A stretch of 64,000 bases of DNA from Dehalococcoidia bacterium (GCA_042408205.1 JBHOQK010000011.1:6348-70347), one strand, 5' to 3'. Shown: positions 1 to 64,000, counted from the first letter of the stretch. Numbers and translations: made by a program. The notes: generated by a model not told the origin, from the letters alone.

Positions 1-1245
1 TTTGACCGCAGTCTGATTACAGGTTTATTCTTGGCTTCAACCACCCTACCTTACAAAGAAAAGCAATCAGCAGCTACCGTTGCCGCTGCTATCGACTTGG
101 GACGAGAAAGTTTAACTATTGATTTTACCGATTCGATCAGGGCTGGCACCAGTGCCTTACTTGTGGCTGCTAATATGATTAAAGCTGGTGCCATGAAAAA
201 CGTTTTAGTAATTGCCTCTGATTGTCGCTTGGGTATCCCTAACTCGGAACTAGAGTCTCTTTTTGGTGACGGTGCCGCTGCTCTCCTCCTTAGTGATTCC
301 GAGGTAGCAGTTAATATCACCGGTAGCTGTACTATCGCTGAGGAGTTTATTGACTGGTGGCGGACTGAAGGGGATCCTTTTGTCCGCACCTGGGAAGACC
401 GCTTTGTTGTAAATCAAGGTTATATTAGAAACCTTCAGGAAGTTACCTTTAGAATACTCAAAAAATATAATCTCGCAACCAAAGACTTAACCAAAGCTAT
501 TTTCTATGCTCCTGACCCCCGAAGCCATACTGCTTTGGCACGGACTTTAGGCTTTGACTTGAAAACCCAGGTAATACCTCCTTTATTTGATACTATAGGA
601 AATACAGGAACCGCCTTTGCTTTGATGATGTTAGTCGCTGCTTTAGACGAAGCCAGAGCTGGAGATAAAATACTTCTGACTAATTATGGGGATGGGGCTG
701 AGGCTTTTATTCTTGAGGTAACAGAGCATATAGATAAATTAAAAAATAGACGAACTTTAGCGAATTACCTTAAATCAAAGATGATGCTTTCCAGTTACGA
801 GAAGTATCTCCACTTTCGCCATATTATACCGGCAGAGTTAACCCGTCGTCCTGAGTTAAGCTCTTCAGTTCCCATAGTTTGGCGGGACCGAGAAAGTATA
901 TACCAATTTTACGGCGCTAAATGTCGACATTGCGGCACAGTACAATTTCCCCCAAGAAAAGTTTGCATTAACTGCCAAACTAAGGATCAATTTGAAAAGA
1001 TAAGGATGAGTGATAAAAAGGCAGAAATTTTTTCCTTTACTTTAGACACTATTTTCCCCACTCCTGATCCCCCTACAGTTATGGCAGTAATCAACTTCGA
1101 AGGTGGTGGTAGGATGAACTGCCATTTAACGGATCGGGATCCGAACACTGTTAAAGTTGGTATGCCTGTGGAAATGACTTTCCGTCGGATGCATACCGGG
1201 GCTGGCTTTTATAATTATTTTTGGAAAGCAAGACCAATTAGGTAA
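1..1245 (+). CDS. Archaeal-type HMG-CoA synthase fused to a C-terminal DUF35 (OB-fold/Zn-ribbon) domain. The gene is 5'-truncated by the window edge.
   Basis: The reading frame is open from base 1 (FDRSLITGLFLASTTLPYKEKQ) and aligns with the paralog at 57978 (IDRNKIDGLFFASTTFPYKEKQ), so the TTG at 31 is not the true start. The sequence carries condensing-enzyme motifs (VLVIASDCRLG, FGDGAAALLL). The C-terminal rubredoxin-like ribbon CRHCGTVQFPPRKVCINCQ is typical of DUF35/SCP-x-associated proteins. Confidence 0.7.
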   Translation, partial: FDRSLITGLFLASTTLPYKEKQSAATVAAAIDLGRESLTIDFTDSIRAGTSALLVAANMIKAGAMKNVLVIASDCRLGIPNSELESLFGDGAAALLLSDSEVAVNITGSCTIAEEFIDWWRTEGDPFVRTWEDRFVVNQGYIRNLQEVTFRILKKYNLATKDLTKAIFYAPDPRSHTALARTLGFDLKTQVIPPLFDTIGNTGTAFALMMLVAALDEARAGDKILLTNYGDGAEAFILEVTEHIDKLKNRRTLANYLKSKMMLSSYEKYLHFRHIIPAELTRRPELSSSVPIVWRDRESIYQFYGAKCRHCGTVQFPPRKVCINCQTKDQFEKIRMSDKKAEIFSFTLDTIFPTPDPPTVMAVINFEGGGRMNCHLTDRDPNTVKVGMPVEMTFRRMHTGAGFYNYFWKARPIR

Positions 1246-1256
1246 GGGAGGTAAAA

Positions 1257-2447
1257 TTGTCAAGCATAAAAGACAAGGTAGCTATAATCGGGACTGGTTG
1301 TACTAAATTTGGGGAACACTGGGATAAAAGTGCTCAAGATTTGATAGTAGAAGCAGTATATGAAGCCTTTGCCGATGCCAATATTGAGCCTAAGGATATA
1401 CAAGCTGCTTGGTTAGGCATTGTCTGGTCTGGAGAATCAGGGGTTTTTTTATCCCATGCTCTTCGCCTACCCTATATACCAGTTACCCGAGTAGAGAACC
1501 GATGTGGCAGTGGCATTGATGCCATTAGAAATGCCGCTTATGCTGTTGCTTCTGGAGCCTATGATATTGTTTTAGCTGTAGGAGCTGAGAAGCTTAAGGA
1601 CAGTGGTATCGTGGGGGTTCCTGCTTTTGGTAGTGAAGCTCATCCCGCTTATAGTGCTGGACTTGGCGGTGGTCCAGCTGGAGAATTTGCCTTCAGAGCT
1701 ACCCGGTATTTTTATAAATATGGTATAAGCCCAGAAAAGGGAAAAGAAGCTTTAGCCAAGATTGCAGTGAAAAATCATTATAATGGCTCATTAAATCCTA
1801 AAGCCCAATTTCAGCGGGAAATAACTTTAGAACAAGCCTTAAATGCTCCCATTATTGCCTGGCCCTTAGGACTTTTTGATTGTTGCCCAGTTAGCGATGG
1901 AGCCGCAGCTGCCATTTTATGCCGAGCCGATTTAGCCACAAACTTTCGAAAGGATCCTATCTACATTAAAGGGTTAGGATTAAGTTGCGGCTTTGGGGCT
2001 GATTACGGTAAGGACGATTACGACTTAACCCACTTTGAAGAAACTGTAGTTGCCGGGAAACGAGCTTACCAAGAGGCTGGAATAGAAAATCCTTTTGAGG
2101 AGATAAGTTTAGCTGAAGTTCACGATTGCTTTACCATAACTGAGCTTCTAATCTATGAAGATTTGGGGTTTTGCCCCCGGGGTGAAGCTATAAACTACAT
2201 TGATAGAGGTACTTTTACCCTCCAAGGTAAACTACCCGTTAACACTGATGGTGGTTTAAAATGTTTCGGTCATCCTTTAGGCGCCAGTGGTTTAAGAATG
2301 ACCTACGAAATATGTAAGCAGCTTCAGGGCAAAGCAGAAAAACGTCAATTAAAGGAACCTAAAATAGGTCTGGTTCACAATTTAGGACTAATTATGGGTG
2401 GTTCTGCCGTATGTGGGGTGGCTATTTTAGGAAAAGACAAAGATTGA
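1257..2447 (+). CDS. SCP-x/archaeal-type thiolase (acetyl-CoA C-acetyltransferase-like), partner of the HMGCS::DUF35 gene.
   Basis: The N-terminus KVAIIGTGCTKFGE carries the nucleophile Cys. The C-terminal GHPLGASGLRM is the thiolase signature. The RBS GGGAGG lies 12 nt downstream of the preceding stop, consistent with co-transcription. Confidence 0.8.
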   Translation: MSSIKDKVAIIGTGCTKFGEHWDKSAQDLIVEAVYEAFADANIEPKDIQAAWLGIVWSGESGVFLSHALRLPYIPVTRVENRCGSGIDAIRNAAYAVASGAYDIVLAVGAEKLKDSGIVGVPAFGSEAHPAYSAGLGGGPAGEFAFRATRYFYKYGISPEKGKEALAKIAVKNHYNGSLNPKAQFQREITLEQALNAPIIAWPLGLFDCCPVSDGAAAAILCRADLATNFRKDPIYIKGLGLSCGFGADYGKDDYDLTHFEETVVAGKRAYQEAGIENPFEEISLAEVHDCFTITELLIYEDLGFCPRGEAINYIDRGTFTLQGKLPVNTDGGLKCFGHPLGASGLRMTYEICKQLQGKAEKRQLKEPKIGLVHNLGLIMGGSAVCGVAILGKDKD

Positions 2448-2457
2448 AATATAAATC

Positions 2458-3066
2458 TTAACTGGTAGCTTCCTGATAAGCTTTATAACCTAAATTAAAA
2501 GCCTCAATATTAACTTGAGCTACTTTTGGGTTTGGAAAGCGGGATTCAATAGTTTCTTTTATAGTTTCTATTTTTATGGGGATGAGTCCAGTGCCAAAAG
2601 CAGCTCCCAGCATTACTATATTAGCTGAGCGAGGATTTCCCACTTCCGTTGCCAGCTTAAAAATATCTAAAGCTACTACCTTCCCTGAGTTCGCTTTCAG
2701 TATTTCGACAATTTGTTCTAATGAGGGGTAATTGCTTTTACCTATCAGAACCATAACCGGAAGAATTTTCCGAGTGTTAAGGATGACTATACTAGATTGA
2801 GAAAGATAACCGATATTTCTGAGACACTCTCCAGGCTCCATCCCTAACATGATATCGCACTTCCCCATGGGAATAAGAGCCGCGTATGTCTCACCCCCAA
2901 GCCTTATGGTACTAATTACAGGTCCACCCCTCACTGCCATGCCTAACACGTCAGAGCTTCTAACACTGATACCTTGCCTAACTGCAGCTTCTCCTAAAAG
3001 CTCTGAGATCATAATTACCCCCTGACCCCCCACTCCAGCGATAAATATATTAATTTCAGTTTTCAT
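2458..3066 (-). CDS. iorB: Indolepyruvate:ferredoxin oxidoreductase, beta subunit.
   Basis: The N-terminus IFIAGVGGQGVI is the oxidoreductase gamma-domain motif. Its ~200-aa size and position immediately downstream of iorA fit the known arrangement. Confidence 0.8.
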   Translation of the reverse strand: MKTEINIFIAGVGGQGVIMISELLGEAAVRQGISVRSSDVLGMAVRGGPVISTIRLGGETYAALIPMGKCDIMLGMEPGECLRNIGYLSQSSIVILNTRKILPVMVLIGKSNYPSLEQIVEILKANSGKVVALDIFKLATEVGNPRSANIVMLGAAFGTGLIPIKIETIKETIESRFPNPKVAQVNIEAFNLGYKAYQEATS

Positions 3067-3077
3067 TCCGCTCCTTG

Positions 3078-5030
3078 CTACAAGATAGCTTTATAGGGAC
3101 AAATCTGGGCGCAGACTCCGCAGGGAAAGCATAAAGTAGTATCTATAACTGCTTTCCCATTCTCCTTTGATATAGCTGGACAACCTAAAAGTTGAATACA
3201 AGCATTACATTTGTTACTGCATTTTTGGGGATCAACCTGATAAGGACGAAGAGGTTCCTCTTCTCTCCCTTTTCCCTCGATCATAGTCCAAGCAAACATA
3301 GCTTCGCCCTTTTTTCTCCTTCTCTCCCGCTCCCGCATAGCTAATATAGTACACATCCGCCTCATAACCACAAATGCCGGACCATCAAACTTAATTGCCT
3401 TTTCCATAACTTCAATTGCCTGCTTCAGGTCGTAAGGGTCAACAACTTCGACAAATTTAACTCCACAAGCTTTAGCCACATCTTCAGGTTTCAGCTGGAC
3501 AGCTTCCTCACCCATAGCAGTGGAGCCTGTCCCTGGATGAGGCTGAAAACCAGTCATAGAAGTAGCCGAATTATCTAATACAACCATAGTTATATTGGCT
3601 TTATTCCAAACCGCATTTATTAATGGAGGTATCCCAGCATGGAAGAAGGTTGAGTCACCCAAATGAGCTACCACCGGATTATCAACTATATGGGCAAAAC
3701 CGTTAGCTAATCCAAAACCTCCCCCCATACAAATAATAGAATCTACAGTTTCCAAAGGAGGCTCCACAGCTAAGGCATAACAACCAATATCACTGGGATA
3801 AATGGGTATTAAATCTTTACCCATTTCCCGAGCCACGCGTCTTGCCGCTACCTTAATGGCGTAATTAGAAGCCCGATGAGGACAACCCGGACATAAAATG
3901 GGTGGTCTTTTAGGTAAAAGAGGAGCTACTTCTTGATTAAATTTATCCAGCTTGGTGAAATCAATAGGAGATGGTACACCAACAAAATCAGCAATGGCTT
4001 TCACCACCTTTTCCGTAGATAACTCGCCGATTAACGGCACCAAATCTTTACCATGAATTTTAACCACTATACCAGCCTCAGCAGCGATTATTTTGGTATG
4101 ATTTTCCACAAATGGTTCCAGTTCCTCCACAACCAGTACCTTCTCCACCGAAGTCAAAAGCTTTCTAACCAACTCAGCCGGCAATGGATAGGAAGTGCCA
4201 ATTTTTAACAAGGAGACCTTGTCTTCCAATTGTAACCATCTGAGGGCTTCTAAGACATAACTATAAGAGAGACCGGACGCAATTATACCTATCTTTGAGC
4301 CTTGACTAAGTTTTAATTGATTATAAGGGAGCTGGTTTACTGCTTCTTTTATTTTCTCAAATCTCTGAATCATTAATACTCGGTTCCTTCTGGCTCCAGC
4401 GGGAGTATAAACTAACCAGGGGATATTTCTTTCCCAGGAAGCTTTTCTCTTTTCCTTGGGTAACTCTCCTAATACCACGTCGCCTCGTGAATGACTTAAC
4501 CTAGTCACACTCCTCAGGATAAAAGGCTGACCGAATTCTTCAGACAATTTAAAGGCATCAACGGTCATATCTTTAGCCTCTTGAACAGTAGAAGGTTCAA
4601 GAACAGGTATATAAGCTTGTTCGGCAACATATCGAGTATCTTGTTCATTTTGAGAACTCCACATCCAAGGGTCATCAGCTACCACTAATAACAGACCACC
4701 TTTAGCTCCAATATAACCAGCAGTCATTAGTGGGTCATGGCATACATTTACACCTACGTGCTTCATACACGCCATAGCTCTCACTCCACATATAGAGCCA
4801 GCTAAAGCTACTTCAAAAGCCACTTTCTCATTAACTGACCATTCCACATACATGCCAACACTTTTGGCTACCCAACCCAAAGAGCCCACTATTTCACTGG
4901 AAGGGGTGCCCGGATAAGCTGCCGCTACTTGGACTCCCGCTTCTATAGCTCCTCTGGCTATAGCTTCATTGCCCAAAAGGAACATCTTTTCCCCCGGCGC
5001 ATCTGAAATAATAGTTAATTCTTTCGCCAA
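3078..5030 (-). CDS. iorA: Indolepyruvate:ferredoxin oxidoreductase, alpha subunit, comprising TPP-binding domains plus a C-terminal 2x[4Fe-4S] domain.
   Basis: The protein is 650 aa. Two ferredoxin motifs are present (CSNKCNACIQLLGCP and CFPCGVCAQICP). The GDSTFFHAG sequence is the TPP-binding motif. Confidence 0.85.
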   Translation of the reverse strand: MAKELTIISDAPGEKMFLLGNEAIARGAIEAGVQVAAAYPGTPSSEIVGSLGWVAKSVGMYVEWSVNEKVAFEVALAGSICGVRAMACMKHVGVNVCHDPLMTAGYIGAKGGLLLVVADDPWMWSSQNEQDTRYVAEQAYIPVLEPSTVQEAKDMTVDAFKLSEEFGQPFILRSVTRLSHSRGDVVLGELPKEKRKASWERNIPWLVYTPAGARRNRVLMIQRFEKIKEAVNQLPYNQLKLSQGSKIGIIASGLSYSYVLEALRWLQLEDKVSLLKIGTSYPLPAELVRKLLTSVEKVLVVEELEPFVENHTKIIAAEAGIVVKIHGKDLVPLIGELSTEKVVKAIADFVGVPSPIDFTKLDKFNQEVAPLLPKRPPILCPGCPHRASNYAIKVAARRVAREMGKDLIPIYPSDIGCYALAVEPPLETVDSIICMGGGFGLANGFAHIVDNPVVAHLGDSTFFHAGIPPLINAVWNKANITMVVLDNSATSMTGFQPHPGTGSTAMGEEAVQLKPEDVAKACGVKFVEVVDPYDLKQAIEVMEKAIKFDGPAFVVMRRMCTILAMRERERRRKKGEAMFAWTMIEGKGREEEPLRPYQVDPQKCSNKCNACIQLLGCPAISKENGKAVIDTTLCFPCGVCAQICPYKAIL

Positions 5031-5184
5031 TCTAAACCTCCTTTAATATTCAAACAACCTTCGAGAATATCGGGAATAATAAAGGATATAACAAATCATA
5101 ATACATCAAAAAAACTGGGACAAATCAAGATTAAAAGGTCTCTTTTAGAGGTCAATTTATTAACGAGGAGCTTTAGAAATGGTT

Positions 5185-5220
5185 AAAAAACAGAGGAGCC
5201 CCTTCTACAGGGGCTCCTCT
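5185..5220 (-). terminator. Rho-independent terminator for the minus-strand Pro-rich lipoprotein gene.
   Basis: A perfect 11-bp stem (agaggagcccc, loop ttctaca, ggggctcctct) spans 5192-5220. On the minus strand it is followed by TTTTTT (5185-5190). Confidence 0.7.
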
Positions 5221-5231
5221 CTCAAGCACTG

Positions 5232-5774
5232 CTACTTGGGTGGGTGAACTATCTCTATAGTCGTCCGGTCAACGCACCCAGATAAAGCCCCCACAGCCTT
5301 CACCACATAAATCCCTGGAGGAAGGGGATTAAAGGTTTTCGGATCCGGTAATAGTAAAGAAGTCGTGGGGTCTACTGGTCGAAGAGGATCACCCCGCATG
5401 AATACTTGGTGAGCTGCAGGACCTACAGTTGCTGTAAATCTACCTGCTTCATCGGCTTGACCCCAGGCAATAGCAACACCTCCGTCTATGTCAACTTCCC
5501 CTTTCACTGTTGGTGCTATATCTTTAGGTAACATTAGTTTAATTACCACAACCTCTTTAGGCGCCCAGCCATAGCCTTTAAAGACAATTGGGGAAGGCTT
5601 GATGGGCCAGGACAATTCTAATTTTCCTGGACCCTCAATAACCCCTTCTGCCGCTGGAGGTGGAGGCGGTGGCGGTGGTGGAGGGGGTGGTGCTGGGGCA
5701 CAAGCGACTAAGGGTAAAACTAAAAGGAGCAATACTCCCAGAATAAAGGTTGCTTTTTTCAAATTAAAATACAT
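5232..5774 (-). CDS. Lipoprotein with a 13-residue polyproline linker (hypothetical).
   Basis: A strong RBS (AGGAGGGAGGG) precedes the ATG at 5774 (MYFNLKK). The signal peptide carries lipobox LVAC. A P13 run follows the lipid-anchor Cys. The upstream M at 5795 overlaps the substrate-binding-protein gene and is less likely the start. Confidence 0.6.
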   Translation of the reverse strand: MYFNLKKATFILGVLLLLVLPLVACAPAPPPPPPPPPPPPAAEGVIEGPGKLELSWPIKPSPIVFKGYGWAPKEVVVIKLMLPKDIAPTVKGEVDIDGGVAIAWGQADEAGRFTATVGPAAHQVFMRGDPLRPVDPTTSLLLPDPKTFNPLPPGIYVVKAVGALSGCVDRTTIEIVHPPK

Positions 5775-5788
5775 TTTCCCTCCCTCCT

Positions 5789-7030
5789 TTACCACTTGAA
5801 TAGAGCCACAGCATCAGGAGTTTTTACTGCTTCCTTACCAGGGATAGGAAGCACTTTGCCACCTTTGATCTGGTAGAATCGGACAGCATCACTGGCACGG
5901 CGGTTGGTCTCGGAATAAGTGCAGGGAGAGAAGAGAAGACCTTTCTGGTCGAAGCCAGTAAGCCCTTTGTAATGTTTGAAAACATCATCGGGGCTAAGTT
6001 TCTCATAGCTAACTTCTTTAAGGGCTCTTCTAATTACCTCTTCAAACTGTCGACCACGGTTTATTCCAGCAGCATAAGCTCCCCACATTTCCTTAACTGG
6101 AGTCCCGCGCCACTTCTCCCAGGTCTCCTTGACTAAAGGATGAGCCCGAGCTTCGTCCTCCCTGAGATAAAAACTACAAGTGATACAACCTTCAACCGCT
6201 TCTGGAGCCATTTTGACACCAGAGTGCTCATAAAGTCCCCAAGTATCGTTGAGAAACTGAATTTTTGGTATTAATCCCATACCAAAAGCGTCCCTAAGCA
6301 CAATAGCTGGAGTAGGATCAAGAGCTCCTATGTAAATATAGTTAGCTCCGCCGGCATCCAGTCGGGTAAGATAAGGTTTGTGGTCAAGGGTACCTACTGG
6401 GAAATATTCTGGAGGCAAAACTTTTACCCCTACTTTTTCGGCATATTCCTTGCCACCACGGGGGTGTTCCCGACCATAGGCATTATCCCAACCCATGTAA
6501 CCCATTGTTGGTAACCCTGGCTTTCCTTTGGCTTTCCAGTCCGCGACTATAAAGTCAACCACAGCAGCAAACTGATCTTGGTAAGCTGGACCAAGGAGGA
6601 ACATTCTCCCCAGCTTTGCTTGCCATTCTCCATCAGCCGGAGTGAAAGAAACAACTTTGTCAGCTTCGGCTAAAGGACCACAAGCCTTACCCAAAGGAGT
6701 GCCACCAAACCAGACAGCCATCAGTTTAGGCTCTCCCCGATACCTCATGTAACCAGATACAGCTCGAGAAACATCATAACGAGTATCCACCGCTATAAAC
6801 TTTATTTTCACCCCATCAATACCACCCTTGGCATTCACTCCTTTAAACCAGTCTTCCACACCCATGGCCATAGCTAAGTCAGCAGTGGTAACTGGTCCTG
6901 TAGCATCATGGAGAGATAGATAGGTAACAAATTTCTCTGGTGCTGGGGCTTTGGGAGCACAGCCACTAACCACCAGCCCTACCACAAGAAGAACTGATAA
7001 AATCCCCACGCTTATTACTTTTGTTTTCAA
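5789..7030 (-). CDS. ABC transporter substrate-binding lipoprotein, Liv/branched-chain-amino-acid (type I PBP) family. Probably an aromatic or organic acid binder.
   Basis: The signal peptide ends in lipobox VVSGC. The sequence shows LivJ-like fold features (GYMGWDNAYG, the ~410-aa length). It is the first gene of a 5-gene permease/ATPase/ligase operon. Confidence 0.75.
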   Translation of the reverse strand: MKTKVISVGILSVLLVVGLVVSGCAPKAPAPEKFVTYLSLHDATGPVTTADLAMAMGVEDWFKGVNAKGGIDGVKIKFIAVDTRYDVSRAVSGYMRYRGEPKLMAVWFGGTPLGKACGPLAEADKVVSFTPADGEWQAKLGRMFLLGPAYQDQFAAVVDFIVADWKAKGKPGLPTMGYMGWDNAYGREHPRGGKEYAEKVGVKVLPPEYFPVGTLDHKPYLTRLDAGGANYIYIGALDPTPAIVLRDAFGMGLIPKIQFLNDTWGLYEHSGVKMAPEAVEGCITCSFYLREDEARAHPLVKETWEKWRGTPVKEMWGAYAAGINRGRQFEEVIRRALKEVSYEKLSPDDVFKHYKGLTGFDQKGLLFSPCTYSETNRRASDAVRFYQIKGGKVLPIPGKEAVKTPDAVALFKW

Positions 7031-7130
7031 ACCCCCTCCTTTCTCTTTTTAATTTTTAATTTTAAAAATTCTTTGAAGTTCTCTCCTCATATTTCCTACT
7101 CTCACCCCCTTTTAATTATTTAATTATTAT

Positions 7131-8174
7131 TTAATAAGCAAAGGGATAAAGTCGATAGGAAGCTTTAAAAATATGCCAACGATGGGCGATCCCTCTCGGC
7201 TCAAAGATCAAGAATAATATTATTACGATAGCTCCAGCAATACCAGTCAAAGCCGCTGTTGGTGCCATACCCCATATGGGAAATATAGCTGCAAAAGTTG
7301 GGGCAGAAAGCAATACAGCTTCATCTACTAAGCGTAGGAAAATCACCCCAAAAAAAGCTCCCGGAATACTCCCCATGCCACCCACAATCATCATTCCCAC
7401 CATCATCACCGCCAAGACAATACTATAATGCTCCGGATGAACCACCATCAACCAATGGGCATATAATGCTCCAGCAATACCAGCATAAAAGCAGCCAATA
7501 AAGAAAGCCAGTAATTTATAGTAAAAAAGATTAATCCCCATTACTTCAGCGGCTAAATCGTTATCCCGAATAGCCACAAAAGCTCTACCTACCCTAGTTC
7601 TAACTATATTTTGAGCCGCCATAGTCATTATTAGCATAACAGTTATAATAATATAATACATGCGTTCAGGAGTATTGAAGACAAAGTTGCCCAGCTTGGG
7701 TGGTGGTGGATGAAGTCCAGTAACAGTCCCAGTTATTTCCAGCCGAATTACCAGCCACATAATCAGGAAGTGAGTAGCAAAGGTAGCCAGAGCTAAATAG
7801 AAGCCTTTAACCCTCAGCGATGGTCCACCAGCCACGGCTCCAATTAAACCAGCCCCAATGCCAGCTAAGGGGAGAGCTACCCAAAAGGGAACACCCCGAA
7901 GAGTAAGAATAGCCGAAGTATAAGCACCTACAGCCATAAAAACAGCTTGCCCTAATGATACCTGACCACAATAGCCACTAACAATTTGAAGCCCGAGAAC
8001 AGCAATGACTAAAACTCCAATATGGTTTATTAATGCCACAAAATAACTACCACCATAAAGCGGTAAGGTAAAAAGCCAAAGTAAGGCACCTATGAAAATT
8101 AACCACTGCCACCGGGTACGGATAATAGCTATATCTTTAGCATAACTGGAATTGTAAGTGCCACAAGGAAGCAT
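7131..8174 (-). CDS. Branched-chain-type ABC transporter permease (LivM-like).
   Basis: The protein has multiple hydrophobic helices and sits in the Liv-type operon. Confidence 0.75.
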   Translation of the reverse strand: MLPCGTYNSSYAKDIAIIRTRWQWLIFIGALLWLFTLPLYGGSYFVALINHIGVLVIAVLGLQIVSGYCGQVSLGQAVFMAVGAYTSAILTLRGVPFWVALPLAGIGAGLIGAVAGGPSLRVKGFYLALATFATHFLIMWLVIRLEITGTVTGLHPPPPKLGNFVFNTPERMYYIIITVMLIMTMAAQNIVRTRVGRAFVAIRDNDLAAEVMGINLFYYKLLAFFIGCFYAGIAGALYAHWLMVVHPEHYSIVLAVMMVGMMIVGGMGSIPGAFFGVIFLRLVDEAVLLSAPTFAAIFPIWGMAPTAALTGIAGAIVIILFLIFEPRGIAHRWHIFKASYRLYPFAY

Positions 8175-8176
8175 TT

Positions 8177-9064
8177 TTATATCCTCTCAATTCTGACTAA
8201 ACCGAAAAGACCATAAGGTCTCACCAGCAAGATTAATAGTAACATAATATAAGCCGCAGCATCTTTAAAACCACCACCAACAAAGGGGTCTAAATAACCA
8301 GCGGTGACATTTTCAAAAATTCCGAGGATCAAGCCCCCCAAAAAAACTCCAAGTAGAGAATCCAGTCCACCAAAAAGAGCCGCTGCCACCCCTTTTATAA
8401 TCATAGCCGCTGGTAAAAAGAAGTGAATACCCATGATACTGGCTATACCAATACCACCCACCGTTGCCAAAATTGCTGCCATAACCCAAGTCACAAAGAA
8501 CACCCACTTCACATTTATCCCGGTACTTTGAGCCAATTGATGGTCTTCCGAAGTAGCTCTCATGCCCAAGCCAGCCTTGGTATACCGAAAGAAGAGTGCC
8601 AAAATAAGGAACAACAATATAACTACACCAAAGATGGTCAAATGGTCTATAGGAATAGTAATTCCAGCGAAGGAAAGATTTCCTTTGGGTAAAAAGGGAG
8701 GATAAACTCTACCTACTCCTTTAAGGATTAATGCCAGGGCTTGGTCTAAACCTAAAGAAATAGCGACAGTCATGAAGAAAGCGGCAAATAAAGGCTGCCC
8801 AATGAGGGGCCGCATGGCAAAGCGTTCCAGAGCTGCCCCCATAAGGGCAGCAAAAACAATTGTTAAGAGAAAACCAAGCCAGAAAGGCAATTTCCAAGCC
8901 GCAAAAACAAACCAGAAGAAAAGAGCCCCAATAGCTAATATAGAACCTTGAGCCAAACTAAGGACCTGGGTCGCCTTAAAAATTAAGACTACACTGGCAC
9001 CGACTATAGCATATAAACCACCGACCAATAATCCGGTAACAACCAATTGGAAAAATGTGGTCAT
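8177..9064 (-). CDS. Branched-chain-type ABC transporter permease (LivH-like).
   Basis: Polytopic membrane protein of ~295 aa, typical of LivH, in the Liv-type operon. Confidence 0.75.
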   Translation of the reverse strand: MTTFFQLVVTGLLVGGLYAIVGASVVLIFKATQVLSLAQGSILAIGALFFWFVFAAWKLPFWLGFLLTIVFAALMGAALERFAMRPLIGQPLFAAFFMTVAISLGLDQALALILKGVGRVYPPFLPKGNLSFAGITIPIDHLTIFGVVILLFLILALFFRYTKAGLGMRATSEDHQLAQSTGINVKWVFFVTWVMAAILATVGGIGIASIMGIHFFLPAAMIIKGVAAALFGGLDSLLGVFLGGLILGIFENVTAGYLDPFVGGGFKDAAAYIMLLLILLVRPYGLFGLVRIERI

Positions 9065-9076
9065 TTTTCTCCTTAC

Positions 9077-10972
9077 TTAATCCAGAGTAGTGAGTTTAAT
9101 AGCCGTCTGTATAACTCCTTTTCTGCCATCCCGATAAGTAATAGGGGCTTCCACCATAAGCTCAGTTTTATCTGAGTAAAGGGCATCTATTAAATAGCGA
9201 TAGCGGTCTTCAATAAAAGTTCGCCTTATTTTCCGAGTCCGAGTAAGCTCAGCTTCGTCAGGGTCAAACTCCTTATGTAAATTGGCAAATCTCTTTATCC
9301 GAGCCCATTCCGGCAAAGCTTTATTTACTCTTTGAATATCTTTACGGATAAGCTCAATTACTTCAGGCTTTTGGCTTAGGTCAACGAAAGTAGTATAAGG
9401 AATACGCCTGGCTTCAGCCCAGCGCCCTACATTATCTAGGTCAATATTAACTATAGCAGTAGCATAAGGCTTATCCTCGCCCCCAACAACTAAGACATCT
9501 TTAATGTACGGACTGAAACGTAACCTTGTCTCACAATATTGGGGCGAAAACCTACGCCCACCACTTAATTCCTTTAAGTCTTCCATCCGGTCAATAACAA
9601 TCAACTGACCATCTTCATCAAAGTGACCAAAATCTCCAGTATGAAACCAACCACCTTTTAATTTCTTAGCTGTTGTTTCGGGGTCTTTATAATAACCAAC
9701 AAGAAGGTTTGGATTTCTGACCAATATTTCACCTTCTTCAGAGAGTTTGATCTCCACTCCCGGTAAAGTCGGTCCACAGGTCTCCCACTTCAAATAATCA
9801 TCAGGTGCCACAGTAAGCATCCCCGTTTCGGAAAGACCATAGCTTAACTTGATGTCAACACCAATAGCTTGAAAATATTGAAGAATGCTTGGACTTATGG
9901 GGGCACCACCGGTATAAGTTCGTCTAAGGTGAGATAAGCCAACTTTGTCCCTAAGAGCTCGGAAAACGATTAAATCGGCAAGAAGGAAAAGAATTCGCCA
10001 AAACCAGCTTACACGTCTTTCCGTCAAGCGAAGTTCAGCTCTTTTGTAACCCACAGGTAGAAAAAGGTGATATAAAAACCGCCGCAACGGGCTGGTATCT
10101 ATGATTTTGGCTTGTATAGTGCGAACCACACTTTCCCATAACCTAACTCCATAAAGGAGAACAGTAGGACCTATTTCTCGCAGATTTTCCTGGACCGTTT
10201 CTGGTTCTTCCGGGAAGTTAACTTCCATTCCAGATACTAAAGAACCAGTAACACCAAACCATTGTTCTCCAACCCAACCCGGAGGGATAAAAGAAACATA
10301 TCTATCCTTATCCGTCCATTTATCCACACTCATCCACGACTCCAGGATAGATATTAAACTTTTGTGATTTACCATGGCTCCCTTAGGCAAACCTGTAGTC
10401 CCTGAAGTATATAAAAGAACCGCTATGTCTTCCCCTCTGCCTTTATCAATATTTTCTTCAAAAGCATTAGGATGGAATTTCTCATATTCTTTACCCAGCT
10501 CGATGACTTCATTAAAGCTCATCAAAAGAGGGTCATCATAGTTCCCCAACCCTTTAGGATCCCAATAAATTATCTTCTTTAGCAAGGGTAACTCGTCTTT
10601 AATCTGAAGCAATTTGTCTACCTGTTCTTGGTCATGAGCCACAACAAACTTTGAATCGGAATGCTCCACATAATATTTGACCTCTGAAGGAATACAATCA
10701 CTGAAAATACCCAAGATGGCACCACCAGCAGCATGAACGGCTAACTCAGCCCAATACCATTCTGGCTTATTCTCCCCAATTATGGATACTTTATCCCCCC
10801 GCTCTAAACCAAGACTAATCAGACCCAAGGAAAAATATTTTACCTTCTCATAATAATCCTTCCAGGTATATTCTTGCCAAATACCAAAGTCTTTTTCCCG
10901 CATTGCTACCTTTTTATCCCCATATTTCTGGTAATTCCGCCTTAAAAGTTTAGGTAATGTATCTTCCATCAA
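9077..10972 (-). CDS. AMP-forming acyl-CoA ligase embedded in the ABC-transporter operon (long-chain or aromatic acid--CoA ligase type).
   Basis: The AMP-binding motif LYTSGTTGLPKGAMVNH is present. The 631-aa length is typical of transporter-associated ligases. Confidence 0.8.
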   Translation of the reverse strand: MMEDTLPKLLRRNYQKYGDKKVAMREKDFGIWQEYTWKDYYEKVKYFSLGLISLGLERGDKVSIIGENKPEWYWAELAVHAAGGAILGIFSDCIPSEVKYYVEHSDSKFVVAHDQEQVDKLLQIKDELPLLKKIIYWDPKGLGNYDDPLLMSFNEVIELGKEYEKFHPNAFEENIDKGRGEDIAVLLYTSGTTGLPKGAMVNHKSLISILESWMSVDKWTDKDRYVSFIPPGWVGEQWFGVTGSLVSGMEVNFPEEPETVQENLREIGPTVLLYGVRLWESVVRTIQAKIIDTSPLRRFLYHLFLPVGYKRAELRLTERRVSWFWRILFLLADLIVFRALRDKVGLSHLRRTYTGGAPISPSILQYFQAIGVDIKLSYGLSETGMLTVAPDDYLKWETCGPTLPGVEIKLSEEGEILVRNPNLLVGYYKDPETTAKKLKGGWFHTGDFGHFDEDGQLIVIDRMEDLKELSGGRRFSPQYCETRLRFSPYIKDVLVVGGEDKPYATAIVNIDLDNVGRWAEARRIPYTTFVDLSQKPEVIELIRKDIQRVNKALPEWARIKRFANLHKEFDPDEAELTRTRKIRRTFIEDRYRYLIDALYSDKTELMVEAPITYRDGRKGVIQTAIKLTTLD

Positions 10973-10996
10973 CTTCCCCTCCTTAAAAAAGTTCTT

Positions 10997-11827
10997 TTAG
11001 CTCCCAGAAACTACTTCCTCCCCTAAATAGGCATTGATAACTAAAGGATTACGTTGTATTTCTTCAGGTGAACCTTCAGCAATTTTGCTACCAAAGTCAA
11101 GAACAATTACCCTATGAGCTATATCCATAACCACTTCCATATCATGTTCTACCAGAATTATACATTTAACACCATCCCTCAAAACAGGGTTATCAGGATA
11201 AGTCTCTCCCTGTCCCTCAAAAATATCGATTATGAATCGAGCCATATCTTCTTTCTCATCTACATTCATTCCTGCCATAGGCTCATCCAAGAGGAGAACC
11301 TTCGGGGCTAAAGCCAAAGCCCGACCTAACTCTACTCGCTTCCGCATTCCATAAGGAAGAAGAGCCACTACTTTTTTTCTGACTGGTTCTATTTCCAGAA
11401 AATCTATTATTTCTTCAGCTATTCGCCGGTGTTCTAATTCTTCCCGGTGAGCTGGACCAAAAAACAAGGCGCCAGTTAAGGCGCCTTGTTTCATGTGAAT
11501 GTGTCTGGCTGCCATAAGGTTATCTAAAGTGGTTAACCCTGTGTAAAGCTCAATATTCTGGAAAGTTCGCGCTATCCCCAGGGCAGCTATCTTATCAGGG
11601 CGCATCCGGGTAATGCGCTTTCCTTCAAAATAGATTTCACCCTTTTGGGGTTTGTAAAAGCCGTTTATGCAATTAAGGAGACAGGTCTTGCCCGCACCAT
11701 TTGGTCCAATAATTGCCAAAATCTCGTTGTTCCTAACTTCTAAACTGACATTATTAAGAGCCTTAAGACCACCGAAACTTAAAGAGAGGTTTTCAATTCG
11801 TATTTTTACCTCATCAGCTTTCCCCAT
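10997..11827 (-). CDS. ABC transporter ATP-binding protein (LivG-like).
   Basis: Walker A GPNGAGKT, the ABC signature region and Walker B LLLDEP are all present. Confidence 0.85.
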   Translation of the reverse strand: MGKADEVKIRIENLSLSFGGLKALNNVSLEVRNNEILAIIGPNGAGKTCLLNCINGFYKPQKGEIYFEGKRITRMRPDKIAALGIARTFQNIELYTGLTTLDNLMAARHIHMKQGALTGALFFGPAHREELEHRRIAEEIIDFLEIEPVRKKVVALLPYGMRKRVELGRALALAPKVLLLDEPMAGMNVDEKEDMARFIIDIFEGQGETYPDNPVLRDGVKCIILVEHDMEVVMDIAHRVIVLDFGSKIAEGSPEEIQRNPLVINAYLGEEVVSGS

Positions 11828-11951
11828 CCCAATTATCCCTATATTTAAATTTAAAGCTCATTTTAAATATAACTTGTGAACTTGTCAATAGCCCTTGCCA
11901 TTTTATGTCTGATGATATAGTATAATTAGAAAATTTCTGGAGGAAAGGGAA

Positions 11952-12746
11952 ATGCTTAAGTTAAACAACATTGAGGTTATTTACCTGGATGTTATTTTAG
12001 TTTTAAAAGGTGTCTCTTTAGAGGTGGGACCAGGGAAAATTGTTTGTCTTCTTGGCGCTAATGGAGCCGGCAAGACGACCACCTTAAAAGCTATTTCTGG
12101 GCTTCTCTACACCGAAGAAGGAAAAGTTAGTGACGGTAGTATAGAATTTGAAGGAGTAAGAATAGACAAATTAAGTCCGGAAGAAATTGTTAGAATGGGG
12201 ATCGTTCAGGTAATGGAAGGACGGCGTCTTTTTCAGCACCTAACTGTAGAAGAGAACCTGCTAACGGGAGCTTACATCCGTAAAGATGGGGTAAGCATTA
12301 AGAGAGACTTAGAAATGGTCTATCATTACTTCCCACGGCTCAAAGAGCTTCGCCATAACATAAGTGGTTATATTTCCGGTGGGGAAAGACAAATGTTGGT
12401 AATAGGAAGGGCTTTGATGTCCCATCCAAAACTGATGCTTCTGGATGAACCATCTTTGGGACTTAGCCCCATAATGGTTCGAGAAATCTTTCAGATAGTA
12501 GAAAGGATTAACCGAGAAGAAAAGACAGCTATTCTGCTAGTGGAGCAAAATGCTCGAGCTGCTCTTAATTTAGCTGAATACGGCTATGTAATGGAAAATG
12601 GCAGGGTAGTCATGGATGGCCCAGCCGAAAAATTAAGAGATAATGAAGACATAAAGGAGTTCTATTTAGGGTTAAGTAAGCTTGGACAGAGAAAAAGCTA
12701 CCGAGAGGTAAAACATTACAAGAGACGAAAGCGGTGGTTAGCTTAA
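11952..12746 (+). CDS. ABC transporter ATP-binding protein (LivF-like), divergently transcribed from the rest of the transporter operon.
   Basis: Walker A GANGAGKTT, the signature ISGGERQ and Walker B MLLDEPS are present. A putative promoter TTGCCA-N17/20-TAGTATAAT lies at 11895-11926. Confidence 0.85.
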   Translation: MLKLNNIEVIYLDVILVLKGVSLEVGPGKIVCLLGANGAGKTTTLKAISGLLYTEEGKVSDGSIEFEGVRIDKLSPEEIVRMGIVQVMEGRRLFQHLTVEENLLTGAYIRKDGVSIKRDLEMVYHYFPRLKELRHNISGYISGGERQMLVIGRALMSHPKLMLLDEPSLGLSPIMVREIFQIVERINREEKTAILLVEQNARAALNLAEYGYVMENGRVVMDGPAEKLRDNEDIKEFYLGLSKLGQRKSYREVKHYKRRKRWLA

Positions 12747-12793
12747 ACAGTTATTTTTATCCATTTACCTTTAATTTTAGGTTGTTACTTAAA

Positions 12794-12825
12794 GGGACAA
12801 CCAACAGGTTGTCCCTTTTTATTTT
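12794..12825 (+). terminator. Rho-independent terminator after the LivF-like gene.
   Basis: The stem gggacaacc / ggttgtccc flanks the loop aaca and is followed by TTTTTATTTT. Confidence 0.7.
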
Positions 12826-12857
12826 CGGAACCATAACAAATACTTAAGGGGATTATT

Positions 12858-13877
12858 GTGGACTTTAAAGTTGTGGCTACTTATGAGCACCCCATAAGAC
12901 CCCTCGATAAAAAAGATTTTGAACAAATAGGGGTTGAATTTATTCAGAAGGCATGTACTACTGGAGATGAAATTATAGCTGTTGCCGGGGATGCCGATGC
13001 TGTCATACCTTTAGTAGAGGAATACACAAAAAGAGTAATTGAAAATTTGAAAAAATGCCGGTTGATAGTTACACCCAAGGTGGGGGTGGAAAATATAGAT
13101 ATAGCCGCAGCCACAGAACAAGGCATTTTAGTAGCTAATGCTGCTGAATTGTGTCGAGAGGAAGTCGCAGAACACACTATGGCACTTCTTTTAGCCTGTG
13201 TGCGTAAATTAATAAAGCTCCATAAGGCAGCCGAGAAAGGTTTATGGAAAGGCTTAATGTGTGAAGAAATTCGCCAGATATGGCCCCCTATGTCACGTCT
13301 TTCTGGACAAACTTTAGGGCTTATTGGCTTTGGCAGAATTGCCCGAGCTGTGGTACCTAAAGCTAAAGGATTTGGCTTAAATATTATTGCTTATGATCCT
13401 TATGTTCCTGAAGCGGTGGCTAAAGAATTCGGAGTGGAGTTAGTTGATTTAGATAGGCTTCTTAAAGAGTCAGATTATATCTCCCTTCATGCGGCTCAAA
13501 CTAAGGAGAATTATCATTTAATAGGCTTGAAGGAATTTAAGAAAATGAAGCCGACTGCTTATATTATCAACACTGCCCGAGGAACGCTTATTGATGAACA
13601 AGCTCTTTATACCGCCTTGAAGGAAGGTTATATTGCTGGAGCTGGTCTTGATGTTTTAGAAACAGAGTTTATTCACCCAAATAACCCATTGCTCAGCTTA
13701 GACAATGTTATCATTTCTTGTCACTCTGCCCACTATTCTGATAATTCCTGGCCTCTCTATCCAAAACTCCCTGCGGAAGAAATAGCACGAGTTATACGAG
13801 GAGAATTACCTAAAAACTTAGTCAATCCAAAGGCTGTGGATAAATACTGGCAAAAGTGGGGAAAGGAGGGAAAGTAA
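12858..13877 (+). CDS. D-isomer-specific 2-hydroxyacid dehydrogenase (NAD-binding). A candidate aryl-lactate/aryl-pyruvate dehydrogenase.
   Basis: The Rossmann motif GLIGFGRIARAV and a catalytic region with CHSAHYSD are present. The gene has a GTG start with an RBS. Confidence 0.75.
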   Translation: MDFKVVATYEHPIRPLDKKDFEQIGVEFIQKACTTGDEIIAVAGDADAVIPLVEEYTKRVIENLKKCRLIVTPKVGVENIDIAAATEQGILVANAAELCREEVAEHTMALLLACVRKLIKLHKAAEKGLWKGLMCEEIRQIWPPMSRLSGQTLGLIGFGRIARAVVPKAKGFGLNIIAYDPYVPEAVAKEFGVELVDLDRLLKESDYISLHAAQTKENYHLIGLKEFKKMKPTAYIINTARGTLIDEQALYTALKEGYIAGAGLDVLETEFIHPNNPLLSLDNVIISCHSAHYSDNSWPLYPKLPAEEIARVIRGELPKNLVNPKAVDKYWQKWGKEGK

Positions 13878-13878
13878 A

Positions 13879-15087
13879 ATGCCTGGACCTTTAGATGGCG
13901 TCAGGGTTGTCGAAATAACTATGTTTCAGCAAGGACCAGTAGCTGGGATGAGGTTAGGGGATTTAGGAGCTGATGTAATTAAAGTCGAACCCAAAACTGG
14001 TGACCCAGGTAGGGGAATGATGAGAATTATTGGCACTATGACAGGTCTAAAAGGACGCAATTATTATTTTGAGAACTGCAATCGGAACAAAAGAAGTATT
14101 GCTCTTGACCTAAAAACCAAAAAGGGGATGGAGATATTTTTAAAATTGATTGATACGGCTGATGTTTTCCTTACCAATCTGAGTATTGAGGCACCAATAA
14201 AGATGGGTATTGGTCCTGAAGTTCTGCTTAAAAGAAATCCCCGATTAATTTATGCTCAGGCTTCCGGCTGGGGGCGGAAGGGTCCTGATGCCCACGAGCT
14301 TTCTTTTGATTACACGGGAATAGCTCGGTCGGGACTAATGATGTCGTGTGGTGAGCGTGGTTCACCTCCTGCCCAGATTCTGCCAGGAATGGGTGATGAG
14401 TTAGGCGGACTTATTTGCGCTTGGGCAGTAACTGCTGCCCTTTACGCTCGAGAAAAAACTGGGAAAGGACAACTGGTGGATACATCTCTAATGGGAAGCT
14501 TGATTGCCATGCTCAGTCTAATAATGGCAGCTCCAGCTATCTTGGGACAGGAATTTCCCCGGGAAATTAGAGCTGAAGCCGGCAACCCTCTCTGGAACCA
14601 CTATCGGTGTAAAGATGACAAATGGATTGCCCTTGCCCACCTCCAACCAGATAGATACTGGCCAAACGTTTGTCGGGCGCTGGGCATTACCGAATTGGAA
14701 AACGATCCCAGATTTAACAGTATTGAAAATAGGGGAAAGAATGCTAAAGAACTCATAGCCATTATGGATGAAAAATTTGCTTCCAAAACGAGAGACGAAT
14801 GGTTAGAAATTTTACGGAAAGAAGGTTGCATTTGTACCCCCATCCAATCGCCTATGGAAGTATCTAACGATCCCCAAGCTTTAGCTAACAATTATTTTAT
14901 TTATGTTGACCACCCAGTGTGGGGGAAAACAAAAGTAGTTGGTTTTCCTTGGGATTTCAGTGACACCCCAGCCTCTTGGCGCCGGGAAGCCCCAGAGCTT
15001 GGTCAGCACACTGAAGAAATATTATTAGAGCTGGGTTATACTTGGGATGATATTGTAGAATTGAAAGAAGAAGGGGTAATATTGTAG
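13879..15087 (+). CDS. Family III CoA-transferase (CaiB/BaiF/Frc family).
   Basis: The N-terminus GVRVVEITMFQQGPVAGMRLGDLGADVIKVEP is diagnostic of family III CoA-transferases. The protein is 402 aa. Confidence 0.8.
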   Translation: MPGPLDGVRVVEITMFQQGPVAGMRLGDLGADVIKVEPKTGDPGRGMMRIIGTMTGLKGRNYYFENCNRNKRSIALDLKTKKGMEIFLKLIDTADVFLTNLSIEAPIKMGIGPEVLLKRNPRLIYAQASGWGRKGPDAHELSFDYTGIARSGLMMSCGERGSPPAQILPGMGDELGGLICAWAVTAALYAREKTGKGQLVDTSLMGSLIAMLSLIMAAPAILGQEFPREIRAEAGNPLWNHYRCKDDKWIALAHLQPDRYWPNVCRALGITELENDPRFNSIENRGKNAKELIAIMDEKFASKTRDEWLEILRKEGCICTPIQSPMEVSNDPQALANNYFIYVDHPVWGKTKVVGFPWDFSDTPASWRREAPELGQHTEEILLELGYTWDDIVELKEEGVIL

Positions 15088-15109
15088 AAAACAAAAGGAG
15101 GTAAAACTA

Positions 15110-15871
15110 ATGTTAGATTACACTGGAAAAACAGCTATAGTAACGGGAGGAGCCCGAGGAATTGGCAAGGCTATTTGTCTAACTCTGGCAAGGCAAGGAG
15201 CTGACATAGCTATTGCTGATATTTTAGAAGAAGAAGGTGCCACCACAGCTAAAGAAATTCAACAATTGGGTCGACAAGCTTTGTTTGTCAAAACTGACCT
15301 GACCAAAAAGGAAGAAGTAGATAGGATGGTAAATCAGGTTCTTACGACCTTTGGCAAAATAGATATTTTGGTAAATAATGCTGGCTGGGATAAAATAGAA
15401 CTTTTTGTCAACAATTCCCCCGAATTCTGGGATAAAGTAATTGCCATAAACTTTAAGCACCAAATATATACCACCAGAGCCGTCCTTGACCATATGATGA
15501 AAAGAAAATATGGTCGGATTATAAATATTGGCTCTGATGCCGGTAGAGTTGGTAGTACTGGAGAAGCCGTTTACTCAGGCTGTAAGGGAGCTTTAATTGC
15601 CTTTACCAAAACCCTGGCTCGAGAACTGGCACGATATGGTATAACCGTAAATTGCATTTGTCCCGGACCAACCGAAACTCCTTTAGCTGAGCAAATGAAG
15701 CAAGAAGAACTGGGGAGCAAGATTTTTGCCGCTATGGAGAAAATAATTCCCTTAGGCAGACTATGTACCCCTCAAGACGTTGCCAATGCTGTAGCCTTTT
15801 TTGCTTCTGACGAAGCCAGTTATATTACTGGGCAAACCTTAAGTGTTAGCGGTGGACTAACTATGGTATAA
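15110..15871 (+). CDS. Short-chain dehydrogenase/reductase (FabG-like 3-oxoacyl/3-hydroxyacyl dehydrogenase).
   Basis: The NAD-binding motif TGGARGIGKA is present. The catalytic residues fall in YSGCKGAL (YxxxK). Confidence 0.8.
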   Translation: MLDYTGKTAIVTGGARGIGKAICLTLARQGADIAIADILEEEGATTAKEIQQLGRQALFVKTDLTKKEEVDRMVNQVLTTFGKIDILVNNAGWDKIELFVNNSPEFWDKVIAINFKHQIYTTRAVLDHMMKRKYGRIINIGSDAGRVGSTGEAVYSGCKGALIAFTKTLARELARYGITVNCICPGPTETPLAEQMKQEELGSKIFAAMEKIIPLGRLCTPQDVANAVAFFASDEASYITGQTLSVSGGLTMV

Positions 15872-15919
15872 AGATATAGTTTGCCTGCCCAATCTTCCTT
15901 ACCACGCTAAAGGAATTGG

Positions 15920-16519
15920 TTAATGGGGCATAATTAAAGTAAAATAAGAAGGAAGTATACCTGTAGGACAGAGAGGATAGCACTCTTGACAACCTGGGCA
16001 TTCCTTACGAGCTATTGCAGGAAATAGAACAACCTCCTTTTGTGTTCCTCTGCCAATAAAGCCAATAGCATGTTTCTTTTTCACCTCTGCACAATAACGG
16101 ACACATAGACCACAAAGAATACAGAAGGTAGGTTCAGTCTCAAATCTTTTGGCTTGGGCTTCGGTTATACCATATTTTAATCCGTAATTTCGTAATTCAT
16201 AGTTTCTTAAGGCTTGGATTCCCGGAACCCGAGCCCACAAAAGTTCTAATAAAAGCTTCCGAATTTTGACTACCCTTTCCGATTCTGTCTCTACTATTAA
16301 TCCATCCTCAACCGGATAAACACAAGAAGCAACCAATCTTGAGTGCTTTCCTCTAATTATCTCCACAGTGCAAAGGCGGCAAGCACCATAAGGAGCTAAC
16401 TTTTCATGGTAACAAAGAGTAGGAATGTCAATACCAATTCCTTTTGCTGCTTGAAGAATGGTCATTTCCGTTTCTGCGGTAACCTTTATGCCATTGATAA
16501 CTAAATTAATCGCCTTCAT
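15920..16519 (-). CDS. Ferredoxin resembling the NuoG/HndD N-terminus, with a [2Fe-2S] site plus 2x[4Fe-4S]. Likely the terminal electron-transfer subunit of the Bam-like complex, BamI-like but truncated.
   Basis: The 2Fe-2S ligands are CYHEKLAPYGACRLC. The 4Fe-4S ligands are CILCGLCVRYC and CPGCQECYPLCP. It is the last gene of the bam-like operon. Confidence 0.6.
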   Translation of the reverse strand: MKAINLVINGIKVTAETEMTILQAAKGIGIDIPTLCYHEKLAPYGACRLCTVEIIRGKHSRLVASCVYPVEDGLIVETESERVVKIRKLLLELLWARVPGIQALRNYELRNYGLKYGITEAQAKRFETEPTFCILCGLCVRYCAEVKKKHAIGFIGRGTQKEVVLFPAIARKECPGCQECYPLCPTGILPSYFTLIMPH

Positions 16520-16546
16520 TTTCCTTTGCCCGGCTTCTTCCTTCTT

Positions 16547-17110
16547 TTACTTCCAGTAACTCCACCACCAGCTTTGTCCTTTTTTAGTTAAAGCCTCTTG
16601 CCTTTTAGTAATGTAGTCTGAGATTAAATCTTTATTCTCCCGGACATACCTTTCAACTGCTTCGAGATCTTGTCTTAATCGCCCCAGGTCTTTCCCTTCA
16701 CTTATCCCAAGGGGTCCCAATTCCTTTAGTTGATGGGTGAATTTAGTCATAATTTCTGCAAAACGAATTCCTTCAGAAGCTGATACCCATTCTATCCGTA
16801 GTCTTTCCGGATTCAACCCTATTTGAGAAAGTAGTTTCTTACATAAATTTGTCATCTCTAATGCCTTATAATTTCCTTCTGTGACATAATGGCATTCCCC
16901 AAGCCAACAACCACCAATAAACACCCCATCAGCCCCTTTCAGGAAAGCCCGAAAAACAAAAACGGGGTCGACCCTTCCTGAACACATCACCCTTATTACC
17001 CTTATATTAGGGGGATATTGGTAACGAGAGACTCCTGCCAGGTCAGCCCCAGCATAGGCACACCAATTGCATAAAAAGCCTAAAATCTTTGGTTCATAAC
17101 CATATTTCAT
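16547..17110 (-). CDS. bamF: MvhD/FlpD-like [2Fe-2S] protein, BamF-like.
   Basis: The MvhD signature is LGFLCNWCAYAGAD...CSGRVDP. A 4-nt overlap with the upstream HdrA-like gene suggests translational coupling. Confidence 0.7.
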   Translation of the reverse strand: MKYGYEPKILGFLCNWCAYAGADLAGVSRYQYPPNIRVIRVMCSGRVDPVFVFRAFLKGADGVFIGGCWLGECHYVTEGNYKALEMTNLCKKLLSQIGLNPERLRIEWVSASEGIRFAEIMTKFTHQLKELGPLGISEGKDLGRLRQDLEAVERYVRENKDLISDYITKRQEALTKKGQSWWWSYWK

Positions 17111-20100
17111 GAACTAACCTCAACAAGAGCTGGAAACGCAGCATCAATTTGGGCTAATATTTGTTCATCAGTAAAGTGTTTTAAGGAAATAGCCCTGGCA
17201 GGACAAACAGTATTACATAGACCATCCCCTTTACATAGTACAGAAATTACCCTGGCTTTCTTGCCCTCAGAGGTATCATAAAGCTCTATCGCACCGTATT
17301 TACAAACTGCTTGACACTGACCACACCCAATACAGTAGCTTTCATTCACTTCGCAAATAGCACCCGGAACTGTCACTGAATCCTTAGAAAGAATAGTAGC
17401 TGCTCTGCCAGCAGCTCCATAAGCCTGCCGAATGGTTTCTGATATATGCTTGGGATAGTGAGCCATCCCACATAGAAAAATACCTTCAGCAGCGCAATCA
17501 ACTGGTCTTAGCTTGACATGAGCTTCCAAGAAGAAACCATCGGGGTTTAAAGGTACTTTGAATAATCGGGATATTTCCGCATTGGTTTCGGAGGGGATAA
17601 CCGCCGCTGCTAAAGCCAGGAAATCAGTATCAATGAGAAGCTTCTTACCTAAAATAGGGTCAGTTAGAGTAACCCTGAGACGACGTTGATCACCTTCTTC
17701 AACAACTTCCACTTTGGGTTTATCTTCAGGCTCATACCGGATGAATTTCACTTCTCGGTTAGCGGCTTCTCGGTAATAATCTTCCTTAAATCCATAGGTT
17801 CTTATATCTCGATAAATAATATAAATATCCTTTCGAGGATTTATTTCTTTTAGTTTCAAAGCACATTTTATAGCCTGACTACAGCAGACTCGGCTACAGT
17901 AATTTCTACTTTTCTCTCGGCAACCAACACATAAGATCATTACCAAGTTTTCAGCGTTAATCACTTTCTCATCTCTTTTAGCAATTTTTTCTTCCAGCTC
18001 CAATAAAGTAAATACCCTCTCATCTTTACCATAAAGGTATTCAGTAGGTTTATATTCCTGAGCACCAGTAGCAATAATGGCTATTCCATGTTTTATTTCC
18101 CTAGCCTTTCCTTCAGATACTATCTTAGTCACAAAATTCCCGACATAACCAGAAACTTCAGTAACGGTAGAATCGGTAAAAATATGAATTAAGGGGTGCC
18201 GATAAACTTTATGTATAAGGTCCTTTAAATAGGCTTGAACATCAATCCCTTCTAAAGTGTAATGAATCCTTCGAGCTATCCCACCCAAATCTTTCTCCTT
18301 TTCTATTAGATAAACCTCAAATCCCTGGTTGGCTAAACTAAGAGCACTAATCATTCCAGCTATACCACCACCGATGACTAACCCCTTTTTATCCACAGGG
18401 AGTTCAAATTCTTTCAAAGGTTGTAGCAAAGTAGCTCGGGCTACTGACATCCGAACCAAATCCTTCGCTTTTTGGGTAGCAGCCTCCTTGTCCCGGGAGT
18501 GCACCCAAGAACAGTGTTCTCTTATGTTAGCCATATCGAAGAAATATTGATTGACCCCTCCTTCTCGCAGGGTATCCCGGAATAATGGTTCGTGTGTCCT
18601 AGGAGTGCATGCAGCTACAACTACTCGATTAAGCTGTTTTTCTTTAATTGCCTCTGCTATTTGCTGAGCAGCATCGGTGGAACAAGACCAGGGGTTTTCT
18701 TGAACATGAACAACGTTAGGTAAGGTAGAAGCATATTCAACTACTGAAGGAACGTCTACCACTCTTCCAATATTGGCTCCACAATGGCACACAAATACTC
18801 CAATCCTTGGTTTTTCCCCCGAGACATCTCTTTCTGGCGGATACTCCCTTTCTCGGGCTAATTTCCCTCGCCGGTAGGAAAGAAGTTCACTACAAAGGGC
18901 AGCAGCACCACTGGCAGTCATAATGGCTTCTGGAATATCCATAGGACCCTGAAAGGCACCACTGACAAAAATTCCCTTGCGAGATGTTTCTATAGGATTA
19001 GAAGGATTACCTTTGCAAAATCCATAAGAATTTAATTCGATGCCAAACTTATTAGCCAGCTCTCTTACATTTTCAGGAGGGTTTAAACCAACAGACAATA
19101 CAACAAGGTCAAATTCCTCTTCTTTCACTATCCCATTAGCAGAGTACCTGATAGTTACATTCTGGCTTTCCGGAAGCTCCTTTCCTAAGGACACGTAGCT
19201 TCTTATAAATCTGACTCCAGGAAGGTTTGCAGCTCTTTGATAAAATCGCTCAAAATCTTTACCCCAGGACCGGATATCATTATGAAATATAGTCGCTTCA
19301 ATATCAGGGTCGTGGTCTTTAGCTAAGATTACCTGCTTTTGGGTATAGGTGCAGCATACCGTGGAGCAATAACTATTACCACCCGGGATGACTTGCCTGG
19401 AACCAACACATTGAATCCAGGCTATTTTCTTAGGATGCCTCCCATCCGAAGGACGTCTTATCTCACCCTCATAAGGTCCACTGGAACATAATATCCGCTC
19501 AAAGTCAAGACTGGTTACTACATTCTTTATCTTTCCATACCCATAATCACCTCTTAGCCTTGGGTCAAAAATCTCATAGCCCGGGGATAGAATTATAGCT
19601 CCTACTTCTATTTCTATTTTTTCTTCTTTTTGATAAAGGTCAATAGCATGTTGGGGACAGACCGTCTCACAGATACTGCATTTTTTATCTTTGAGGAAAA
19701 GACATTTTTCGGGATCTATATAAGTAACCAAAGGAATTGATTGGGGAAAATATATATGGCTACATTTAGTAAAAGATAAGTTTTGATTATATCTATCAGG
19801 GACTTTTACAGGACAATATACAGAGCAGGTAGTACAACCTTTGCATATATCATCTAAAATATATCTTGGCTTTTTAATCAAGGTTACTTTGAAATTTCTT
19901 GCCTCCCCTTCTACCTTATCTACTTCAGTATAGGTAAGAATGTTAATGTTAGGATGTCGGCTACATTCAATAAACTTAGGGGATTCAATACATAAAGAGC
20001 AATCATTAGTAGGAAAAGTCTTATCCAGCTGAGCCATTTTCCCACCAATAGCCGGTAATTTGTCCACCAAATAAACCTTAAAACCCATATCTCCAAGATC

Positions 20101-20178
20101 TAGAGAAGCTTGGATACCACTTATTCCAGCCCCTACCACCATAACATCGCCAACATAAGCTAATTTTTCTTCTTCCAT
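17107..20178 (-). CDS. bamE: Double HdrA-like FAD/Fe-S oxidoreductase (BamE-like, 1023 aa), with two HdrA modules plus ferredoxin domains.
   Basis: Two FAD-binding Rossmann motifs are present (VMVVGAGISGIQAS and VIGGGIAGMISALS). There are numerous CxxCxxC clusters. The size matches G. metallireducens BamE (~1000 aa). No in-frame TGA is present, so the protein is not a selenoprotein here. Confidence 0.7.
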   Translation of the reverse strand: MEEEKLAYVGDVMVVGAGISGIQASLDLGDMGFKVYLVDKLPAIGGKMAQLDKTFPTNDCSLCIESPKFIECSRHPNINILTYTEVDKVEGEARNFKVTLIKKPRYILDDICKGCTTCSVYCPVKVPDRYNQNLSFTKCSHIYFPQSIPLVTYIDPEKCLFLKDKKCSICETVCPQHAIDLYQKEEKIEIEVGAIILSPGYEIFDPRLRGDYGYGKIKNVVTSLDFERILCSSGPYEGEIRRPSDGRHPKKIAWIQCVGSRQVIPGGNSYCSTVCCTYTQKQVILAKDHDPDIEATIFHNDIRSWGKDFERFYQRAANLPGVRFIRSYVSLGKELPESQNVTIRYSANGIVKEEEFDLVVLSVGLNPPENVRELANKFGIELNSYGFCKGNPSNPIETSRKGIFVSGAFQGPMDIPEAIMTASGAAALCSELLSYRRGKLAREREYPPERDVSGEKPRIGVFVCHCGANIGRVVDVPSVVEYASTLPNVVHVQENPWSCSTDAAQQIAEAIKEKQLNRVVVAACTPRTHEPLFRDTLREGGVNQYFFDMANIREHCSWVHSRDKEAATQKAKDLVRMSVARATLLQPLKEFELPVDKKGLVIGGGIAGMISALSLANQGFEVYLIEKEKDLGGIARRIHYTLEGIDVQAYLKDLIHKVYRHPLIHIFTDSTVTEVSGYVGNFVTKIVSEGKAREIKHGIAIIATGAQEYKPTEYLYGKDERVFTLLELEEKIAKRDEKVINAENLVMILCVGCREKSRNYCSRVCCSQAIKCALKLKEINPRKDIYIIYRDIRTYGFKEDYYREAANREVKFIRYEPEDKPKVEVVEEGDQRRLRVTLTDPILGKKLLIDTDFLALAAAVIPSETNAEISRLFKVPLNPDGFFLEAHVKLRPVDCAAEGIFLCGMAHYPKHISETIRQAYGAAGRAATILSKDSVTVPGAICEVNESYCIGCGQCQAVCKYGAIELYDTSEGKKARVISVLCKGDGLCNTVCPARAISLKHFTDEQILAQIDAAFPALVEVSS

Positions 20179-20190
20179 TTTCTCCTACCT

Positions 20191-21000
20191 TCAATCAATT
20201 TGACGCTCTATCTTTAGCCCAAACCGCTGTGGGTGAGAATAAACAGAAAGGCGATTACCTCGGGCATAACCAACCAAAGTAATATCTAAATCCCTTGCCA
20301 ACGATATAGCACGCCAGGTAGGGGAGCTCCTGGAAATAATAACTGGAACCCTCATCTTTGCCACTTTGAGCACCATCTCCGAAGAAATGCGACCAGTAGT
20401 AAAGAGTATTCCATCTTTTATTGATAAATTCCTGAGCAGACACTCACCTTGGATCTTGTCTAAAGTATTATGTCGCCCCACATCCTCAGCCATTACCATC
20501 AAGTCCTTGGTATCCCATAGAGCCGAGGCATGCACTCCACCACAAAAACGATACAATTCCATTTGTTCTTGAAATTGCTTCATTAGATTTAGCACTTCCG
20601 TTGGTGTAACAACAAGATTTGAATTGACCCTCTCTCCTTGAGTTTTAAAACCGAACCCACCACCACAGCCAGAAGTAAGTACTCGCTGTCTGGGCAATCG
20701 GTATTCAGGATTGGTTAGCCTGACATCAGCCATTAACATGTTTTGGCAAATCTCTAATCTGGCGACGTCGCTTATTTTTGAAATAATTCCTTCTGTGTAC
20801 AAAAACCCAAGAACAAGACAATCCAACTTGGTTGGAGTACATAGGATAGAAACCAGTTCTTGAAGATTTACGTAGATGGTAAGCTCTATTTCATCCGGTA
20901 CTGAGGTTAAGATAGTACTCCATCCCTCATCAGTAAACCGATGAGAGACTACGTTCTCAATAGCACCTTTAATTGTAAATTCACTAATCGCTTTTGACAT
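20191..21000 (-). CDS. fdhD: FdhD-like sulfurtransferase (formate-dehydrogenase accessory family).
   Basis: FdhD motifs are present (LTSGCGGG, GGVHASALW, VGRHNTLDKIQG). The protein is 269 aa. It is inserted between the BamD-like and BamE-like genes. Confidence 0.55.
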   Translation of the reverse strand: MSKAISEFTIKGAIENVVSHRFTDEGWSTILTSVPDEIELTIYVNLQELVSILCTPTKLDCLVLGFLYTEGIISKISDVARLEICQNMLMADVRLTNPEYRLPRQRVLTSGCGGGFGFKTQGERVNSNLVVTPTEVLNLMKQFQEQMELYRFCGGVHASALWDTKDLMVMAEDVGRHNTLDKIQGECLLRNLSIKDGILFTTGRISSEMVLKVAKMRVPVIISRSSPTWRAISLARDLDITLVGYARGNRLSVYSHPQRFGLKIERQID

Positions 21001-21016
21001 GTTAAACTTTTTGATT

Positions 21017-22159
21017 CTAAATTACTTCCTGAACGACCTCAGTAATATCTTTTATCTCAATAGCTTCATTATTCCCAAAGGTTAACTTACTATCCTCAAA
21101 ATTGATAATACAATATGGACAGGAAGTAACTAATTCTTTAGCCCCAACTTCTATAGCTTGTTTTACTCTGATATCGGAGAATCTTTCACCTTTTGGAGTA
21201 TCCATCCAAATCCTGCCCCCTCCCCCACCACAGCAAAGACTGCTTTCTCTCGCCTCCGGCATTTCTACCAATTCTACACCGGGTATCTTCTTTAAAATAT
21301 CCCGAGGTTCATCATATATGTTATTATGGCGACCAAGGTAACAAGGATCGTGGTAAGCGACTTTCTTGGGATATTCCTTAGTTAGCTTAAGTTTGTCTTG
21401 GTTGATAAGCTGAGATAGATACTGAGTAATATGAATTACCTCAAAATTCACTTTAAATTCGGAATATTCGTTTCGGAAAGTATGATAACAATGGGGGGAA
21501 GAAACAACAATTTTTTTAACACCCTTATCAATAAAAGTTTTAATATTTTCCTTAGCTAAACGTTTAAATAATCCCTCATCCCCAGTCTTACGGAGACTCT
21601 CCCCACAACAATTCTCTTCAGAACCTAATATCCCAAAATCCACCCCCACTTTATTGAGAATATTAGCTGTAGCGATAGCTACCTTCTTTACTCTGGGGTC
21701 ATAATTTAAGTAGCAACAGGTAAAATATAAAACTTCTGTCTCCTCAGTAAAATTTTTCACCAATAATCCTTTTGCCCACTCTGCCCTTTTTTCTCGTTTT
21801 TCACCAAGGGGATTACCTAAGGTGCCAAGACTAGTTCTTACACTGCGAATCGGAGCTGGAGAAATACCAGCTCCCGAGGCAATCCGACGCAAAGACATAC
21901 TAACATTTATTGTTTCTACCCCCCTTGGACACCACTGGGGACATATGCCACAAGTAGTACATCGCCATATATCCTCACTTTCTATTTCAGCCAAACCAAA
22001 GGTAGCCTGCCGGACGATATAGCGCATGCTAAAATTTCTAACTTTGTTCCAAGGACAAACCGTATCACACATTCCGCATTGATAGCAAAGCTTGAAGGAT
22101 TCTCCGCCAGCTTCTTTTATAGCAACTATGGCTTCTTTAAAAGGAGCTAAGGTTTCCAC
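21017..22159 (-). CDS. bamD: HdrD/GlcF-like Fe-S oxidoreductase with two CCG domains (BamD-like).
   Basis: Two ferredoxin motifs are present (CYQCGMCDTVCP and CTTCGICPQWCP). Two CCG motifs are present (FTCCYLNYDP and SSLCCGGGGG). The 380-aa size is close to BamD (387 aa). Confidence 0.7.
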   Translation of the reverse strand: METLAPFKEAIVAIKEAGGESFKLCYQCGMCDTVCPWNKVRNFSMRYIVRQATFGLAEIESEDIWRCTTCGICPQWCPRGVETINVSMSLRRIASGAGISPAPIRSVRTSLGTLGNPLGEKREKRAEWAKGLLVKNFTEETEVLYFTCCYLNYDPRVKKVAIATANILNKVGVDFGILGSEENCCGESLRKTGDEGLFKRLAKENIKTFIDKGVKKIVVSSPHCYHTFRNEYSEFKVNFEVIHITQYLSQLINQDKLKLTKEYPKKVAYHDPCYLGRHNNIYDEPRDILKKIPGVELVEMPEARESSLCCGGGGGRIWMDTPKGERFSDIRVKQAIEVGAKELVTSCPYCIINFEDSKLTFGNNEAIEIKDITEVVQEVI

Positions 22160-22178
22160 CTTCCCAATTCCTTTTTAG

Positions 22179-22709
22179 CTACTTTCGCCCTTTACTAATT
22201 CGGGTAACGGTATCCATTACCGTCTTTAAGCCATATTTCTTTATTAATGAGTCTAACCCTATTTCCAACTCCCCAGGCTTCTTTTCTTCTTCCCCTTCCA
22301 CTTCTCTTTCTTCATAAGTTAAAGCGTCCGATAGGCACCACTGAACACACATTGGTTCCGGTAATGGTGGTTCTTCTTCACACATGTCACATTTTAAAGG
22401 TAAACCAGAATCAGGTTCTTTAAAAAGACTGCGGGAAGGACAAGAAGCTCGGCAAAAGCTACATTCGTCATATTCCTTGCCGTCAATGATATAAATGTTT
22501 CTGCCATTACATTCGGCTTCAGTATATTCCCCAGCAAATACTGGAACAAAAATATTTCTTCTGGGGTCAAAAAATACCCGAATCCGAGACCTTTCTGGAT
22601 TGATACTGCTATATTTAGGTGAAGCGTGAAAAGCAGAACAAACCACTTCACAGGCTCGGCAACCATTGCATTTATCCACATCAATTTTTATTACCTTAAT
22701 TTTCTTCAC
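22179..22709 (-). CDS. bamC: Poly-[4Fe-4S] ferredoxin subunit (BamC-like).
   Basis: Three cluster-ligand sets are present (CNGCRACEVVC, CSFCRASCP and CDMCEE...CVQWC). The protein is 176 aa. It overlaps the bamB stop by 14 nt. Confidence 0.65.
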   Translation of the reverse strand: MKKIKVIKIDVDKCNGCRACEVVCSAFHASPKYSSINPERSRIRVFFDPRRNIFVPVFAGEYTEAECNGRNIYIIDGKEYDECSFCRASCPSRSLFKEPDSGLPLKCDMCEEEPPLPEPMCVQWCLSDALTYEEREVEGEEEKKPGELEIGLDSLIKKYGLKTVMDTVTRISKGRK

Positions 22710-24663
22710 TGGTTATAATCCCCCTTTGTTCCAAGTCTTGGCTAACATAATCTAAACCTAATTCATGTAAGGTTTTTTTAGTAGGAATCCCTTCATTATT
22801 CCAGCCTTTAAATTTGTAATATTCATCAAGCAACTTTGCTTCATACTCCGGAAACCTTTTCTTCCAATGGTCTTCTGGCGGACGCTCGTCTTTTCTTCTC
22901 AAACCCCTTCTGACGTTGATAGCTCTAACTAAATTTCGGTTTCTTCGCGTTATTTTCCATAGTTCAGCTTCATCAATATCAAGCCCGGTGGCAAAGGAGA
23001 TTACCTGAGGCAAATTATGTATATGATAAGGAGGCTTTAGAGGAAACGATGATAAACCGGCACAAATACCAGTGCAATCATCTATGTAATGCATTGTCTC
23101 CTGCCAATCAACAAGCTCGCAAACTAAGTCAATAGATGGATAAAAGGGGAAGGAATGTTCTCCGCGAGGCTCCCATTCTAAAATAAATTGCTTAAACCTT
23201 TCATTAGGAACCTGGATCCAATCTTTGACAAACTCCTCTTTCTCCTCCCTGGTAGCAAAAGGAGCTTGAGGCAGATTACCTTCAATTTGGGTGATGCTTA
23301 TTTTTTCTCCAGTAGCATACATGAGATAAAAAATAGGATTTAGCATACCAAGTTTAATGGGCATCTGCTCCAGTTTTTTAGTTGTATTATGGTCATAGGC
23401 TTCTGCCCCTTTACCAATCTGACGCGCTGCCCAATAAACGCCATTAGCCAAAATATCCCCTATCCCTTCTCGCCGGACGATCCGGTCAAGGAGCCAGAAA
23501 AATCTTCCCTCAGGATCAGAGGGCATTCCTGCCATGTCCTGGTCAGTTAAAATGCCTGCCTCATAAAGTTCAAGAGCAAAAGCTATAACTTGAGGCGTTG
23601 AATATCCATCTACTCCATACTCCTGAGCCACACCAGCGATTCTAAAACCGAAATCCAAGTCTAACATGGCTGCCATAGTATACGTCAGTTTGGAATAGCA
23701 TTTCATCATGTATCTTTTAATCGTGGGATGCCTTATTATCCCGCCACATTTAAGGGGACAGTTATAGCAGCTTATCAGCCGTTCTACTGCCTTGTCTTGT
23801 ATCTCTTTCCATGTTTCTGAGGTTTCCTTAGTCCAGAAACCGGTTCTTCTAAGACGAGCATTTCCCCAAGCAAAATTTTCCGTATGCCAGGCTTCATCGT
23901 GGATTGCCATTTCTTGAGGTGCCCCAAGAAAAGCTAAAATGGGCGGTACGCCTTTAATTGGATTTTGTTGCCGCCATTGTATATATTTGAGGATTTCATT
24001 ACATAGGTTAGTAAATTCAGCTGGTCGAGCAATAAAAATGTCCTTTGTACCTCGGACGGCTATAGCCTTCAACTTTTTATCCCCCATAATAGCACCTATC
24101 CCCCCTCGGCTGGCACTAGATCTGCCATGCTCGATAGAGGCAAAATAAACCCTGTTTTCCCCAGCCAGACCAATAGCCGCTACTTGGGCTTTTGGCTCCT
24201 TGAGCTCTTGACGGATAAGCTCTGCCGTTTCCAGACAACCTTTCCCTGCCAGATGCCGAGCATCCCGAATTTCCACTTTATCATTGTTTATCCACAAATA
24301 AACTAAATCGGGAGACTTACCCCGAATAATGATTTTATCGTAGCCAGCATATTTCAGCTCTGGTCCAAAAAATCCCCCCATCATGGAATAGGCCATCAGT
24401 AAAGTTTGGGGCGAAAAAGTAGAAATAATCGTCCGATTAGCTCCAATAGTCGGTGTGCCATCTAAGAGACCGGCGCTAAATATGAGTAAATTATCTGAGG
24501 AAAAGGGCTCAACTTCAGGAGGCACCCTATCCCATAAAATCTTGGCGTTAGTGCCTAAACCTCCTAAATGAAGCTCGGTTAATTTTGGGTCAGTAGTCAC
24601 TCTTTCAATGTTGCCTCGAGATAAATCAATTTCTAAATTAACTCCTGTCTCAGCATACCTCAA
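22696..24663 (-). CDS. bamB: Tungsten aldehyde:ferredoxin-oxidoreductase-family enzyme, most likely the class II benzoyl-CoA reductase active-site subunit BamB or a paralog for another aryl-CoA.
   Basis: The N-terminus MRYAETGVNLEIDL...LGGLGTNAKILWDRVPPEVEPFS...KYAGYDKIIIRGKSPDLVYLWINNDKVEIRD matches the highly conserved BamB N-terminus as recalled from the literature. The protein is 655 aa. It is followed by BamC/D/E/F-like genes in canonical order. Confidence 0.7.
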   Translation of the reverse strand: MRYAETGVNLEIDLSRGNIERVTTDPKLTELHLGGLGTNAKILWDRVPPEVEPFSSDNLLIFSAGLLDGTPTIGANRTIISTFSPQTLLMAYSMMGGFFGPELKYAGYDKIIIRGKSPDLVYLWINNDKVEIRDARHLAGKGCLETAELIRQELKEPKAQVAAIGLAGENRVYFASIEHGRSSASRGGIGAIMGDKKLKAIAVRGTKDIFIARPAEFTNLCNEILKYIQWRQQNPIKGVPPILAFLGAPQEMAIHDEAWHTENFAWGNARLRRTGFWTKETSETWKEIQDKAVERLISCYNCPLKCGGIIRHPTIKRYMMKCYSKLTYTMAAMLDLDFGFRIAGVAQEYGVDGYSTPQVIAFALELYEAGILTDQDMAGMPSDPEGRFFWLLDRIVRREGIGDILANGVYWAARQIGKGAEAYDHNTTKKLEQMPIKLGMLNPIFYLMYATGEKISITQIEGNLPQAPFATREEKEEFVKDWIQVPNERFKQFILEWEPRGEHSFPFYPSIDLVCELVDWQETMHYIDDCTGICAGLSSFPLKPPYHIHNLPQVISFATGLDIDEAELWKITRRNRNLVRAINVRRGLRRKDERPPEDHWKKRFPEYEAKLLDEYYKFKGWNNEGIPTKKTLHELGLDYVSQDLEQRGIITSEEN

Positions 24664-25523
24664 TTTTTACCCCCTATTTTCTGATAGTCGTTAAATACGG
24701 AATCAAAATACTTATTGGCTTTGTCAGCTAAAAGATTATGATATTCTCGGAATAAAGCTGCAGCTTGAGGACGCAACCAATCATCAGGTAACAGTTCCTT
24801 AGGCAAGTCAGGGTCAAAAAAAGGAAATTTACGGTATTCGTGAATAAGCATAAACCTTTCCACAAAACACTCACTATCTTCAATAATTTCCCCGCGACGA
24901 AGGCGCTCTAAATGTTTTTCCAATTTAGGCTGATATTTAGCAATGAAAGCAGCATATTTCTCCTGGATTTTTGTCAAATTCCAACATCGAGTCACTATAC
25001 GCCGGGGGTCAGTAAAACCCTGATGTTTGGCTTGAAAGATTTCAACATATTCCCGGATTTGGAGAGAATCGACTAATTCCTCAACCTCTTTAGTTAAATC
25101 ATAAGGAGAAATCCAGGTAGCCTCACTCAAAGCGCCATATCCCATCCAGCTTAATTCTTGACGTAAACGGTTTCTTATCTCTCGCTTGTTTTCCGGGATA
25201 GAGTAAGTAACAATATACCACACTCCTTCCCAGTGATTATCTTTCCGCTTAAAGATACGCTCAGCTCCCTTAACCAAAAGGTCATTTCCTTTAGGGGTTA
25301 ATGAATAAAAGCTCTTTTTACCTATCCGCCTCGCTTTTAATAAACCTATCCGGCACATCCGGGATACTGCTGACCGTATAGCCTGCTCCGATAATCCAAA
25401 GTTAGATAGTATCCGGATTAGACTACCAATCCCAATTTCACCCCCCCTATGGCGAATATAATCCCCATATAAGGTAAGTATGGTGGATTGAGGACGCAAT
25501 AGATTTATAGTTTTATATGTCAT
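24660..25523 (-). CDS. paaX: PaaX-family transcriptional regulator (aryl-CoA-responsive repressor type).
   Basis: The N-terminal winged helix and PaaX-like core are recognisable (LRPQSTILTLYGDYI...GIGSLIRILSNFGLSEQAIRSAVSRM). The ATGA stop/start overlap with bamB places it in the same transcription unit. Confidence 0.65.
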   Translation of the reverse strand: MTYKTINLLRPQSTILTLYGDYIRHRGGEIGIGSLIRILSNFGLSEQAIRSAVSRMCRIGLLKARRIGKKSFYSLTPKGNDLLVKGAERIFKRKDNHWEGVWYIVTYSIPENKREIRNRLRQELSWMGYGALSEATWISPYDLTKEVEELVDSLQIREYVEIFQAKHQGFTDPRRIVTRCWNLTKIQEKYAAFIAKYQPKLEKHLERLRRGEIIEDSECFVERFMLIHEYRKFPFFDPDLPKELLPDDWLRPQAAALFREYHNLLADKANKYFDSVFNDYQKIGGKN

Positions 25524-25548
25524 AATTTTTAATAGCGTTTATTTTGCG

Positions 25549-25570
25549 ATATGTTTATTTTATAACATAT
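25549..25570. promoter_or_regulatory. Perfect 7-bp inverted repeat ATATGTT-N8-AACATAT located 26 bp upstream of paaX. A candidate operator.
   Basis: The repeat was read directly from the sequence. It sits in the 358-bp divergent intergenic region between paaX and the thiolase operon. Confidence 0.35.
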
Positions 25571-25790
25571 TTACCTTGATTTGTCAACTTTTCCATTTAG
25601 TCTTTATGAGAGGTTAAAAATAAGAGCTTTGTACTAGGATAGACTTTTCAGGGTTTAACCAAAAAAACAGAGGAGCAATTTTATCGCTGGGCAAAAGGTG
25701 ACTGAGCCACATCTAATTAATTTCAGTCAATATTTTGGTGATTTAACAAACCTTCTTTTGGGTATATGCTCGATAATTTAAATCGCCATC

Positions 25791-25820
25791 TTGACAAGCA
25801 ACTCGTTGGTAAAGCATAAT
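25791..25820 (+). promoter_or_regulatory. Sigma-70-like promoter (TTGACA-N18-CATAAT) for the plus-strand thiolase/DUF35 operon.
   Basis: A consensus -35 and a near-consensus -10 lie ~60 bp upstream of the ATG at 25882. The RBS AAAGGAGG is present. Confidence 0.4.
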
Positions 25821-25881
25821 ACAAAAAGTTTTTGTCCCTTAATCCCTTGTAATAAGCTTATACAAAGGAGGTCACTAAAAT

Positions 25882-27036
25882 ATGCAACGTCGGGTAGCTA
25901 TAATCGGTGTTGGTTACACCCCCTTTCGGTCAATAACTCCCGATATTTCTTTTAAAGAAATGATGTTTGAAGCCGCCCAAAAAGCTTATGAAGATGCCGG
26001 TGTCTGCCCTCAGCACGATATTGACGCTTTTGTCACCTGTGGGGACGACTTTACTCATGGCAGAAGCATTTTCAATATTCATACTCCGGATAATCTTGGA
26101 GCAGTGCTTAAGCCTATTCACACTCTCTCTGCTGAAGGTATTTATGGTCTGGCAGATGCTTACATGCTAATAAATACTGGTTTAGTCGATATTATGGCGG
26201 TAGAATCCCACAGTAAAGCCTCAAACATCCTTACCCCCTATTACTTAATTGCTCATGCTATGGATCCAATTTATAACAAACCCTTGGGTTATAATCCTTA
26301 TTTTATTGCTGGTATGGAAATGAACCGTTATATGTTTGAAAGTGGGACAACCAAAGAACAGTGTGCTTTAGTTTCAGTCAAAAATAAAGCAAATGCTTTA
26401 CTTAATCCTTTAGCTGCCCATGGGGATAAGATAACAGTAGAAGATGTCTTTAACTCGGAAATGATGTTTTATCCTCTAAACCGTTTAGATATAAGTCCTC
26501 CCGCTGATGGTGGTATTGTCATGGTTTTAGCTTGTGAGGAAAAAGCCAAGATTTTATGTGAGAAACCAATATGGATAAGAGGTGTTGGCTGGTGTTCGGA
26601 TGCTCCGAGTTTAGAGACAAGGGAGTGGGGAGAAGCTGTGTATGCTCGGTTAGCCGGTGAAATGGCATATAAAATGGCGGGGATAAAAAACCCAAGAAAA
26701 GAAATTGATTTTGCTGAAGTAGATGACACTTTCTCATACAAAGAACTTCAACATCTGGAAGCTTTAAAACTCTGTCGCCCTGGAGAAGCTGGCTTTATGG
26801 TGGCTGAAGGCGCAACTCAAAGGGAAGGCGAGTTTCCGGTAAATGTCTCCGGGGGAAGTTTAGGTATTGGCTGGTTATATGAAGCTACAGGCCTGCAAAG
26901 AGTTTTAGAGGTAGTGCTCCAGCTCCGGGGTGAAGCCGGTAAAAGACAATTACCCAACGTCAAAATAGGTTTAGCCCAATCATGGCGAGGTATCCCCGCC
27001 AATAGCGGGGCAGTAATAATTTTAAGCAATGAGTAA
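25882..27036 (+). CDS. SCP-x-type thiolase (paralog 1 of a tandem pair).
   Basis: The N-terminus RVAIIGVGYTPF is thiolase-like. The gene is followed by a second thiolase and two DUF35 genes. Confidence 0.75.
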   Translation: MQRRVAIIGVGYTPFRSITPDISFKEMMFEAAQKAYEDAGVCPQHDIDAFVTCGDDFTHGRSIFNIHTPDNLGAVLKPIHTLSAEGIYGLADAYMLINTGLVDIMAVESHSKASNILTPYYLIAHAMDPIYNKPLGYNPYFIAGMEMNRYMFESGTTKEQCALVSVKNKANALLNPLAAHGDKITVEDVFNSEMMFYPLNRLDISPPADGGIVMVLACEEKAKILCEKPIWIRGVGWCSDAPSLETREWGEAVYARLAGEMAYKMAGIKNPRKEIDFAEVDDTFSYKELQHLEALKLCRPGEAGFMVAEGATQREGEFPVNVSGGSLGIGWLYEATGLQRVLEVVLQLRGEAGKRQLPNVKIGLAQSWRGIPANSGAVIILSNE

Positions 27037-27048
27037 AAGGAGGAAAAA

Positions 27049-28206
27049 ATGCGTAAGGTTGCTATTGTTGGTGCCGGCATGACCAAATTCATGCGACGAG
27101 CTCAGGAAACCGGGAAGGAATTGGCTTGGCAAGCTGCCAAGATGGCTCTTGACTCTTGTGAGTTAACTTTAAAAGATGTAGATTGTGTAGTAATGGGTTC
27201 AGCCCCTGATGCCTTTGATATGGTTCACCTGAAGGCTGAATATCTGAGTGATGGTGCTGGAGCCTGGAGAAAGCCTTATGTGAGGGGTTTTCTTGGTGGT
27301 GGCACCGGTGTCTTTACCGCCTGTCAAGCTTGGTATCATGTAGCTTCAGGACTATTTGATATCTGTTTAGCTGTAGCTGAGGAGAAGATGTCTTCATGTA
27401 TGCCCCATCCCCAGGGAGCCTTTGTTACCTGCTGGGATCAGTTTACCGAAAGCCCCTTGGGGACAAGCCTTCTCTGGTTCTTTGCTTGGGAAATGAACCG
27501 GTATATGACTGTCCATGGTATTACTGAACGAGAAATAGCTTTGGTCTCAGTTAAAAATAAGAAAAATGCCCTAGACCATCCTTGTGCTCAATTAGCTGCT
27601 GAAATTACCGTAGATGATGTGATGAATTCAGAAATTATGGCCTGGCCAGTAAAGAGACTGGATGTTAGTCCGACCAGCGACGGAGCCGTAGCTTTGGTTT
27701 TTGCTTCCGAAAATATCGCTAAACGGATTACTGATAAACCAGTTTGGGTCTTAGGGGTAGGCTGGTGTCTCGATACTATGTATATTGGACAAAGGGACCT
27801 TTATTATCCCAAATACGTGGAGTATGCAGCTCGGATGGCTTACAATATGGCAGGAATTAAAGAGCCCGCTAAAGAAATAGATATTGCTGAACCTTATGAT
27901 CCTTTTGACTATAAAGAGCTTCACAATGCAGAAGGACTTCTTCTTTGTGGCAAAGGCGAAGCAGTAAAGCTTTTGCTCGATGGAGTGACTCAAAGAACAG
28001 GTCGTCAGCCTTGGTGCCCTTCAGGAGGGCTATTAGGGGTAGGCAACGCTATTGCAGCTGCTGGCTTAATGAAGGTAGCCGAACTTTTTTGGCAATTGCG
28101 GGGTGAGGCGGGTAAAAGACAAGTGCCAGGAAAACCAAGGAAGGGGGTAGCTCAAGCTTGGGGAGATGAGATGCAAGTAGGCACCGTTATCGTAGTAGGA
28201 ATATAA
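27049..28206 (+). CDS. SCP-x-type thiolase (paralog 2 of a tandem pair).
   Basis: KVAIVGAGMTKF and the ~385-aa size fit the family. Its stop lies 13 nt after the first thiolase, with an RBS. Confidence 0.75.
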   Translation: MRKVAIVGAGMTKFMRRAQETGKELAWQAAKMALDSCELTLKDVDCVVMGSAPDAFDMVHLKAEYLSDGAGAWRKPYVRGFLGGGTGVFTACQAWYHVASGLFDICLAVAEEKMSSCMPHPQGAFVTCWDQFTESPLGTSLLWFFAWEMNRYMTVHGITEREIALVSVKNKKNALDHPCAQLAAEITVDDVMNSEIMAWPVKRLDVSPTSDGAVALVFASENIAKRITDKPVWVLGVGWCLDTMYIGQRDLYYPKYVEYAARMAYNMAGIKEPAKEIDIAEPYDPFDYKELHNAEGLLLCGKGEAVKLLLDGVTQRTGRQPWCPSGGLLGVGNAIAAAGLMKVAELFWQLRGEAGKRQVPGKPRKGVAQAWGDEMQVGTVIVVGI

Positions 28207-28216
28207 AGGAGGAACC

Positions 28217-28720
28217 ATGAGCGAAAAAATAAAAGTCTGGCCAGGAACCTCTCTTAGCGAAGAGGATATAAAGGAGAAGAAAGTCTTATTAACAGAATGG
28301 TACCCTAATCTTAAATATGCTTGGGATGCCGGTATTGGTTACGGCAGGTATTTTGCTGAGCTAAAAAAGGGCAGAATTATAGGCACAAAATGTCATAAAT
28401 GCCACCGAGTGTTACTCCCTGCCAGAGTTTTTTGTGAGTGGTGTTTTCGGACAGTAGACGAATGGGTCTATCTACAAGATACCGGTACTATTAATACTTT
28501 CTCCATTGCTTATACTGGTACTATGGCTGAACGATTAACTGAGCCACGTATTCCAGCACTAATTGAAATTGACGGCTCGGGGGGAGTAGCTATTATGCAT
28601 CTCATCGGCGAAGTTGACCCCTGGAAAGTAAAAATTGGGATGAGAGTCAAAGCAGTTTGGAAACCAGAACCAGAGCGGGAAGGTGCCATAACTGATATAA
28701 AATACTGGAAACCGATTTAG
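28217..28720 (+). CDS. DUF35 OB-fold/Zn-ribbon protein (BbsA-like thiolase partner), copy 1.
   Basis: The ribbon CHKCHRVLLPARVFCEWC is present. The protein is 167 aa. Confidence 0.75.
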   Translation: MSEKIKVWPGTSLSEEDIKEKKVLLTEWYPNLKYAWDAGIGYGRYFAELKKGRIIGTKCHKCHRVLLPARVFCEWCFRTVDEWVYLQDTGTINTFSIAYTGTMAERLTEPRIPALIEIDGSGGVAIMHLIGEVDPWKVKIGMRVKAVWKPEPEREGAITDIKYWKPI

Positions 28721-28729
28721 GAGGTGAAG

Positions 28730-29206
28730 ATGCCTTTAGAGAAGTTGACTCAAGTTGGTCAAACTAAACCATGGTTTGGTGAAATTCCCGTATATGCCCA
28801 ATATACTTTCGGTATTGCTGGGGAAAGGTTCTTCCGAGAGATTAAAGATAATGGCAGAATTATGGGGGCAAAATGTGACAAATGTAACCTTGTTTATCTC
28901 CCACCTAGGATTTATTGCGAGCGTTGTTTTAGCGAGTTGACTGAATGGGTAGAAATACCAAATAAAGGCGTAGTTCATACTTTTAGTGTTTCCTATGTAG
29001 ATTTAGATGGCAACCGATTAAGCCAGCCAGTAATTATAGCTTTAGTCAAATTTGATGGCATTCATGGGGGGCTGGTACATCGCCTTGGGGAGATAGAACC
29101 GGAAAAGGTAAAGATTGGCATGTCTGTGGAAATAGTCTTTAAGCCTAAAGGCGAGAGAAATGGTTCAATTCTTGACATAAAATACTTCAAACCACAAGCA
29201 AAATAA
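28730..29206 (+). CDS. DUF35 OB-fold/Zn-ribbon protein, copy 2.
   Basis: The ribbon CDKCNLVYLPPRIYCERC is present. The ATG at 28730 with AGGAGG 6 nt upstream is preferred over the GTG at 28724. Confidence 0.7.
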   Translation: MPLEKLTQVGQTKPWFGEIPVYAQYTFGIAGERFFREIKDNGRIMGAKCDKCNLVYLPPRIYCERCFSELTEWVEIPNKGVVHTFSVSYVDLDGNRLSQPVIIALVKFDGIHGGLVHRLGEIEPEKVKIGMSVEIVFKPKGERNGSILDIKYFKPQAK

Positions 29207-29253
29207 CTTAGTAGCTACTATCCTTTCCTCTTTTTGATAACTGATAACGAATT

Positions 29254-30495
29254 ATGAAACGAAGGGTTGTCGTAACTGGTATGGGGATGGTTACCCCCTT
29301 AGGTATTGGGGTAGAAAAAAACTGGAAAGCTTTATGTGAAGGCAAATCAGGCATTGGTCCTATCACCCGTTTTGATGCGTCTTTTCTTAAATGCCAGGTA
29401 GCTGGGGAAGTTAAGGATTTCCACCCAGAAGACTTCATGGACAAAAAATTTATTCGAAGGTTTGACCCCTTTATTCAATATGCAGTAGCAGCATCCCGGA
29501 TGGCAGTAGAAGACGCCGGGCTTAAAATAGATGTCAGTAATCAAGATAGAGTTGGTGTGGTAATAGGAACTGCCTGTGGAGCTTGTTCTTCTTTCGAGAC
29601 CGCTCATAGCCTGATAGTTCAAGGAAGATATGGAGATGTTTCTCCCTTTTTTGTAGTCAATGCTTCAGGCAATTTAGTAGCTGGGGTAGTCGCCATCCAG
29701 TTTGGAGCTAGAGGTCCACATCATTGTCTCATGGAAGCTTGTGCTGCTGGGACTAACGCCATTGGCTTGGCTTTCAAACTTGTCCAGCAAGGGAAAGCCG
29801 ATGTGGTTATTGCGGGTGGTTCTGATGCCGGAATTACCCCTACTTGGTTTGCTTCTTTGGATGCTATTGGAGCCCACACTACTAAAAGAAATAAGCAACC
29901 TGAGAAAGCCTGTCGCCCCTTTGACAGGGACAGAGACGGTTTTATTACCAGTGAAGGGAGCGGGGTAGTCATTGTCGAAGCATTAGACATAGCTTTAAGA
30001 CGAGAAGCTAAAATTTATGGTGAAATTATTGGCTTTGGGAATAATTGTGATGCTTACCATTATACTTCTCCATCACCAGAAGGAGAGGTTCCAGCTAAAT
30101 GTATGAAGTTAGCTTTAGATGACGCAGGCATAAAGCCTGAAGAAGTAGATTATATTAATGCCCACGGCACCTCAACTATTCTTAACGATAAAGTCGAGAC
30201 TAAAGCCATAAAGAAGGTTTTCGGTGTTCACGCTAAGAAGTTACTCATCAGTTCCAATAAATCGATGATTGGGCATATGTGGGGGGCAGCTGGTGTTGTG
30301 GAGGCTATCTTTGCTTTACTCACCATAAAGCACGATATTGTCCCGCCAACTATCAACTATGAATTTCCTGACCCAGAATGTGATCTGGATTATGTGCCTA
30401 ATAAGGCAAGAAAAGCTAAAGTCAGGATAGCCCTTTCCAATTCTTTTGGTTTTGGTGGTATTAATGGATGTTTGGTTTTAAAGGAATTCCCCTAA
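29254..30495 (+). CDS. Beta-ketoacyl synthase of KAS I/II (FabF/FabB) type, with a complete catalytic triad.
   Basis: The Cys is in MEACAAGTNAIG. The two His residues are in AHGTST and GHMWGAAG. The C-terminal SFGFGGINGCLVL is typical of the family. The protein is 413 aa. Confidence 0.8.
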   Translation: MKRRVVVTGMGMVTPLGIGVEKNWKALCEGKSGIGPITRFDASFLKCQVAGEVKDFHPEDFMDKKFIRRFDPFIQYAVAASRMAVEDAGLKIDVSNQDRVGVVIGTACGACSSFETAHSLIVQGRYGDVSPFFVVNASGNLVAGVVAIQFGARGPHHCLMEACAAGTNAIGLAFKLVQQGKADVVIAGGSDAGITPTWFASLDAIGAHTTKRNKQPEKACRPFDRDRDGFITSEGSGVVIVEALDIALRREAKIYGEIIGFGNNCDAYHYTSPSPEGEVPAKCMKLALDDAGIKPEEVDYINAHGTSTILNDKVETKAIKKVFGVHAKKLLISSNKSMIGHMWGAAGVVEAIFALLTIKHDIVPPTINYEFPDPECDLDYVPNKARKAKVRIALSNSFGFGGINGCLVLKEFP

Positions 30496-30516
30496 TTTTT
30501 AGTGAGGTGAAAGACA

Positions 30517-31662
30517 ATGGACTTTGAATTAAAGGAGCATCACCTAGTTTTGAAAAAAATGGTACGAGATTTTGCTGAAAAGGAAATAGAGCCAGTGATA
30601 GCCGAATTTGACGAAGCTGAGAAATTCCCTCTGGAAATTATCCAGAAAATGGGTGATTTAGGGTTATTGGGTTTGCCTTTTCCCGAGGAATATGGAGGAG
30701 GTGGGGCTGACCATCTTTCCTATGTCATTCTACTTGAAGAGCTGGGTAGAGTAGATTTAGGGATAGCTTTAACAGTAGATGCTGATTGTACTTTAGCTGG
30801 CTTTCCCCTTAATCGTTTTGGCAACGAAGAACAGAAAAGAAAATGGCTCACCCCCTTAGCCCAAGGGAAAATTTTGGGTTGCTTTGGTTTAACCGAGCCA
30901 GGCGCTGGTTCCGATGCTGGTGGGGGTATGACTACTACAGCCACCTTACAAGGAGGAGAGTGGGTTATCAATGGCACTAAAGCCTTCATAACTAATGCCG
31001 GTGCCCCTAATTGTGCTTTTTGTGTTGTAGCCGCAGTAACTGGGAAACGCCCTGATGGAAAAAAGGAAATAAGTAATTTCATTGTCCCTCATGGAACACC
31101 AGGTTTTTCTATTTCTAAACCTTACCGAAAGTTAGGTTTCCGAACTTCCGACACCAGAGAGCTTTCCTTTGATAATTGTCGAATACCTAAGGAGAACTTA
31201 TTGGGGGAAAGGGGAGCCGGCTTCCGACAATTCTTAACTACTCTTGACGAAGGGCGACTGACTATCGCGGCGATGAGTGTGGGTGCAGCTCAGCGCTGCC
31301 TTGAGCTATCCACAAAATATGCTAAGGAAAGAGTTCAGTTTGGGCAACCTATCTTTAACTTCCAAGCTATTCAGTTTAAGCTTTCAGATATGGCAATGAA
31401 TGTAGAATTAGCTCGTCTGATAACTTATAAGGCTGCCTGGCTTGAAGACCAGAATAAACCCTTTACCAAAGAGGTAGCTATGGCAAAACTTTTTGCTTCT
31501 GAAATAGCCCAGAAGGCAGCTGCTGACGCTATTCAAATTCATGGAGGAATTGGCTTTACTAAAGAATATCCGTTGGAGAGATTTTACCGAGACTGCCGAT
31601 TATTAACTATTGGTGAAGGAACCTCTGAAATTATGCGCTTAATAATTGCCCGCTACCTTTAA
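30517..31662 (+). CDS. Acyl-CoA dehydrogenase (FAD).
   Basis: ACAD N-, middle and C-domains are present. The catalytic Glu lies in IGEGTSEI near the C-terminus. The protein is 381 aa. Confidence 0.85.
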   Translation: MDFELKEHHLVLKKMVRDFAEKEIEPVIAEFDEAEKFPLEIIQKMGDLGLLGLPFPEEYGGGGADHLSYVILLEELGRVDLGIALTVDADCTLAGFPLNRFGNEEQKRKWLTPLAQGKILGCFGLTEPGAGSDAGGGMTTTATLQGGEWVINGTKAFITNAGAPNCAFCVVAAVTGKRPDGKKEISNFIVPHGTPGFSISKPYRKLGFRTSDTRELSFDNCRIPKENLLGERGAGFRQFLTTLDEGRLTIAAMSVGAAQRCLELSTKYAKERVQFGQPIFNFQAIQFKLSDMAMNVELARLITYKAAWLEDQNKPFTKEVAMAKLFASEIAQKAAADAIQIHGGIGFTKEYPLERFYRDCRLLTIGEGTSEIMRLIIARYL

Positions 31663-31673
31663 TTTTGTGAAAG

Positions 31674-33635
31674 TTACTCTTTACTTAACTCTTCCTTTAT
31701 CCTCTCATAAAAGTCTAGTGATTCAGGATTAATTAAGGCATCTCGGTTTGTCACTGGTCTATTATGCAAAATATTAGTAACGGCACTTTCTACCTTTTTC
31801 ATATTGAAGGTATACGGAATATCTGGTACTGCAATTATCTTAGCTGGAACATGTCTTGGAGAAGCTTTCTCTCGTAGAGTTTTTTTAATCTTGTTTTCCA
31901 AATCTGGTGTTAGCTGGGAGCCAGCAGCTAATTTGACAAAAAGGATGATACGCTGATCCCCCTCCCAGCTTTGCCCTATAGCTAAACTATCAACAATTTC
32001 CGGTAGCCCTTCGACAACACTGTATATTTCGGCAGTACCTATTCGAACACCGGAAGGCTTCAACACCGAATCAGAACGCCCATAAAAAGTAATACCTCCA
32101 GTATCACTATGGATTAAAATATAATCGCCATGGCGCCAAACATTAGGATAAAACTCAAAATAAGCTGCCCTATATTTACTCCCATCAGGGTCATTCCAAA
32201 AATAAAGGGGCATAGACGGAGCCGCAGCTTCACAGACCAGCTCCCCTTCTTGGTCAAGGACAGAGTTGCCTTTCTCATCATAAGCTTTGATTTTCATGCC
32301 TAAAGCTGGACCCTGGAGTTCGCCAGCATATACCGGTTGAATAGGAGTCCCAGCAGCAAAACAGCCATTAATATCAGTACCACCCGAGATTGAATTAAAA
32401 TGCAGGTCTTTCTTGACTTCTTGATATATCCACTCAAAGCCTTCAGCTGAAAGGGGCGAACCTGTTTGCGATATTTCTTTTAAGGAAGATAAGTCGTAAT
32501 TCTGGGCTGGCTTAAACTTTTCACTCCTAAGAAAGTTAATATAACTGGCGCTACAGCCGAACATCGTCACCTTTTCGTCTTGAATTAATTTCCACATAGC
32601 ACCAGGGTCAGGATAATTAGGGTTACCATCATACAAGACTATAGTATTCCCTGTCGCCAGAGAACTTAACATCCAGTTCCACATCATCCAGCTACAGGTG
32701 GTTATGTAAAAATGAACGTCTTCCCGTTTTAAGTCAGTATGGATTATCAATTCCTTCAGGTGATTGATAAGAACCCCGGCAGCACCCTGAACCATACATT
32801 TGGGCTTACCTGTAGTCCCGGAAGAAAACATGATATACACAGGATGGTCTGAGGGTAATTGCTCAAATTCAATCTCAGGGGTTTTTCCTTTAGCTAAAAA
32901 ATCCTCCCAATGTATAGAGTTAGGAATGAAACTGATATCAGGTTTTTCTTCCCCATATTGAACTACTACAACTTTTTCAATCGACGGTATTGCCTTAACA
33001 ATTTCAGCAGCATTGGAAAGGGTATTAAAACGCTTCCCTTTATAATAATATCCATTAACTGTGAACAAAACCTTAGGTTCGATTTGACCAAAGCGGTCTA
33101 TGGCTGCTGCCGGACCGATATCAGTAGCGCAAGAAGACCATATAGCCCCTACGCTGGTACTGGCAAGCATAGCCGCAGCTGTTTCTATCATATTAGGCAT
33201 ATAGGCAGCTACTCTGTCCCCAGGCTGAACTCCCATTTGACGTAAAGATTTGGCTAAACGGGCAACCAAATCATAAAGCTCAGCATAACTTATCTTTTTA
33301 GTTATTTGTGTTTCACCTCTAAATATAAAAGCAGTGTGGTCATCTCTATATCTGAGAAGATTTTCAGCGAAGTTTAACTTTGCCCCAATAAACCATTGGG
33401 CTCCAGGCATTTTGTAAACATTGTCAACAACAACATCATACTTCCGAGACGCTTTTATCCCCACGAAGTCCCATATTGAAGCCCAAAAGTCAGGTATTTT
33501 TTCTATTGACCATTGGTAGAGCTCAGGGTAAGTGCGAAAATTTTTTCCATATCGTTTATTTACGAAATTAATATATTTGGTTATATTTGCTTGCTTTTTT
33601 CGTTCTTCAGACGGCTCCCAAAGTAACTTACCCAT
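31674..33635 (-). CDS. Acetoacetyl-CoA synthetase (acetoacetate--CoA ligase).
   Basis: The ~650-aa length, the characteristic N-terminus (LWEPSEERKKQANITKYINFVNKRYG...YPELYQWSIEKIPDFW) and the AMP-binding motif SSGTTGKPK support the call. Confidence 0.8.
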   Translation of the reverse strand: MGKLLWEPSEERKKQANITKYINFVNKRYGKNFRTYPELYQWSIEKIPDFWASIWDFVGIKASRKYDVVVDNVYKMPGAQWFIGAKLNFAENLLRYRDDHTAFIFRGETQITKKISYAELYDLVARLAKSLRQMGVQPGDRVAAYMPNMIETAAAMLASTSVGAIWSSCATDIGPAAAIDRFGQIEPKVLFTVNGYYYKGKRFNTLSNAAEIVKAIPSIEKVVVVQYGEEKPDISFIPNSIHWEDFLAKGKTPEIEFEQLPSDHPVYIMFSSGTTGKPKCMVQGAAGVLINHLKELIIHTDLKREDVHFYITTCSWMMWNWMLSSLATGNTIVLYDGNPNYPDPGAMWKLIQDEKVTMFGCSASYINFLRSEKFKPAQNYDLSSLKEISQTGSPLSAEGFEWIYQEVKKDLHFNSISGGTDINGCFAAGTPIQPVYAGELQGPALGMKIKAYDEKGNSVLDQEGELVCEAAAPSMPLYFWNDPDGSKYRAAYFEFYPNVWRHGDYILIHSDTGGITFYGRSDSVLKPSGVRIGTAEIYSVVEGLPEIVDSLAIGQSWEGDQRIILFVKLAAGSQLTPDLENKIKKTLREKASPRHVPAKIIAVPDIPYTFNMKKVESAVTNILHNRPVTNRDALINPESLDFYERIKEELSKE

Positions 33636-33651
33636 AATATTCTCTCCTCCT

Positions 33652-34203
33652 TCACAAATCTAGTTCTGAAGCAACAGCTTTCATTGCTTCTAATCCTAAA
33701 CCTAGGAATTCTTCCAAGTCAAGTCCAATTTCACGACACAAGGCAATTTGCTCCCGATTAGCTCCAGCAGCAAAACGTTTTTCAGAAAAACGCTTTTTTA
33801 CTGATTCTAAAGTTAACCCGGCTAACTTTCTATCAGGGCGAACCAAAGCAGCAGCAATTATTAGCCCGGTTAACGGATCGGCACAGAAAAGAGCTTTGTC
33901 TAATTTTGTCATTAAAGGAATCCCATGAGCTTCATTATGACGTAAAATAGCGTTGACTATGGTTTCATCAACCCCTAACTGCCGAAGCCATTCAGCACCA
34001 ACTTTACTATGACTCTTCGGATCACCCTCAGTAGCTTCAACATCAATATCATGGAGCAATCCTGTCAGCCCCCATTCTGGTTCACTTTCATTCAAGCGTC
34101 GAGCTAAAGCTTTCATAACAGCTTCAGTAGCTAACATGTGTTTTATCAAGTTCTGATTACGGACACGAGTCTTAACATAGGTTAAAGCTTCTTCTCGGGT
34201 CAT
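33652..34203 (-). CDS. HD/HDIG-domain phosphohydrolase.
   Basis: The motif ...LLHDIDVE with upstream His is present. The protein is 183 aa. Confidence 0.6.
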   Translation of the reverse strand: MTREEALTYVKTRVRNQNLIKHMLATEAVMKALARRLNESEPEWGLTGLLHDIDVEATEGDPKSHSKVGAEWLRQLGVDETIVNAILRHNEAHGIPLMTKLDKALFCADPLTGLIIAAALVRPDRKLAGLTLESVKKRFSEKRFAAGANREQIALCREIGLDLEEFLGLGLEAMKAVASELDL

Positions 34204-34210
34204 TTCTTAT

Positions 34211-37087
34211 TTAGACTCCTGAAGAATAGACCTTTTCTTTTAGTATTTGGCGCAGGTAATATCCAGTAAGAGAGGTTTCTACTTGGGCAACTTCTTCAGG
34301 TGTTCCTGTAGCTATGACATAGCCGCCTTCATCACCAGCGCCCGGACCAAGGTCAATAATGTAGTCAGCATTCTTAATTACATCGGGGTGATGCTCAATA
34401 ATAATGACTGTATTACCACTATCAACCAAGCGGTGGAGCACATTAAGCAGGCAAGCTACATCGGCAAAAGACAATCCTGTAGTTGGTTCATCAAGAATAT
34501 AAAGAGTTTTCCCAGTAGCCCGACGGGATAGTTCTGTAGCTAACTTCACTCTTTGGGCTTCGCCTCCGGAAAGGGTGGGTGCCGGCTGTCCTAATTTAAT
34601 ATAACCTAAACCAACATCATGAAGCGTTTGGAGTTTACTTTTAATCTGAGGAAAATTTTCAAAAAAGGCGAGAGCTTCATCAACACTCATATCCAAGATG
34701 TCAGCAATGTTCTTGCCTTTAAATCTGATTTCCAGAGCTTCCCGGTTATAGCGTTTACCCTTACATACCTCGCAGGGAACGGTAACGTCAGGGAGGAATT
34801 GCATTTCAATTTGCACATAACCCTCCCCTTGGCAAGCTTCACAGCGTCCTCCCTTAACATTGAAGGAAAAGCGACCTGGTAGATAGCCACGCATTCGGGA
34901 CTCAGGAAGAGTAGCAAAAAGTTCCCGAATAGGGGTAAAAGCCCCAGTATAGGTAGCTGGATTACTTCGGGGAGTTCGCCCGATAGGTGATTGGTCAATA
35001 TTGATTACTTTATCAATATGTTCAATACCAGTAATACGGTCAAACTTCCCAGGTCGGTCTTTAGCTCCATAAAATATTTGAGCTAATTTCTTATAAAGAA
35101 CTTCGTTAATCAAAGTACTTTTGCCGCTGCCTGATACGCCAGTGATACAGACAAACCTACCCAAAGGAATAGCAACATCAATCCCTTTCAAATTATTTTC
35201 CCGAGCTCCATAAATTGTCAGCCACTTACCCGAACCTGAACGACGTCTTTGGGGTAAAGAGATTTTTTTAGCCCCACTCAAATATTGCCCGGTCACAGAG
35301 TGAGGACAGTTCATGATATCCTGAATCGTCCCTGTAGCGACGACCCACCCTCCTTTTTCCCCAGCCCCTGGTCCTAGGTCAATAATATAATCAGCAGCCC
35401 TCATCACAGCTTCATCATGCTCCACCACAAGTATAGTATTTCCTAAATCTCTAAGCTTTTTCAGAGTGTCAATAAGTCTGGAAGCATCTGCTAGATGAAG
35501 CCCAACAGTCGGCTCATCACAAATATAAAGCACCCCCATAAGGCCGCTACCAATTTGAGTGGCTAATCTAATTCTCTGAGCCTCGCCGCCACTCAAGGTG
35601 CGGGAAGGACGGTCCAAAGTAAGATATCCTAAGCCTATATCTTTAAGGAAACCAAGGCGAGCCTCAATTTCCTTTAGAATCTGGTGAGCTATGGTTAGCT
35701 CTCGGGGAGTCAGGCGAGGTTTACCATCAGCCTCCCCAGTAAGAGACTTTATCCAATCTAAAGCTTCCCCTACAGAGAGAGCTGTTACATCCATAATATT
35801 TTTCCCATCTATAGTCACCGCTAAAGCTTCTGGTTTAAGTCTTTTTCCGTGACAGGCAGGGCAAGGATAAGAAGACATATAACGCTCAATATCCGCCCGA
35901 ACTGTCTCGGACTCTGTCTCTCGGTAGCGGCGTTCCAGGTAAGGAATGACACCTTCAAAATCCGTGTAATACTCGTGAATTCTACCATAGCGGTCTTCAT
36001 ATTTAGCTCGGACAGTTTCTCCCCCATTGCCATAAAGAATCAAACGAAGGATCCCAGGATTTAAGTCACGTACGGGTACAGAGAGAGAAAAACCATAGCG
36101 TCGGGCTAAAGATTCTAAAATACTCATATACCACAGGTTGGTAGAGCCATGTCGAACCCAGGGCTGAATGGCTCCTTCAGCTAAACTCAGATCTTTGTTA
36201 GGAATGACCAGCTCCGGGTCAATCTCCAGTTTACATCCGAGACCAGTGCAGGCAGGACAAGCCCCATGGGGGCTGTTAAAACTAAAAGTCCTCGGGGCGA
36301 TTTCCCCTATACTAACGCCACAATAGACACAAGCAAAATGTTCAGAAAAAAGCAATTCGGGTCCGTCTAAAATAGAGATCAAAACCACCCCACCACCTAA
36401 TTTCAAAGCTGTTTCCACAGAATCAGCGATCCGATTAGTATCCCCCCCTTGTCCAATTTGTAAACGGTCGACTACAGCTTCTATGGTATGCCTTTTGTTT
36501 TTATCCAGCTGAAACTCTTCGGAAAGATCATAAATACGCCCATCAATTCGAACTCGAACAAATCCGGCTTTCCTTAAGTCTTCAAAAACTGTCTGATGCT
36601 CACCTTTCCTGTCTTTGACTAATGGGGCTAAAATCATAATCCGACTTCCAGCGGGTATTTCTAAGACTGCATCCACAATTTGTTGTACCGTTTGTTTAGA
36701 AATTTGGCGACCACACTTAGGACAATGAGGTTTGCCGATGCGAGCAAAAAGAAGACGCAAATAATCATAAACTTCAGTTACCGTCCCCACAGTGGAGCGG
36801 GGATTATGGGGGGGTCCTTTCTGATCGATAGATATAGCCGGGCTCAATCCTTCAATATAATCCACATCCGGCTTTTCCATTTGTCCTAAAAATTGGCGAG
36901 CATAGGCAGACAAAGATTCTAAATAACGGCGCTGCCCTTCGGCATAAATAGTGTCAAAGGCTAAAGAGCTCTTCCCTGAACCAGAAACGCCAGTAATGAC
37001 CACCAGCTTATCTCGGGGAATAATCACATCTATATTTTTGAGGTTATGTTCCCTTGCCCCTTTGACAATAATACAATCTAAAGCCAT
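34211..37087 (-). CDS. uvrA: Excinuclease ABC subunit A.
   Basis: The canonical N-terminus ([57 protein letters not shown]) is present. There are two ABC modules and zinc fingers. The start is assigned to M at 37087 (MALDCII) by homology rather than to the ORF start at 37126. Confidence 0.9.
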
Positions 37088-37210
37088 TTCAAAGTTTATT
37101 GTAGCATGGGCTAAAGGGGGCAACAAGACAAAGAAGTTTCTCCCTAAACTAAACTAAGGCATAATTCGTTTATAAATGAATGCGAGCATCAACTTAAAGA
37201 GAGTATTAAG

Positions 37211-38488
37211 GTGAAAAAGGTAATATTGCTCCTGCTGGTATTAGTAATGTTATTTGGGCTATTGGGTTGTGGTCAACCAGTGTCAAGTGAGGTGTTATGG
37301 TCAGATAAACCACGGAATATCTCACCGGCAATAGATATGACTGAGCTAACAACTCTGGTGGACGGCAATAACACCTTTGCCTTTAATTTATATCAGGTAT
37401 TAAAACAAGCTGACGGTAACCTCTTTTATTCACCTTACAGTATATCCATGGCGCTGGCGATGACCTATGCGGGTGCTCGGGGGAAGACAGAAGAAGATAT
37501 GGCTAAAGCATTAAACTTCCGTTTGTCCCAGGACCGTCTACATCCAGCGTTTAATAACCTTGACCTTGAACTGAAACAGCGGGGTAAAGGAGCCAAAGGT
37601 AAAGATGGGGAAGGCTTTCGATTGCATATAGTCAATGCCATTTGGGGACAAAAAGACTATGGATTCGTAGCCGAATTTCTCGATATTTTAGCCCAGCACT
37701 ATGGAGCCGGGCTGAGGATATTAGACTTCGTTAGGGAAACAGAACAGTCCCGAATCACCATTAATAAATGGGTTAGTGACCAGACTGAAGGGAAGATTAA
37801 AGACCTGATTCCACCGGGGGGAATAAACCCTTTGACACGCCTTATCTTGACCAATGCAATTTATTTTAATGCCGCCTGGCAATATCCCTTCAACAAGGAT
37901 ACTACTTCTCAAGGCATGTTCCATCTCCTGAACGGGACCACAGTCCTGGTACCAATGATGAAGCAAACTCAATTCTTCCCCTATGCCGAAGATACTAATT
38001 ATCAGGCAGTTGAATTACCATATGATGGGCAGGAACTCTCTATGGTAATTTTGCTGCCCAAAGCCGGGCAGTTTGAAGCTTTTGAAAAATCTTTGAATGG
38101 GGAGTTTGTTAAAACAATCATCAATAAATTAAGAACACATCGAGTTGCCCTGACAATGCCTAAATTTGAGTATGAATCCAGCTTCAGTTTACGAAAAGCT
38201 CTCAGTGCTCTTGGTATGGAGATAGTTTTCACCCCAAACGCTGACTTTTCAGGTATGAATGGCAAGCATGACTTATTCATACACGATGTGCTACACAAAG
38301 CCTTCGTCTCTGTAGATGAAGCAGGAACTGAAGCAGCAGCGGCTACAGCAGTAATAATAGGAATAACGGCTGTGCCAAAACAGCCAATTCAAGTTACCAT
38401 TGACCGTCCTTTCTTCTTCCTTATCCGGGACATACCCACAGGTAGCATAATATTTGTGGGACGCGTCTTAAATCCAGCAGGTAAATAA
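37211..38488 (+). CDS. Serpin (serine protease inhibitor) with a lipoprotein signal peptide.
   Basis: The signal peptide ends in lipobox LLGCG. Serpin core motifs NAIYFNAAWQYPF are present. The inhibitory-type hinge GTEAAAATAV lies before the reactive loop, and the C-terminal PFFFLIRD is conserved. Confidence 0.8.
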   Translation: MKKVILLLLVLVMLFGLLGCGQPVSSEVLWSDKPRNISPAIDMTELTTLVDGNNTFAFNLYQVLKQADGNLFYSPYSISMALAMTYAGARGKTEEDMAKALNFRLSQDRLHPAFNNLDLELKQRGKGAKGKDGEGFRLHIVNAIWGQKDYGFVAEFLDILAQHYGAGLRILDFVRETEQSRITINKWVSDQTEGKIKDLIPPGGINPLTRLILTNAIYFNAAWQYPFNKDTTSQGMFHLLNGTTVLVPMMKQTQFFPYAEDTNYQAVELPYDGQELSMVILLPKAGQFEAFEKSLNGEFVKTIINKLRTHRVALTMPKFEYESSFSLRKALSALGMEIVFTPNADFSGMNGKHDLFIHDVLHKAFVSVDEAGTEAAAATAVIIGITAVPKQPIQVTIDRPFFFLIRDIPTGSIIFVGRVLNPAGK

Positions 38489-38610
38489 ACCGAGCAATAA
38501 AGCAAACTTTTTGGGGTCTTATTTGGTACCAAAGGCGACTTTCACCTTGTGGCGGACTTATGCTACTATTTTGTCAGTCTAAACAGACAAAAACTTAATG
38601 AGAGGGGTAA

Positions 38611-39235
38611 AGTGATTATTAAGACTTTAGTTGTTGGCCCTTTCGCTACCAATTGCTATATTATAGGTTGTGAACTAACAAAGAGAGGGGTGATTATTGA
38701 TCCGGGGGCTGAAGCCATTACTATTGTGAAAGCAGTAAGGCAGTTAGGGTTATCTATACCTTTAATTGCAGTGACTCATACTCATATAGACCATATTGGT
38801 GCGGTCAAGGCAGTTAAAGACGAACTTAAAGCTGAATTTGCCGTTCATCAAGCAGAAAGCAAAAGTATATTCCAAGCCCATTCCTGGATATTAAGCCCCT
38901 TTATTGGTGGTTCTTTCCAGCCACCTAAACCAGACAGGTTACTTAAGGACGGGGATATGATAACCGTAGGTGATTTGACTTTTTCAGTTCTCCATACCCC
39001 TGGTCACAGCCCCGGGGGCATCAGCCTTTGCGGGCATGGAGTAGTTTTCACAGGGGACACTTTGTTTAATTTTGGTATTGGTAGGACCGATTTTCCTGGC
39101 TGTAGTTATAAACAGCTAATGAAAAGTATTTACGATAAACTTATGGTTTTACCCGATGAAACCATCGTCTATCCAGGACATGGACCTTCAACTACTATTG
39201 GTAATGAGCGTCAAGCTAACCCCTTCCTTAGATAA
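38611..39235 (+). CDS. MBL-fold metallo-hydrolase (glyoxalase II-like).
   Basis: The metal-binding motif THTHIDHIG and downstream His/Asp ligands are present. The start is taken as GTG at 38611 after an RBS. The upstream part of the listed ORF lacks homology. Confidence 0.7.
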
Positions 39236-39238
39236 ACA

Positions 39239-41389
39239 TTAGATAAACAGAGGACACATGACTAAAGTAATAGTGCTTAAAAGTTTAACTAAGACATGTA
39301 ATGAGGGTCCAGCACAATCCTTAAGGGGATCGCCTACTGTATCACCAACTACAGCGGCAGCATGAACGGGTGTTCCTTTCTTTATGGGGTTTCCACGCTC
39401 ATCTTTAAGTTGACCATCCTCAATAAGTTTTTTAGCATTGTCCCAGGCACCGCCACCGTTATTCATAAAAGAAGCCAAAATAATGCCAGCAATGGTACCA
39501 ACCATAAGGAGAGCAGCTACAACCATAGCCGCATCATAACCCTCTACCAGATTGAAAAGAACTCCAATAGCCACTGGGGCAACTACAGGTAATAGTCCTG
39601 GAGCAATCATTTCTCTAAGTCCCGCCCGCGTAGTAATGTCAACCGCCCGAGCATAGTCTGGACGCGATGTACCGGAAAGGATGCCAGGGTCAGCCCTGAA
39701 CTGACGCCGGACCTCTTCAATAATTTTACTAGCAGTAGCACTAACGGCTCTAATTGCCCAAGAACTGAAAAGAAAGACTAGCATTACAGCTAAAAGAGCA
39801 CCAACAAAGACTTCTACTTTGGCTAGATTCACAATATCAAACTTACCTTCTTCACCAAAGCGCAAGAAAGAAACTCTATCTAAGTAAGCTTGGAATAAAA
39901 GAAACGCCGCCAGACCAGCTGAAACCATAGCGTAACCTTTAGTTAATGCCTTAGTAGTATTGCCAACAGCATCTAAGCGATCGGTAATCTTTCGCACCTT
40001 TTCCCCAGCCCCAGCCATCTCATTGATTCCATTAGCGTTATCCGTTATGGGACCAAAAGTATCCATGGATAGAATGTAAGGGCAAGTCATCAGCATGCCC
40101 ATGGTGGCTACCGCAGTGCCAAAGGGACCAGCTCCAGGAACACCACTCATTATTCCCAGCCAATAAGCTAAGAGGAGAGCAATGCCAATAACGACAGCAG
40201 TAGCTAAGGTTGTCTCATAACCGACAGCAGTACCCATAACAATATTAGTTGCTGGACCAGTTCGGGAAGCTTCAGCAATCTGTTTCACCGGACGAAACCG
40301 GGGTTCAGTGTAGTATTGAGTAATATAAACTACAGCCACACTAGTCAGGATACCAACTAAACCAGCCCAGAAGAGCCAATAATTGCCTAACATAGTGGCT
40401 ACGGTGACATACATACCAAGTACCGATAAAGCGATAGCCACATAGTAGCCCCGGTTTAAGGCATTCATAGGGTTTTCCTCCTCTTTTCCCCGAACCACCA
40501 TGACTCCAATCATACTGGCTATAAGACCAAAAGCACGGACAACTAATGGGAAAAGCACCCAGGCCGGGTTATGAGTGATAACATAAACGACTATGCCTAA
40601 AATCATAGCTCCAATATTTTCAGCAGCTGTAGATTCAAAAAGGTCAGCACCACGACCAGCACAGTCCCCTACATTGTCACCAACTAAATCAGCGATAACA
40701 GCAGCATTGCGAGGGTCATCCTCGGGAATACCAGCTTCCACTTTACCAACCAAGTCAGCCCCCATATCAGCTGCTTTGGTATAAATACCACCCCCAAGCT
40801 GAGCAAAAAGAGCCACAAAACTAGCACCAAAACCAAAACCAACTATTAGATGAGGAGCAATGTCAGGATGCTTAGCCCCACCATAAGCAAAGTAAATAAT
40901 AGTAACTCCGAGGAGACTGAGAGCTACAATGAGGAAGCCAGAAACAGCCCCACCCCGCAAGGCTACAGTTATAGCTTCTCGTAAACTGCGCTGGGCAGCA
41001 CTGGCACAGCGGACGTTAGATTTTACCGCTATATACATTCCGATAAACCCCGAGATAGCAGAGCAAAAAGCACCAGCCAAAAAAGCCAAAGCTGTTCTCC
41101 AAGCGATTCCAAAAGGTGTCATGCCTTCTATTCCTTTTTCACCACCAAGAATGCCAACTAAAGTTCCTATAATCACTGCCACTAAAATAGCTAACATAGC
41201 AATGGTGCCGTATTGACGTTTCAAAAAAGCCCAAGCACCTTCAAAAATCATACCCCCAATTTCAGCCATTCTTGGTGTTCCCGTGTCTCGCTTGAGCACA
41301 TCCCGAGCTAAATAGATGGCAAAAAGAACAGCAATTACTCCGGCAATTGGTACAACCCAAAAAATTCCCGGCATCATTACCTCCTTCAC
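39239..41389 (-). CDS. hppA: Membrane-bound proton/sodium-translocating pyrophosphatase.
   Basis: The protein is 716 aa and polytopic. Conserved H+-PPase segments are present (GGIYTKAADMGADLVGKVE, DNVGDNVGD, GDTVGDPLKD). Confidence 0.9.
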   Translation of the reverse strand: MKEVMMPGIFWVVPIAGVIAVLFAIYLARDVLKRDTGTPRMAEIGGMIFEGAWAFLKRQYGTIAMLAILVAVIIGTLVGILGGEKGIEGMTPFGIAWRTALAFLAGAFCSAISGFIGMYIAVKSNVRCASAAQRSLREAITVALRGGAVSGFLIVALSLLGVTIIYFAYGGAKHPDIAPHLIVGFGFGASFVALFAQLGGGIYTKAADMGADLVGKVEAGIPEDDPRNAAVIADLVGDNVGDCAGRGADLFESTAAENIGAMILGIVVYVITHNPAWVLFPLVVRAFGLIASMIGVMVVRGKEEENPMNALNRGYYVAIALSVLGMYVTVATMLGNYWLFWAGLVGILTSVAVVYITQYYTEPRFRPVKQIAEASRTGPATNIVMGTAVGYETTLATAVVIGIALLLAYWLGIMSGVPGAGPFGTAVATMGMLMTCPYILSMDTFGPITDNANGINEMAGAGEKVRKITDRLDAVGNTTKALTKGYAMVSAGLAAFLLFQAYLDRVSFLRFGEEGKFDIVNLAKVEVFVGALLAVMLVFLFSSWAIRAVSATASKIIEEVRRQFRADPGILSGTSRPDYARAVDITTRAGLREMIAPGLLPVVAPVAIGVLFNLVEGYDAAMVVAALLMVGTIAGIILASFMNNGGGAWDNAKKLIEDGQLKDERGNPIKKGTPVHAAAVVGDTVGDPLKDCAGPSLHVLVKLLSTITLVMCPLFI

Positions 41390-41472
41390 TCTAACTCCTC
41401 TTTATTTTTCTCCTTAATTTAAACAAGAAATTTAATTTAACATTCAAAATTAAGAAGGTCAAGACATTTCCC

Positions 41473-42183
41473 TTAAGATTTTTGGTTACTTCCTTGTATT
41501 TTTTTATCTATTTCACTCCCAAAAGTAGCCAGCTTTTCTTCAAGTTGTCTTTGGCGCAAAATTAAAGTCAAGTCTGCCCGTGTCTTTTCCAAAACTCCCC
41601 GAGCAACATCGGTGGTCCTTCTCAATCCATAAGTAATAGCCTCAGAAAAGTCCATAGTCACCAAAACTCCATAAATTTCATCCATTTTTGCTAGCAATTC
41701 CTCACACCGAATAAGCTCATCCCGACGGAGACTATCTAAAAGATAACGTCTAAGCTCACCTATAGTCTCACCCAGCCCATTAAGGTAAGCCGGGTAGCTA
41801 ATTTTGAGATCCCCCGGTTCAGGGGGAGGCTTACCCCTAACTAAGGCGAAAGTAATGTTCGCCTCAGCAAACTCTTTTTGGGCATCGTGAATAAAACCAG
41901 CAGCCACAAAGTCGGGATGTTTTTCCACTATGAGGTTAATTTGGCGAATTACCTTGCGGGCTGAGTTCAAAAATTTCTTAGCTTCAGCCATATTTTGCTG
42001 ATGCACCGCATGAATAGAATTAGCACTATAACGAATTACTTCACGGCAAAGCTGAAGCGTTTTTTCCCTAACTTTGTCCTTAATTAAAAAATGACTACGA
42101 ATTTCTTGAGCGATGTCGTCTAACCGCTTTGAAGAAGCACTTTTTCTTTTATTGGGGTAATTCTTCAGCTTCAATTCTGGCAA
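41473..42183 (-). CDS. Translin-family protein (putative nucleic-acid binding/RNase-like).
   Basis: The protein is predicted all-helical. The segments YLNGLGETIGELRRYLLDSL and LRRTTDVARGVLEKTRADL parallel the translin C-terminal half (YIYGVCDLAGELMRYAI... LRKRYDGLKYDVKKVEEVV) as recalled from memory. Confidence 0.45.
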   Translation of the reverse strand: MPELKLKNYPNKRKSASSKRLDDIAQEIRSHFLIKDKVREKTLQLCREVIRYSANSIHAVHQQNMAEAKKFLNSARKVIRQINLIVEKHPDFVAAGFIHDAQKEFAEANITFALVRGKPPPEPGDLKISYPAYLNGLGETIGELRRYLLDSLRRDELIRCEELLAKMDEIYGVLVTMDFSEAITYGLRRTTDVARGVLEKTRADLTLILRQRQLEEKLATFGSEIDKKIQGSNQKS

Positions 42184-42787
42184 TTAATTGGATTAAGTCT
42201 TGTTTGACCTGTCCTGGTAAATATTCCTCAAACAGGTCAAGATATTTGTGAAGTAATACTTTACTTTCTGAAGACGAAGGAAGAACTTTACCTTCATAGA
42301 ATTTGAGTATTATTCTATGGCAACTGGCACATAAATCGGCAATAATATCAGTATTTAAATAAGTCTGTTCCTCGTGGCTAACTACTAAATGTTCTTCTAA
42401 TAAGTCAGGGTTAATATTTCCGCATAAAACACATCTTTTCTCAGACTTAATTTCAGGGCTCACTATACCAGCTCTAAGGTATTGGAGAGTAACATTTTCC
42501 ATGGCGGCTCTAAGCTCATTTTGAAGTCTCTTACCTAAGGGGGTCGGCAGAGAATCAAGGAAAACAAAAAATTTATCAACAATTGTATGGCTGATATCGC
42601 CAATCAAAGTCCAACAACAGCGATGGATTATCCGATGGCAATTGACACACAAAGTTATATATAAAGGAGGTCCCAACTCCCCTTCCTCAGCCCCTTCACC
42701 AACAAGAGCTGCTAAATGTTCTTCCAGAACATCCAAATTGCTCTCCCCACAAATAGGGCATCTCTTTTTTTCCATTTCTGGCACCAT
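42149..42787 (-). CDS. Hypothetical protein with two tandem degenerate HNH-like zinc-finger modules.
   Basis: Module 1 is CPICG-x10-EEHL-x~20-LCVNCHRIIH. Module 2 is CVLCG-x10-EEHL-x13-N-x7-CASCHRII. The gene overlaps the translin-like gene by 35 nt. Confidence 0.5.
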   Translation of the reverse strand: MVPEMEKKRCPICGESNLDVLEEHLAALVGEGAEEGELGPPLYITLCVNCHRIIHRCCWTLIGDISHTIVDKFFVFLDSLPTPLGKRLQNELRAAMENVTLQYLRAGIVSPEIKSEKRCVLCGNINPDLLEEHLVVSHEEQTYLNTDIIADLCASCHRIILKFYEGKVLPSSSESKVLLHKYLDLFEEYLPGQVKQDLIQLIARIEAEELPQ

Positions 42788-42811
42788 TCAGGTAAGTTTT
42801 TTAACCCTTAT

Positions 42812-44368
42812 TTACTCTAAATATTTTTCTCTCAGAACTCGTCGCAAAATCTTTCCAGTAGGATTTTTAGGTATCTCTGAAACGAATTCTATAGACTTAG
42901 GCACAGCATAAGGAGGAAGCCTTTGTTCACAAAATTGCCTTATTTCATCAGGTTCCACCTTTGTTTGAGGCTTTAGAACGACAAAAGCTCTAATAACCTC
43001 ACCACTTTCTTTATCAGGTATTCCTACCACAGCTGCTTCTAAAACCGCTGGATGGCAATAAATAACTTCCTCTATTTCGCGTGGGAAAAGCCTATATCCC
43101 TGACTGAGAATCATGTCTTTCTTCCGATCACTTAAGTAGATATAACCGTCTTCATCAATTGTCCCCATATCCCCTGTATAAAGGTAACCATTCTTTATGG
43201 CTAAAGCAGTAGCTTCAGGCATCTTCCAGTAACCTACCATTAGTTCGTCACTTTTACCGATTATCTCCCCAATTTCTCCCGGAACTACATCATTTCCTAA
43301 TTCGTTAACCACCCTTACTTCTGCATTCAAAGCTTCTCTACCACAAGAAGCTAATCTACGGAGTTCGGTGGGTTTTCCTTCTATTACTAATTCACCAGCA
43401 TAAATCCAGGTGAGATTTCGACATTCCGTCAAGCCATAATTTTGTGTCACTTTCCCTTCAAATATTTTTAGCAATTTTTTAAGCCTATCTATCGGCATTG
43501 GGCTACCAGCATAATGAACTCGGCGAATACAACTCAAGTCATATTTGCCTAGTTCAGGATATTCTATCAAGGAAATTAATAGGGCTGGTGGGCTAAAGAG
43601 AATAGTAACTTTTTCTCTTTGAATACAATTTAAGATAGCTTCAACAGTAGTCTCTTTTAGCCCAGCAAAAGTAGCACCTACGTAAAAAGCCGGTAAAAAT
43701 CCGTAAGGAAAGGCAGTAGTACTAAAAGAGAAAACTCCGAGAAGTATATCTGTCGGTTTAATCTCATTAAGAAATGCCAAATTCGCACCAGTAGCTAACC
43801 AATTTTTATTACTTAGCATGACTCCTTTTGGTAAACCAGTAGTACCACTAGTGTAGGAAATGGAGAAAAGGTCATTTTCGCTGAGCTCTATCTGAGGCTC
43901 TTGGGGCGGAAAGGTCGAAATTAATTTCCGGTAGTCATGGCTATATTCAGTTACTCCATCAATGCAAATAAAATGCTTTACGGATTTAAGTTGGGCCTTT
44001 AAGTTATCAATTATTCCACTATAGTTTTGCCCAAAGAAAAGAGCACTGGCTTCAGTGTGATTAACAATGTAAGCAATTTCTTTGTCAGTAAGCATGGTAT
44101 TAATAGGAACATAGATAATGCCTGTTTTAGCTCCCGTCCAGGCTATTTCAAAATATTCAGGGCAGTTATCAGCTAATATAGCAAATCTGTCTCCCTTTTT
44201 CATTCCAAGACTCAGGAGAGCTGTAGCTAATTGGTTTACCTTATTATTTAATTGTTTAAAGGTGTATCTGGTGTTGTTAAAGATGAAGCCTATTTTGTCA
44301 GGATAACGGCGGGAATTACGGATGATAAGGTCACGGATAAGCATTACCTCCCCTTTCCATATTGGCAA
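42812..44368 (-). CDS. AMP-forming acyl-CoA ligase (medium-chain, aromatic or alicyclic acid type).
   Basis: The AMP-binding motif YTSGTTGLPKGVMLS is present. The protein is ~510 aa. An alternative start at M9 (44344) is preceded by GGGGAGG. Confidence 0.8.
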   Translation of the reverse strand: MPIWKGEVMLIRDLIIRNSRRYPDKIGFIFNNTRYTFKQLNNKVNQLATALLSLGMKKGDRFAILADNCPEYFEIAWTGAKTGIIYVPINTMLTDKEIAYIVNHTEASALFFGQNYSGIIDNLKAQLKSVKHFICIDGVTEYSHDYRKLISTFPPQEPQIELSENDLFSISYTSGTTGLPKGVMLSNKNWLATGANLAFLNEIKPTDILLGVFSFSTTAFPYGFLPAFYVGATFAGLKETTVEAILNCIQREKVTILFSPPALLISLIEYPELGKYDLSCIRRVHYAGSPMPIDRLKKLLKIFEGKVTQNYGLTECRNLTWIYAGELVIEGKPTELRRLASCGREALNAEVRVVNELGNDVVPGEIGEIIGKSDELMVGYWKMPEATALAIKNGYLYTGDMGTIDEDGYIYLSDRKKDMILSQGYRLFPREIEEVIYCHPAVLEAAVVGIPDKESGEVIRAFVVLKPQTKVEPDEIRQFCEQRLPPYAVPKSIEFVSEIPKNPTGKILRRVLREKYLE

Positions 44369-45395
44369 CTAACTGGCGAGTAGCCTCTTCTATATTATTT
44401 TCTCTAAAAATAGCACTAATAACAGCTACTGAACTAGCACCAGCACCCATAACCTGAGCAATATTATCTTTATTTATCCCGCCAATAGCAACTATCGGTA
44501 GAGATACAGACTCCCTAATCTGCTTCAGTTTCTCCAATCCGACTACTTGACTGCTGGGTTTAGTAGGAGACAGAAAAATTGACCCAACAGCAATGTAATC
44601 TGCCCCTTCTGTCTCCGCTTTTACTGCTTGAGTTACTGTGGATACCGAACATCCGATAACTTTGTCTATCGGAAGCTTTTCCCTGGCAATAGCTACCGGT
44701 AAATCTTCCTGCCCTAAATGTAGCCCATCAGCATCTGTAGCTAAAACTAAGTCTAAGTAGTCATTAATAATAAATAAAACATTGGCTTCATGGCAATTCT
44801 TCCTAAGTTCCTCAGCAATAGATAACAGTTCACGCCGACTACGCTGTTTGTCCCGGAGTTGGATAATTTTAGCCCCACCTTTAATAACTTGTTGGGCTAC
44901 TTGGCTCTCACTTCTTCCTCTTAAGGCTTCGGCATCTATAATAACATAAAGTCCCTTTATTCTATCTCTTTTATCTTGGCGGATTAGGCGCGAGAACAAC
45001 CTTTGTTCCAGACTATAAAGGGTGAAACGATTTTTTTGTAGCTGGATTGAATTTAAGATAGGACTAATTTCAGGGAGTTTAGCCAACTCTTCTAAGACAC
45101 GGAGAGCTTCCTCCACCCTCCTGGCATTGGCTCGGAGGAGATTAAGTAGGTTAGGTTTTACTTCAGGGGAGATATTACCGATGCTTACACCTACATCTTG
45201 TTCTGAATCCCGTTGAGATAGAAGGGAGGCTGAATAATTATTGAGGCTCTGAACTATATTATGGCGCAAAGTCCTCAATTGCTCAGTGAGAGAAGTATCA
45301 TTAAGAATAAAACGAGCAATTTCTTCCAAAAAACGCAGCCCTTCGCCAACACGATTAACGTTCGCATCAATGATACGCAGCGTCTGGGGTAGCAC
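44331..45395 (-). CDS. thiE: Thiamine-phosphate synthase with a ~140-aa N-terminal extension of unknown function.
   Basis: The C-terminal 210 aa carry ThiE motifs (LYVIID..., GADYIAVGSIF, VAIGGIN). The N-terminal domain (IDANVNRVGEGLRFLEEIARF) has no assigned function. The start is GTG at 45395. Confidence 0.8.
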   Translation of the reverse strand: MLPQTLRIIDANVNRVGEGLRFLEEIARFILNDTSLTEQLRTLRHNIVQSLNNYSASLLSQRDSEQDVGVSIGNISPEVKPNLLNLLRANARRVEEALRVLEELAKLPEISPILNSIQLQKNRFTLYSLEQRLFSRLIRQDKRDRIKGLYVIIDAEALRGRSESQVAQQVIKGGAKIIQLRDKQRSRRELLSIAEELRKNCHEANVLFIINDYLDLVLATDADGLHLGQEDLPVAIAREKLPIDKVIGCSVSTVTQAVKAETEGADYIAVGSIFLSPTKPSSQVVGLEKLKQIRESVSLPIVAIGGINKDNIAQVMGAGASSVAVISAIFRENNIEEATRQLVANMERGGNAYP

Positions 45396-45741
45396 TTTTC
45401 AAATCCTTTAACGGCTCCGGTAACTCTCCTTCTCTGGCAGCCTGAATTTTCTCTTTAAGGGAAGGAGGCATTTCTATTCCCATTTCTTTGAATCGCTTCT
45501 CTGCCCATCTGCCAATGTTTCGCGGGTCTTTATAATAGTCTGGGGAAGGAAACAAAGTTGGTTCACCACTTTCTTCCCAGATTGTTTTTATTGATTTGTG
45601 GTAGGCAAAACTGGAGATAGTGCGAACTAGATTAATATTGCCACAAGTTGGGCACTTGGCAGTAAAAGAAGAGGATATACTCTTAACTAAAAAACTTACC
45701 CTCTTACAGCAATCTGAACACCAAAACTCGTAAATAGGCAT
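45367..45741 (-). CDS. FmdB-family zinc-ribbon protein (CxxC-x~17-CxxC) with a C-terminal extension.
   Basis: The N-terminus MPIYEFWCSDCCKRV...CPTCGN has the FmdB pattern. The 3' end overlaps the thiE start by 29 nt. Confidence 0.7.
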   Translation of the reverse strand: MPIYEFWCSDCCKRVSFLVKSISSSFTAKCPTCGNINLVRTISSFAYHKSIKTIWEESGEPTLFPSPDYYKDPRNIGRWAEKRFKEMGIEMPPSLKEKIQAAREGELPEPLKDLKSATPDAAYH

Positions 45742-45747
45742 AGTACC

Positions 45748-46098
45748 TTATCCAGTCTCTTTCTTAAGTTGACTAGGAGAAATAACTGGCATTTCCCCTC
45801 TTTCCATTTTTTCTACCATTTCTTCATATTCAGGAGCCGGCTTTTCCCCTCGACTCATCCGTCTATTCCATTCAGCTAAAGCTTTAGGGTCATTACGCAG
45901 CATCCCTTTAATTAATTGAGAGTCGGAGAGTATATCTTCATAAATAGCCTTGTCTGTTTTTCTCACCAAAAAGGGAGAAAAAAGGCGAGTCAAAGGATTA
46001 TCACATTGTGGGCATAAGGGCAGAGACTGAGGTAGCCTTTGAAAATATAAATCCACTTTCTTTAAGCAATTATGACACCAATACTCATAAATAGGCAT
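45748..46098 (-). CDS. FmdB-family zinc-ribbon protein, paralog of the adjacent gene.
   Basis: The N-terminus MPIYEYWCHNCLKKV...CPQCDN has the FmdB pattern. Confidence 0.7.
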   Translation of the reverse strand: MPIYEYWCHNCLKKVDLYFQRLPQSLPLCPQCDNPLTRLFSPFLVRKTDKAIYEDILSDSQLIKGMLRNDPKALAEWNRRMSRGEKPAPEYEEMVEKMERGEMPVISPSQLKKETG

Positions 46099-46129
46099 CT
46101 TTCCTTAAATTGTAGCATAAAGAAAAATG

Positions 46130-47557
46130 TTATTCATACCGTCTAGAGTAGTATCGGTGCACATTTGCTATTGCTTTAGCAGCTCGAGCTATAGAAGGAA
46201 AGACAGCTATTCCGCCTTGACGAAGTTTATTGAGCAACTTCAAACGGTCACTTTCGGCACTCCCTGGTGGGAGGACAATTATTATGGGCTTATTTTGCTT
46301 ATGGGCAAAATTGAGGAATACATTATTGAGTTGCTGGAACTGCTTTTTATTATTTACATAGGGTAATATTAGTTCTACGTCCTCCTGAACCAATATAAGG
46401 TCAATATTCGGGTCGGCAATAACTATCTCCATTACTTTTTCCAGGACAGAGGGGGAGCCAAGAGTTGGAGTTATATCTAAAGGATTATGCAAAATACTAC
46501 CAATAGGACCCAAGAGCCTCATTAGCTTAGTTTTGGTCTCATAGGAAAGGGGAGGGAGGTTAAGACTAAACTGGGCACAGGTATCAGCAGCTGAAACAGC
46601 CGCCCCACCACCAGCACCACAAAGCCCAGTAATTATAGCTATATTGTTGCCACGCCAGAAACTAATCTGCTGAAAAAGGAGTAAAGTATCAACAAACTCC
46701 TCAAGATTATAGACTTCGATAGCACCAGCCTGTTTTATAGCCGTTGACCAAGCAACACTAGAACTGGTCAATGACCCCGTGTGAGAGGCAGCGATAACAG
46801 TGCCGGCTTCTGTTCTTCCGCCTTTCCAGATAACTAGAGGTTTGACTTTGGCTATTTCTTTTATGATAGTAAAGAAACGGTGCCCGTCTTTTACCCCCTC
46901 AATATAAAGACCAATAACTCTGGTCTTAGGGTCAGCACCAAGATATTCCAGGAAGTCAACAGCATCTAGGTCAATGCCATTGCCGAAACTGACGCCTTTG
47001 CTGTAATTTATGCCGTAACTAATGCCAAGACTAATTAATTTCGCAGCTATACCACCACTTTGAGAAATAAAACCAATTTCTCCTGGAGTTCCTACGGCAC
47101 CTTCAATAAGAGGTAGCTTACATTCCGGGGAATAAACCCCGAGGCAGTTGGGACCAATAATACGAAAACCACCTTTACGAGCTTTGGCTAACATTGCTGC
47201 TTCAGCTTGTTTCCAAACTTTGTCTCCAGTCTCTCTAAAGCCAGCGGTAAAAAAGGTGACAACTTTTACTCCCTTAGCTGTACATTCATCGAGTAATGAA
47301 AGAATAAACTGTCGCGGGATGGAGACAAGAACATAGTCTACTTGTCCTGGTATGGATTGAAGATTGGGGTATATTTTTAAACCCAGGATCTCCCCCCCAT
47401 TAGGACTTACAGGGTAAATTTCACCTTTATAACCAGCATTTACCAATGCCCTTACCCAAATGTAACCAGCCTTTGTTTTGTTGGGCGAAGCACCAATAAC
47501 TGCTATCGACTTTGGATAAAAGATAGGCTCAAATAGACGAAGTTTTATTTCATTCAT
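46130..47557 (-). CDS. ADP-forming acyl-CoA synthetase alpha subunit (CoA-binding plus CoA-ligase domains). No adjacent beta or ATP-grasp subunit was found.
   Basis: The N-terminal CoA-binding region (PKSIAVIGASPNKTKAGY) and the succinyl-CoA-synthetase-alpha-like core support the call. The protein is 475 aa. Confidence 0.7.
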   Translation of the reverse strand: MNEIKLRLFEPIFYPKSIAVIGASPNKTKAGYIWVRALVNAGYKGEIYPVSPNGGEILGLKIYPNLQSIPGQVDYVLVSIPRQFILSLLDECTAKGVKVVTFFTAGFRETGDKVWKQAEAAMLAKARKGGFRIIGPNCLGVYSPECKLPLIEGAVGTPGEIGFISQSGGIAAKLISLGISYGINYSKGVSFGNGIDLDAVDFLEYLGADPKTRVIGLYIEGVKDGHRFFTIIKEIAKVKPLVIWKGGRTEAGTVIAASHTGSLTSSSVAWSTAIKQAGAIEVYNLEEFVDTLLLFQQISFWRGNNIAIITGLCGAGGGAAVSAADTCAQFSLNLPPLSYETKTKLMRLLGPIGSILHNPLDITPTLGSPSVLEKVMEIVIADPNIDLILVQEDVELILPYVNNKKQFQQLNNVFLNFAHKQNKPIIIVLPPGSAESDRLKLLNKLRQGGIAVFPSIARAAKAIANVHRYYSRRYE

Positions 47558-47626
47558 AGAGAAAATCCTTTTTCAGAAAGACTTTCCAATATAATTATAG
47601 CCTATAATTATGGTAATTATGGTAGT

Positions 47627-48805
47627 TTAGAATTTACTGTTAAGCCGGAGCAAGATAGCACAAACTAAAGCCATAAAAGCAAATCCGGCAGCAATAATAA
47701 AACTCCAGTTAATCCCTAACTGGTCAGCAGTATAGCCTAATATACTTGCTGAAAAAGAACCAAGACCAAAAGTAAGGAAATAGTAGATACCATAGCTGCG
47801 CCCTCGCCAAGCAATTGAACTATAATCGGCCACAAGGCTGTTAAAGACTGGCTGCCCCATAAAATGGAAAAAGGCAAAAATGATAGCCGCAATCATTAGG
47901 ATAAGCCCATAACTAATGGCTACTACTATGAGAAAAAGTGATGTTACAAAGGTTATGAGAATAGCCAGAGACTCTCGTCGCCTTTGGTCTGAAAGATAGC
48001 CCCCAAGAAGTTGCCCACCGACCCCAAAGATAAGAGCTATAGTAGTAAAGGAACCAGCTAACAGCTGAGTATCTAAATTTAAGAAAGGAAAGGAGACTCG
48101 TTCCCCAAGATATAACGGTAAAAAAGTCACTGCACCCCGGTAGATAAAGCCACTAAGTATAGCAATGGTAAAAACGAGGGCTAACGGTAAAATCATGGGT
48201 GTTGAGGATGTTTTATTGGCGGAGGTAGAACGGTGAAATAAAGGAGCATCGTGAACAGAAACACGAACAAAAGACCAGAATACTACAGCCAGCAGCAAGG
48301 CTGCTATAGCAAAAGCGAAATACGAAGCTCGCCAGTTTACGAAATAGGCGATAGTGCTAGCAAGAATAGGCCCTAAGGCAACTCCAAAATTGCCACCGGC
48401 ACCAAAATATCCAAAAGCTAGCCCACGATGAGGAACTACCTTGGCAATATGAGTAGCGCCTACTGGATGATAAACACCTAAGGCTAATCCTAAGAATGTT
48501 AGAGTTACCCCCAATATAAATATATTAGGAGAGACTCCAACAGCTATAGAAGCGATACCTATCCCCAAGCAACAGAAAAATAATAGTCGCCTTTCGCCCA
48601 GCCGGTCAGCTAAAAAACCGGAAGGTAAAGCAGCAGCTCCAAAAGCAAAACCAGAAAAATTAGCTAACAAACCTAAAAGAAAGAGAGTAGAATGGAACTC
48701 TCGACTGATACTTATTAAAAGAGCCCCGTAGCTCAGCTCAAGAATATGGACCAAACCGTGACAAGCAGCATTATAAGCTATGACTTGTCTCTCAACCTTC
48801 TTCAT
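47627..48805 (-). CDS. Major-facilitator-superfamily transporter.
   Basis: The protein has 12 predicted TM helices and is 392 aa. Confidence 0.75.
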   Translation of the reverse strand: MKKVERQVIAYNAACHGLVHILELSYGALLISISREFHSTLFLLGLLANFSGFAFGAAALPSGFLADRLGERRLLFFCCLGIGIASIAVGVSPNIFILGVTLTFLGLALGVYHPVGATHIAKVVPHRGLAFGYFGAGGNFGVALGPILASTIAYFVNWRASYFAFAIAALLLAVVFWSFVRVSVHDAPLFHRSTSANKTSSTPMILPLALVFTIAILSGFIYRGAVTFLPLYLGERVSFPFLNLDTQLLAGSFTTIALIFGVGGQLLGGYLSDQRRRESLAILITFVTSLFLIVVAISYGLILMIAAIIFAFFHFMGQPVFNSLVADYSSIAWRGRSYGIYYFLTFGLGSFSASILGYTADQLGINWSFIIAAGFAFMALVCAILLRLNSKF

Positions 48806-48807
48806 TT

Positions 48808-49167
48808 TTAACTTATAGCATTTTCGATAAGTTCAATTCTTTTGGTTTTATTCTTTTCGTCTAATTCTATAACTATAATGTCTATTCGCCAATTTGGAGA
48901 TAAGTTCTGGCGATCCTTTAAATAAGTGAGAGCTGAGGTAACCAGTCTTTCTTTTTTAGCCTGAGTCACCGATTCTTCCGGAGCACCAAATTGGTAACTA
49001 CTTTTGGTACGGACTTCAACAAAGACAATATAATCACCTTTCCGAGCAATAATATCAATTTCGCCATCACGACAACGGAAGTTAGTCTCTAAAATGCGGT
49101 AACCTCGCTTTTTAAGGAAGTGAGTAGCGATTTTTTCACCCAAAGCCCCTAGTTGTTTTCGCTTCAT
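48808..49167 (-). CDS. yraN: YraN-family (UPF0102) endonuclease.
   Basis: The motif GALGEKIATHFLKKRGYRIL...GEIDIIA is present. The protein is 119 aa. Confidence 0.8.
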   Translation of the reverse strand: MKRKQLGALGEKIATHFLKKRGYRILETNFRCRDGEIDIIARKGDYIVFVEVRTKSSYQFGAPEESVTQAKKERLVTSALTYLKDRQNLSPNWRIDIIVIELDEKNKTKRIELIENAIS

Positions 49168-49808
49168 TTGAATTTTCCAATTTTTAATGTAGTGTTATTT
49201 TTAATTGGGGCAAAGGAATAGCGGTGAATAGAAGAAGGTCCTAAGCGTTGTAAACAAGTTAAATGTTCTTGAGTCGCATAACCTTTATGGCGAGCCAAGC
49301 CGTAACCTGGATAAATTTGGTCAAGTTCTTTCATAATTTTGTCTCGGGTAACTTTGGCTAAAATAGACGCGCAAGCAATTGAGAAACAAATTTTGTCACC
49401 TCGGATTATTTTACGTTGAGGTATAGCTAAGTTAGGCAAGGCAGTACCATCAATGAGGAGGAAATGGGGTTGACAAGATAATTGACGGATAGAAGCCTCC
49501 ATTGCCAGCCAAGTAGCTTTGAGAATACCTAAAGAATCTATATCTTGTGGAGAAACAATACCAGTACCAATAGCGATAGCTTCATTTTGGATAGCCTGAT
49601 AGAGAAATTCACGGCGAGATGGATGAAGCTGCTTACTATCCCGAACAAGACCGAGCCAGACAGGATTGAAATCAGAGGGTAATATAACGGCACACGCTAC
49701 TACAGGACCAGCTAAAGCCCCTCGCCCCGCTTCATCAACCCCAGCAACCAAATGATAACCCAAAGACCAGAGTTGTTTTTCTTCATTAAAGTTTGGCAAA
49801 AGGGACAT
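49164..49808 (-). CDS. rnhB: Ribonuclease HII.
   Basis: The active-site motif GVDEAGRGALAGPVV is present. The gene overlaps yraN by 4 nt. Confidence 0.85.
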   Translation of the reverse strand: MSLLPNFNEEKQLWSLGYHLVAGVDEAGRGALAGPVVACAVILPSDFNPVWLGLVRDSKQLHPSRREFLYQAIQNEAIAIGTGIVSPQDIDSLGILKATWLAMEASIRQLSCQPHFLLIDGTALPNLAIPQRKIIRGDKICFSIACASILAKVTRDKIMKELDQIYPGYGLARHKGYATQEHLTCLQRLGPSSIHRYSFAPIKNNTTLKIGKFK

Positions 49809-49830
49809 AATTTTAACTCTTTTCTTATAG

Positions 49831-50916
49831 TCAAGACTTCGAAATTAGTTCTGGCTCACAAATGGTTCCACCTCCAAGTACTTCATCCCCTTGATAGAAA
49901 ACAACAGCCTGACCTGGAGTAACGGCTCGTTGAGGTTGGTCAAAAATTACTTCCACAAAATCGGAATAAGGAAAAAGAATAGCTGCTGCTTCTGGAGACT
50001 TATAACGTATTTTAGCCGTAATAGCTATAGGCTCTGACGGCATTATCCCTGAAACCCATCTCACCTTATAAGCAACAAGTCTTTGAGTATAAAGCTTATC
50101 TTCTGTGCCAACAATGATTTGATTTAATTTTGGGTCTAATCTCAGGACATAGAGACGCTCGTTGGAATGGGTTTTAGCCGGATACCTTTGCCCAATTGTA
50201 TAACCAAATATTCCTTGATGTTTTCCTATGACTCTACCTTCCACATCAACCACATCACCTGGAGAAAATACCAGAAAACTACTGAGAAAATTGCGGTAGT
50301 CGTTAAAGATAAAACACAAGTCTTGGCTATCTGGTTTGTCAGCAACAGGTAGGCCTTTCTCCCGAGCTAATTGTCTAACCTTAATTTTGGAATAATTACC
50401 TAAAGGGAAGAGAAGATGCTTAAGTTCTTCCTGACCCAGAGTATAAAGGAAGTAAGATTGGTCTTTTTTTGTGTCTACGGCTTTCAAGAGATGATAACGA
50501 TTTTGCCAGAAAGTAATTCGGGCATAATGGCCAGTAGCTAAGTAGTTGGCATCTAAAGCCAGACATCGTTGAAGTAGAAAGTGAAACTTTATATATTGAT
50601 TACAGGCGATGCAAGGATTAGGAGTGTGCCCTTGCTGGTATTCTCGACAAAAATAATCGATCACGTATTGTTGAAATTCCTCCTCTAAATTAAGGACATA
50701 AAAAGGAATATTTAAAAGATGACAGACTCGCTCTGCATCGTAGATACTGGTGATAGAACAGCAAGGGCGTCTTTGATTCACAGGTCTCCCCTTTTCTTCA
50801 CACCATAGACGCATAGTTACACCAATAACTTTGTAGCCTTCTTCTTTAAGGAGAAAAGCAGCTACCGAAGAATCAACACCACCACTTAAAGCAACGACTA
50901 CTTTTGTTTTAGGCAT
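49831..50916 (-). CDS. mnmA: tRNA-specific 2-thiouridylase.
   Basis: The PP-loop VVALSGGVDSSV is present. The protein is 361 aa. Confidence 0.85.
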   Translation of the reverse strand: MPKTKVVVALSGGVDSSVAAFLLKEEGYKVIGVTMRLWCEEKGRPVNQRRPCCSITSIYDAERVCHLLNIPFYVLNLEEEFQQYVIDYFCREYQQGHTPNPCIACNQYIKFHFLLQRCLALDANYLATGHYARITFWQNRYHLLKAVDTKKDQSYFLYTLGQEELKHLLFPLGNYSKIKVRQLAREKGLPVADKPDSQDLCFIFNDYRNFLSSFLVFSPGDVVDVEGRVIGKHQGIFGYTIGQRYPAKTHSNERLYVLRLDPKLNQIIVGTEDKLYTQRLVAYKVRWVSGIMPSEPIAITAKIRYKSPEAAAILFPYSDFVEVIFDQPQRAVTPGQAVVFYQGDEVLGGGTICEPELISKS

Positions 50917-51548
50917 GTCTTAAGAATACCTTTTGTAGATAACAATTGGCTAACTTTTTCCCAAACAATTTTAGCAATTCTTTGCTTAGACAAAGTAGCA
51001 TCTATTACTACCCACCGCTCTGGCTCTTCAGCTGCTAACTTTAAATAACCTTCCCTAACCCGCCGGTGGAAATCAAGACTTTCTTGTTCAAACCGGTCTA
51101 ATCTCTTACCCCCACGCCGAGCTAAACCAGATTCCACAGGAAGGTCAAGAAGAATGGTTAGATCTGGCTTTAGCCCTTGTGTTACTAGAGCGTTTATACC
51201 TCTAATTATGTCTAAGTCAATCCCCCTACCATAACCTTGATAAGCTAAAGTAGAATCAGCAAATCGGTCGCAAAGGATTATCTTTCCCTCTTTTAATTTA
51301 GGATAGATTACTTCAGTTACTAATTGAGCTCGAGCAGAAGCAAAAAGAAGTAACTCAGAAATAACAGAAGGAGCCTTGGGACGATTTTTTTTAAGGGTAT
51401 GTCTGATTTCTCTGCCTAAAGGAGTACCACCTGGTTCATGGGTAAGAACTACTGGAACATCTTGCTGGCGAAGCTTGAACGCTAAAGCTTTAGCTTGAGT
51501 ACTCTTACCACAGCCTTCAATACCTTCAAAAGTAATAAAAAGACTCAA
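50898..51548 (-). CDS. tmk: Thymidylate kinase.
   Basis: The P-loop FITFEGIEGCGKST is present. Confidence 0.85.
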   Translation of the reverse strand: MSLFITFEGIEGCGKSTQAKALAFKLRQQDVPVVLTHEPGGTPLGREIRHTLKKNRPKAPSVISELLLFASARAQLVTEVIYPKLKEGKIILCDRFADSTLAYQGYGRGIDLDIIRGINALVTQGLKPDLTILLDLPVESGLARRGGKRLDRFEQESLDFHRRVREGYLKLAAEEPERWVVIDATLSKQRIAKIVWEKVSQLLSTKGILKTCLKQK

Positions 51549-51558
51549 AAGCTATCCT

Positions 51559-52989
51559 TTAATCTGCAAGCTTCTTGGAAACGACTGCCCGTTTCTTGAG
51601 TTCTTTAGACTGAGCAGGAGCATAGTGTTCAGTCAAAAGATGCTGAAGACGACGGACAAAAGTATTTTGAGGACTGACAGATTCAGCCTGTAAAGGATAA
51701 AGAGTATTAAGGCATTGTCTTATGTGATGGAGATTATTACTTTTGAGGACATAAATAGGTATGCCAGAAGCCTCAGCATCACGGATTTTTTGAGGTTTTC
51801 GTCGGTAATAATTTCGGGTAGTCAAGAAGAAGTCGGCTTCTTTTAAATCAGACACAATTTCTAAAGAAAGCTGTCTGTCTCTGGCGACTTGCTCAACTCG
51901 GGATCGATTGACGCCAAAAAGATATAACCGGGGTAACTTTCTGGGTAAAGTTGTCTTTTTTAGTTGAGGAAGCGAGGAAGGTGTAGCTTTAGCTTTTCTT
52001 ATTCTACCGCTTTTATCCACCCAGCGGACTTCAGCTTCAGGAAATTGCCCAGACAAAATAGCGTCAACGGCGTTAGCCACATTAGGGTGAATAATGACTC
52101 TGTCCCGGTCTTGAATTTCAACAACTATCTGAAAAGTTGGGGGAGCTTTTCTCTCTAAAATAGATTTTTGGGTACCCCGCCTTTTGGCTTCCTCATCCCC
52201 TAAAGTTACCGTTTGGATACCACCCACCAGGTCAGAAAGGGTAGGGTTTAGGATAAGATTTTCTAAGGTATTTCCATGGGCAGTACCAATTAATTGGACA
52301 CCTCGTTCAGCAATAGTTCTGGCTGCCTGGGCTTCAAGCTCAGTGCCAATCTCATCAATTATAATAACCTCAGGCATATGATTTTCTACAGCCTCAATCA
52401 TCACCGCATGTTGCTTTTCCGGCACTGGCACCTGCAGTCTTCGAGCATGTCCGATTGCTGGATGAGGGATATCACCATCTCCAGCAATTTCATTGGAGGT
52501 ATCAACAACAATTACTCTCTTTTTGAGATCGTCAGCCAAAACTCTGGCAACTTCCCGAAGCATGGTTGTTTTACCTACCCCAGGTCTTCCCAAGAGAAGG
52601 ACACTTTTTCCCGACTCCACTAAGTCTTGAATTATCTTTACAGTTCCAAAAACAGCTCGACCAACCCGACAGGTCAGCCCGATAATACGTCCTTCACGAT
52701 TACGTATAGCTGAAATGCGATGCAACGTGCGTTCAATCCCAGCCCGGTTATCACCATTAAAACTACCGACACGATGGATAACATATTCTATATCGGCTAA
52801 CGTAACTTCCTTCGGGGAAAGAAGTAGTTCCCGTTGAGGAAAACGAGCCTCGGGAGGACGACCCAAGTCTAAAATTACTTCAAGTAATTCACTACAGTCA
52901 GGCTGCTTAGATAATGCCTCTCGGATAGGGGGAGGTAAGACATTAAGTAAAGCATCCAAATCATCAGTAATTACCTTCTCTAAAGCCAT
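51559..52989 (-). CDS. P-loop ATPase related to SpoIIIAA/Ycf45 (putative R3H-type nucleic-acid-binding ATPase).
   Basis: Walker [10 protein letters not shown] and Walker B VIIIDEIG are present. The protein is 476 aa. Confidence 0.55.
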
Positions 52990-52992
52990 AAC

Positions 52993-53574
52993 TTAAACCG
53001 TTTTACCTCGAACTAAGCTAAGAAAATATTCGTGAAATCTCAAGTCATCCGTAAGCTCCGGATGGAAAGCACAAGCCAATAATTTGCCCTGCCTTACGGC
53101 TACCGGTCTATCCCCATTTAATTGACATAAGATATCAACACCAGCATTTACTTTGGTTATTAGCGGAGCTCTAATAAAGATGCCACGAAATTTATCTTGA
53201 CCCAGAACAGGAATAAATAGGTCCGTTTCAAAACTATCTCTCTGCCTGCCAAAGGCATTACGCTTGACTTCAATATTTAGCACTCCTAAAGGTGTGACAA
53301 TAGTATCAGTTACTTTTTTAGCCAATAAAATCATTCCAGCGCAAGTACCAAAAATGGGAAAACCCTGATTAGCAAGTTCCTTGATCGGTTCGGCAAGGTT
53401 ATAATCCAACATTAATCGCATCATGGTAGTGCTTTCGCCTCCAGGAATTATTAGGCCATCTAAACCATATAACTCTTTAGGCAAACGTACTTCCCTTGTC
53501 TTAACACCAAGTCGATTAAGCATAATGATATGTTCGGAGACAGCTCCCTGGAGAGAAAGGACACCAATTTCCAT
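52993..53574 (-). CDS. pdxT: Pyridoxal 5'-phosphate synthase glutaminase subunit.
   Basis: The start is taken at MEIGVLSLQGAV rather than the upstream ORF start. The catalytic Cys is in GTCAGMIL. The gene overlaps the pdxS stop. Confidence 0.85.
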   Translation of the reverse strand: MEIGVLSLQGAVSEHIIMLNRLGVKTREVRLPKELYGLDGLIIPGGESTTMMRLMLDYNLAEPIKELANQGFPIFGTCAGMILLAKKVTDTIVTPLGVLNIEVKRNAFGRQRDSFETDLFIPVLGQDKFRGIFIRAPLITKVNAGVDILCQLNGDRPVAVRQGKLLACAFHPELTDDLRFHEYFLSLVRGKTV

Positions 53575-53575
53575 T

Positions 53576-54466
53576 TTACCAGCCTCGGGGTGCCAATAAC
53601 TCTTGCGGCGGAATTGTCCGTATATCAATTCCTGGCATAGGAGCCCCTAAAGCTTTAGACACCTCAGCAATGATAGCAGGATCACGGTAATGAGTGGTGG
53701 CTTTCACTATAGCCTTAGCCCTGGCTTCAGGATTAGCTGATTTGAAAATTCCAGAACCAACAAAAACACCATCAGCTCCTAATTGCATCATTAGAGCAGC
53801 ATCAGCTGGTGTAGCTATACCACCAGCAGCAAAATTAACCACAGGTAACTTCCCGGTTTTATGTATTTCCATTACCAGTTCTAAAGGAGCACCCAAGGCT
53901 TTAGCTTCAGCAGGTAATTCATCCACAGGTAAAGCTTGAATTCGGCGGATACCATCCTGAACAGCTCGCATATGCCTAACGGCTTCGACAATGTTACCAG
54001 TACCCGCCTCCCCTTTAGTACGAATCATAGCTGCCCCCTCAGCAATTCTACGTAAAGCTTCGCCCAAATCTCGGCAACCACAGACAAAAGGAACCTTAAA
54101 GTCATGTTTCCAAATATGATGACTTTCATCAGCTGGAGTGAGAACTTCTGATTCATCAATAAAGTCAACCCCGAGAGCTTCCAGTACTTGAGCTTCAACA
54201 AAATGTCCAATGCGACATTTAGCCATAACCGGAATAGTTACAGCTTCCATTATAGCTAAGATTATGGCTGGGTCAGCCATTCGGGCAACTCCACCGGCAG
54301 CTCTTATATCGGCAGGCACCCTCTCCAATGCCATAACGGCACACGCCCCAGCCTCTTCAGCAATCTTCGCTTGTTCTGGGGTAACTACATCCATAATTAC
54401 CCCACCCTTAAGCATCTGGGCTAATCCAGCCTTCACTTTCCAAGTTCCTTTGTCTAGTATTAGCAT
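53576..54466 (-). CDS. pdxS: Pyridoxal 5'-phosphate synthase lyase subunit.
   Basis: The N-terminus [40 protein letters not shown] matches PdxS. Confidence 0.9.
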
Positions 54467-54578
54467 ACTGTTTTGCCTTAATTTAAATTGAGCATCTAAG
54501 TGCCCTTTTGTTTATATTTTACTCTTGCCGTATTATTCAAGCAAGTCAACCTGCGTTGCCTTTACTTTAATAGTAAAA

Positions 54579-55448
54579 TTAATTGACATTGCTAATGTGA
54601 GGGATAAATGCTTCCACAATCATCCATGTTGCTAACCCCGTCAGAACAATAGCTAATATTATCTTGAGTCTTGGCACACTAATACGGACAGAAAAAGCTT
54701 GCCCTAGCAAAGCTCCCAGGAAAGTTATCACCATTAAAGGGAGTGCTAACCAAATATTAAAAGTAATTCCACTAAACACATGCCCCAAAAAACCAGATAA
54801 GGCAACTATCCCAACATAAGTTGAGGAAATACCGATAGCAATCCGGGTGGGGCAACCTAACAATAATATTAACAGCGGTAAAAGAAATAACCCGCCGCCT
54901 ATTCCAACCATGGCAGCTAAGAAACTTATTAGAGAGGCAGTTGGAATAAGTACTAACATAGAGATGCGGTACTGATACTCACCGCAGCATCTATTCCAAC
55001 ATCCCCAATTAGGTACAAAGCGTAAGCTTTGCCCCCCCTCAGAAAACCTGAATAGGAAAGGAACAGCCACAATAAGAATTGCAGACAAAACAAATTTCAA
55101 GATTAACGGATTTATCCAGTGAGCAATATAGCCCCCAACCAAAGAGCTCAAAAAAGATAGAGGTATAATAGCAGTCAATAGTCCCCAGTCCACTAATTTC
55201 TTATAACCGAAGAATAGAGTAGAAGGAATACTACTCCCTATAATCATGAGCAAACTTAGAGGAACAGCTTCGCGGAAAGGTATACCTGCTGCTATCAGGA
55301 TAGGTACATAGACAACTCCTCCTCCTATCCCAACCATGGAGAAAAGGACAACTAATAAAGCTATAGGTACACAGATAAAGACAATGGTTTTAATGAGCAT
55401 CGTAACTCCGAGTGATAATAAATTATAATGACCTTGGTAGTAAGTCAA
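54579..55448 (-). CDS. TauE/SafE-family anion exporter (membrane protein).
   Basis: The protein shows two repeated 4-TM halves with Gly-rich motifs. Confidence 0.6.
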   Translation of the reverse strand: MTYYQGHYNLLSLGVTMLIKTIVFICVPIALLVVLFSMVGIGGGVVYVPILIAAGIPFREAVPLSLLMIIGSSIPSTLFFGYKKLVDWGLLTAIIPLSFLSSLVGGYIAHWINPLILKFVLSAILIVAVPFLFRFSEGGQSLRFVPNWGCWNRCCGEYQYRISMLVLIPTASLISFLAAMVGIGGGLFLLPLLILLLGCPTRIAIGISSTYVGIVALSGFLGHVFSGITFNIWLALPLMVITFLGALLGQAFSVRISVPRLKIILAIVLTGLATWMIVEAFIPHISNVN

Positions 55449-55494
55449 TAAATAAAGGTAGATTGCAGCCGTATTAAGGTCTATCTTACAATAG

Positions 55495-56730
55495 TTGCTT
55501 AGGAGAAAGCCTGTGAAACGAAAGTATAATTCCTTGACTACTTGGATTTATCGCTTCTGGTCCAGAGTACCACCAGTTAAGCATCCATCTGTTAATCACG
55601 CAAATAAGTCCGGTAATGCCTATACCCTTAGCGAATGGGCGGGAGCTTTCGGTGACTTAGGTACTCTTATCCCTTTTGTAGTGGCTTATATTTCAGTAAT
55701 GAAGTTAAATCCTGTGGGAATCCTTGGAGCTTTTGGAGTGGCTATGATTGCCATAGGTCTTTTCTACAAAACCCCTGTTCCGGTACAGCCTATGAAGGCT
55801 ATTGGGGCAGCGGCCATTGCCCACTCAGGTACTATAACTCCTGGAATGGTTTACGGGGCTGGTTTAGTCACAGGATTCGTTTGGTTAGTGTTAGGGATTA
55901 CCAACCTGATAGGAGTAGTAACCAAGTTGATAGCTAAGCCTGTAGTACGGGGCATAATGCTCGGTTTAGGCTTACTTCTTATCGCTGAAGGAATAAAAAT
56001 GATGCTGTCCAGTCTCTGGATAGCCGGTATGATGGTGACGGTTACCTTTTTTCTTTTATCCAACCCAAGGATACCAGTTATGTTTGTGTTATTAATAGTT
56101 GGAGGAATGATAGCTTTGTGGAAAGAACCAAATATAGTTAGAGAGCTTTCCCAATCGATTTTTAGTTTTCATTTTCCAGGCTTTGCTTTGGCAAGCCTTA
56201 GTTGGCGAGATATAGTTCAGGGGGCTTTTTTCTTAGCTCTTCCACAAATTCCTCTTACTCTGGGTAATGCTATCATCGCTACTGCTGAAGAGCATAACGA
56301 ACTCTTTCCCCATCGTAAGCTCTCAGAACGAAAACTTTCTATTACTACTGGGCTTATGAATATTTTTTCACCCATAGTTGGCGGTGTCCCTATGTGCCAT
56401 GGAGCCGGGGGCATGGCAGGACATGTCCGCTTTGGAGCACGAACCGGCGGAGCCTTAGTAATTCTTGGATCCCTTATCCTTGTGATAGCTATTTTCTGGG
56501 GTAATTCAATAAACGTGTTTTTTAAAATGTTTCCTCAGGTGATCCTTGGGGTAATCTTATTCTTTGCCGGAGCCGAACTGGCTGTCACAGCCTGGGATAC
56601 AGATATTCAGAAAAAAGATCTTTATGTGATGATAACCACTACCGGATTAGCCATGTGGAATATGCTGGCTGCCTTTATTGTCGGAATAGGACTTTATAAC
56701 TTACTTCGTCGAGGTTGGGTTAAGCTTTAA
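55495..56730 (+). CDS. SulP-related anion transporter, possibly of the MOT1-like molybdate/tungstate type.
   Basis: The protein is polytopic. The motif PMCHGAGGMAGHVRFGARTGGA resembles the conserved MOT1-family motif as recalled from memory, and the match is uncertain. Confidence 0.4.
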   Translation: MLRRKPVKRKYNSLTTWIYRFWSRVPPVKHPSVNHANKSGNAYTLSEWAGAFGDLGTLIPFVVAYISVMKLNPVGILGAFGVAMIAIGLFYKTPVPVQPMKAIGAAAIAHSGTITPGMVYGAGLVTGFVWLVLGITNLIGVVTKLIAKPVVRGIMLGLGLLLIAEGIKMMLSSLWIAGMMVTVTFFLLSNPRIPVMFVLLIVGGMIALWKEPNIVRELSQSIFSFHFPGFALASLSWRDIVQGAFFLALPQIPLTLGNAIIATAEEHNELFPHRKLSERKLSITTGLMNIFSPIVGGVPMCHGAGGMAGHVRFGARTGGALVILGSLILVIAIFWGNSINVFFKMFPQVILGVILFFAGAELAVTAWDTDIQKKDLYVMITTTGLAMWNMLAAFIVGIGLYNLLRRGWVKL

Positions 56731-56739
56731 TAAACAAGT

Positions 56740-56928
56740 TTAATAACTCTTTTTTAATTCCTCTATTTCCTTTTCTATTTCTTTCAGTTCTTCTTCCAAG
56801 TCTTTTTTATATTCCTCCAGCATCTGCAGATATTCTTCCCGACTGGGAAAAGGTCTGGGACCATAGATAAAGAAGCCGAAGGGTGGGAAACCAAAACGAA
56901 AACTCCAATAGCGCCGGCGATGCCACAT
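56740..56928 (-). CDS. Small DUF5320-like protein with an Arg/aromatic/Gly/Pro-rich N-terminus and an acidic coiled-coil C-terminus.
   Basis: The full sequence is MWHRRRYWSFRFGFPPFGFFIYGP...EEYLQMLEEYKKDLEEELKEIEKEIEELKK. Confidence 0.4.
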   Translation of the reverse strand: MWHRRRYWSFRFGFPPFGFFIYGPRPFPSREEYLQMLEEYKKDLEEELKEIEKEIEELKKSY

Positions 56929-56957
56929 CTATATCACCTCCTTCTCTAAGATGCTCT

Positions 56958-57671
56958 TCATAGTATAGGTCGCTTTGCCGGTATTCCAGGACGGCGGGGA
57001 TAATTTAGAGGTGTTGGCTGGGTTTTGTCAATAATTATCAGATATCTTTGGTCATTAAGACCAGCTAAGTCTAACTTTTTAACTTCGCGAAGATTTCCCC
57101 CCAAAATGTTTATGGCTTTAGCAGCAGAAGAAACTTCTTGGCTGATTTCCCCCTTTTTATGAAGTATAACCTGTCCATTTAATTTACAAAAAGGTAAAGT
57201 TAATTCAGCCAAGGTGGGTAGATTAGCCACAGCTCGAGAAAGAACCAAAGAGAATTGCTCCCGATATTGCGGCTGATGGGCTATTTCTTCAGCCCGTCCC
57301 GTTACTATTTCTACCCCCTCTAATTTCAATTGTTTCACCAGATAATGGAGAAAAGCCGTCTTTTTAGCTACTGATTCCAGGAGTACCAGTTTTATTTGGT
57401 CAAAGACTATTTTGAGGGGAAGACCGGGGAAACCAGCTCCAGTGCCGACATCTATAACTTTTAAGCCAGCTGGTATCTGGGTAAGGGCTAAAGTTATTGT
57501 TAGCGAGTCAACAAAATGTTTAACCTGCACCTCGTTATAGTTTGTGATACGGGTAAGGTTTACCTTTTTATTCCACTTTATCAGCTCGTGGTAGTAACAA
57601 TGGAACTGTTCCTGTTGCTGAGGAGTGAGTATTAGTCCGAGGGCAATAGCTCCTGTGATGAGTTTTTCCAT
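56958..57671 (-). CDS. rsmG: 16S rRNA (guanine527-N7)-methyltransferase.
   Basis: The SAM-binding motif VIDVGTGAGFPGLPLKI is present. The protein is 237 aa. Confidence 0.85.
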   Translation of the reverse strand: MEKLITGAIALGLILTPQQQEQFHCYYHELIKWNKKVNLTRITNYNEVQVKHFVDSLTITLALTQIPAGLKVIDVGTGAGFPGLPLKIVFDQIKLVLLESVAKKTAFLHYLVKQLKLEGVEIVTGRAEEIAHQPQYREQFSLVLSRAVANLPTLAELTLPFCKLNGQVILHKKGEISQEVSSAAKAINILGGNLREVKKLDLAGLNDQRYLIIIDKTQPTPLNYPRRPGIPAKRPIL

Positions 57672-57774
57672 ATTACAAATTATACTTTGATATGCCTGAG
57701 ATTGCTATGTTTTTTATTGGGAGAGACTTACTTATGTGGGCAATTTAATCTCTTGATAATAAGCATTGCTTTTT

Positions 57775-57895
57775 GGAAGACCAGGGAAGCCGGCTCCCCT
57801 GCCCACATGGTCAAGAGCCAAAGCTACTGTTAGAGAGTCAACCAAAGTGTTTCAACTACTCATTTAGTCAGTTATACGGGTTAAGTTTACCTGAT
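57775..57895 (-). pseudogene. Degenerate duplicate of the rsmG 5' coding region (residues ~35-85). It is a non-functional remnant.
   Basis: The segment aligns at ~80% nt identity to 57415-57560 of intact rsmG. In rsmG's frame it reads QVNLTRITD*MSS*NTLVDSLTVALALDHVGRGAGFPGLP, against KVNLTRITNYNEVQVKHFVDSLTITLALTQIPAGLKVIDVGTGAGFPGLP in the intact gene. It has in-frame stops and a 27-nt deletion. Confidence 0.7.
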
Positions 57896-57919
57896 AATTT
57901 TCCATCTCAAATAAAGGAC

Positions 57920-57948
57920 TTGATTTAGCTGGTAATTAAGTTTAAACT
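57920..57948 (+). promoter_or_regulatory. Possible sigma-70-like promoter (TTGATT-N17-TAAACT) ~30 bp upstream of the HMGCS::DUF35 start.
   Basis: The hexamers were read from the sequence, and the match to consensus is weak. Confidence 0.25.
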
Positions 57949-57977
57949 ATCATAGTTTTTTCAGAGAAAGGAGAAAA

Positions 57978-59414
57978 TTGGAAGTTGGTATTGTGTCTTT
58001 TGGTGTTTATGTTCCTTTTTATCGTCTAAGCCGGGATTTGATAGCCAAAGCTTGGGGTGGGCGGTCTATTGGAGGTGAAAGAAGTGTCGCCAATTATGAT
58101 GAAGACAGTATCACTATGGCAGTACAGGCGGCTGTCAATTGCTTGGGTGATATAGACCGGAACAAAATTGATGGTTTATTTTTCGCCTCCACCACTTTTC
58201 CCTATAAAGAAAAGCAGTGCTCAAGCATAGTAGCAGGAGCAGTGGATTTGCGACGGGACATTATTACCGTTGATTTTGCCAATTCTTTGCGGGGCAGCAC
58301 TAATGCCTTAAGATTAGCTATCGATACTGTTAGTAACAAGTCAGCCAGAAATGTTCTGGTAGTAGCTGCCGATAGTCGCCTTGGCTACCCGCAGTCCCTG
58401 CATGAACAAAGTTTTGGTGACGGAGCCGCGGCTATTCTTGTAGGAAATTCATCACCTATTGCCTATATAGAAGCTCAAGTATCCATTTCTGACGATATAA
58501 TCGATGTTTGGCGATTAGATACAGATACCTTTGTCCGCTCCTGGGAAGACCGCTGGGTACTCAGTTATGGTTATGCTAAAAATGTGAAAGAAGCTGTATC
58601 ACGAATTATGAAGGAAAATAATTTGGTTGCTGGAGATATAGCGAGGGTAGCCATTTGCGCTCCTGAAGTTAGGAGTCAAAGGGAGCTGGCGCGGGATTTA
58701 GGCTTTACCACCTCTCAGCTTCAAGAACCCTTGTTAGAAAATATAGGCAATACTGGAGCGGCTCATCCACTACTTTTGTTAGCTTTAGCTTTGGACGAAG
58801 CTAAGACTGGAGAAAGGATCCTTTTAGCCAGTTATGGAGATGGAAGTGACGCTTTTCTTTTGCGAGTAACTAAGCCCATCAAAGAAGCTAAAAGCCACCA
58901 AGACATAAAAAGACATTTGGCAACTAAAAAAGCCTTACCCACTTACGAAAAGTATTTAGTTTACCGCCAATTGTTAGCTCAGCCTGAAGAATTTGTCCGT
59001 CTTTTCCCTTCGGCAACAGTAATGTGGCGGACGCGAAATTGGGTCTTAGCTGGTCATGGGAGTAAATGTAAGCGCTGTGGTTTAGTTACTTTTCCTATCC
59101 AACGAATCTGCTACGGCTGTCAGGCTAAAGATGAATACGAAGAAATAAGGCTCACTGACAAAAAGGGAAAAGTTTTTACTTTTTCTTTAGATTATTTGGC
59201 AGGGACTCCTAACCCGCCGGTAATTCAGACCATAGTTGAGTCTGAAGGAGGGGCAAGAATCTATTGTTTAATGACCGATTGCGAGCCTGAAGAAGTTAAA
59301 GTAGATATGCCTGTAGAAATGGTATTCCGCAAATTTCATCAAATTGGTGGTTTCCATAACTATTTCTGGAAGTGTCGTCCAGTAAGGGAGGTATTAAATT
59401 ATGGAGAGCATTAA
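57978..59414 (+). CDS. Archaeal-type HMG-CoA synthase fused to a C-terminal DUF35 domain (full-length paralog of the gene at 1-1245).
   Basis: A TTG start follows AGGAG. The archaeal-HMGCS-type N-terminus VGIVSFGVYVPFYRLSRDLIAKAWGG...NYDEDSITMAVQAA is present. The condensing-enzyme Cys region VVAADSRLG and FGDGAAAILV are present. The C-terminal ribbon is CKRCGLVTFPIQRICYGCQ. Confidence 0.75.
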   Translation: MEVGIVSFGVYVPFYRLSRDLIAKAWGGRSIGGERSVANYDEDSITMAVQAAVNCLGDIDRNKIDGLFFASTTFPYKEKQCSSIVAGAVDLRRDIITVDFANSLRGSTNALRLAIDTVSNKSARNVLVVAADSRLGYPQSLHEQSFGDGAAAILVGNSSPIAYIEAQVSISDDIIDVWRLDTDTFVRSWEDRWVLSYGYAKNVKEAVSRIMKENNLVAGDIARVAICAPEVRSQRELARDLGFTTSQLQEPLLENIGNTGAAHPLLLLALALDEAKTGERILLASYGDGSDAFLLRVTKPIKEAKSHQDIKRHLATKKALPTYEKYLVYRQLLAQPEEFVRLFPSATVMWRTRNWVLAGHGSKCKRCGLVTFPIQRICYGCQAKDEYEEIRLTDKKGKVFTFSLDYLAGTPNPPVIQTIVESEGGARIYCLMTDCEPEEVKVDMPVEMVFRKFHQIGGFHNYFWKCRPVREVLNYGEH

Positions 59415-60588
59415 GGACAAAGTAGCTATTGTTGGTATGGGCTGTTGTAAGTTTGGGGAAAACTGGGAGCAGAGTCCCGAAGATATGATAATAGAAGCTG
59501 CCTATGAAGCTTATGCTGATGCCGGGATTGAACCCAAAGATATTCAGGCAGCCTGGGTAGGAACAGTTAGTGCTCATTGGATAGGTATAGGAGGGTTATG
59601 CTTAGCCGAACCGTTAAAGCTTCCACGAATCCCAGTAACCCGAGTCGAAAATTATTGTGCTACTGGACATGAAGCTCTTAGAAATGCCGTTTTTGGTGTT
59701 GCCAGCGGTATGTATGATATTGTTTTAGCTTTAGGTTTTGAGAAACTGAAAGACACGGGTTTTCCAGGGCTGGGTGTAGGGAGAGGGATGCACCCAGTTT
59801 TGGAGATGCGGCGAACTGCTCCAGGTTCATTTGCTTTAATTGCTACCAGATATTTTTATACTTATGGTTTAAGCCCGAATGAGGGTAAAAGAATTTTGGC
59901 TAAGATTGCTGTTAAAAATCACTATAACGGGAGCTTGCATCCTAAGGCTCATCTACGACGGGAAGTAACTTTAGAACAAGTCTTAAACGCTCCCATTATT
60001 GCCTGGCCTTTAGGGCTGTTTGATTGTTGTGGGAATAGTGATGGCGCCGCAGCAGCGATATTAGTTCGGGGAGATATGGCAAAGAAGTTTCGCGATGACC
60101 CTGTTTATATAAAAGGAATAGGTCTATCCCAGAACCCCATGATGCCCCATTTTGAGCCTGGTTTTGATTGGACTGGTTTTGAGGTAAACCGAATTGCCAG
60201 CCGACAAGCGTATCAGCAAGCAGGGATAACTAAGCCACGGCAACAGCTGGATTTGGCTGAAGTTCATGATTGTTTTACTATTACTGAACTTGTAATATAT
60301 GAAGATTTTGGTTTTAGCCCAAAAGGAGCTGCCAAAGAGGATGTAGAAGCTGGAAGTTTTACCTTAAATGGTGAGTTGCCTGTTAACAGTGATGGAGGAT
60401 TAAAAGCTTTCGGACACCCTGTGGGTGCCAGTGGACTGAGGATGACTTATGAAGTCTATAAACAGCTCCAAGGAAAAGCCGAGCTACCTTCTCGTCAGTT
60501 AAAGAAAGCCGAATTGGGCTTGTCTCATACCTTAGGTGGCCATCCTCAAGTAAGTTGTGTGGCTATTTTTGGCATTAATCCGGGGTGA
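59401..60588 (+). CDS. SCP-x/archaeal-type thiolase, paralog of 1257-2447 with ~70% identity over the N-terminus.
   Basis: KVAIVGMGCCKFGE and GHPVGASGLRM are present. The gene overlaps the upstream gene by 14 nt. Confidence 0.8.
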   Translation: MESIKDKVAIVGMGCCKFGENWEQSPEDMIIEAAYEAYADAGIEPKDIQAAWVGTVSAHWIGIGGLCLAEPLKLPRIPVTRVENYCATGHEALRNAVFGVASGMYDIVLALGFEKLKDTGFPGLGVGRGMHPVLEMRRTAPGSFALIATRYFYTYGLSPNEGKRILAKIAVKNHYNGSLHPKAHLRREVTLEQVLNAPIIAWPLGLFDCCGNSDGAAAAILVRGDMAKKFRDDPVYIKGIGLSQNPMMPHFEPGFDWTGFEVNRIASRQAYQQAGITKPRQQLDLAEVHDCFTITELVIYEDFGFSPKGAAKEDVEAGSFTLNGELPVNSDGGLKAFGHPVGASGLRMTYEVYKQLQGKAELPSRQLKKAELGLSHTLGGHPQVSCVAIFGINPG

Positions 60589-60678
60589 GTTTACCTTTGT
60601 TCATTGTCTTTTAATCTGGGATATTGTATATTTTAATTTAATCGGAAAAGAGTTACTAATTTTTATTTTTGAGGTTAA

Positions 60679-61974
60679 ATGACACAACTTGAACTAGCAC
60701 GAAAGGGTATTATTTCACCTCAGATGAGACATGTCGCCCGAACTGAAAACCTTGATGTAGAGTTAATTCGGGAAGGCTTGGCTGAGGGGAAGATTGTTAT
60801 TCCTGCAAATATTAATCATATCGGTCTCACTCCTTGTGGAATAGGTAAAGGGCTGAGGACTAAAGTTAATGCCAATATTGGCACTTCCTCTGACTTTGCC
60901 ACTATTGAGGGTGAACTTGAGAAACTTAAGGTAGCTATCAGTTTTGGTGCCGATACCATCATGGATTTGAGTACTGGTGGTGATATACGAGCCATAAGGC
61001 AAGCAATCATTGCCAATTGCCCCTTACCTTTAGGCACGGTACCTATATACCAGGCTGGCATTGAGGCTATTGAAAAACATGGTGCCATAGTGAATATGAC
61101 TGTAGATGACCTCTTTGCTGTCATTGAAGAACAAGCCCGAGAAGGAGTTGACTTCATGACGGTTCATTGCGGGGTTACCCAAGCAACCCTTGAACGATTG
61201 CGGCACCAGCGAAGAGTCACCGATGTTGTCTCAAGAGGTGGTGCTTTTTTAATAGGATGGATGCTCCATAAAGAGCAAGAGAATCCCCTTTATCAGTATT
61301 ACGATCGATTATTAGATATAGCTCACCAATTTGATGTTACCTTGAGCCTTGGTGATGGCATGCGCCCGGGAAGTTTGGCTGATGCTACTGACCGGGTTCA
61401 AGTAGAAGAGTTAATTATTTTGGGTGAGCTGGTAGAACGAGCGTGGCAAGCTGGTGTCCAAGTGATAGTAGAAGGTCCCGGGCATTTACCTTTAGACCAG
61501 ATAACAACTAACGTTCGTTTACAGAAGAGTTTATGCCGAGGGGCTCCTTTTTATGTTTTAGGTCCCCTGGTAACCGATATTGGTGCTGGCTATGATCATA
61601 TTACCAGTGCTATTGGCGGTGCTATTGCTGCGGCAGCCGGTGCCGATTTTTTATGTTACGTGACTCCGGCTGAGCATCTCTCTTTGCCTGATGCAGAAGA
61701 TGTGAAGATGGGTGTAATTGCCTCTCGCATTGCTGCCCATGCTGCCGATATTGTTAAGGGTATCAAGGGAGCTTGGGAATGGGATAAAAACATGTCTTTA
61801 GCCCGGAAGCGACTTGATTGGGAAAGTCAAGCTAAATTATCTTTAGATCCAGAGAGGGTACGTCAAATTCATGACAAATATGCTACCAAAGGACCTGCCT
61901 GCAGTATGTGTGGTAAATACTGCGCCATGGCGTTAGTAGAAAAATATTTAGGAATTTCAGCAATTCGCTGTTAA
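60679..61974 (+). CDS. thiC: Phosphomethylpyrimidine synthase.
   Basis: Radical-SAM ThiC hallmarks are present ([10 protein letters not shown], the C-terminal CSMCGKYC cluster motif). The protein is 431 aa. Confidence 0.9.
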
Positions 61975-61985
61975 TGATAGGATAA

Positions 61986-63227
61986 GTGAAGGCTGAGATA
62001 ATTTCTGTCGGTACTGAACTTCTGCTCGGAGAAATAATTGATACTAATGCCCCTTTTCTTGCCAGCCAGCTACCTTTGCTTGGAATTGACCTATATTTTA
62101 TTTCTGCAGTCGGGGATAATCAGGGGCGATTGGTTAGTGCCTTAAGGCAAGCCTGGGAACGTTCTGACATTATTATTACTACAGGTGGCTTAGGACCGAC
62201 TCAAGATGATATTACTCGGGAAGCTATTGCCGAATTACTTGGTGAAGAGCTTAGGATAAACACAACTTTAGTGGAGGAACTAAAGTCTTTCTTTGCTCAT
62301 CGGGGTTTAGAAATGCCATTAAGTAACATAAAACAAGCTGCCGTCATTCCCTCAGCCCAAATAATTCCTAACTCCCGAGGTACAGCACCTGGCTGGTGGG
62401 TAGAGAAAGAAGGGCGAACTCTTATTGCTTTACCGGGTCCACCAGGAGAAATGCAATCAATGTGGGAAAGAGAAGTTTTTCCTAAACTACAACAGAAAAG
62501 TAAAGCTGTCATCCTTTCCCGAACAGTGAAAACTTTTGGTTTGCCTGAAGCTAAAGTAGATGAACTGGTAAGTCCTTTTCTTTCTTCAATGGATCCGACT
62601 TTAGCTACTTATGCCAAACCCAATGGTATTCATCTACGAATTACGACTAAAGCGAAGGAAATAGAAGAAGCTAAACAAAAACTTGACTCCAGAGAGGCTG
62701 ATATTCGAGCTATTTTAAAGGATTATATATGGGGCGTGGACTCTGAAACTTTAGAAACCGTGATTGGTAATTTACTTATCACTAAGAAATTAAGTTTAGC
62801 CACTGTTGAATTTGGCACTGGTGGCTTTTTAGCTAACCTTATTACTAATGCCCCAGGAAGTTCAGATTATTTCAAAGGTGGTTTAGTAACTCCTTCCAAG
62901 GAGGCGCTGATAGCTTTTGGAATTGATAATAATCTTTTGGCTCAATATGGGGTAGTTAGTCCCGAAGTAACCCGAGCTATGGCGATGGAAGTCCGGCAAA
63001 AATTTGGAGCCCATATTGGCTTAGCTATAAGCGGCATTACTTTAAGCGATGAGAAGACTAAGCCAACAGGTAGTATGTTTATTGGCATTAATGATGGTAA
63101 AAAGGAAGATTTTGTCCAAAGTTACTCTGGGCTTCTGCTCCATTTAAAACCAAGGGCGGCTTTTATGGCTCTTTTTGAGCTGAGAAAATTTTTAATGAAA
63201 GGAAACGAAGATGCATTTAATTATTGA
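61986..63227 (+). CDS. cinA: CinA-family protein (competence/damage-inducible protein, NMN amidohydrolase domain).
   Basis: The N-terminal MocF-like AEIISVGTELLLGEIIDTN and the C-terminal CinA domain are present. The start is GTG. Confidence 0.85.
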   Translation: MKAEIISVGTELLLGEIIDTNAPFLASQLPLLGIDLYFISAVGDNQGRLVSALRQAWERSDIIITTGGLGPTQDDITREAIAELLGEELRINTTLVEELKSFFAHRGLEMPLSNIKQAAVIPSAQIIPNSRGTAPGWWVEKEGRTLIALPGPPGEMQSMWEREVFPKLQQKSKAVILSRTVKTFGLPEAKVDELVSPFLSSMDPTLATYAKPNGIHLRITTKAKEIEEAKQKLDSREADIRAILKDYIWGVDSETLETVIGNLLITKKLSLATVEFGTGGFLANLITNAPGSSDYFKGGLVTPSKEALIAFGIDNNLLAQYGVVSPEVTRAMAMEVRQKFGAHIGLAISGITLSDEKTKPTGSMFIGINDGKKEDFVQSYSGLLLHLKPRAAFMALFELRKFLMKGNEDAFNY

Positions 63228-63609
63228 TGGCTACAGCGATGAACCACAAATTATGCAGGATGAAGAATTCCTGTATCAACTTCTTGATTCTTACCCTTCC
63301 AAAATTGGGATGAGCAAGATTTGTTCACCTTTCGTTTTCCGATATGTTGGGTCTCATCCCGAAGATTGGGGAATCTCCGGTTTTGTGCTTATTGCTGAAA
63401 GTCACATTAGTATTCATACCTTTGTTGAACGCAGCTACATTAATATTGATATCTTCTCCTGCCGAGATTTTGATGCTCAGCAAGTAATTAATGATTTGAA
63501 AGAAAAGTTCCGGCTAACGAAATTTAGAAGTTATCTAATAGATAGAGAATGGTCAGTTCCTTGCCCGATTATCCCGTATAAAGTAGAACTTTATCTTGAT
63601 GAAAAGTGA
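63211..63609 (+). CDS. speD: S-adenosylmethionine decarboxylase proenzyme (small archaeal/bacterial SpeH type).
   Basis: The self-processing site IAESHISIHT (Glu-Ser) is present. The protein is 132 aa. Confidence 0.8.
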   Translation: MHLIIDGYSDEPQIMQDEEFLYQLLDSYPSKIGMSKICSPFVFRYVGSHPEDWGISGFVLIAESHISIHTFVERSYINIDIFSCRDFDAQQVINDLKEKFRLTKFRSYLIDREWSVPCPIIPYKVELYLDEK

Positions 63610-64000
63610 AGAATTTTTCTTACCATACCGAAGTTTTGGAGGTCTTTCTCTTCCTTATACAGATAGACAAAAAGCCCAGGTATTAATTCTACCAGTACCT
63701 TACGATGGTACTACAGAATGGCGCAGTGGCGCTCGAGATGGTCCCCGAGCAATTATTGATGCTTCTCAATATTTAGAGCTTTATGATTTAGAGTTGGGTC
63801 AAGAAACCCATAAAATAGGGATTTATACTTTCCCAGAAGTCCAACCGTTGGTGAGCGGACCTGAAGCAATGATTGAGCGAGTTTACCAAATAGGTAAAGA
63901 GTTAATCACCGAAGGAAAATTGATTGTAATGTTAGGGGGTGAACATTCCCTTACCCTGGGAATGGTTAAAGCTTATTTAGACAAATTTCCTAACTTGTGC
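63599..64000 (+). CDS. speB: Agmatinase/arginase-family enzyme, 3'-truncated by the window edge.
   Basis: The sequence MKSEEFFLPYRSFGGL...LILPVPYDGTTEWRSGARDGPRAIIDAS fits the ureohydrolase N-terminus. The frame is open to the end of the window. Confidence 0.7.
   Translation, partial: MKSEEFFLPYRSFGGLSLPYTDRQKAQVLILPVPYDGTTEWRSGARDGPRAIIDASQYLELYDLELGQETHKIGIYTFPEVQPLVSGPEAMIERVYQIGKELITEGKLIVMLGGEHSLTLGMVKAYLDKFPNLC

What the first reader, a model, noticed from the sequence alone, without database searches (positions are those of the whole stretch)
25882..31662. Divergent operon: two thiolases, two DUF35 proteins, a catalytically complete FabF-type condensing enzyme and an ACAD, with no hydratase or hydroxyacyl-CoA dehydrogenase
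Thiolase/DUF35 pairs (BbsAB-like) normally cleave alpha-substituted or bulky 3-oxoacyl-CoAs. Here a tandem thiolase pair and a tandem DUF35 pair imply a hetero-oligomeric thiolase. It is directly followed by a KAS I/II enzyme with an intact Cys-His-His triad, which is unexpected in a CoA-dependent catabolic cluster. An acyl-CoA dehydrogenase completes the operon. The set lacks the crotonase-family enzymes of the canonical benzoyl-CoA lower pathway. This suggests a distinct ring-fission or retro-Claisen chemistry, or a degradative/biosynthetic hybrid, sharing the control region with the Bam-like operon.
Basis: partly seen in the sequence, partly recalled or inferred. Interest (0 to 1): 0.6.

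Follow-up and report, generated by a model that had tools for sequence, protein, structure and literature searches.

The report
Cysteine-less thiolase-like/DUF35 four-gene module
The six genes are real, but the two "thiolases" have lost every thiolase catalytic residue and, with two zinc-ribbon partner proteins, form an uncharacterised four-gene unit conserved across many anaerobic bacteria and archaea, while the fatty-acid synthase gene and the aromatic-degradation neighbours are local accidents of gene order.

Summary
All six + strand ORFs exist at the stated coordinates, with the stated domains. FabF has an intact Cys163-His304-His341 triad and the ACAD is a short-chain type.

Neither "thiolase" can be a thiolase. 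Both lack the nucleophilic Cys, the HDCF His/Cys and the GHP His. Two genuine thiolases in the same window keep all three.

thl1-thl2-dufA-dufB keeps its gene order wherever the contig covers it, in 80 species-level loci from at least eight phyla, including archaea. A natural thl2-dufA-dufB fusion protein also exists.

thl2 is the most conserved subunit (70-93% identity). It carries an invariant Gly84 / Tyr283 (YDPF) / Asn333 signature that partly matches the thiolase-fold retro-aldolases Sal and Ltp2.

Recurrent neighbours are a short-chain ACAD, acetoacetate-CoA ligase, family-I CoA-transferases, a B12 acyl-CoA mutase and true thiolases. Bam genes and FabF never recur. FabF is a housekeeping KAS II whose ancestral position is next to uvrA.

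Best reading: a heteromeric, Cys-independent C-C lyase, probably aldolase-type, acting in short-chain (C4-C5) acyl-CoA metabolism. The chemistry is inferred, not shown.

The link to the benzoyl-CoA pathway and the degradative/biosynthetic hybrid idea are not supported.

The parts
25791..25820 (+). Best sigma-70-like promoter candidate for the operon (TTGACA-18-CATAAT, 11 of 12 matches), about 60 nt upstream of thl1
   Evidence: This is a consensus match only. An inverted repeat TGGTGATTTAA/TTAAATCGCCA (25736-25788) lies just upstream.
25882..27036 (+). thl1: degenerate thiolase-fold subunit (384 aa) with Ser83, DDTF (Asp281) and Trp331 where a thiolase has Cys, HDCF and GHP-His. It is the less conserved partner.
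   Evidence: (PRK06066, 474 bits, just below the 516 cut-off). Orthologues are 50-86% identical.
27049..28206 (+). thl2: the most conserved subunit (385 aa) and probable catalytic subunit. Invariant Gly84 (nucleophile position), Tyr283 in YDPF, Asn333 in GVGN, and the WGD373 loop.
   Evidence: (PRK06065, 618 bits, above the 455 cut-off). Orthologues are 70-93% identical across phyla. AF2 model pLDDT 81.5 with a thiolase fold.
28217..28720 (+). dufA: DUF35 protein (Zn ribbon with Cys59/62/73/76, plus an OB fold)
   Evidence: It always follows thl2 and is fused to thl2 in P0242.
28724..29206 (+). dufB: second DUF35 protein (Cys51/54/65/68), 48% identical to dufA
   Evidence: It always follows dufA.
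29254..30495 (+). FabF (KAS II), catalytically complete. Probably co-transcribed here, but not part of the conserved module: a housekeeping gene embedded by rearrangement.
   Evidence: Absent from all 80 loci. Synteny with L088 is FabF-uvrA-MBL-PPase. Homologues sit in FAS II clusters. No Shine-Dalgarno sequence upstream.
30517..31662 (+). Short-chain acyl-CoA dehydrogenase (SCAD/Bcd type, Glu367), the commonest operon partner of the module
   Evidence: best PDB matches 7szv, C. difficile Bcd 5ol2 and rat SCAD. ACADs that are 49-61% identical follow the module in about 24 loci from several phyla.
31674..33635 (-). Acetoacetate-CoA ligase, convergent here. In the closest relatives it lies on the same strand directly after dufB.
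   Evidence: TIGR01217, 871 bits against a cut-off of 521. L001-L004 have the order module-AACS-ACAD.

Best explanation
Genes 1-4 (thl1, thl2, dufA, dufB) encode one hetero-oligomeric complex of the SCP2/archaeal-thiolase-plus-DUF35 kind. It probably has a thl1-thl2 heterodimer core with one DUF35 protein on each side.

The thiolase mechanism is abolished: there is no acyl-enzyme Cys, no HDCF acid/base Cys and no GHP His. thl2 is the functional subunit. Its Gly84 / Tyr283 (YDPF) / Asn333 signature is invariant. It resembles the thiolase-fold retro-aldolases (CtSal: Gly at the nucleophile position, Tyr302 as base; TcLtp2: Tyr294 in YDHF). thl1 is a degenerate structural partner.

I infer that the complex makes or breaks a C-C bond without covalent catalysis. 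The most likely reaction is retro-aldol or aldol chemistry on a short 3-hydroxyacyl-CoA, such as 3-hydroxybutyryl-CoA, 3-hydroxyisovaleryl-CoA or HMG-CoA, giving acetyl-CoA plus an aldehyde or ketone. It would work next to a short-chain acyl-CoA dehydrogenase and acetoacetate-activating enzymes.

FabF is an ordinary housekeeping KAS II caught inside the transcription unit by a local rearrangement. The position opposite the PaaX-BamB operon is specific to this lineage.

Shown: gene content, loss of catalytic residues, conservation, synteny and the origin of FabF. Inferred: complex architecture, aldolase-type chemistry and substrate size.
For: Loss of catalytic residues:
- HMMER alignments to solved thiolases 7yvy, 6esq and BbsB show it.
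- An internal control agrees. The window's own DUF35-associated thiolases at 1257-2447 and 59401-60588 keep Cys / HDCF / GHP, while thl1 and thl2 do not.
- There is no invariant Cys in 59 orthologues of either protein.

Conservation and complex formation:
- At least 591 relatives were found in species-representative genomes. The top 80 are 70-93% identical to thl2 and come from Dehalococcoidia, Anaerolineae, Actinomycetota, Krumholzibacteriota, Symbiobacterium, Deltaproteobacteria, Bathyarchaeia and Methanofastidiosia.
- The order thl1-thl2-dufA-dufB is kept wherever the contig covers it.
- P0242 is a natural thl2-dufA-dufB fusion.

Aldolase lead:
- PMC12329534 reports Gly at the nucleophile position and Tyr of YDCY/YDHF as the catalytic base in Sal and Ltp2.
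- thl2 has an invariant EPYDPFDYKELH motif.
- The Gly/Tyr/Asn signature is the commonest among the 100 nearest full-length 50%-identity cluster representatives (25 clusters, against 19 with Cys/His/His).
- A paralogous unit in L094 has the order MaoC hydratase, alpha-like subunit, Gly/Tyr/Asn beta subunit, DUF35. It lies next to an ACAD and a CoA ligase. This is the ACAD-hydratase-aldolase logic of the steroid side-chain systems.

Short-chain context:
- SCAD/Bcd-type ACAD, following the module in about 24 loci.
- Acetoacetate-CoA ligase.
- Family-I CoA-transferases.
- A B12 mutase with MeaB in the same operon in Deltaproteobacteria and Bathyarchaeota.
- True thiolases.
- A MaoC homologue in L005 and L020.

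FabF as an interloper.
Against: - thl2 is not in the Sal/Ltp2 clade. It is closer to true archaeal thiolases (E 2e-39) than to Ltp2 (2e-19) or Sal (9myr, 6e-18).
- The second catalytic residue of the known aldolases is missing. thl2 has Pro285 where Sal has Cys304 and Ltp2 has His296. It has Asn333 where Ltp2 has Tyr344.
- Tyr at this position also occurs in PhlC, which is a Cys-dependent acyltransferase. The signature is therefore not diagnostic.
- No hydratase is adjacent in the window or in most loci.
- The neighbouring acetoacetate-CoA ligase and CoA-transferases would fit a 3-oxoacyl-CoA substrate as well as a 3-hydroxyacyl-CoA.
- Many modules stand alone among housekeeping genes, so context evidence is thin.
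- No biochemical data exist for any member.
Confidence: 0.45

Rival explanations
1. First reader's model. A hetero-oligomeric BbsAB-like true thiolase cleaves bulky or alpha-substituted 3-oxoacyl-CoAs of the benzoyl-CoA lower pathway. FabF and the ACAD form a degradative/biosynthetic hybrid co-regulated with the Bam operon.
For: - The operon is physically divergent from a genuine PaaX-BamBCDE-type operon.
- An inverted repeat sits upstream of the thl1 promoter and could be a repressor site.
- FabF is probably co-transcribed, with 47- and 21-nt gaps and no terminator.
Against: - Both proteins lack all thiolase catalytic residues.
- The BbsA and BbsB models score far below their cut-offs.
- None of the 80 related loci has FabF or a BamB orthologue beside the module.
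- FabF's position next to uvrA is ancestral.
- The exact E. coli PaaX operator pattern is absent.
Confidence: 0.05
2. The complex acts on 3-oxoacyl-CoA, for example acetoacetyl-CoA, by a Cys-independent mechanism. Candidates are hydrolytic retro-Claisen cleavage, direct attack by CoA, or decarboxylation of a beta-keto or malonyl thioester as weakly seen in TbSLP. It would not be an aldolase.
For: - Acetoacetate-CoA ligase directly follows the module in the closest relatives, and 3-oxoacid-type CoA-transferases do so in others.
- The paralogous Gly/Tyr/Asn unit in L093 lies between hydantoinase A/B proteins (the family that includes ketone carboxylases) and an AMP-forming ligase. In ketone-degradation pathways that slot is usually filled by a thiolase.
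- TbSLP (YDCF motif) binds acetoacetyl- and malonyl-CoA (PDB titles; PMC12329534).
Against: - No precedent exists for efficient Cys-independent thiolysis in this fold.
- Hydrolysis would waste a thioester in energy-limited anaerobes.
- Genuine thiolases are often encoded nearby, which would make a second 3-oxoacyl-CoA-cleaving enzyme redundant.
Confidence: 0.2
3. The complex is a non-catalytic pseudo-enzyme. It would be a scaffold or an acyl-CoA-binding or channelling platform, as DUF35 is in the archaeal thiolase/HMGCS and fatty-acid synthase complexes. It would organise the ACAD or other enzymes.
For: - All canonical catalytic residues are lost in both subunits.
- DUF35 proteins are documented scaffolds (bioRxiv 10.1101/2024.07.05.601840; PMC12960953).
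- The module often lacks metabolic neighbours.
Against: - thl2 is 70-93% identical across bacteria and archaea. Conservation is strongest exactly in the former active-site loops: GGGTGVF, EEKMS..PH, EPYDPFDYKELH, PSGGLLGVGN and WGD.MQ. This argues for a conserved active site.
- The Gly/Tyr/Asn signature recurs in paralogous families that are only 35-45% identical.
Confidence: 0.15
4. The module is functionally tied to type II fatty-acid synthesis, for example by supplying or editing a short acyl primer. The FabF insertion here would then be meaningful.
For: - FabF sits inside the operon in this genome.
- In 14-16 Anaerolineae loci, FabD and FabG lie 4-6 kb upstream of the module.
Against: - The Anaerolineae loci belong to one lineage, and unrelated genes (Asp23, NusB, TatC) separate FabG from the module.
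- No other phylum shows fab genes near the module.
- The FabF orthologue in the nearest relative is a stand-alone gene next to uvrA with no module beside it.
Confidence: 0.07

Closest known systems
Thiolase-fold steroid side-chain aldolases with a DUF35 partner: CtSal-Shy(DUF35) (PDB 9myr) and TcLtp2-ChsH2(DUF35) (PDB 6ok1)
   Same: - Same fold (Foldseek TM 0.81-0.84).
- A DUF35 partner is needed.
- Gly replaces the nucleophilic Cys, as in CtSal.
- Tyr replaces the His of HDCF (YDPF against YDCY/YDHF).
- An ACAD is encoded alongside.
- The paralogous unit in L094 also has a MaoC hydratase.
   Different: - Not the same clade: E 2e-19 and 6e-18, against 2e-39 to true archaeal thiolases.
- The second catalytic residue is absent (Pro285, Asn333).
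- The core is a heterodimer of two paralogues, not a homodimer.
- There are two free-standing DUF35 proteins, not a DUF35 domain fused to a hydratase.
- The context is short-chain acyl-CoA metabolism in anaerobes, not steroid catabolism.
[quoted passage not shown]
   Same: These are the closest solved relatives by sequence and fold (about 30% identity, TM 0.86-0.91). They also have a DUF35 partner and a C4 acyl-CoA context.
   Different: They keep Cys, HDCF and GHP and are real thiolases. thl1 and thl2 keep none of these. The module has no HMGCS subunit.
Benzoylsuccinyl-CoA thiolase BbsAB (PDB 7pxp)
   Same: A thiolase-fold subunit plus a Zn-finger DUF35 subunit in an anaerobe.
   Different: - BbsB has the catalytic Cys and His residues.
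- The NCBIfam BbsB and BbsA models score far below their cut-offs.
- There is no bbs context, and none of the related loci has a BamB orthologue beside the module.
Mycobacterial/rhodococcal Ltp3-Ltp4 (paired thiolase-like proteins proposed as aldol-lyases for C24-branched sterol side chains; recalled from memory, literature list)
   Same: Two adjacent paralogous thiolase-like genes proposed to act together as a C-C lyase.
   Different: Not compared by sequence here. That system is steroid-specific and actinobacterial. Ltp3/Ltp4 biochemistry is itself unresolved.
Trypanosoma brucei SCP2-thiolase-like protein TbSLP (PDB 5ab4-5ab7)
   Same: A Cys-less thiolase-fold protein with a YDCF motif. It binds acetoacetyl-CoA and malonyl-CoA, and its function is unknown or debated.
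   Different: About 21% identity. It is a homodimer with no DUF35 partner, and it keeps the Cys of the YDCF motif.

Membership tests
Thiolase (SCP2/archaeal type, EC 2.3.1.9/2.3.1.16) | Thiolase alpha-beta-alpha-beta-alpha fold | tested here: met
   Pfam PF22691/PF00108. The AF2 model of thl2 matches thiolases with TM 0.8-0.9.
Thiolase (SCP2/archaeal type, EC 2.3.1.9/2.3.1.16) | Nucleophilic Cys in the CxS loop | tested here: not met
   thl2 has Gly84, invariant as GGGTGVF. thl1 has Ser83, which is not conserved. The window's own true thiolases show Cys in the same alignment column.
Thiolase (SCP2/archaeal type, EC 2.3.1.9/2.3.1.16) | HDCF motif (oxyanion-hole His and acid/base Cys) | tested here: not met
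   thl2 has YDPF and thl1 has DDTF. The control thiolases have HDCF.
Thiolase (SCP2/archaeal type, EC 2.3.1.9/2.3.1.16) | GHP His | tested here: not met
   thl2 has GVGN (Asn333) and thl1 has GIGW (Trp331). The control thiolases have GHP.
BbsAB benzoylsuccinyl-CoA thiolase | Scores above the NCBIfam equivalog cut-offs for BbsB and BbsA | tested here: not met
   BbsB 102.5 and 139.1 bits against 750. BbsA 19.4 and 26.6 bits against 250.
BbsAB benzoylsuccinyl-CoA thiolase | Conserved association with anaerobic aromatic (bbs/bam) genes | tested here: not met
   None of the 80 related loci has a BamB orthologue or bbs-type context beside the module. The only AFOR-family hits are 26-29% identical genes several kb away in L046 and L053.
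Thiolase-fold retro-aldolases (Sal/Ltp2) | No nucleophilic Cys (Gly in CtSal) | tested here: met
   thl2 Gly84. The feature is taken from PMC12329534.
Thiolase-fold retro-aldolases (Sal/Ltp2) | Catalytic-base Tyr as the first residue of the YDxF/Y motif | tested here: met
   thl2 Tyr283 is invariant in EPYDPF. It is not met in thl1 (DDTF). PhlC also has Tyr at this position, so the feature is not exclusive.
Thiolase-fold retro-aldolases (Sal/Ltp2) | Second catalytic residue (Cys304 of YDCY in Sal; Tyr344 at the GHP position in Ltp2) | tested here: not met
   thl2 has Pro285 and Asn333.
Thiolase-fold retro-aldolases (Sal/Ltp2) | DUF35 partner supplied by a MaoC hydratase fusion (ChsH2, Shy) | tested here: not met
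   dufA and dufB are free-standing proteins of 167 and 160 aa. A separate MaoC gene is adjacent only in the paralogous unit in L094, and lies distal in L005 and L020.
Thiolase-fold retro-aldolases (Sal/Ltp2) | Retro-aldol activity on a 3-hydroxyacyl-CoA | not testable with these tools
   Needs an enzyme assay.
Beta-ketoacyl-ACP synthase II (FabF) | Score above the TIGR03150 equivalog cut-off and a Cys-His-His triad | tested here: met
   566.7 bits against 493.75. Cys163, His304 and His341 are present. The best PDB match is B. subtilis FabF 4ls5.
Beta-ketoacyl-ACP synthase II (FabF) | FAS II genomic context (ACP, FabD, FabG/K, PlsX) | tested here: inconclusive
   No such genes are in this window. 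Homologues at 71-75% identity sit in ACP-FabF-AcpS-FabK-FabD-PlsX clusters. The 82% homologue is a stand-alone gene next to uvrA.
Short-chain acyl-CoA dehydrogenase (SCAD/Bcd) | Three ACAD domains, a catalytic Glu, and closest similarity to SCAD/Bcd | tested here: met
   The Glu367 IGEGT motif is conserved. PDB matches: 7szv 3e-130, Bcd 5ol2 3e-116, rat SCAD 1e-112, against IVD at about 1e-77.
Acetoacetate-CoA ligase | Score above the TIGR01217 equivalog cut-off | tested here: met
   870.8 bits against 520.9 for window 31674-33635 on the - strand.

The most novel reading that the evidence does not exclude
thl1/thl2/dufA/dufB would be the prototype of a large, unrecognised class of heteromeric, cysteine-less thiolase-fold enzymes. 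Each would have a Gly/Tyr/Asn beta subunit, a degenerate alpha subunit and one or two DUF35 proteins. They would catalyse aldol-type C-C cleavage or formation in the central short-chain acyl-CoA metabolism of anaerobic bacteria and archaea. An example is 3-hydroxybutyryl-CoA <-> acetaldehyde + acetyl-CoA, or a ketone-releasing equivalent. This would give a thiolase-independent route between C2 and C4 units. These proteins are currently mis-annotated everywhere as acetyl-CoA acetyltransferase.
Probability: 0.2. Interest if true: 0.8.

Novelty: new variant of a known kind. Interest (0 to 1): 0.6.

Why it matters
- Hundreds of genomes of subsurface and sediment anaerobes carry this module. They include Chloroflexota, Actinomycetota, Krumholzibacteriota, Bathyarchaeia and Methanofastidiosia. 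The genes are annotated as acetyl-CoA acetyltransferase or "thiolase domain-containing protein".
- Metabolic reconstructions therefore count a thiolase that cannot work as one.
- If the complex is a Cys-independent C-C lyase, it extends the Sal/Ltp2 aldolase idea. That idea would move from a steroid-specific curiosity to a widespread part of anaerobic short-chain acyl-CoA metabolism. It would also offer a compact C-C bond-forming biocatalyst.
- For this window, the result removes a tempting but wrong link between a FabF gene, a "thiolase" operon and the class II benzoyl-CoA reductase.

Tried and rejected
- **Leucine/isovalerate (Liu-type) pathway, with the module as an HMG-CoA-lyase analogue.** I looked for methylcrotonyl-CoA carboxylase subunits next to the module in L010 and L033. 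The candidate ORFs turned out to be Nudix, MiaB-like, phosphoglycerate mutase and similar. The ACAD is also closer to SCAD/Bcd than to IVD. This is not excluded as chemistry, but context does not support it.
- **Methylmalonyl-CoA pathway.** The operon-linked mutases have Gln rather than Arg at the MCM Arg207 position, so they are not MCM. The signature residues are from memory.
- **PaaX operator search.** The pattern TGATTC-N20-35-GAATCA gave no match. Only a loosely similar inverted repeat was found.
- **Exact look-up of the window's FabF.** It failed. The 100% match P0121 gave only the window's own contig and sample.
- **Structure prediction and Foldseek.** They confirmed the fold but cannot separate thiolase from aldolase function.
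- **Active-site segment search against the PDB.** It ranked true SCP2 thiolases first, not the aldolases.
- **Literature searches.** The searches combining DUF35, thiolase or thiolase-like, aldolase, Chloroflexi, heterotetramer and catalytic cysteine, and the Ltp3/Ltp4 search, found no description of this module.

Full report
**Observation**

Gaps between genes are 3-47 nt.

Pfam and NCBIfam confirm the domain calls:
- thl1 and thl2 are thiolase-fold proteins.
- dufA and dufB are DUF35 proteins, each with a four-Cys zinc ribbon and an OB fold.
- FabF passes the TIGR03150 equivalog cut-off (567 bits against 494). It has Cys163, His304 and His341 and is closest to B. subtilis FabF.
- The ACAD has all three ACAD domains and the catalytic Glu367. 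It is closest to SCAD/Bcd-type enzymes.

The best promoter-like site (TTGACA-18-CATAAT) lies at 25791-25820. No convincing terminator lies inside the unit.

Across a 358-bp intergenic region lies a divergent operon: PaaX, AFOR, Fe-S, HdrD-like, FdhD, HdrA-like, MvhD. Its AFOR is a true BamB homologue (1063 bits, full length, to G. metallireducens BamB 4z3w).

No crotonase-family or 3-hydroxyacyl-CoA dehydrogenase gene was found among the window ORFs of at least 120 aa that were scanned.

**The "thiolases" are not thiolases**

HMMER alignments to solved SCP2/archaeal-type thiolases (7yvy, 6esq, BbsB 7pxp) show the substitutions:

| Thiolase feature | thl2 | thl1 |
|---|---|---|
| Nucleophilic Cys | Gly84 | Ser83 |
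| HDCF motif | YDPF | DDTF |
| GHP His | Asn333 | Trp331 |

As an internal control I aligned both proteins with the window's two other DUF35-associated thiolases (1257-2447 and 59401-60588) and with Bathyarchaeia thiolases. All of these show Cys, HDCF and GHP in the same columns.

In 59 orthologues of each protein there is no invariant Cys. In thl2 the replacement residues and the surrounding former active-site loops are invariant: GGGTGVF, EEKMS..PH, EPYDPFDYKELH, PSGGLLGVGN and WGD.MQ. In thl1 the corresponding region is variable.

An AlphaFold2 model of thl2 (pLDDT 81.5, pTM 0.88) has the expected fold. Its nearest solved structures are:
- P. furiosus and M. thermolithotrophicus thiolases;
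- S. tokodaii ST0096;
- SCP2 thiolases and BbsB;
- then 4u4e, Ltp2, PhlC, Sal and TbSLP.

All have TM 0.8-0.9.

**A conserved four-gene module**

A scan of species-representative genomes with thl2 found at least 591 relatives. The best 80 loci are 70-93% identical to thl2. By record title they break down as follows:

| Lineage | Loci |
|---|---|
| Anaerolineae | 25 |
| Actinomycetota | 13 |
| Dehalococcoidia | 12 |
| Other Chloroflexota | about 11 |
| Krumholzibacteriota | 6 |
| Unclassified bacteria | 6 |
| Symbiobacterium | 2 |
| Deltaproteobacteria | 2 |
| Bathyarchaeia | 2 |
| Methanofastidiosia | 1 |

Wherever a contig covers them, the order thl1-thl2-dufA-dufB is kept. thl2 is the most constrained subunit. 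Identities are thl2 70-93%, thl1 50-86%, dufA 46-87% and dufB 33-77%.

thl1 and thl2 are 40% identical, and dufA and dufB are 48% identical. A natural 731-aa fusion thl2-dufA-dufB exists (P0242). Together these findings argue for one hetero-oligomeric complex that arose by tandem duplication of a thiolase/DUF35 pair.

**What travels with the module**

FabF is found in none of the 80 loci, and none has a BamB orthologue. The only AFOR-family hits are 26-29% identical genes several kb away in two loci.

Genes chained to the module on the same strand are:
- a short-chain ACAD in about 24 loci from several phyla, with the ACADs 46-72% identical to each other;
- acetoacetate-CoA ligase in the closest Dehalococcoidia (L001-L004, order module-AACS-ACAD) and in L051;
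- family-I (3-oxoacid-type) CoA-transferases in L018, L021, L027, L029, L081 and L082;
- a B12 acyl-CoA mutase with its small subunit, MeaB and an adenosyltransferase, in one operon with the module in two Deltaproteobacteria, an Anaerolineae and a Bathyarchaeote;
- genuine thiolases (L040, L037, L077, L081);
- an HMGCS-like-DUF35 fusion plus a thiolase, and then a MaoC hydratase (L005, L020).

The window gene 31674-33635 on the - strand is itself an acetoacetate-CoA ligase (TIGR01217, 871 bits against 521).

The operon-linked mutases carry Gln where methylmalonyl-CoA mutase has its carboxylate-binding Arg (signature from memory). They therefore handle neutral C4/C5 acyl-CoAs.

In other genomes the module stands alone among housekeeping genes (L083, L086, L013, L030). 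The consistent theme is short-chain (C4-C5) acyl-CoA and acetoacetate metabolism, not aromatic ring fission.

**FabF**

The closest FabF relative (82% identity; L088) is a stand-alone gene lying convergent with uvrA, followed by an MBL-fold gene and the H+-pyrophosphatase. The window has the same uvrA-MBL-PPase series downstream (34211-41389).

tblastx shows the two regions to be collinear. The exceptions are the ACAD, the inverted AACS, an HD-domain gene and a serpin gene, which are extra in the window.

More distant homologues (71-75%) sit in ACP-FabF-AcpS-FabK-FabD-(ECH)-PlsX FAS II clusters of Dehalococcoidia.

FabF has no Shine-Dalgarno sequence, unlike thl1 and the ACAD.

The simplest history is this. 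The module-AACS-ACAD block seen in L001-L004 was rearranged around a resident housekeeping fabF next to uvrA. The "unexpected KAS in a catabolic cluster" is thus an accident of gene order.

**Mechanism**

The literature on thiolase-fold aldolases gives the only precedent for this fold working without the Cys (PMC12329534):
- CtSal has Gly at the nucleophile position. It uses Tyr302 of YDCY as base and Cys304 as acid.
- TcLtp2 uses Tyr294 of YDHF, and Tyr344 at the GHP-His position.
- Both need a DUF35 partner.
- Both act after an ACAD and a MaoC hydratase.

thl2 shares the Gly and the Tyr (YDPF) but not the second catalytic residue (Pro285, Asn333).

The Gly/Tyr/Asn signature is not a quirk of this module. 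Among the 100 nearest full-length 50%-identity cluster representatives it is the commonest class, with 25 clusters against 19 with Cys/His/His. It recurs in paralogous hetero-pairs with a degenerate alpha-like partner (L026, L094).

One such unit (L094) has the order MaoC hydratase, alpha-like subunit, beta subunit, DUF35. It lies beside an ACAD and a CoA ligase, which reproduces the steroid ACAD-hydratase-aldolase logic.

I therefore favour a Cys-independent C-C lyase, most likely retro-aldol or aldol chemistry on a short 3-hydroxyacyl-CoA.

The caveats are real:
- thl2 is phylogenetically nearer to true thiolases than to Sal or Ltp2.
- Tyr at this position also occurs in the Cys-dependent PhlC.
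- No hydratase is adjacent in most loci.
- The acetoacetate-activating neighbours fit a 3-oxoacyl-CoA substrate equally well.
- Another paralogous unit (L093) sits between hydantoinase A/B-type proteins and an AMP ligase. A thiolase would be expected in that slot.

A Cys-independent reaction on 3-oxoacyl-CoA and a purely scaffolding role remain live rivals.

**Novelty**

All database names for these proteins are generic: "thiolase domain-containing protein" or "acetyl-CoA C-acetyltransferase". NCBIfam PRK06065 and PRK06066 carry no function. Six full-text searches found no description of a paired Cys-less thiolase-like plus paired DUF35 unit.

It is a new variant of a known kind, the thiolase-fold/DUF35 complexes, rather than a new category.

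**Verdict**

- The gene inventory is confirmed.
- The functional label "thiolase" is wrong.
- The hetero-oligomer idea is supported.
- The links to FabF and to the Bam operon are not supported.
- What remains is an uncharacterised, widely distributed and very conserved module whose chemistry is testable with four recombinant proteins and a handful of acyl-CoAs.

Noticed in passing
window 31-1245 + 1257-2447 and 57978-59414 + 59401-60588: Two copies of a KAS III/HMGCS-like protein fused to a C-terminal DUF35 domain, each followed by a catalytically complete SCP2/archaeal-type thiolase (Cys, HDCF, GHP). The same pair follows the module in Dehalococcoidia L081, L005 and L020. [quoted passage not shown] I did not check whether the HMGS-like domains here keep that tetrad.
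   Followed up: partly
L010 704-2350, L033 6645-8324, L064 6207-7886, L077 12299-13981: B12 acyl-CoA mutase large subunits in one operon with the module have TMY plus LKEYIAQK. That is Tyr at the MCM Tyr89 position and Gln at the MCM Arg207 position. This Tyr/Gln combination matches neither the MCM (Tyr/Arg) nor the ICM (Phe/Gln) signature as I recall them. It may be an uncharacterised substrate class.
   Followed up: partly
window 25736-25788: An 11-nt inverted repeat, TGGTGATTTAA ... TTAAATCGCCA, with a 31-nt spacer lies immediately upstream of the -35 of the best thl1 promoter candidate. It loosely resembles the PaaX operator layout. The adjacent divergent gene encodes a PaaX-family regulator (24660-25523). 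This could be chance in an AT-rich region.
   Followed up: partly
L090 3832-9826 and L091 4397-11245: Dehalococcoidia FAS II clusters read ACP-FabF-(FabF)-AcpS-FabK(NMO)-FabD-crotonase family-PlsX-FabF. A crotonase-family gene sits where FabZ would be expected, and no FabZ or FabG is visible in the cluster.
   Followed up: no
L094 3075-9155: Two divergent paralogous units lie side by side, each with an alpha-like subunit, a Gly/Tyr/Asn beta subunit and one DUF35. Around them are a MaoC hydratase, an ACAD, a PaaK-like ligase and a BKACE gene. This is a compact cluster that could serve as a more tractable model for the class.
   Followed up: partly
L093 3185-11181: The operon reads hydantoinase A, hydantoinase B (the acetone/acetophenone carboxylase family), a 302-aa unknown protein, a Gly/Tyr/Asn thiolase-like protein, DUF35 and an AMP-forming ligase. 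Here a Cys-less thiolase-like protein occupies the slot where a thiolase would be expected in ketone catabolism.
   Followed up: no
window 37211-38488: A serpin gene (425 aa, Pfam Serpin E 1.7e-122) is inserted between uvrA and the MBL-fold gene, relative to the syntenic relative L088.
   Followed up: no
window 2458-15871: Upstream of the Bam-like operon lie indolepyruvate:ferredoxin oxidoreductase-like genes, a branched-chain-type ABC transporter with an associated 631-aa acyl-CoA ligase, a D-2-hydroxyacid dehydrogenase, a family-III CoA-transferase and an SDR. This set is reminiscent of aromatic amino-acid or aryl-lactate metabolism feeding the PaaX/Bam region.
   Followed up: no
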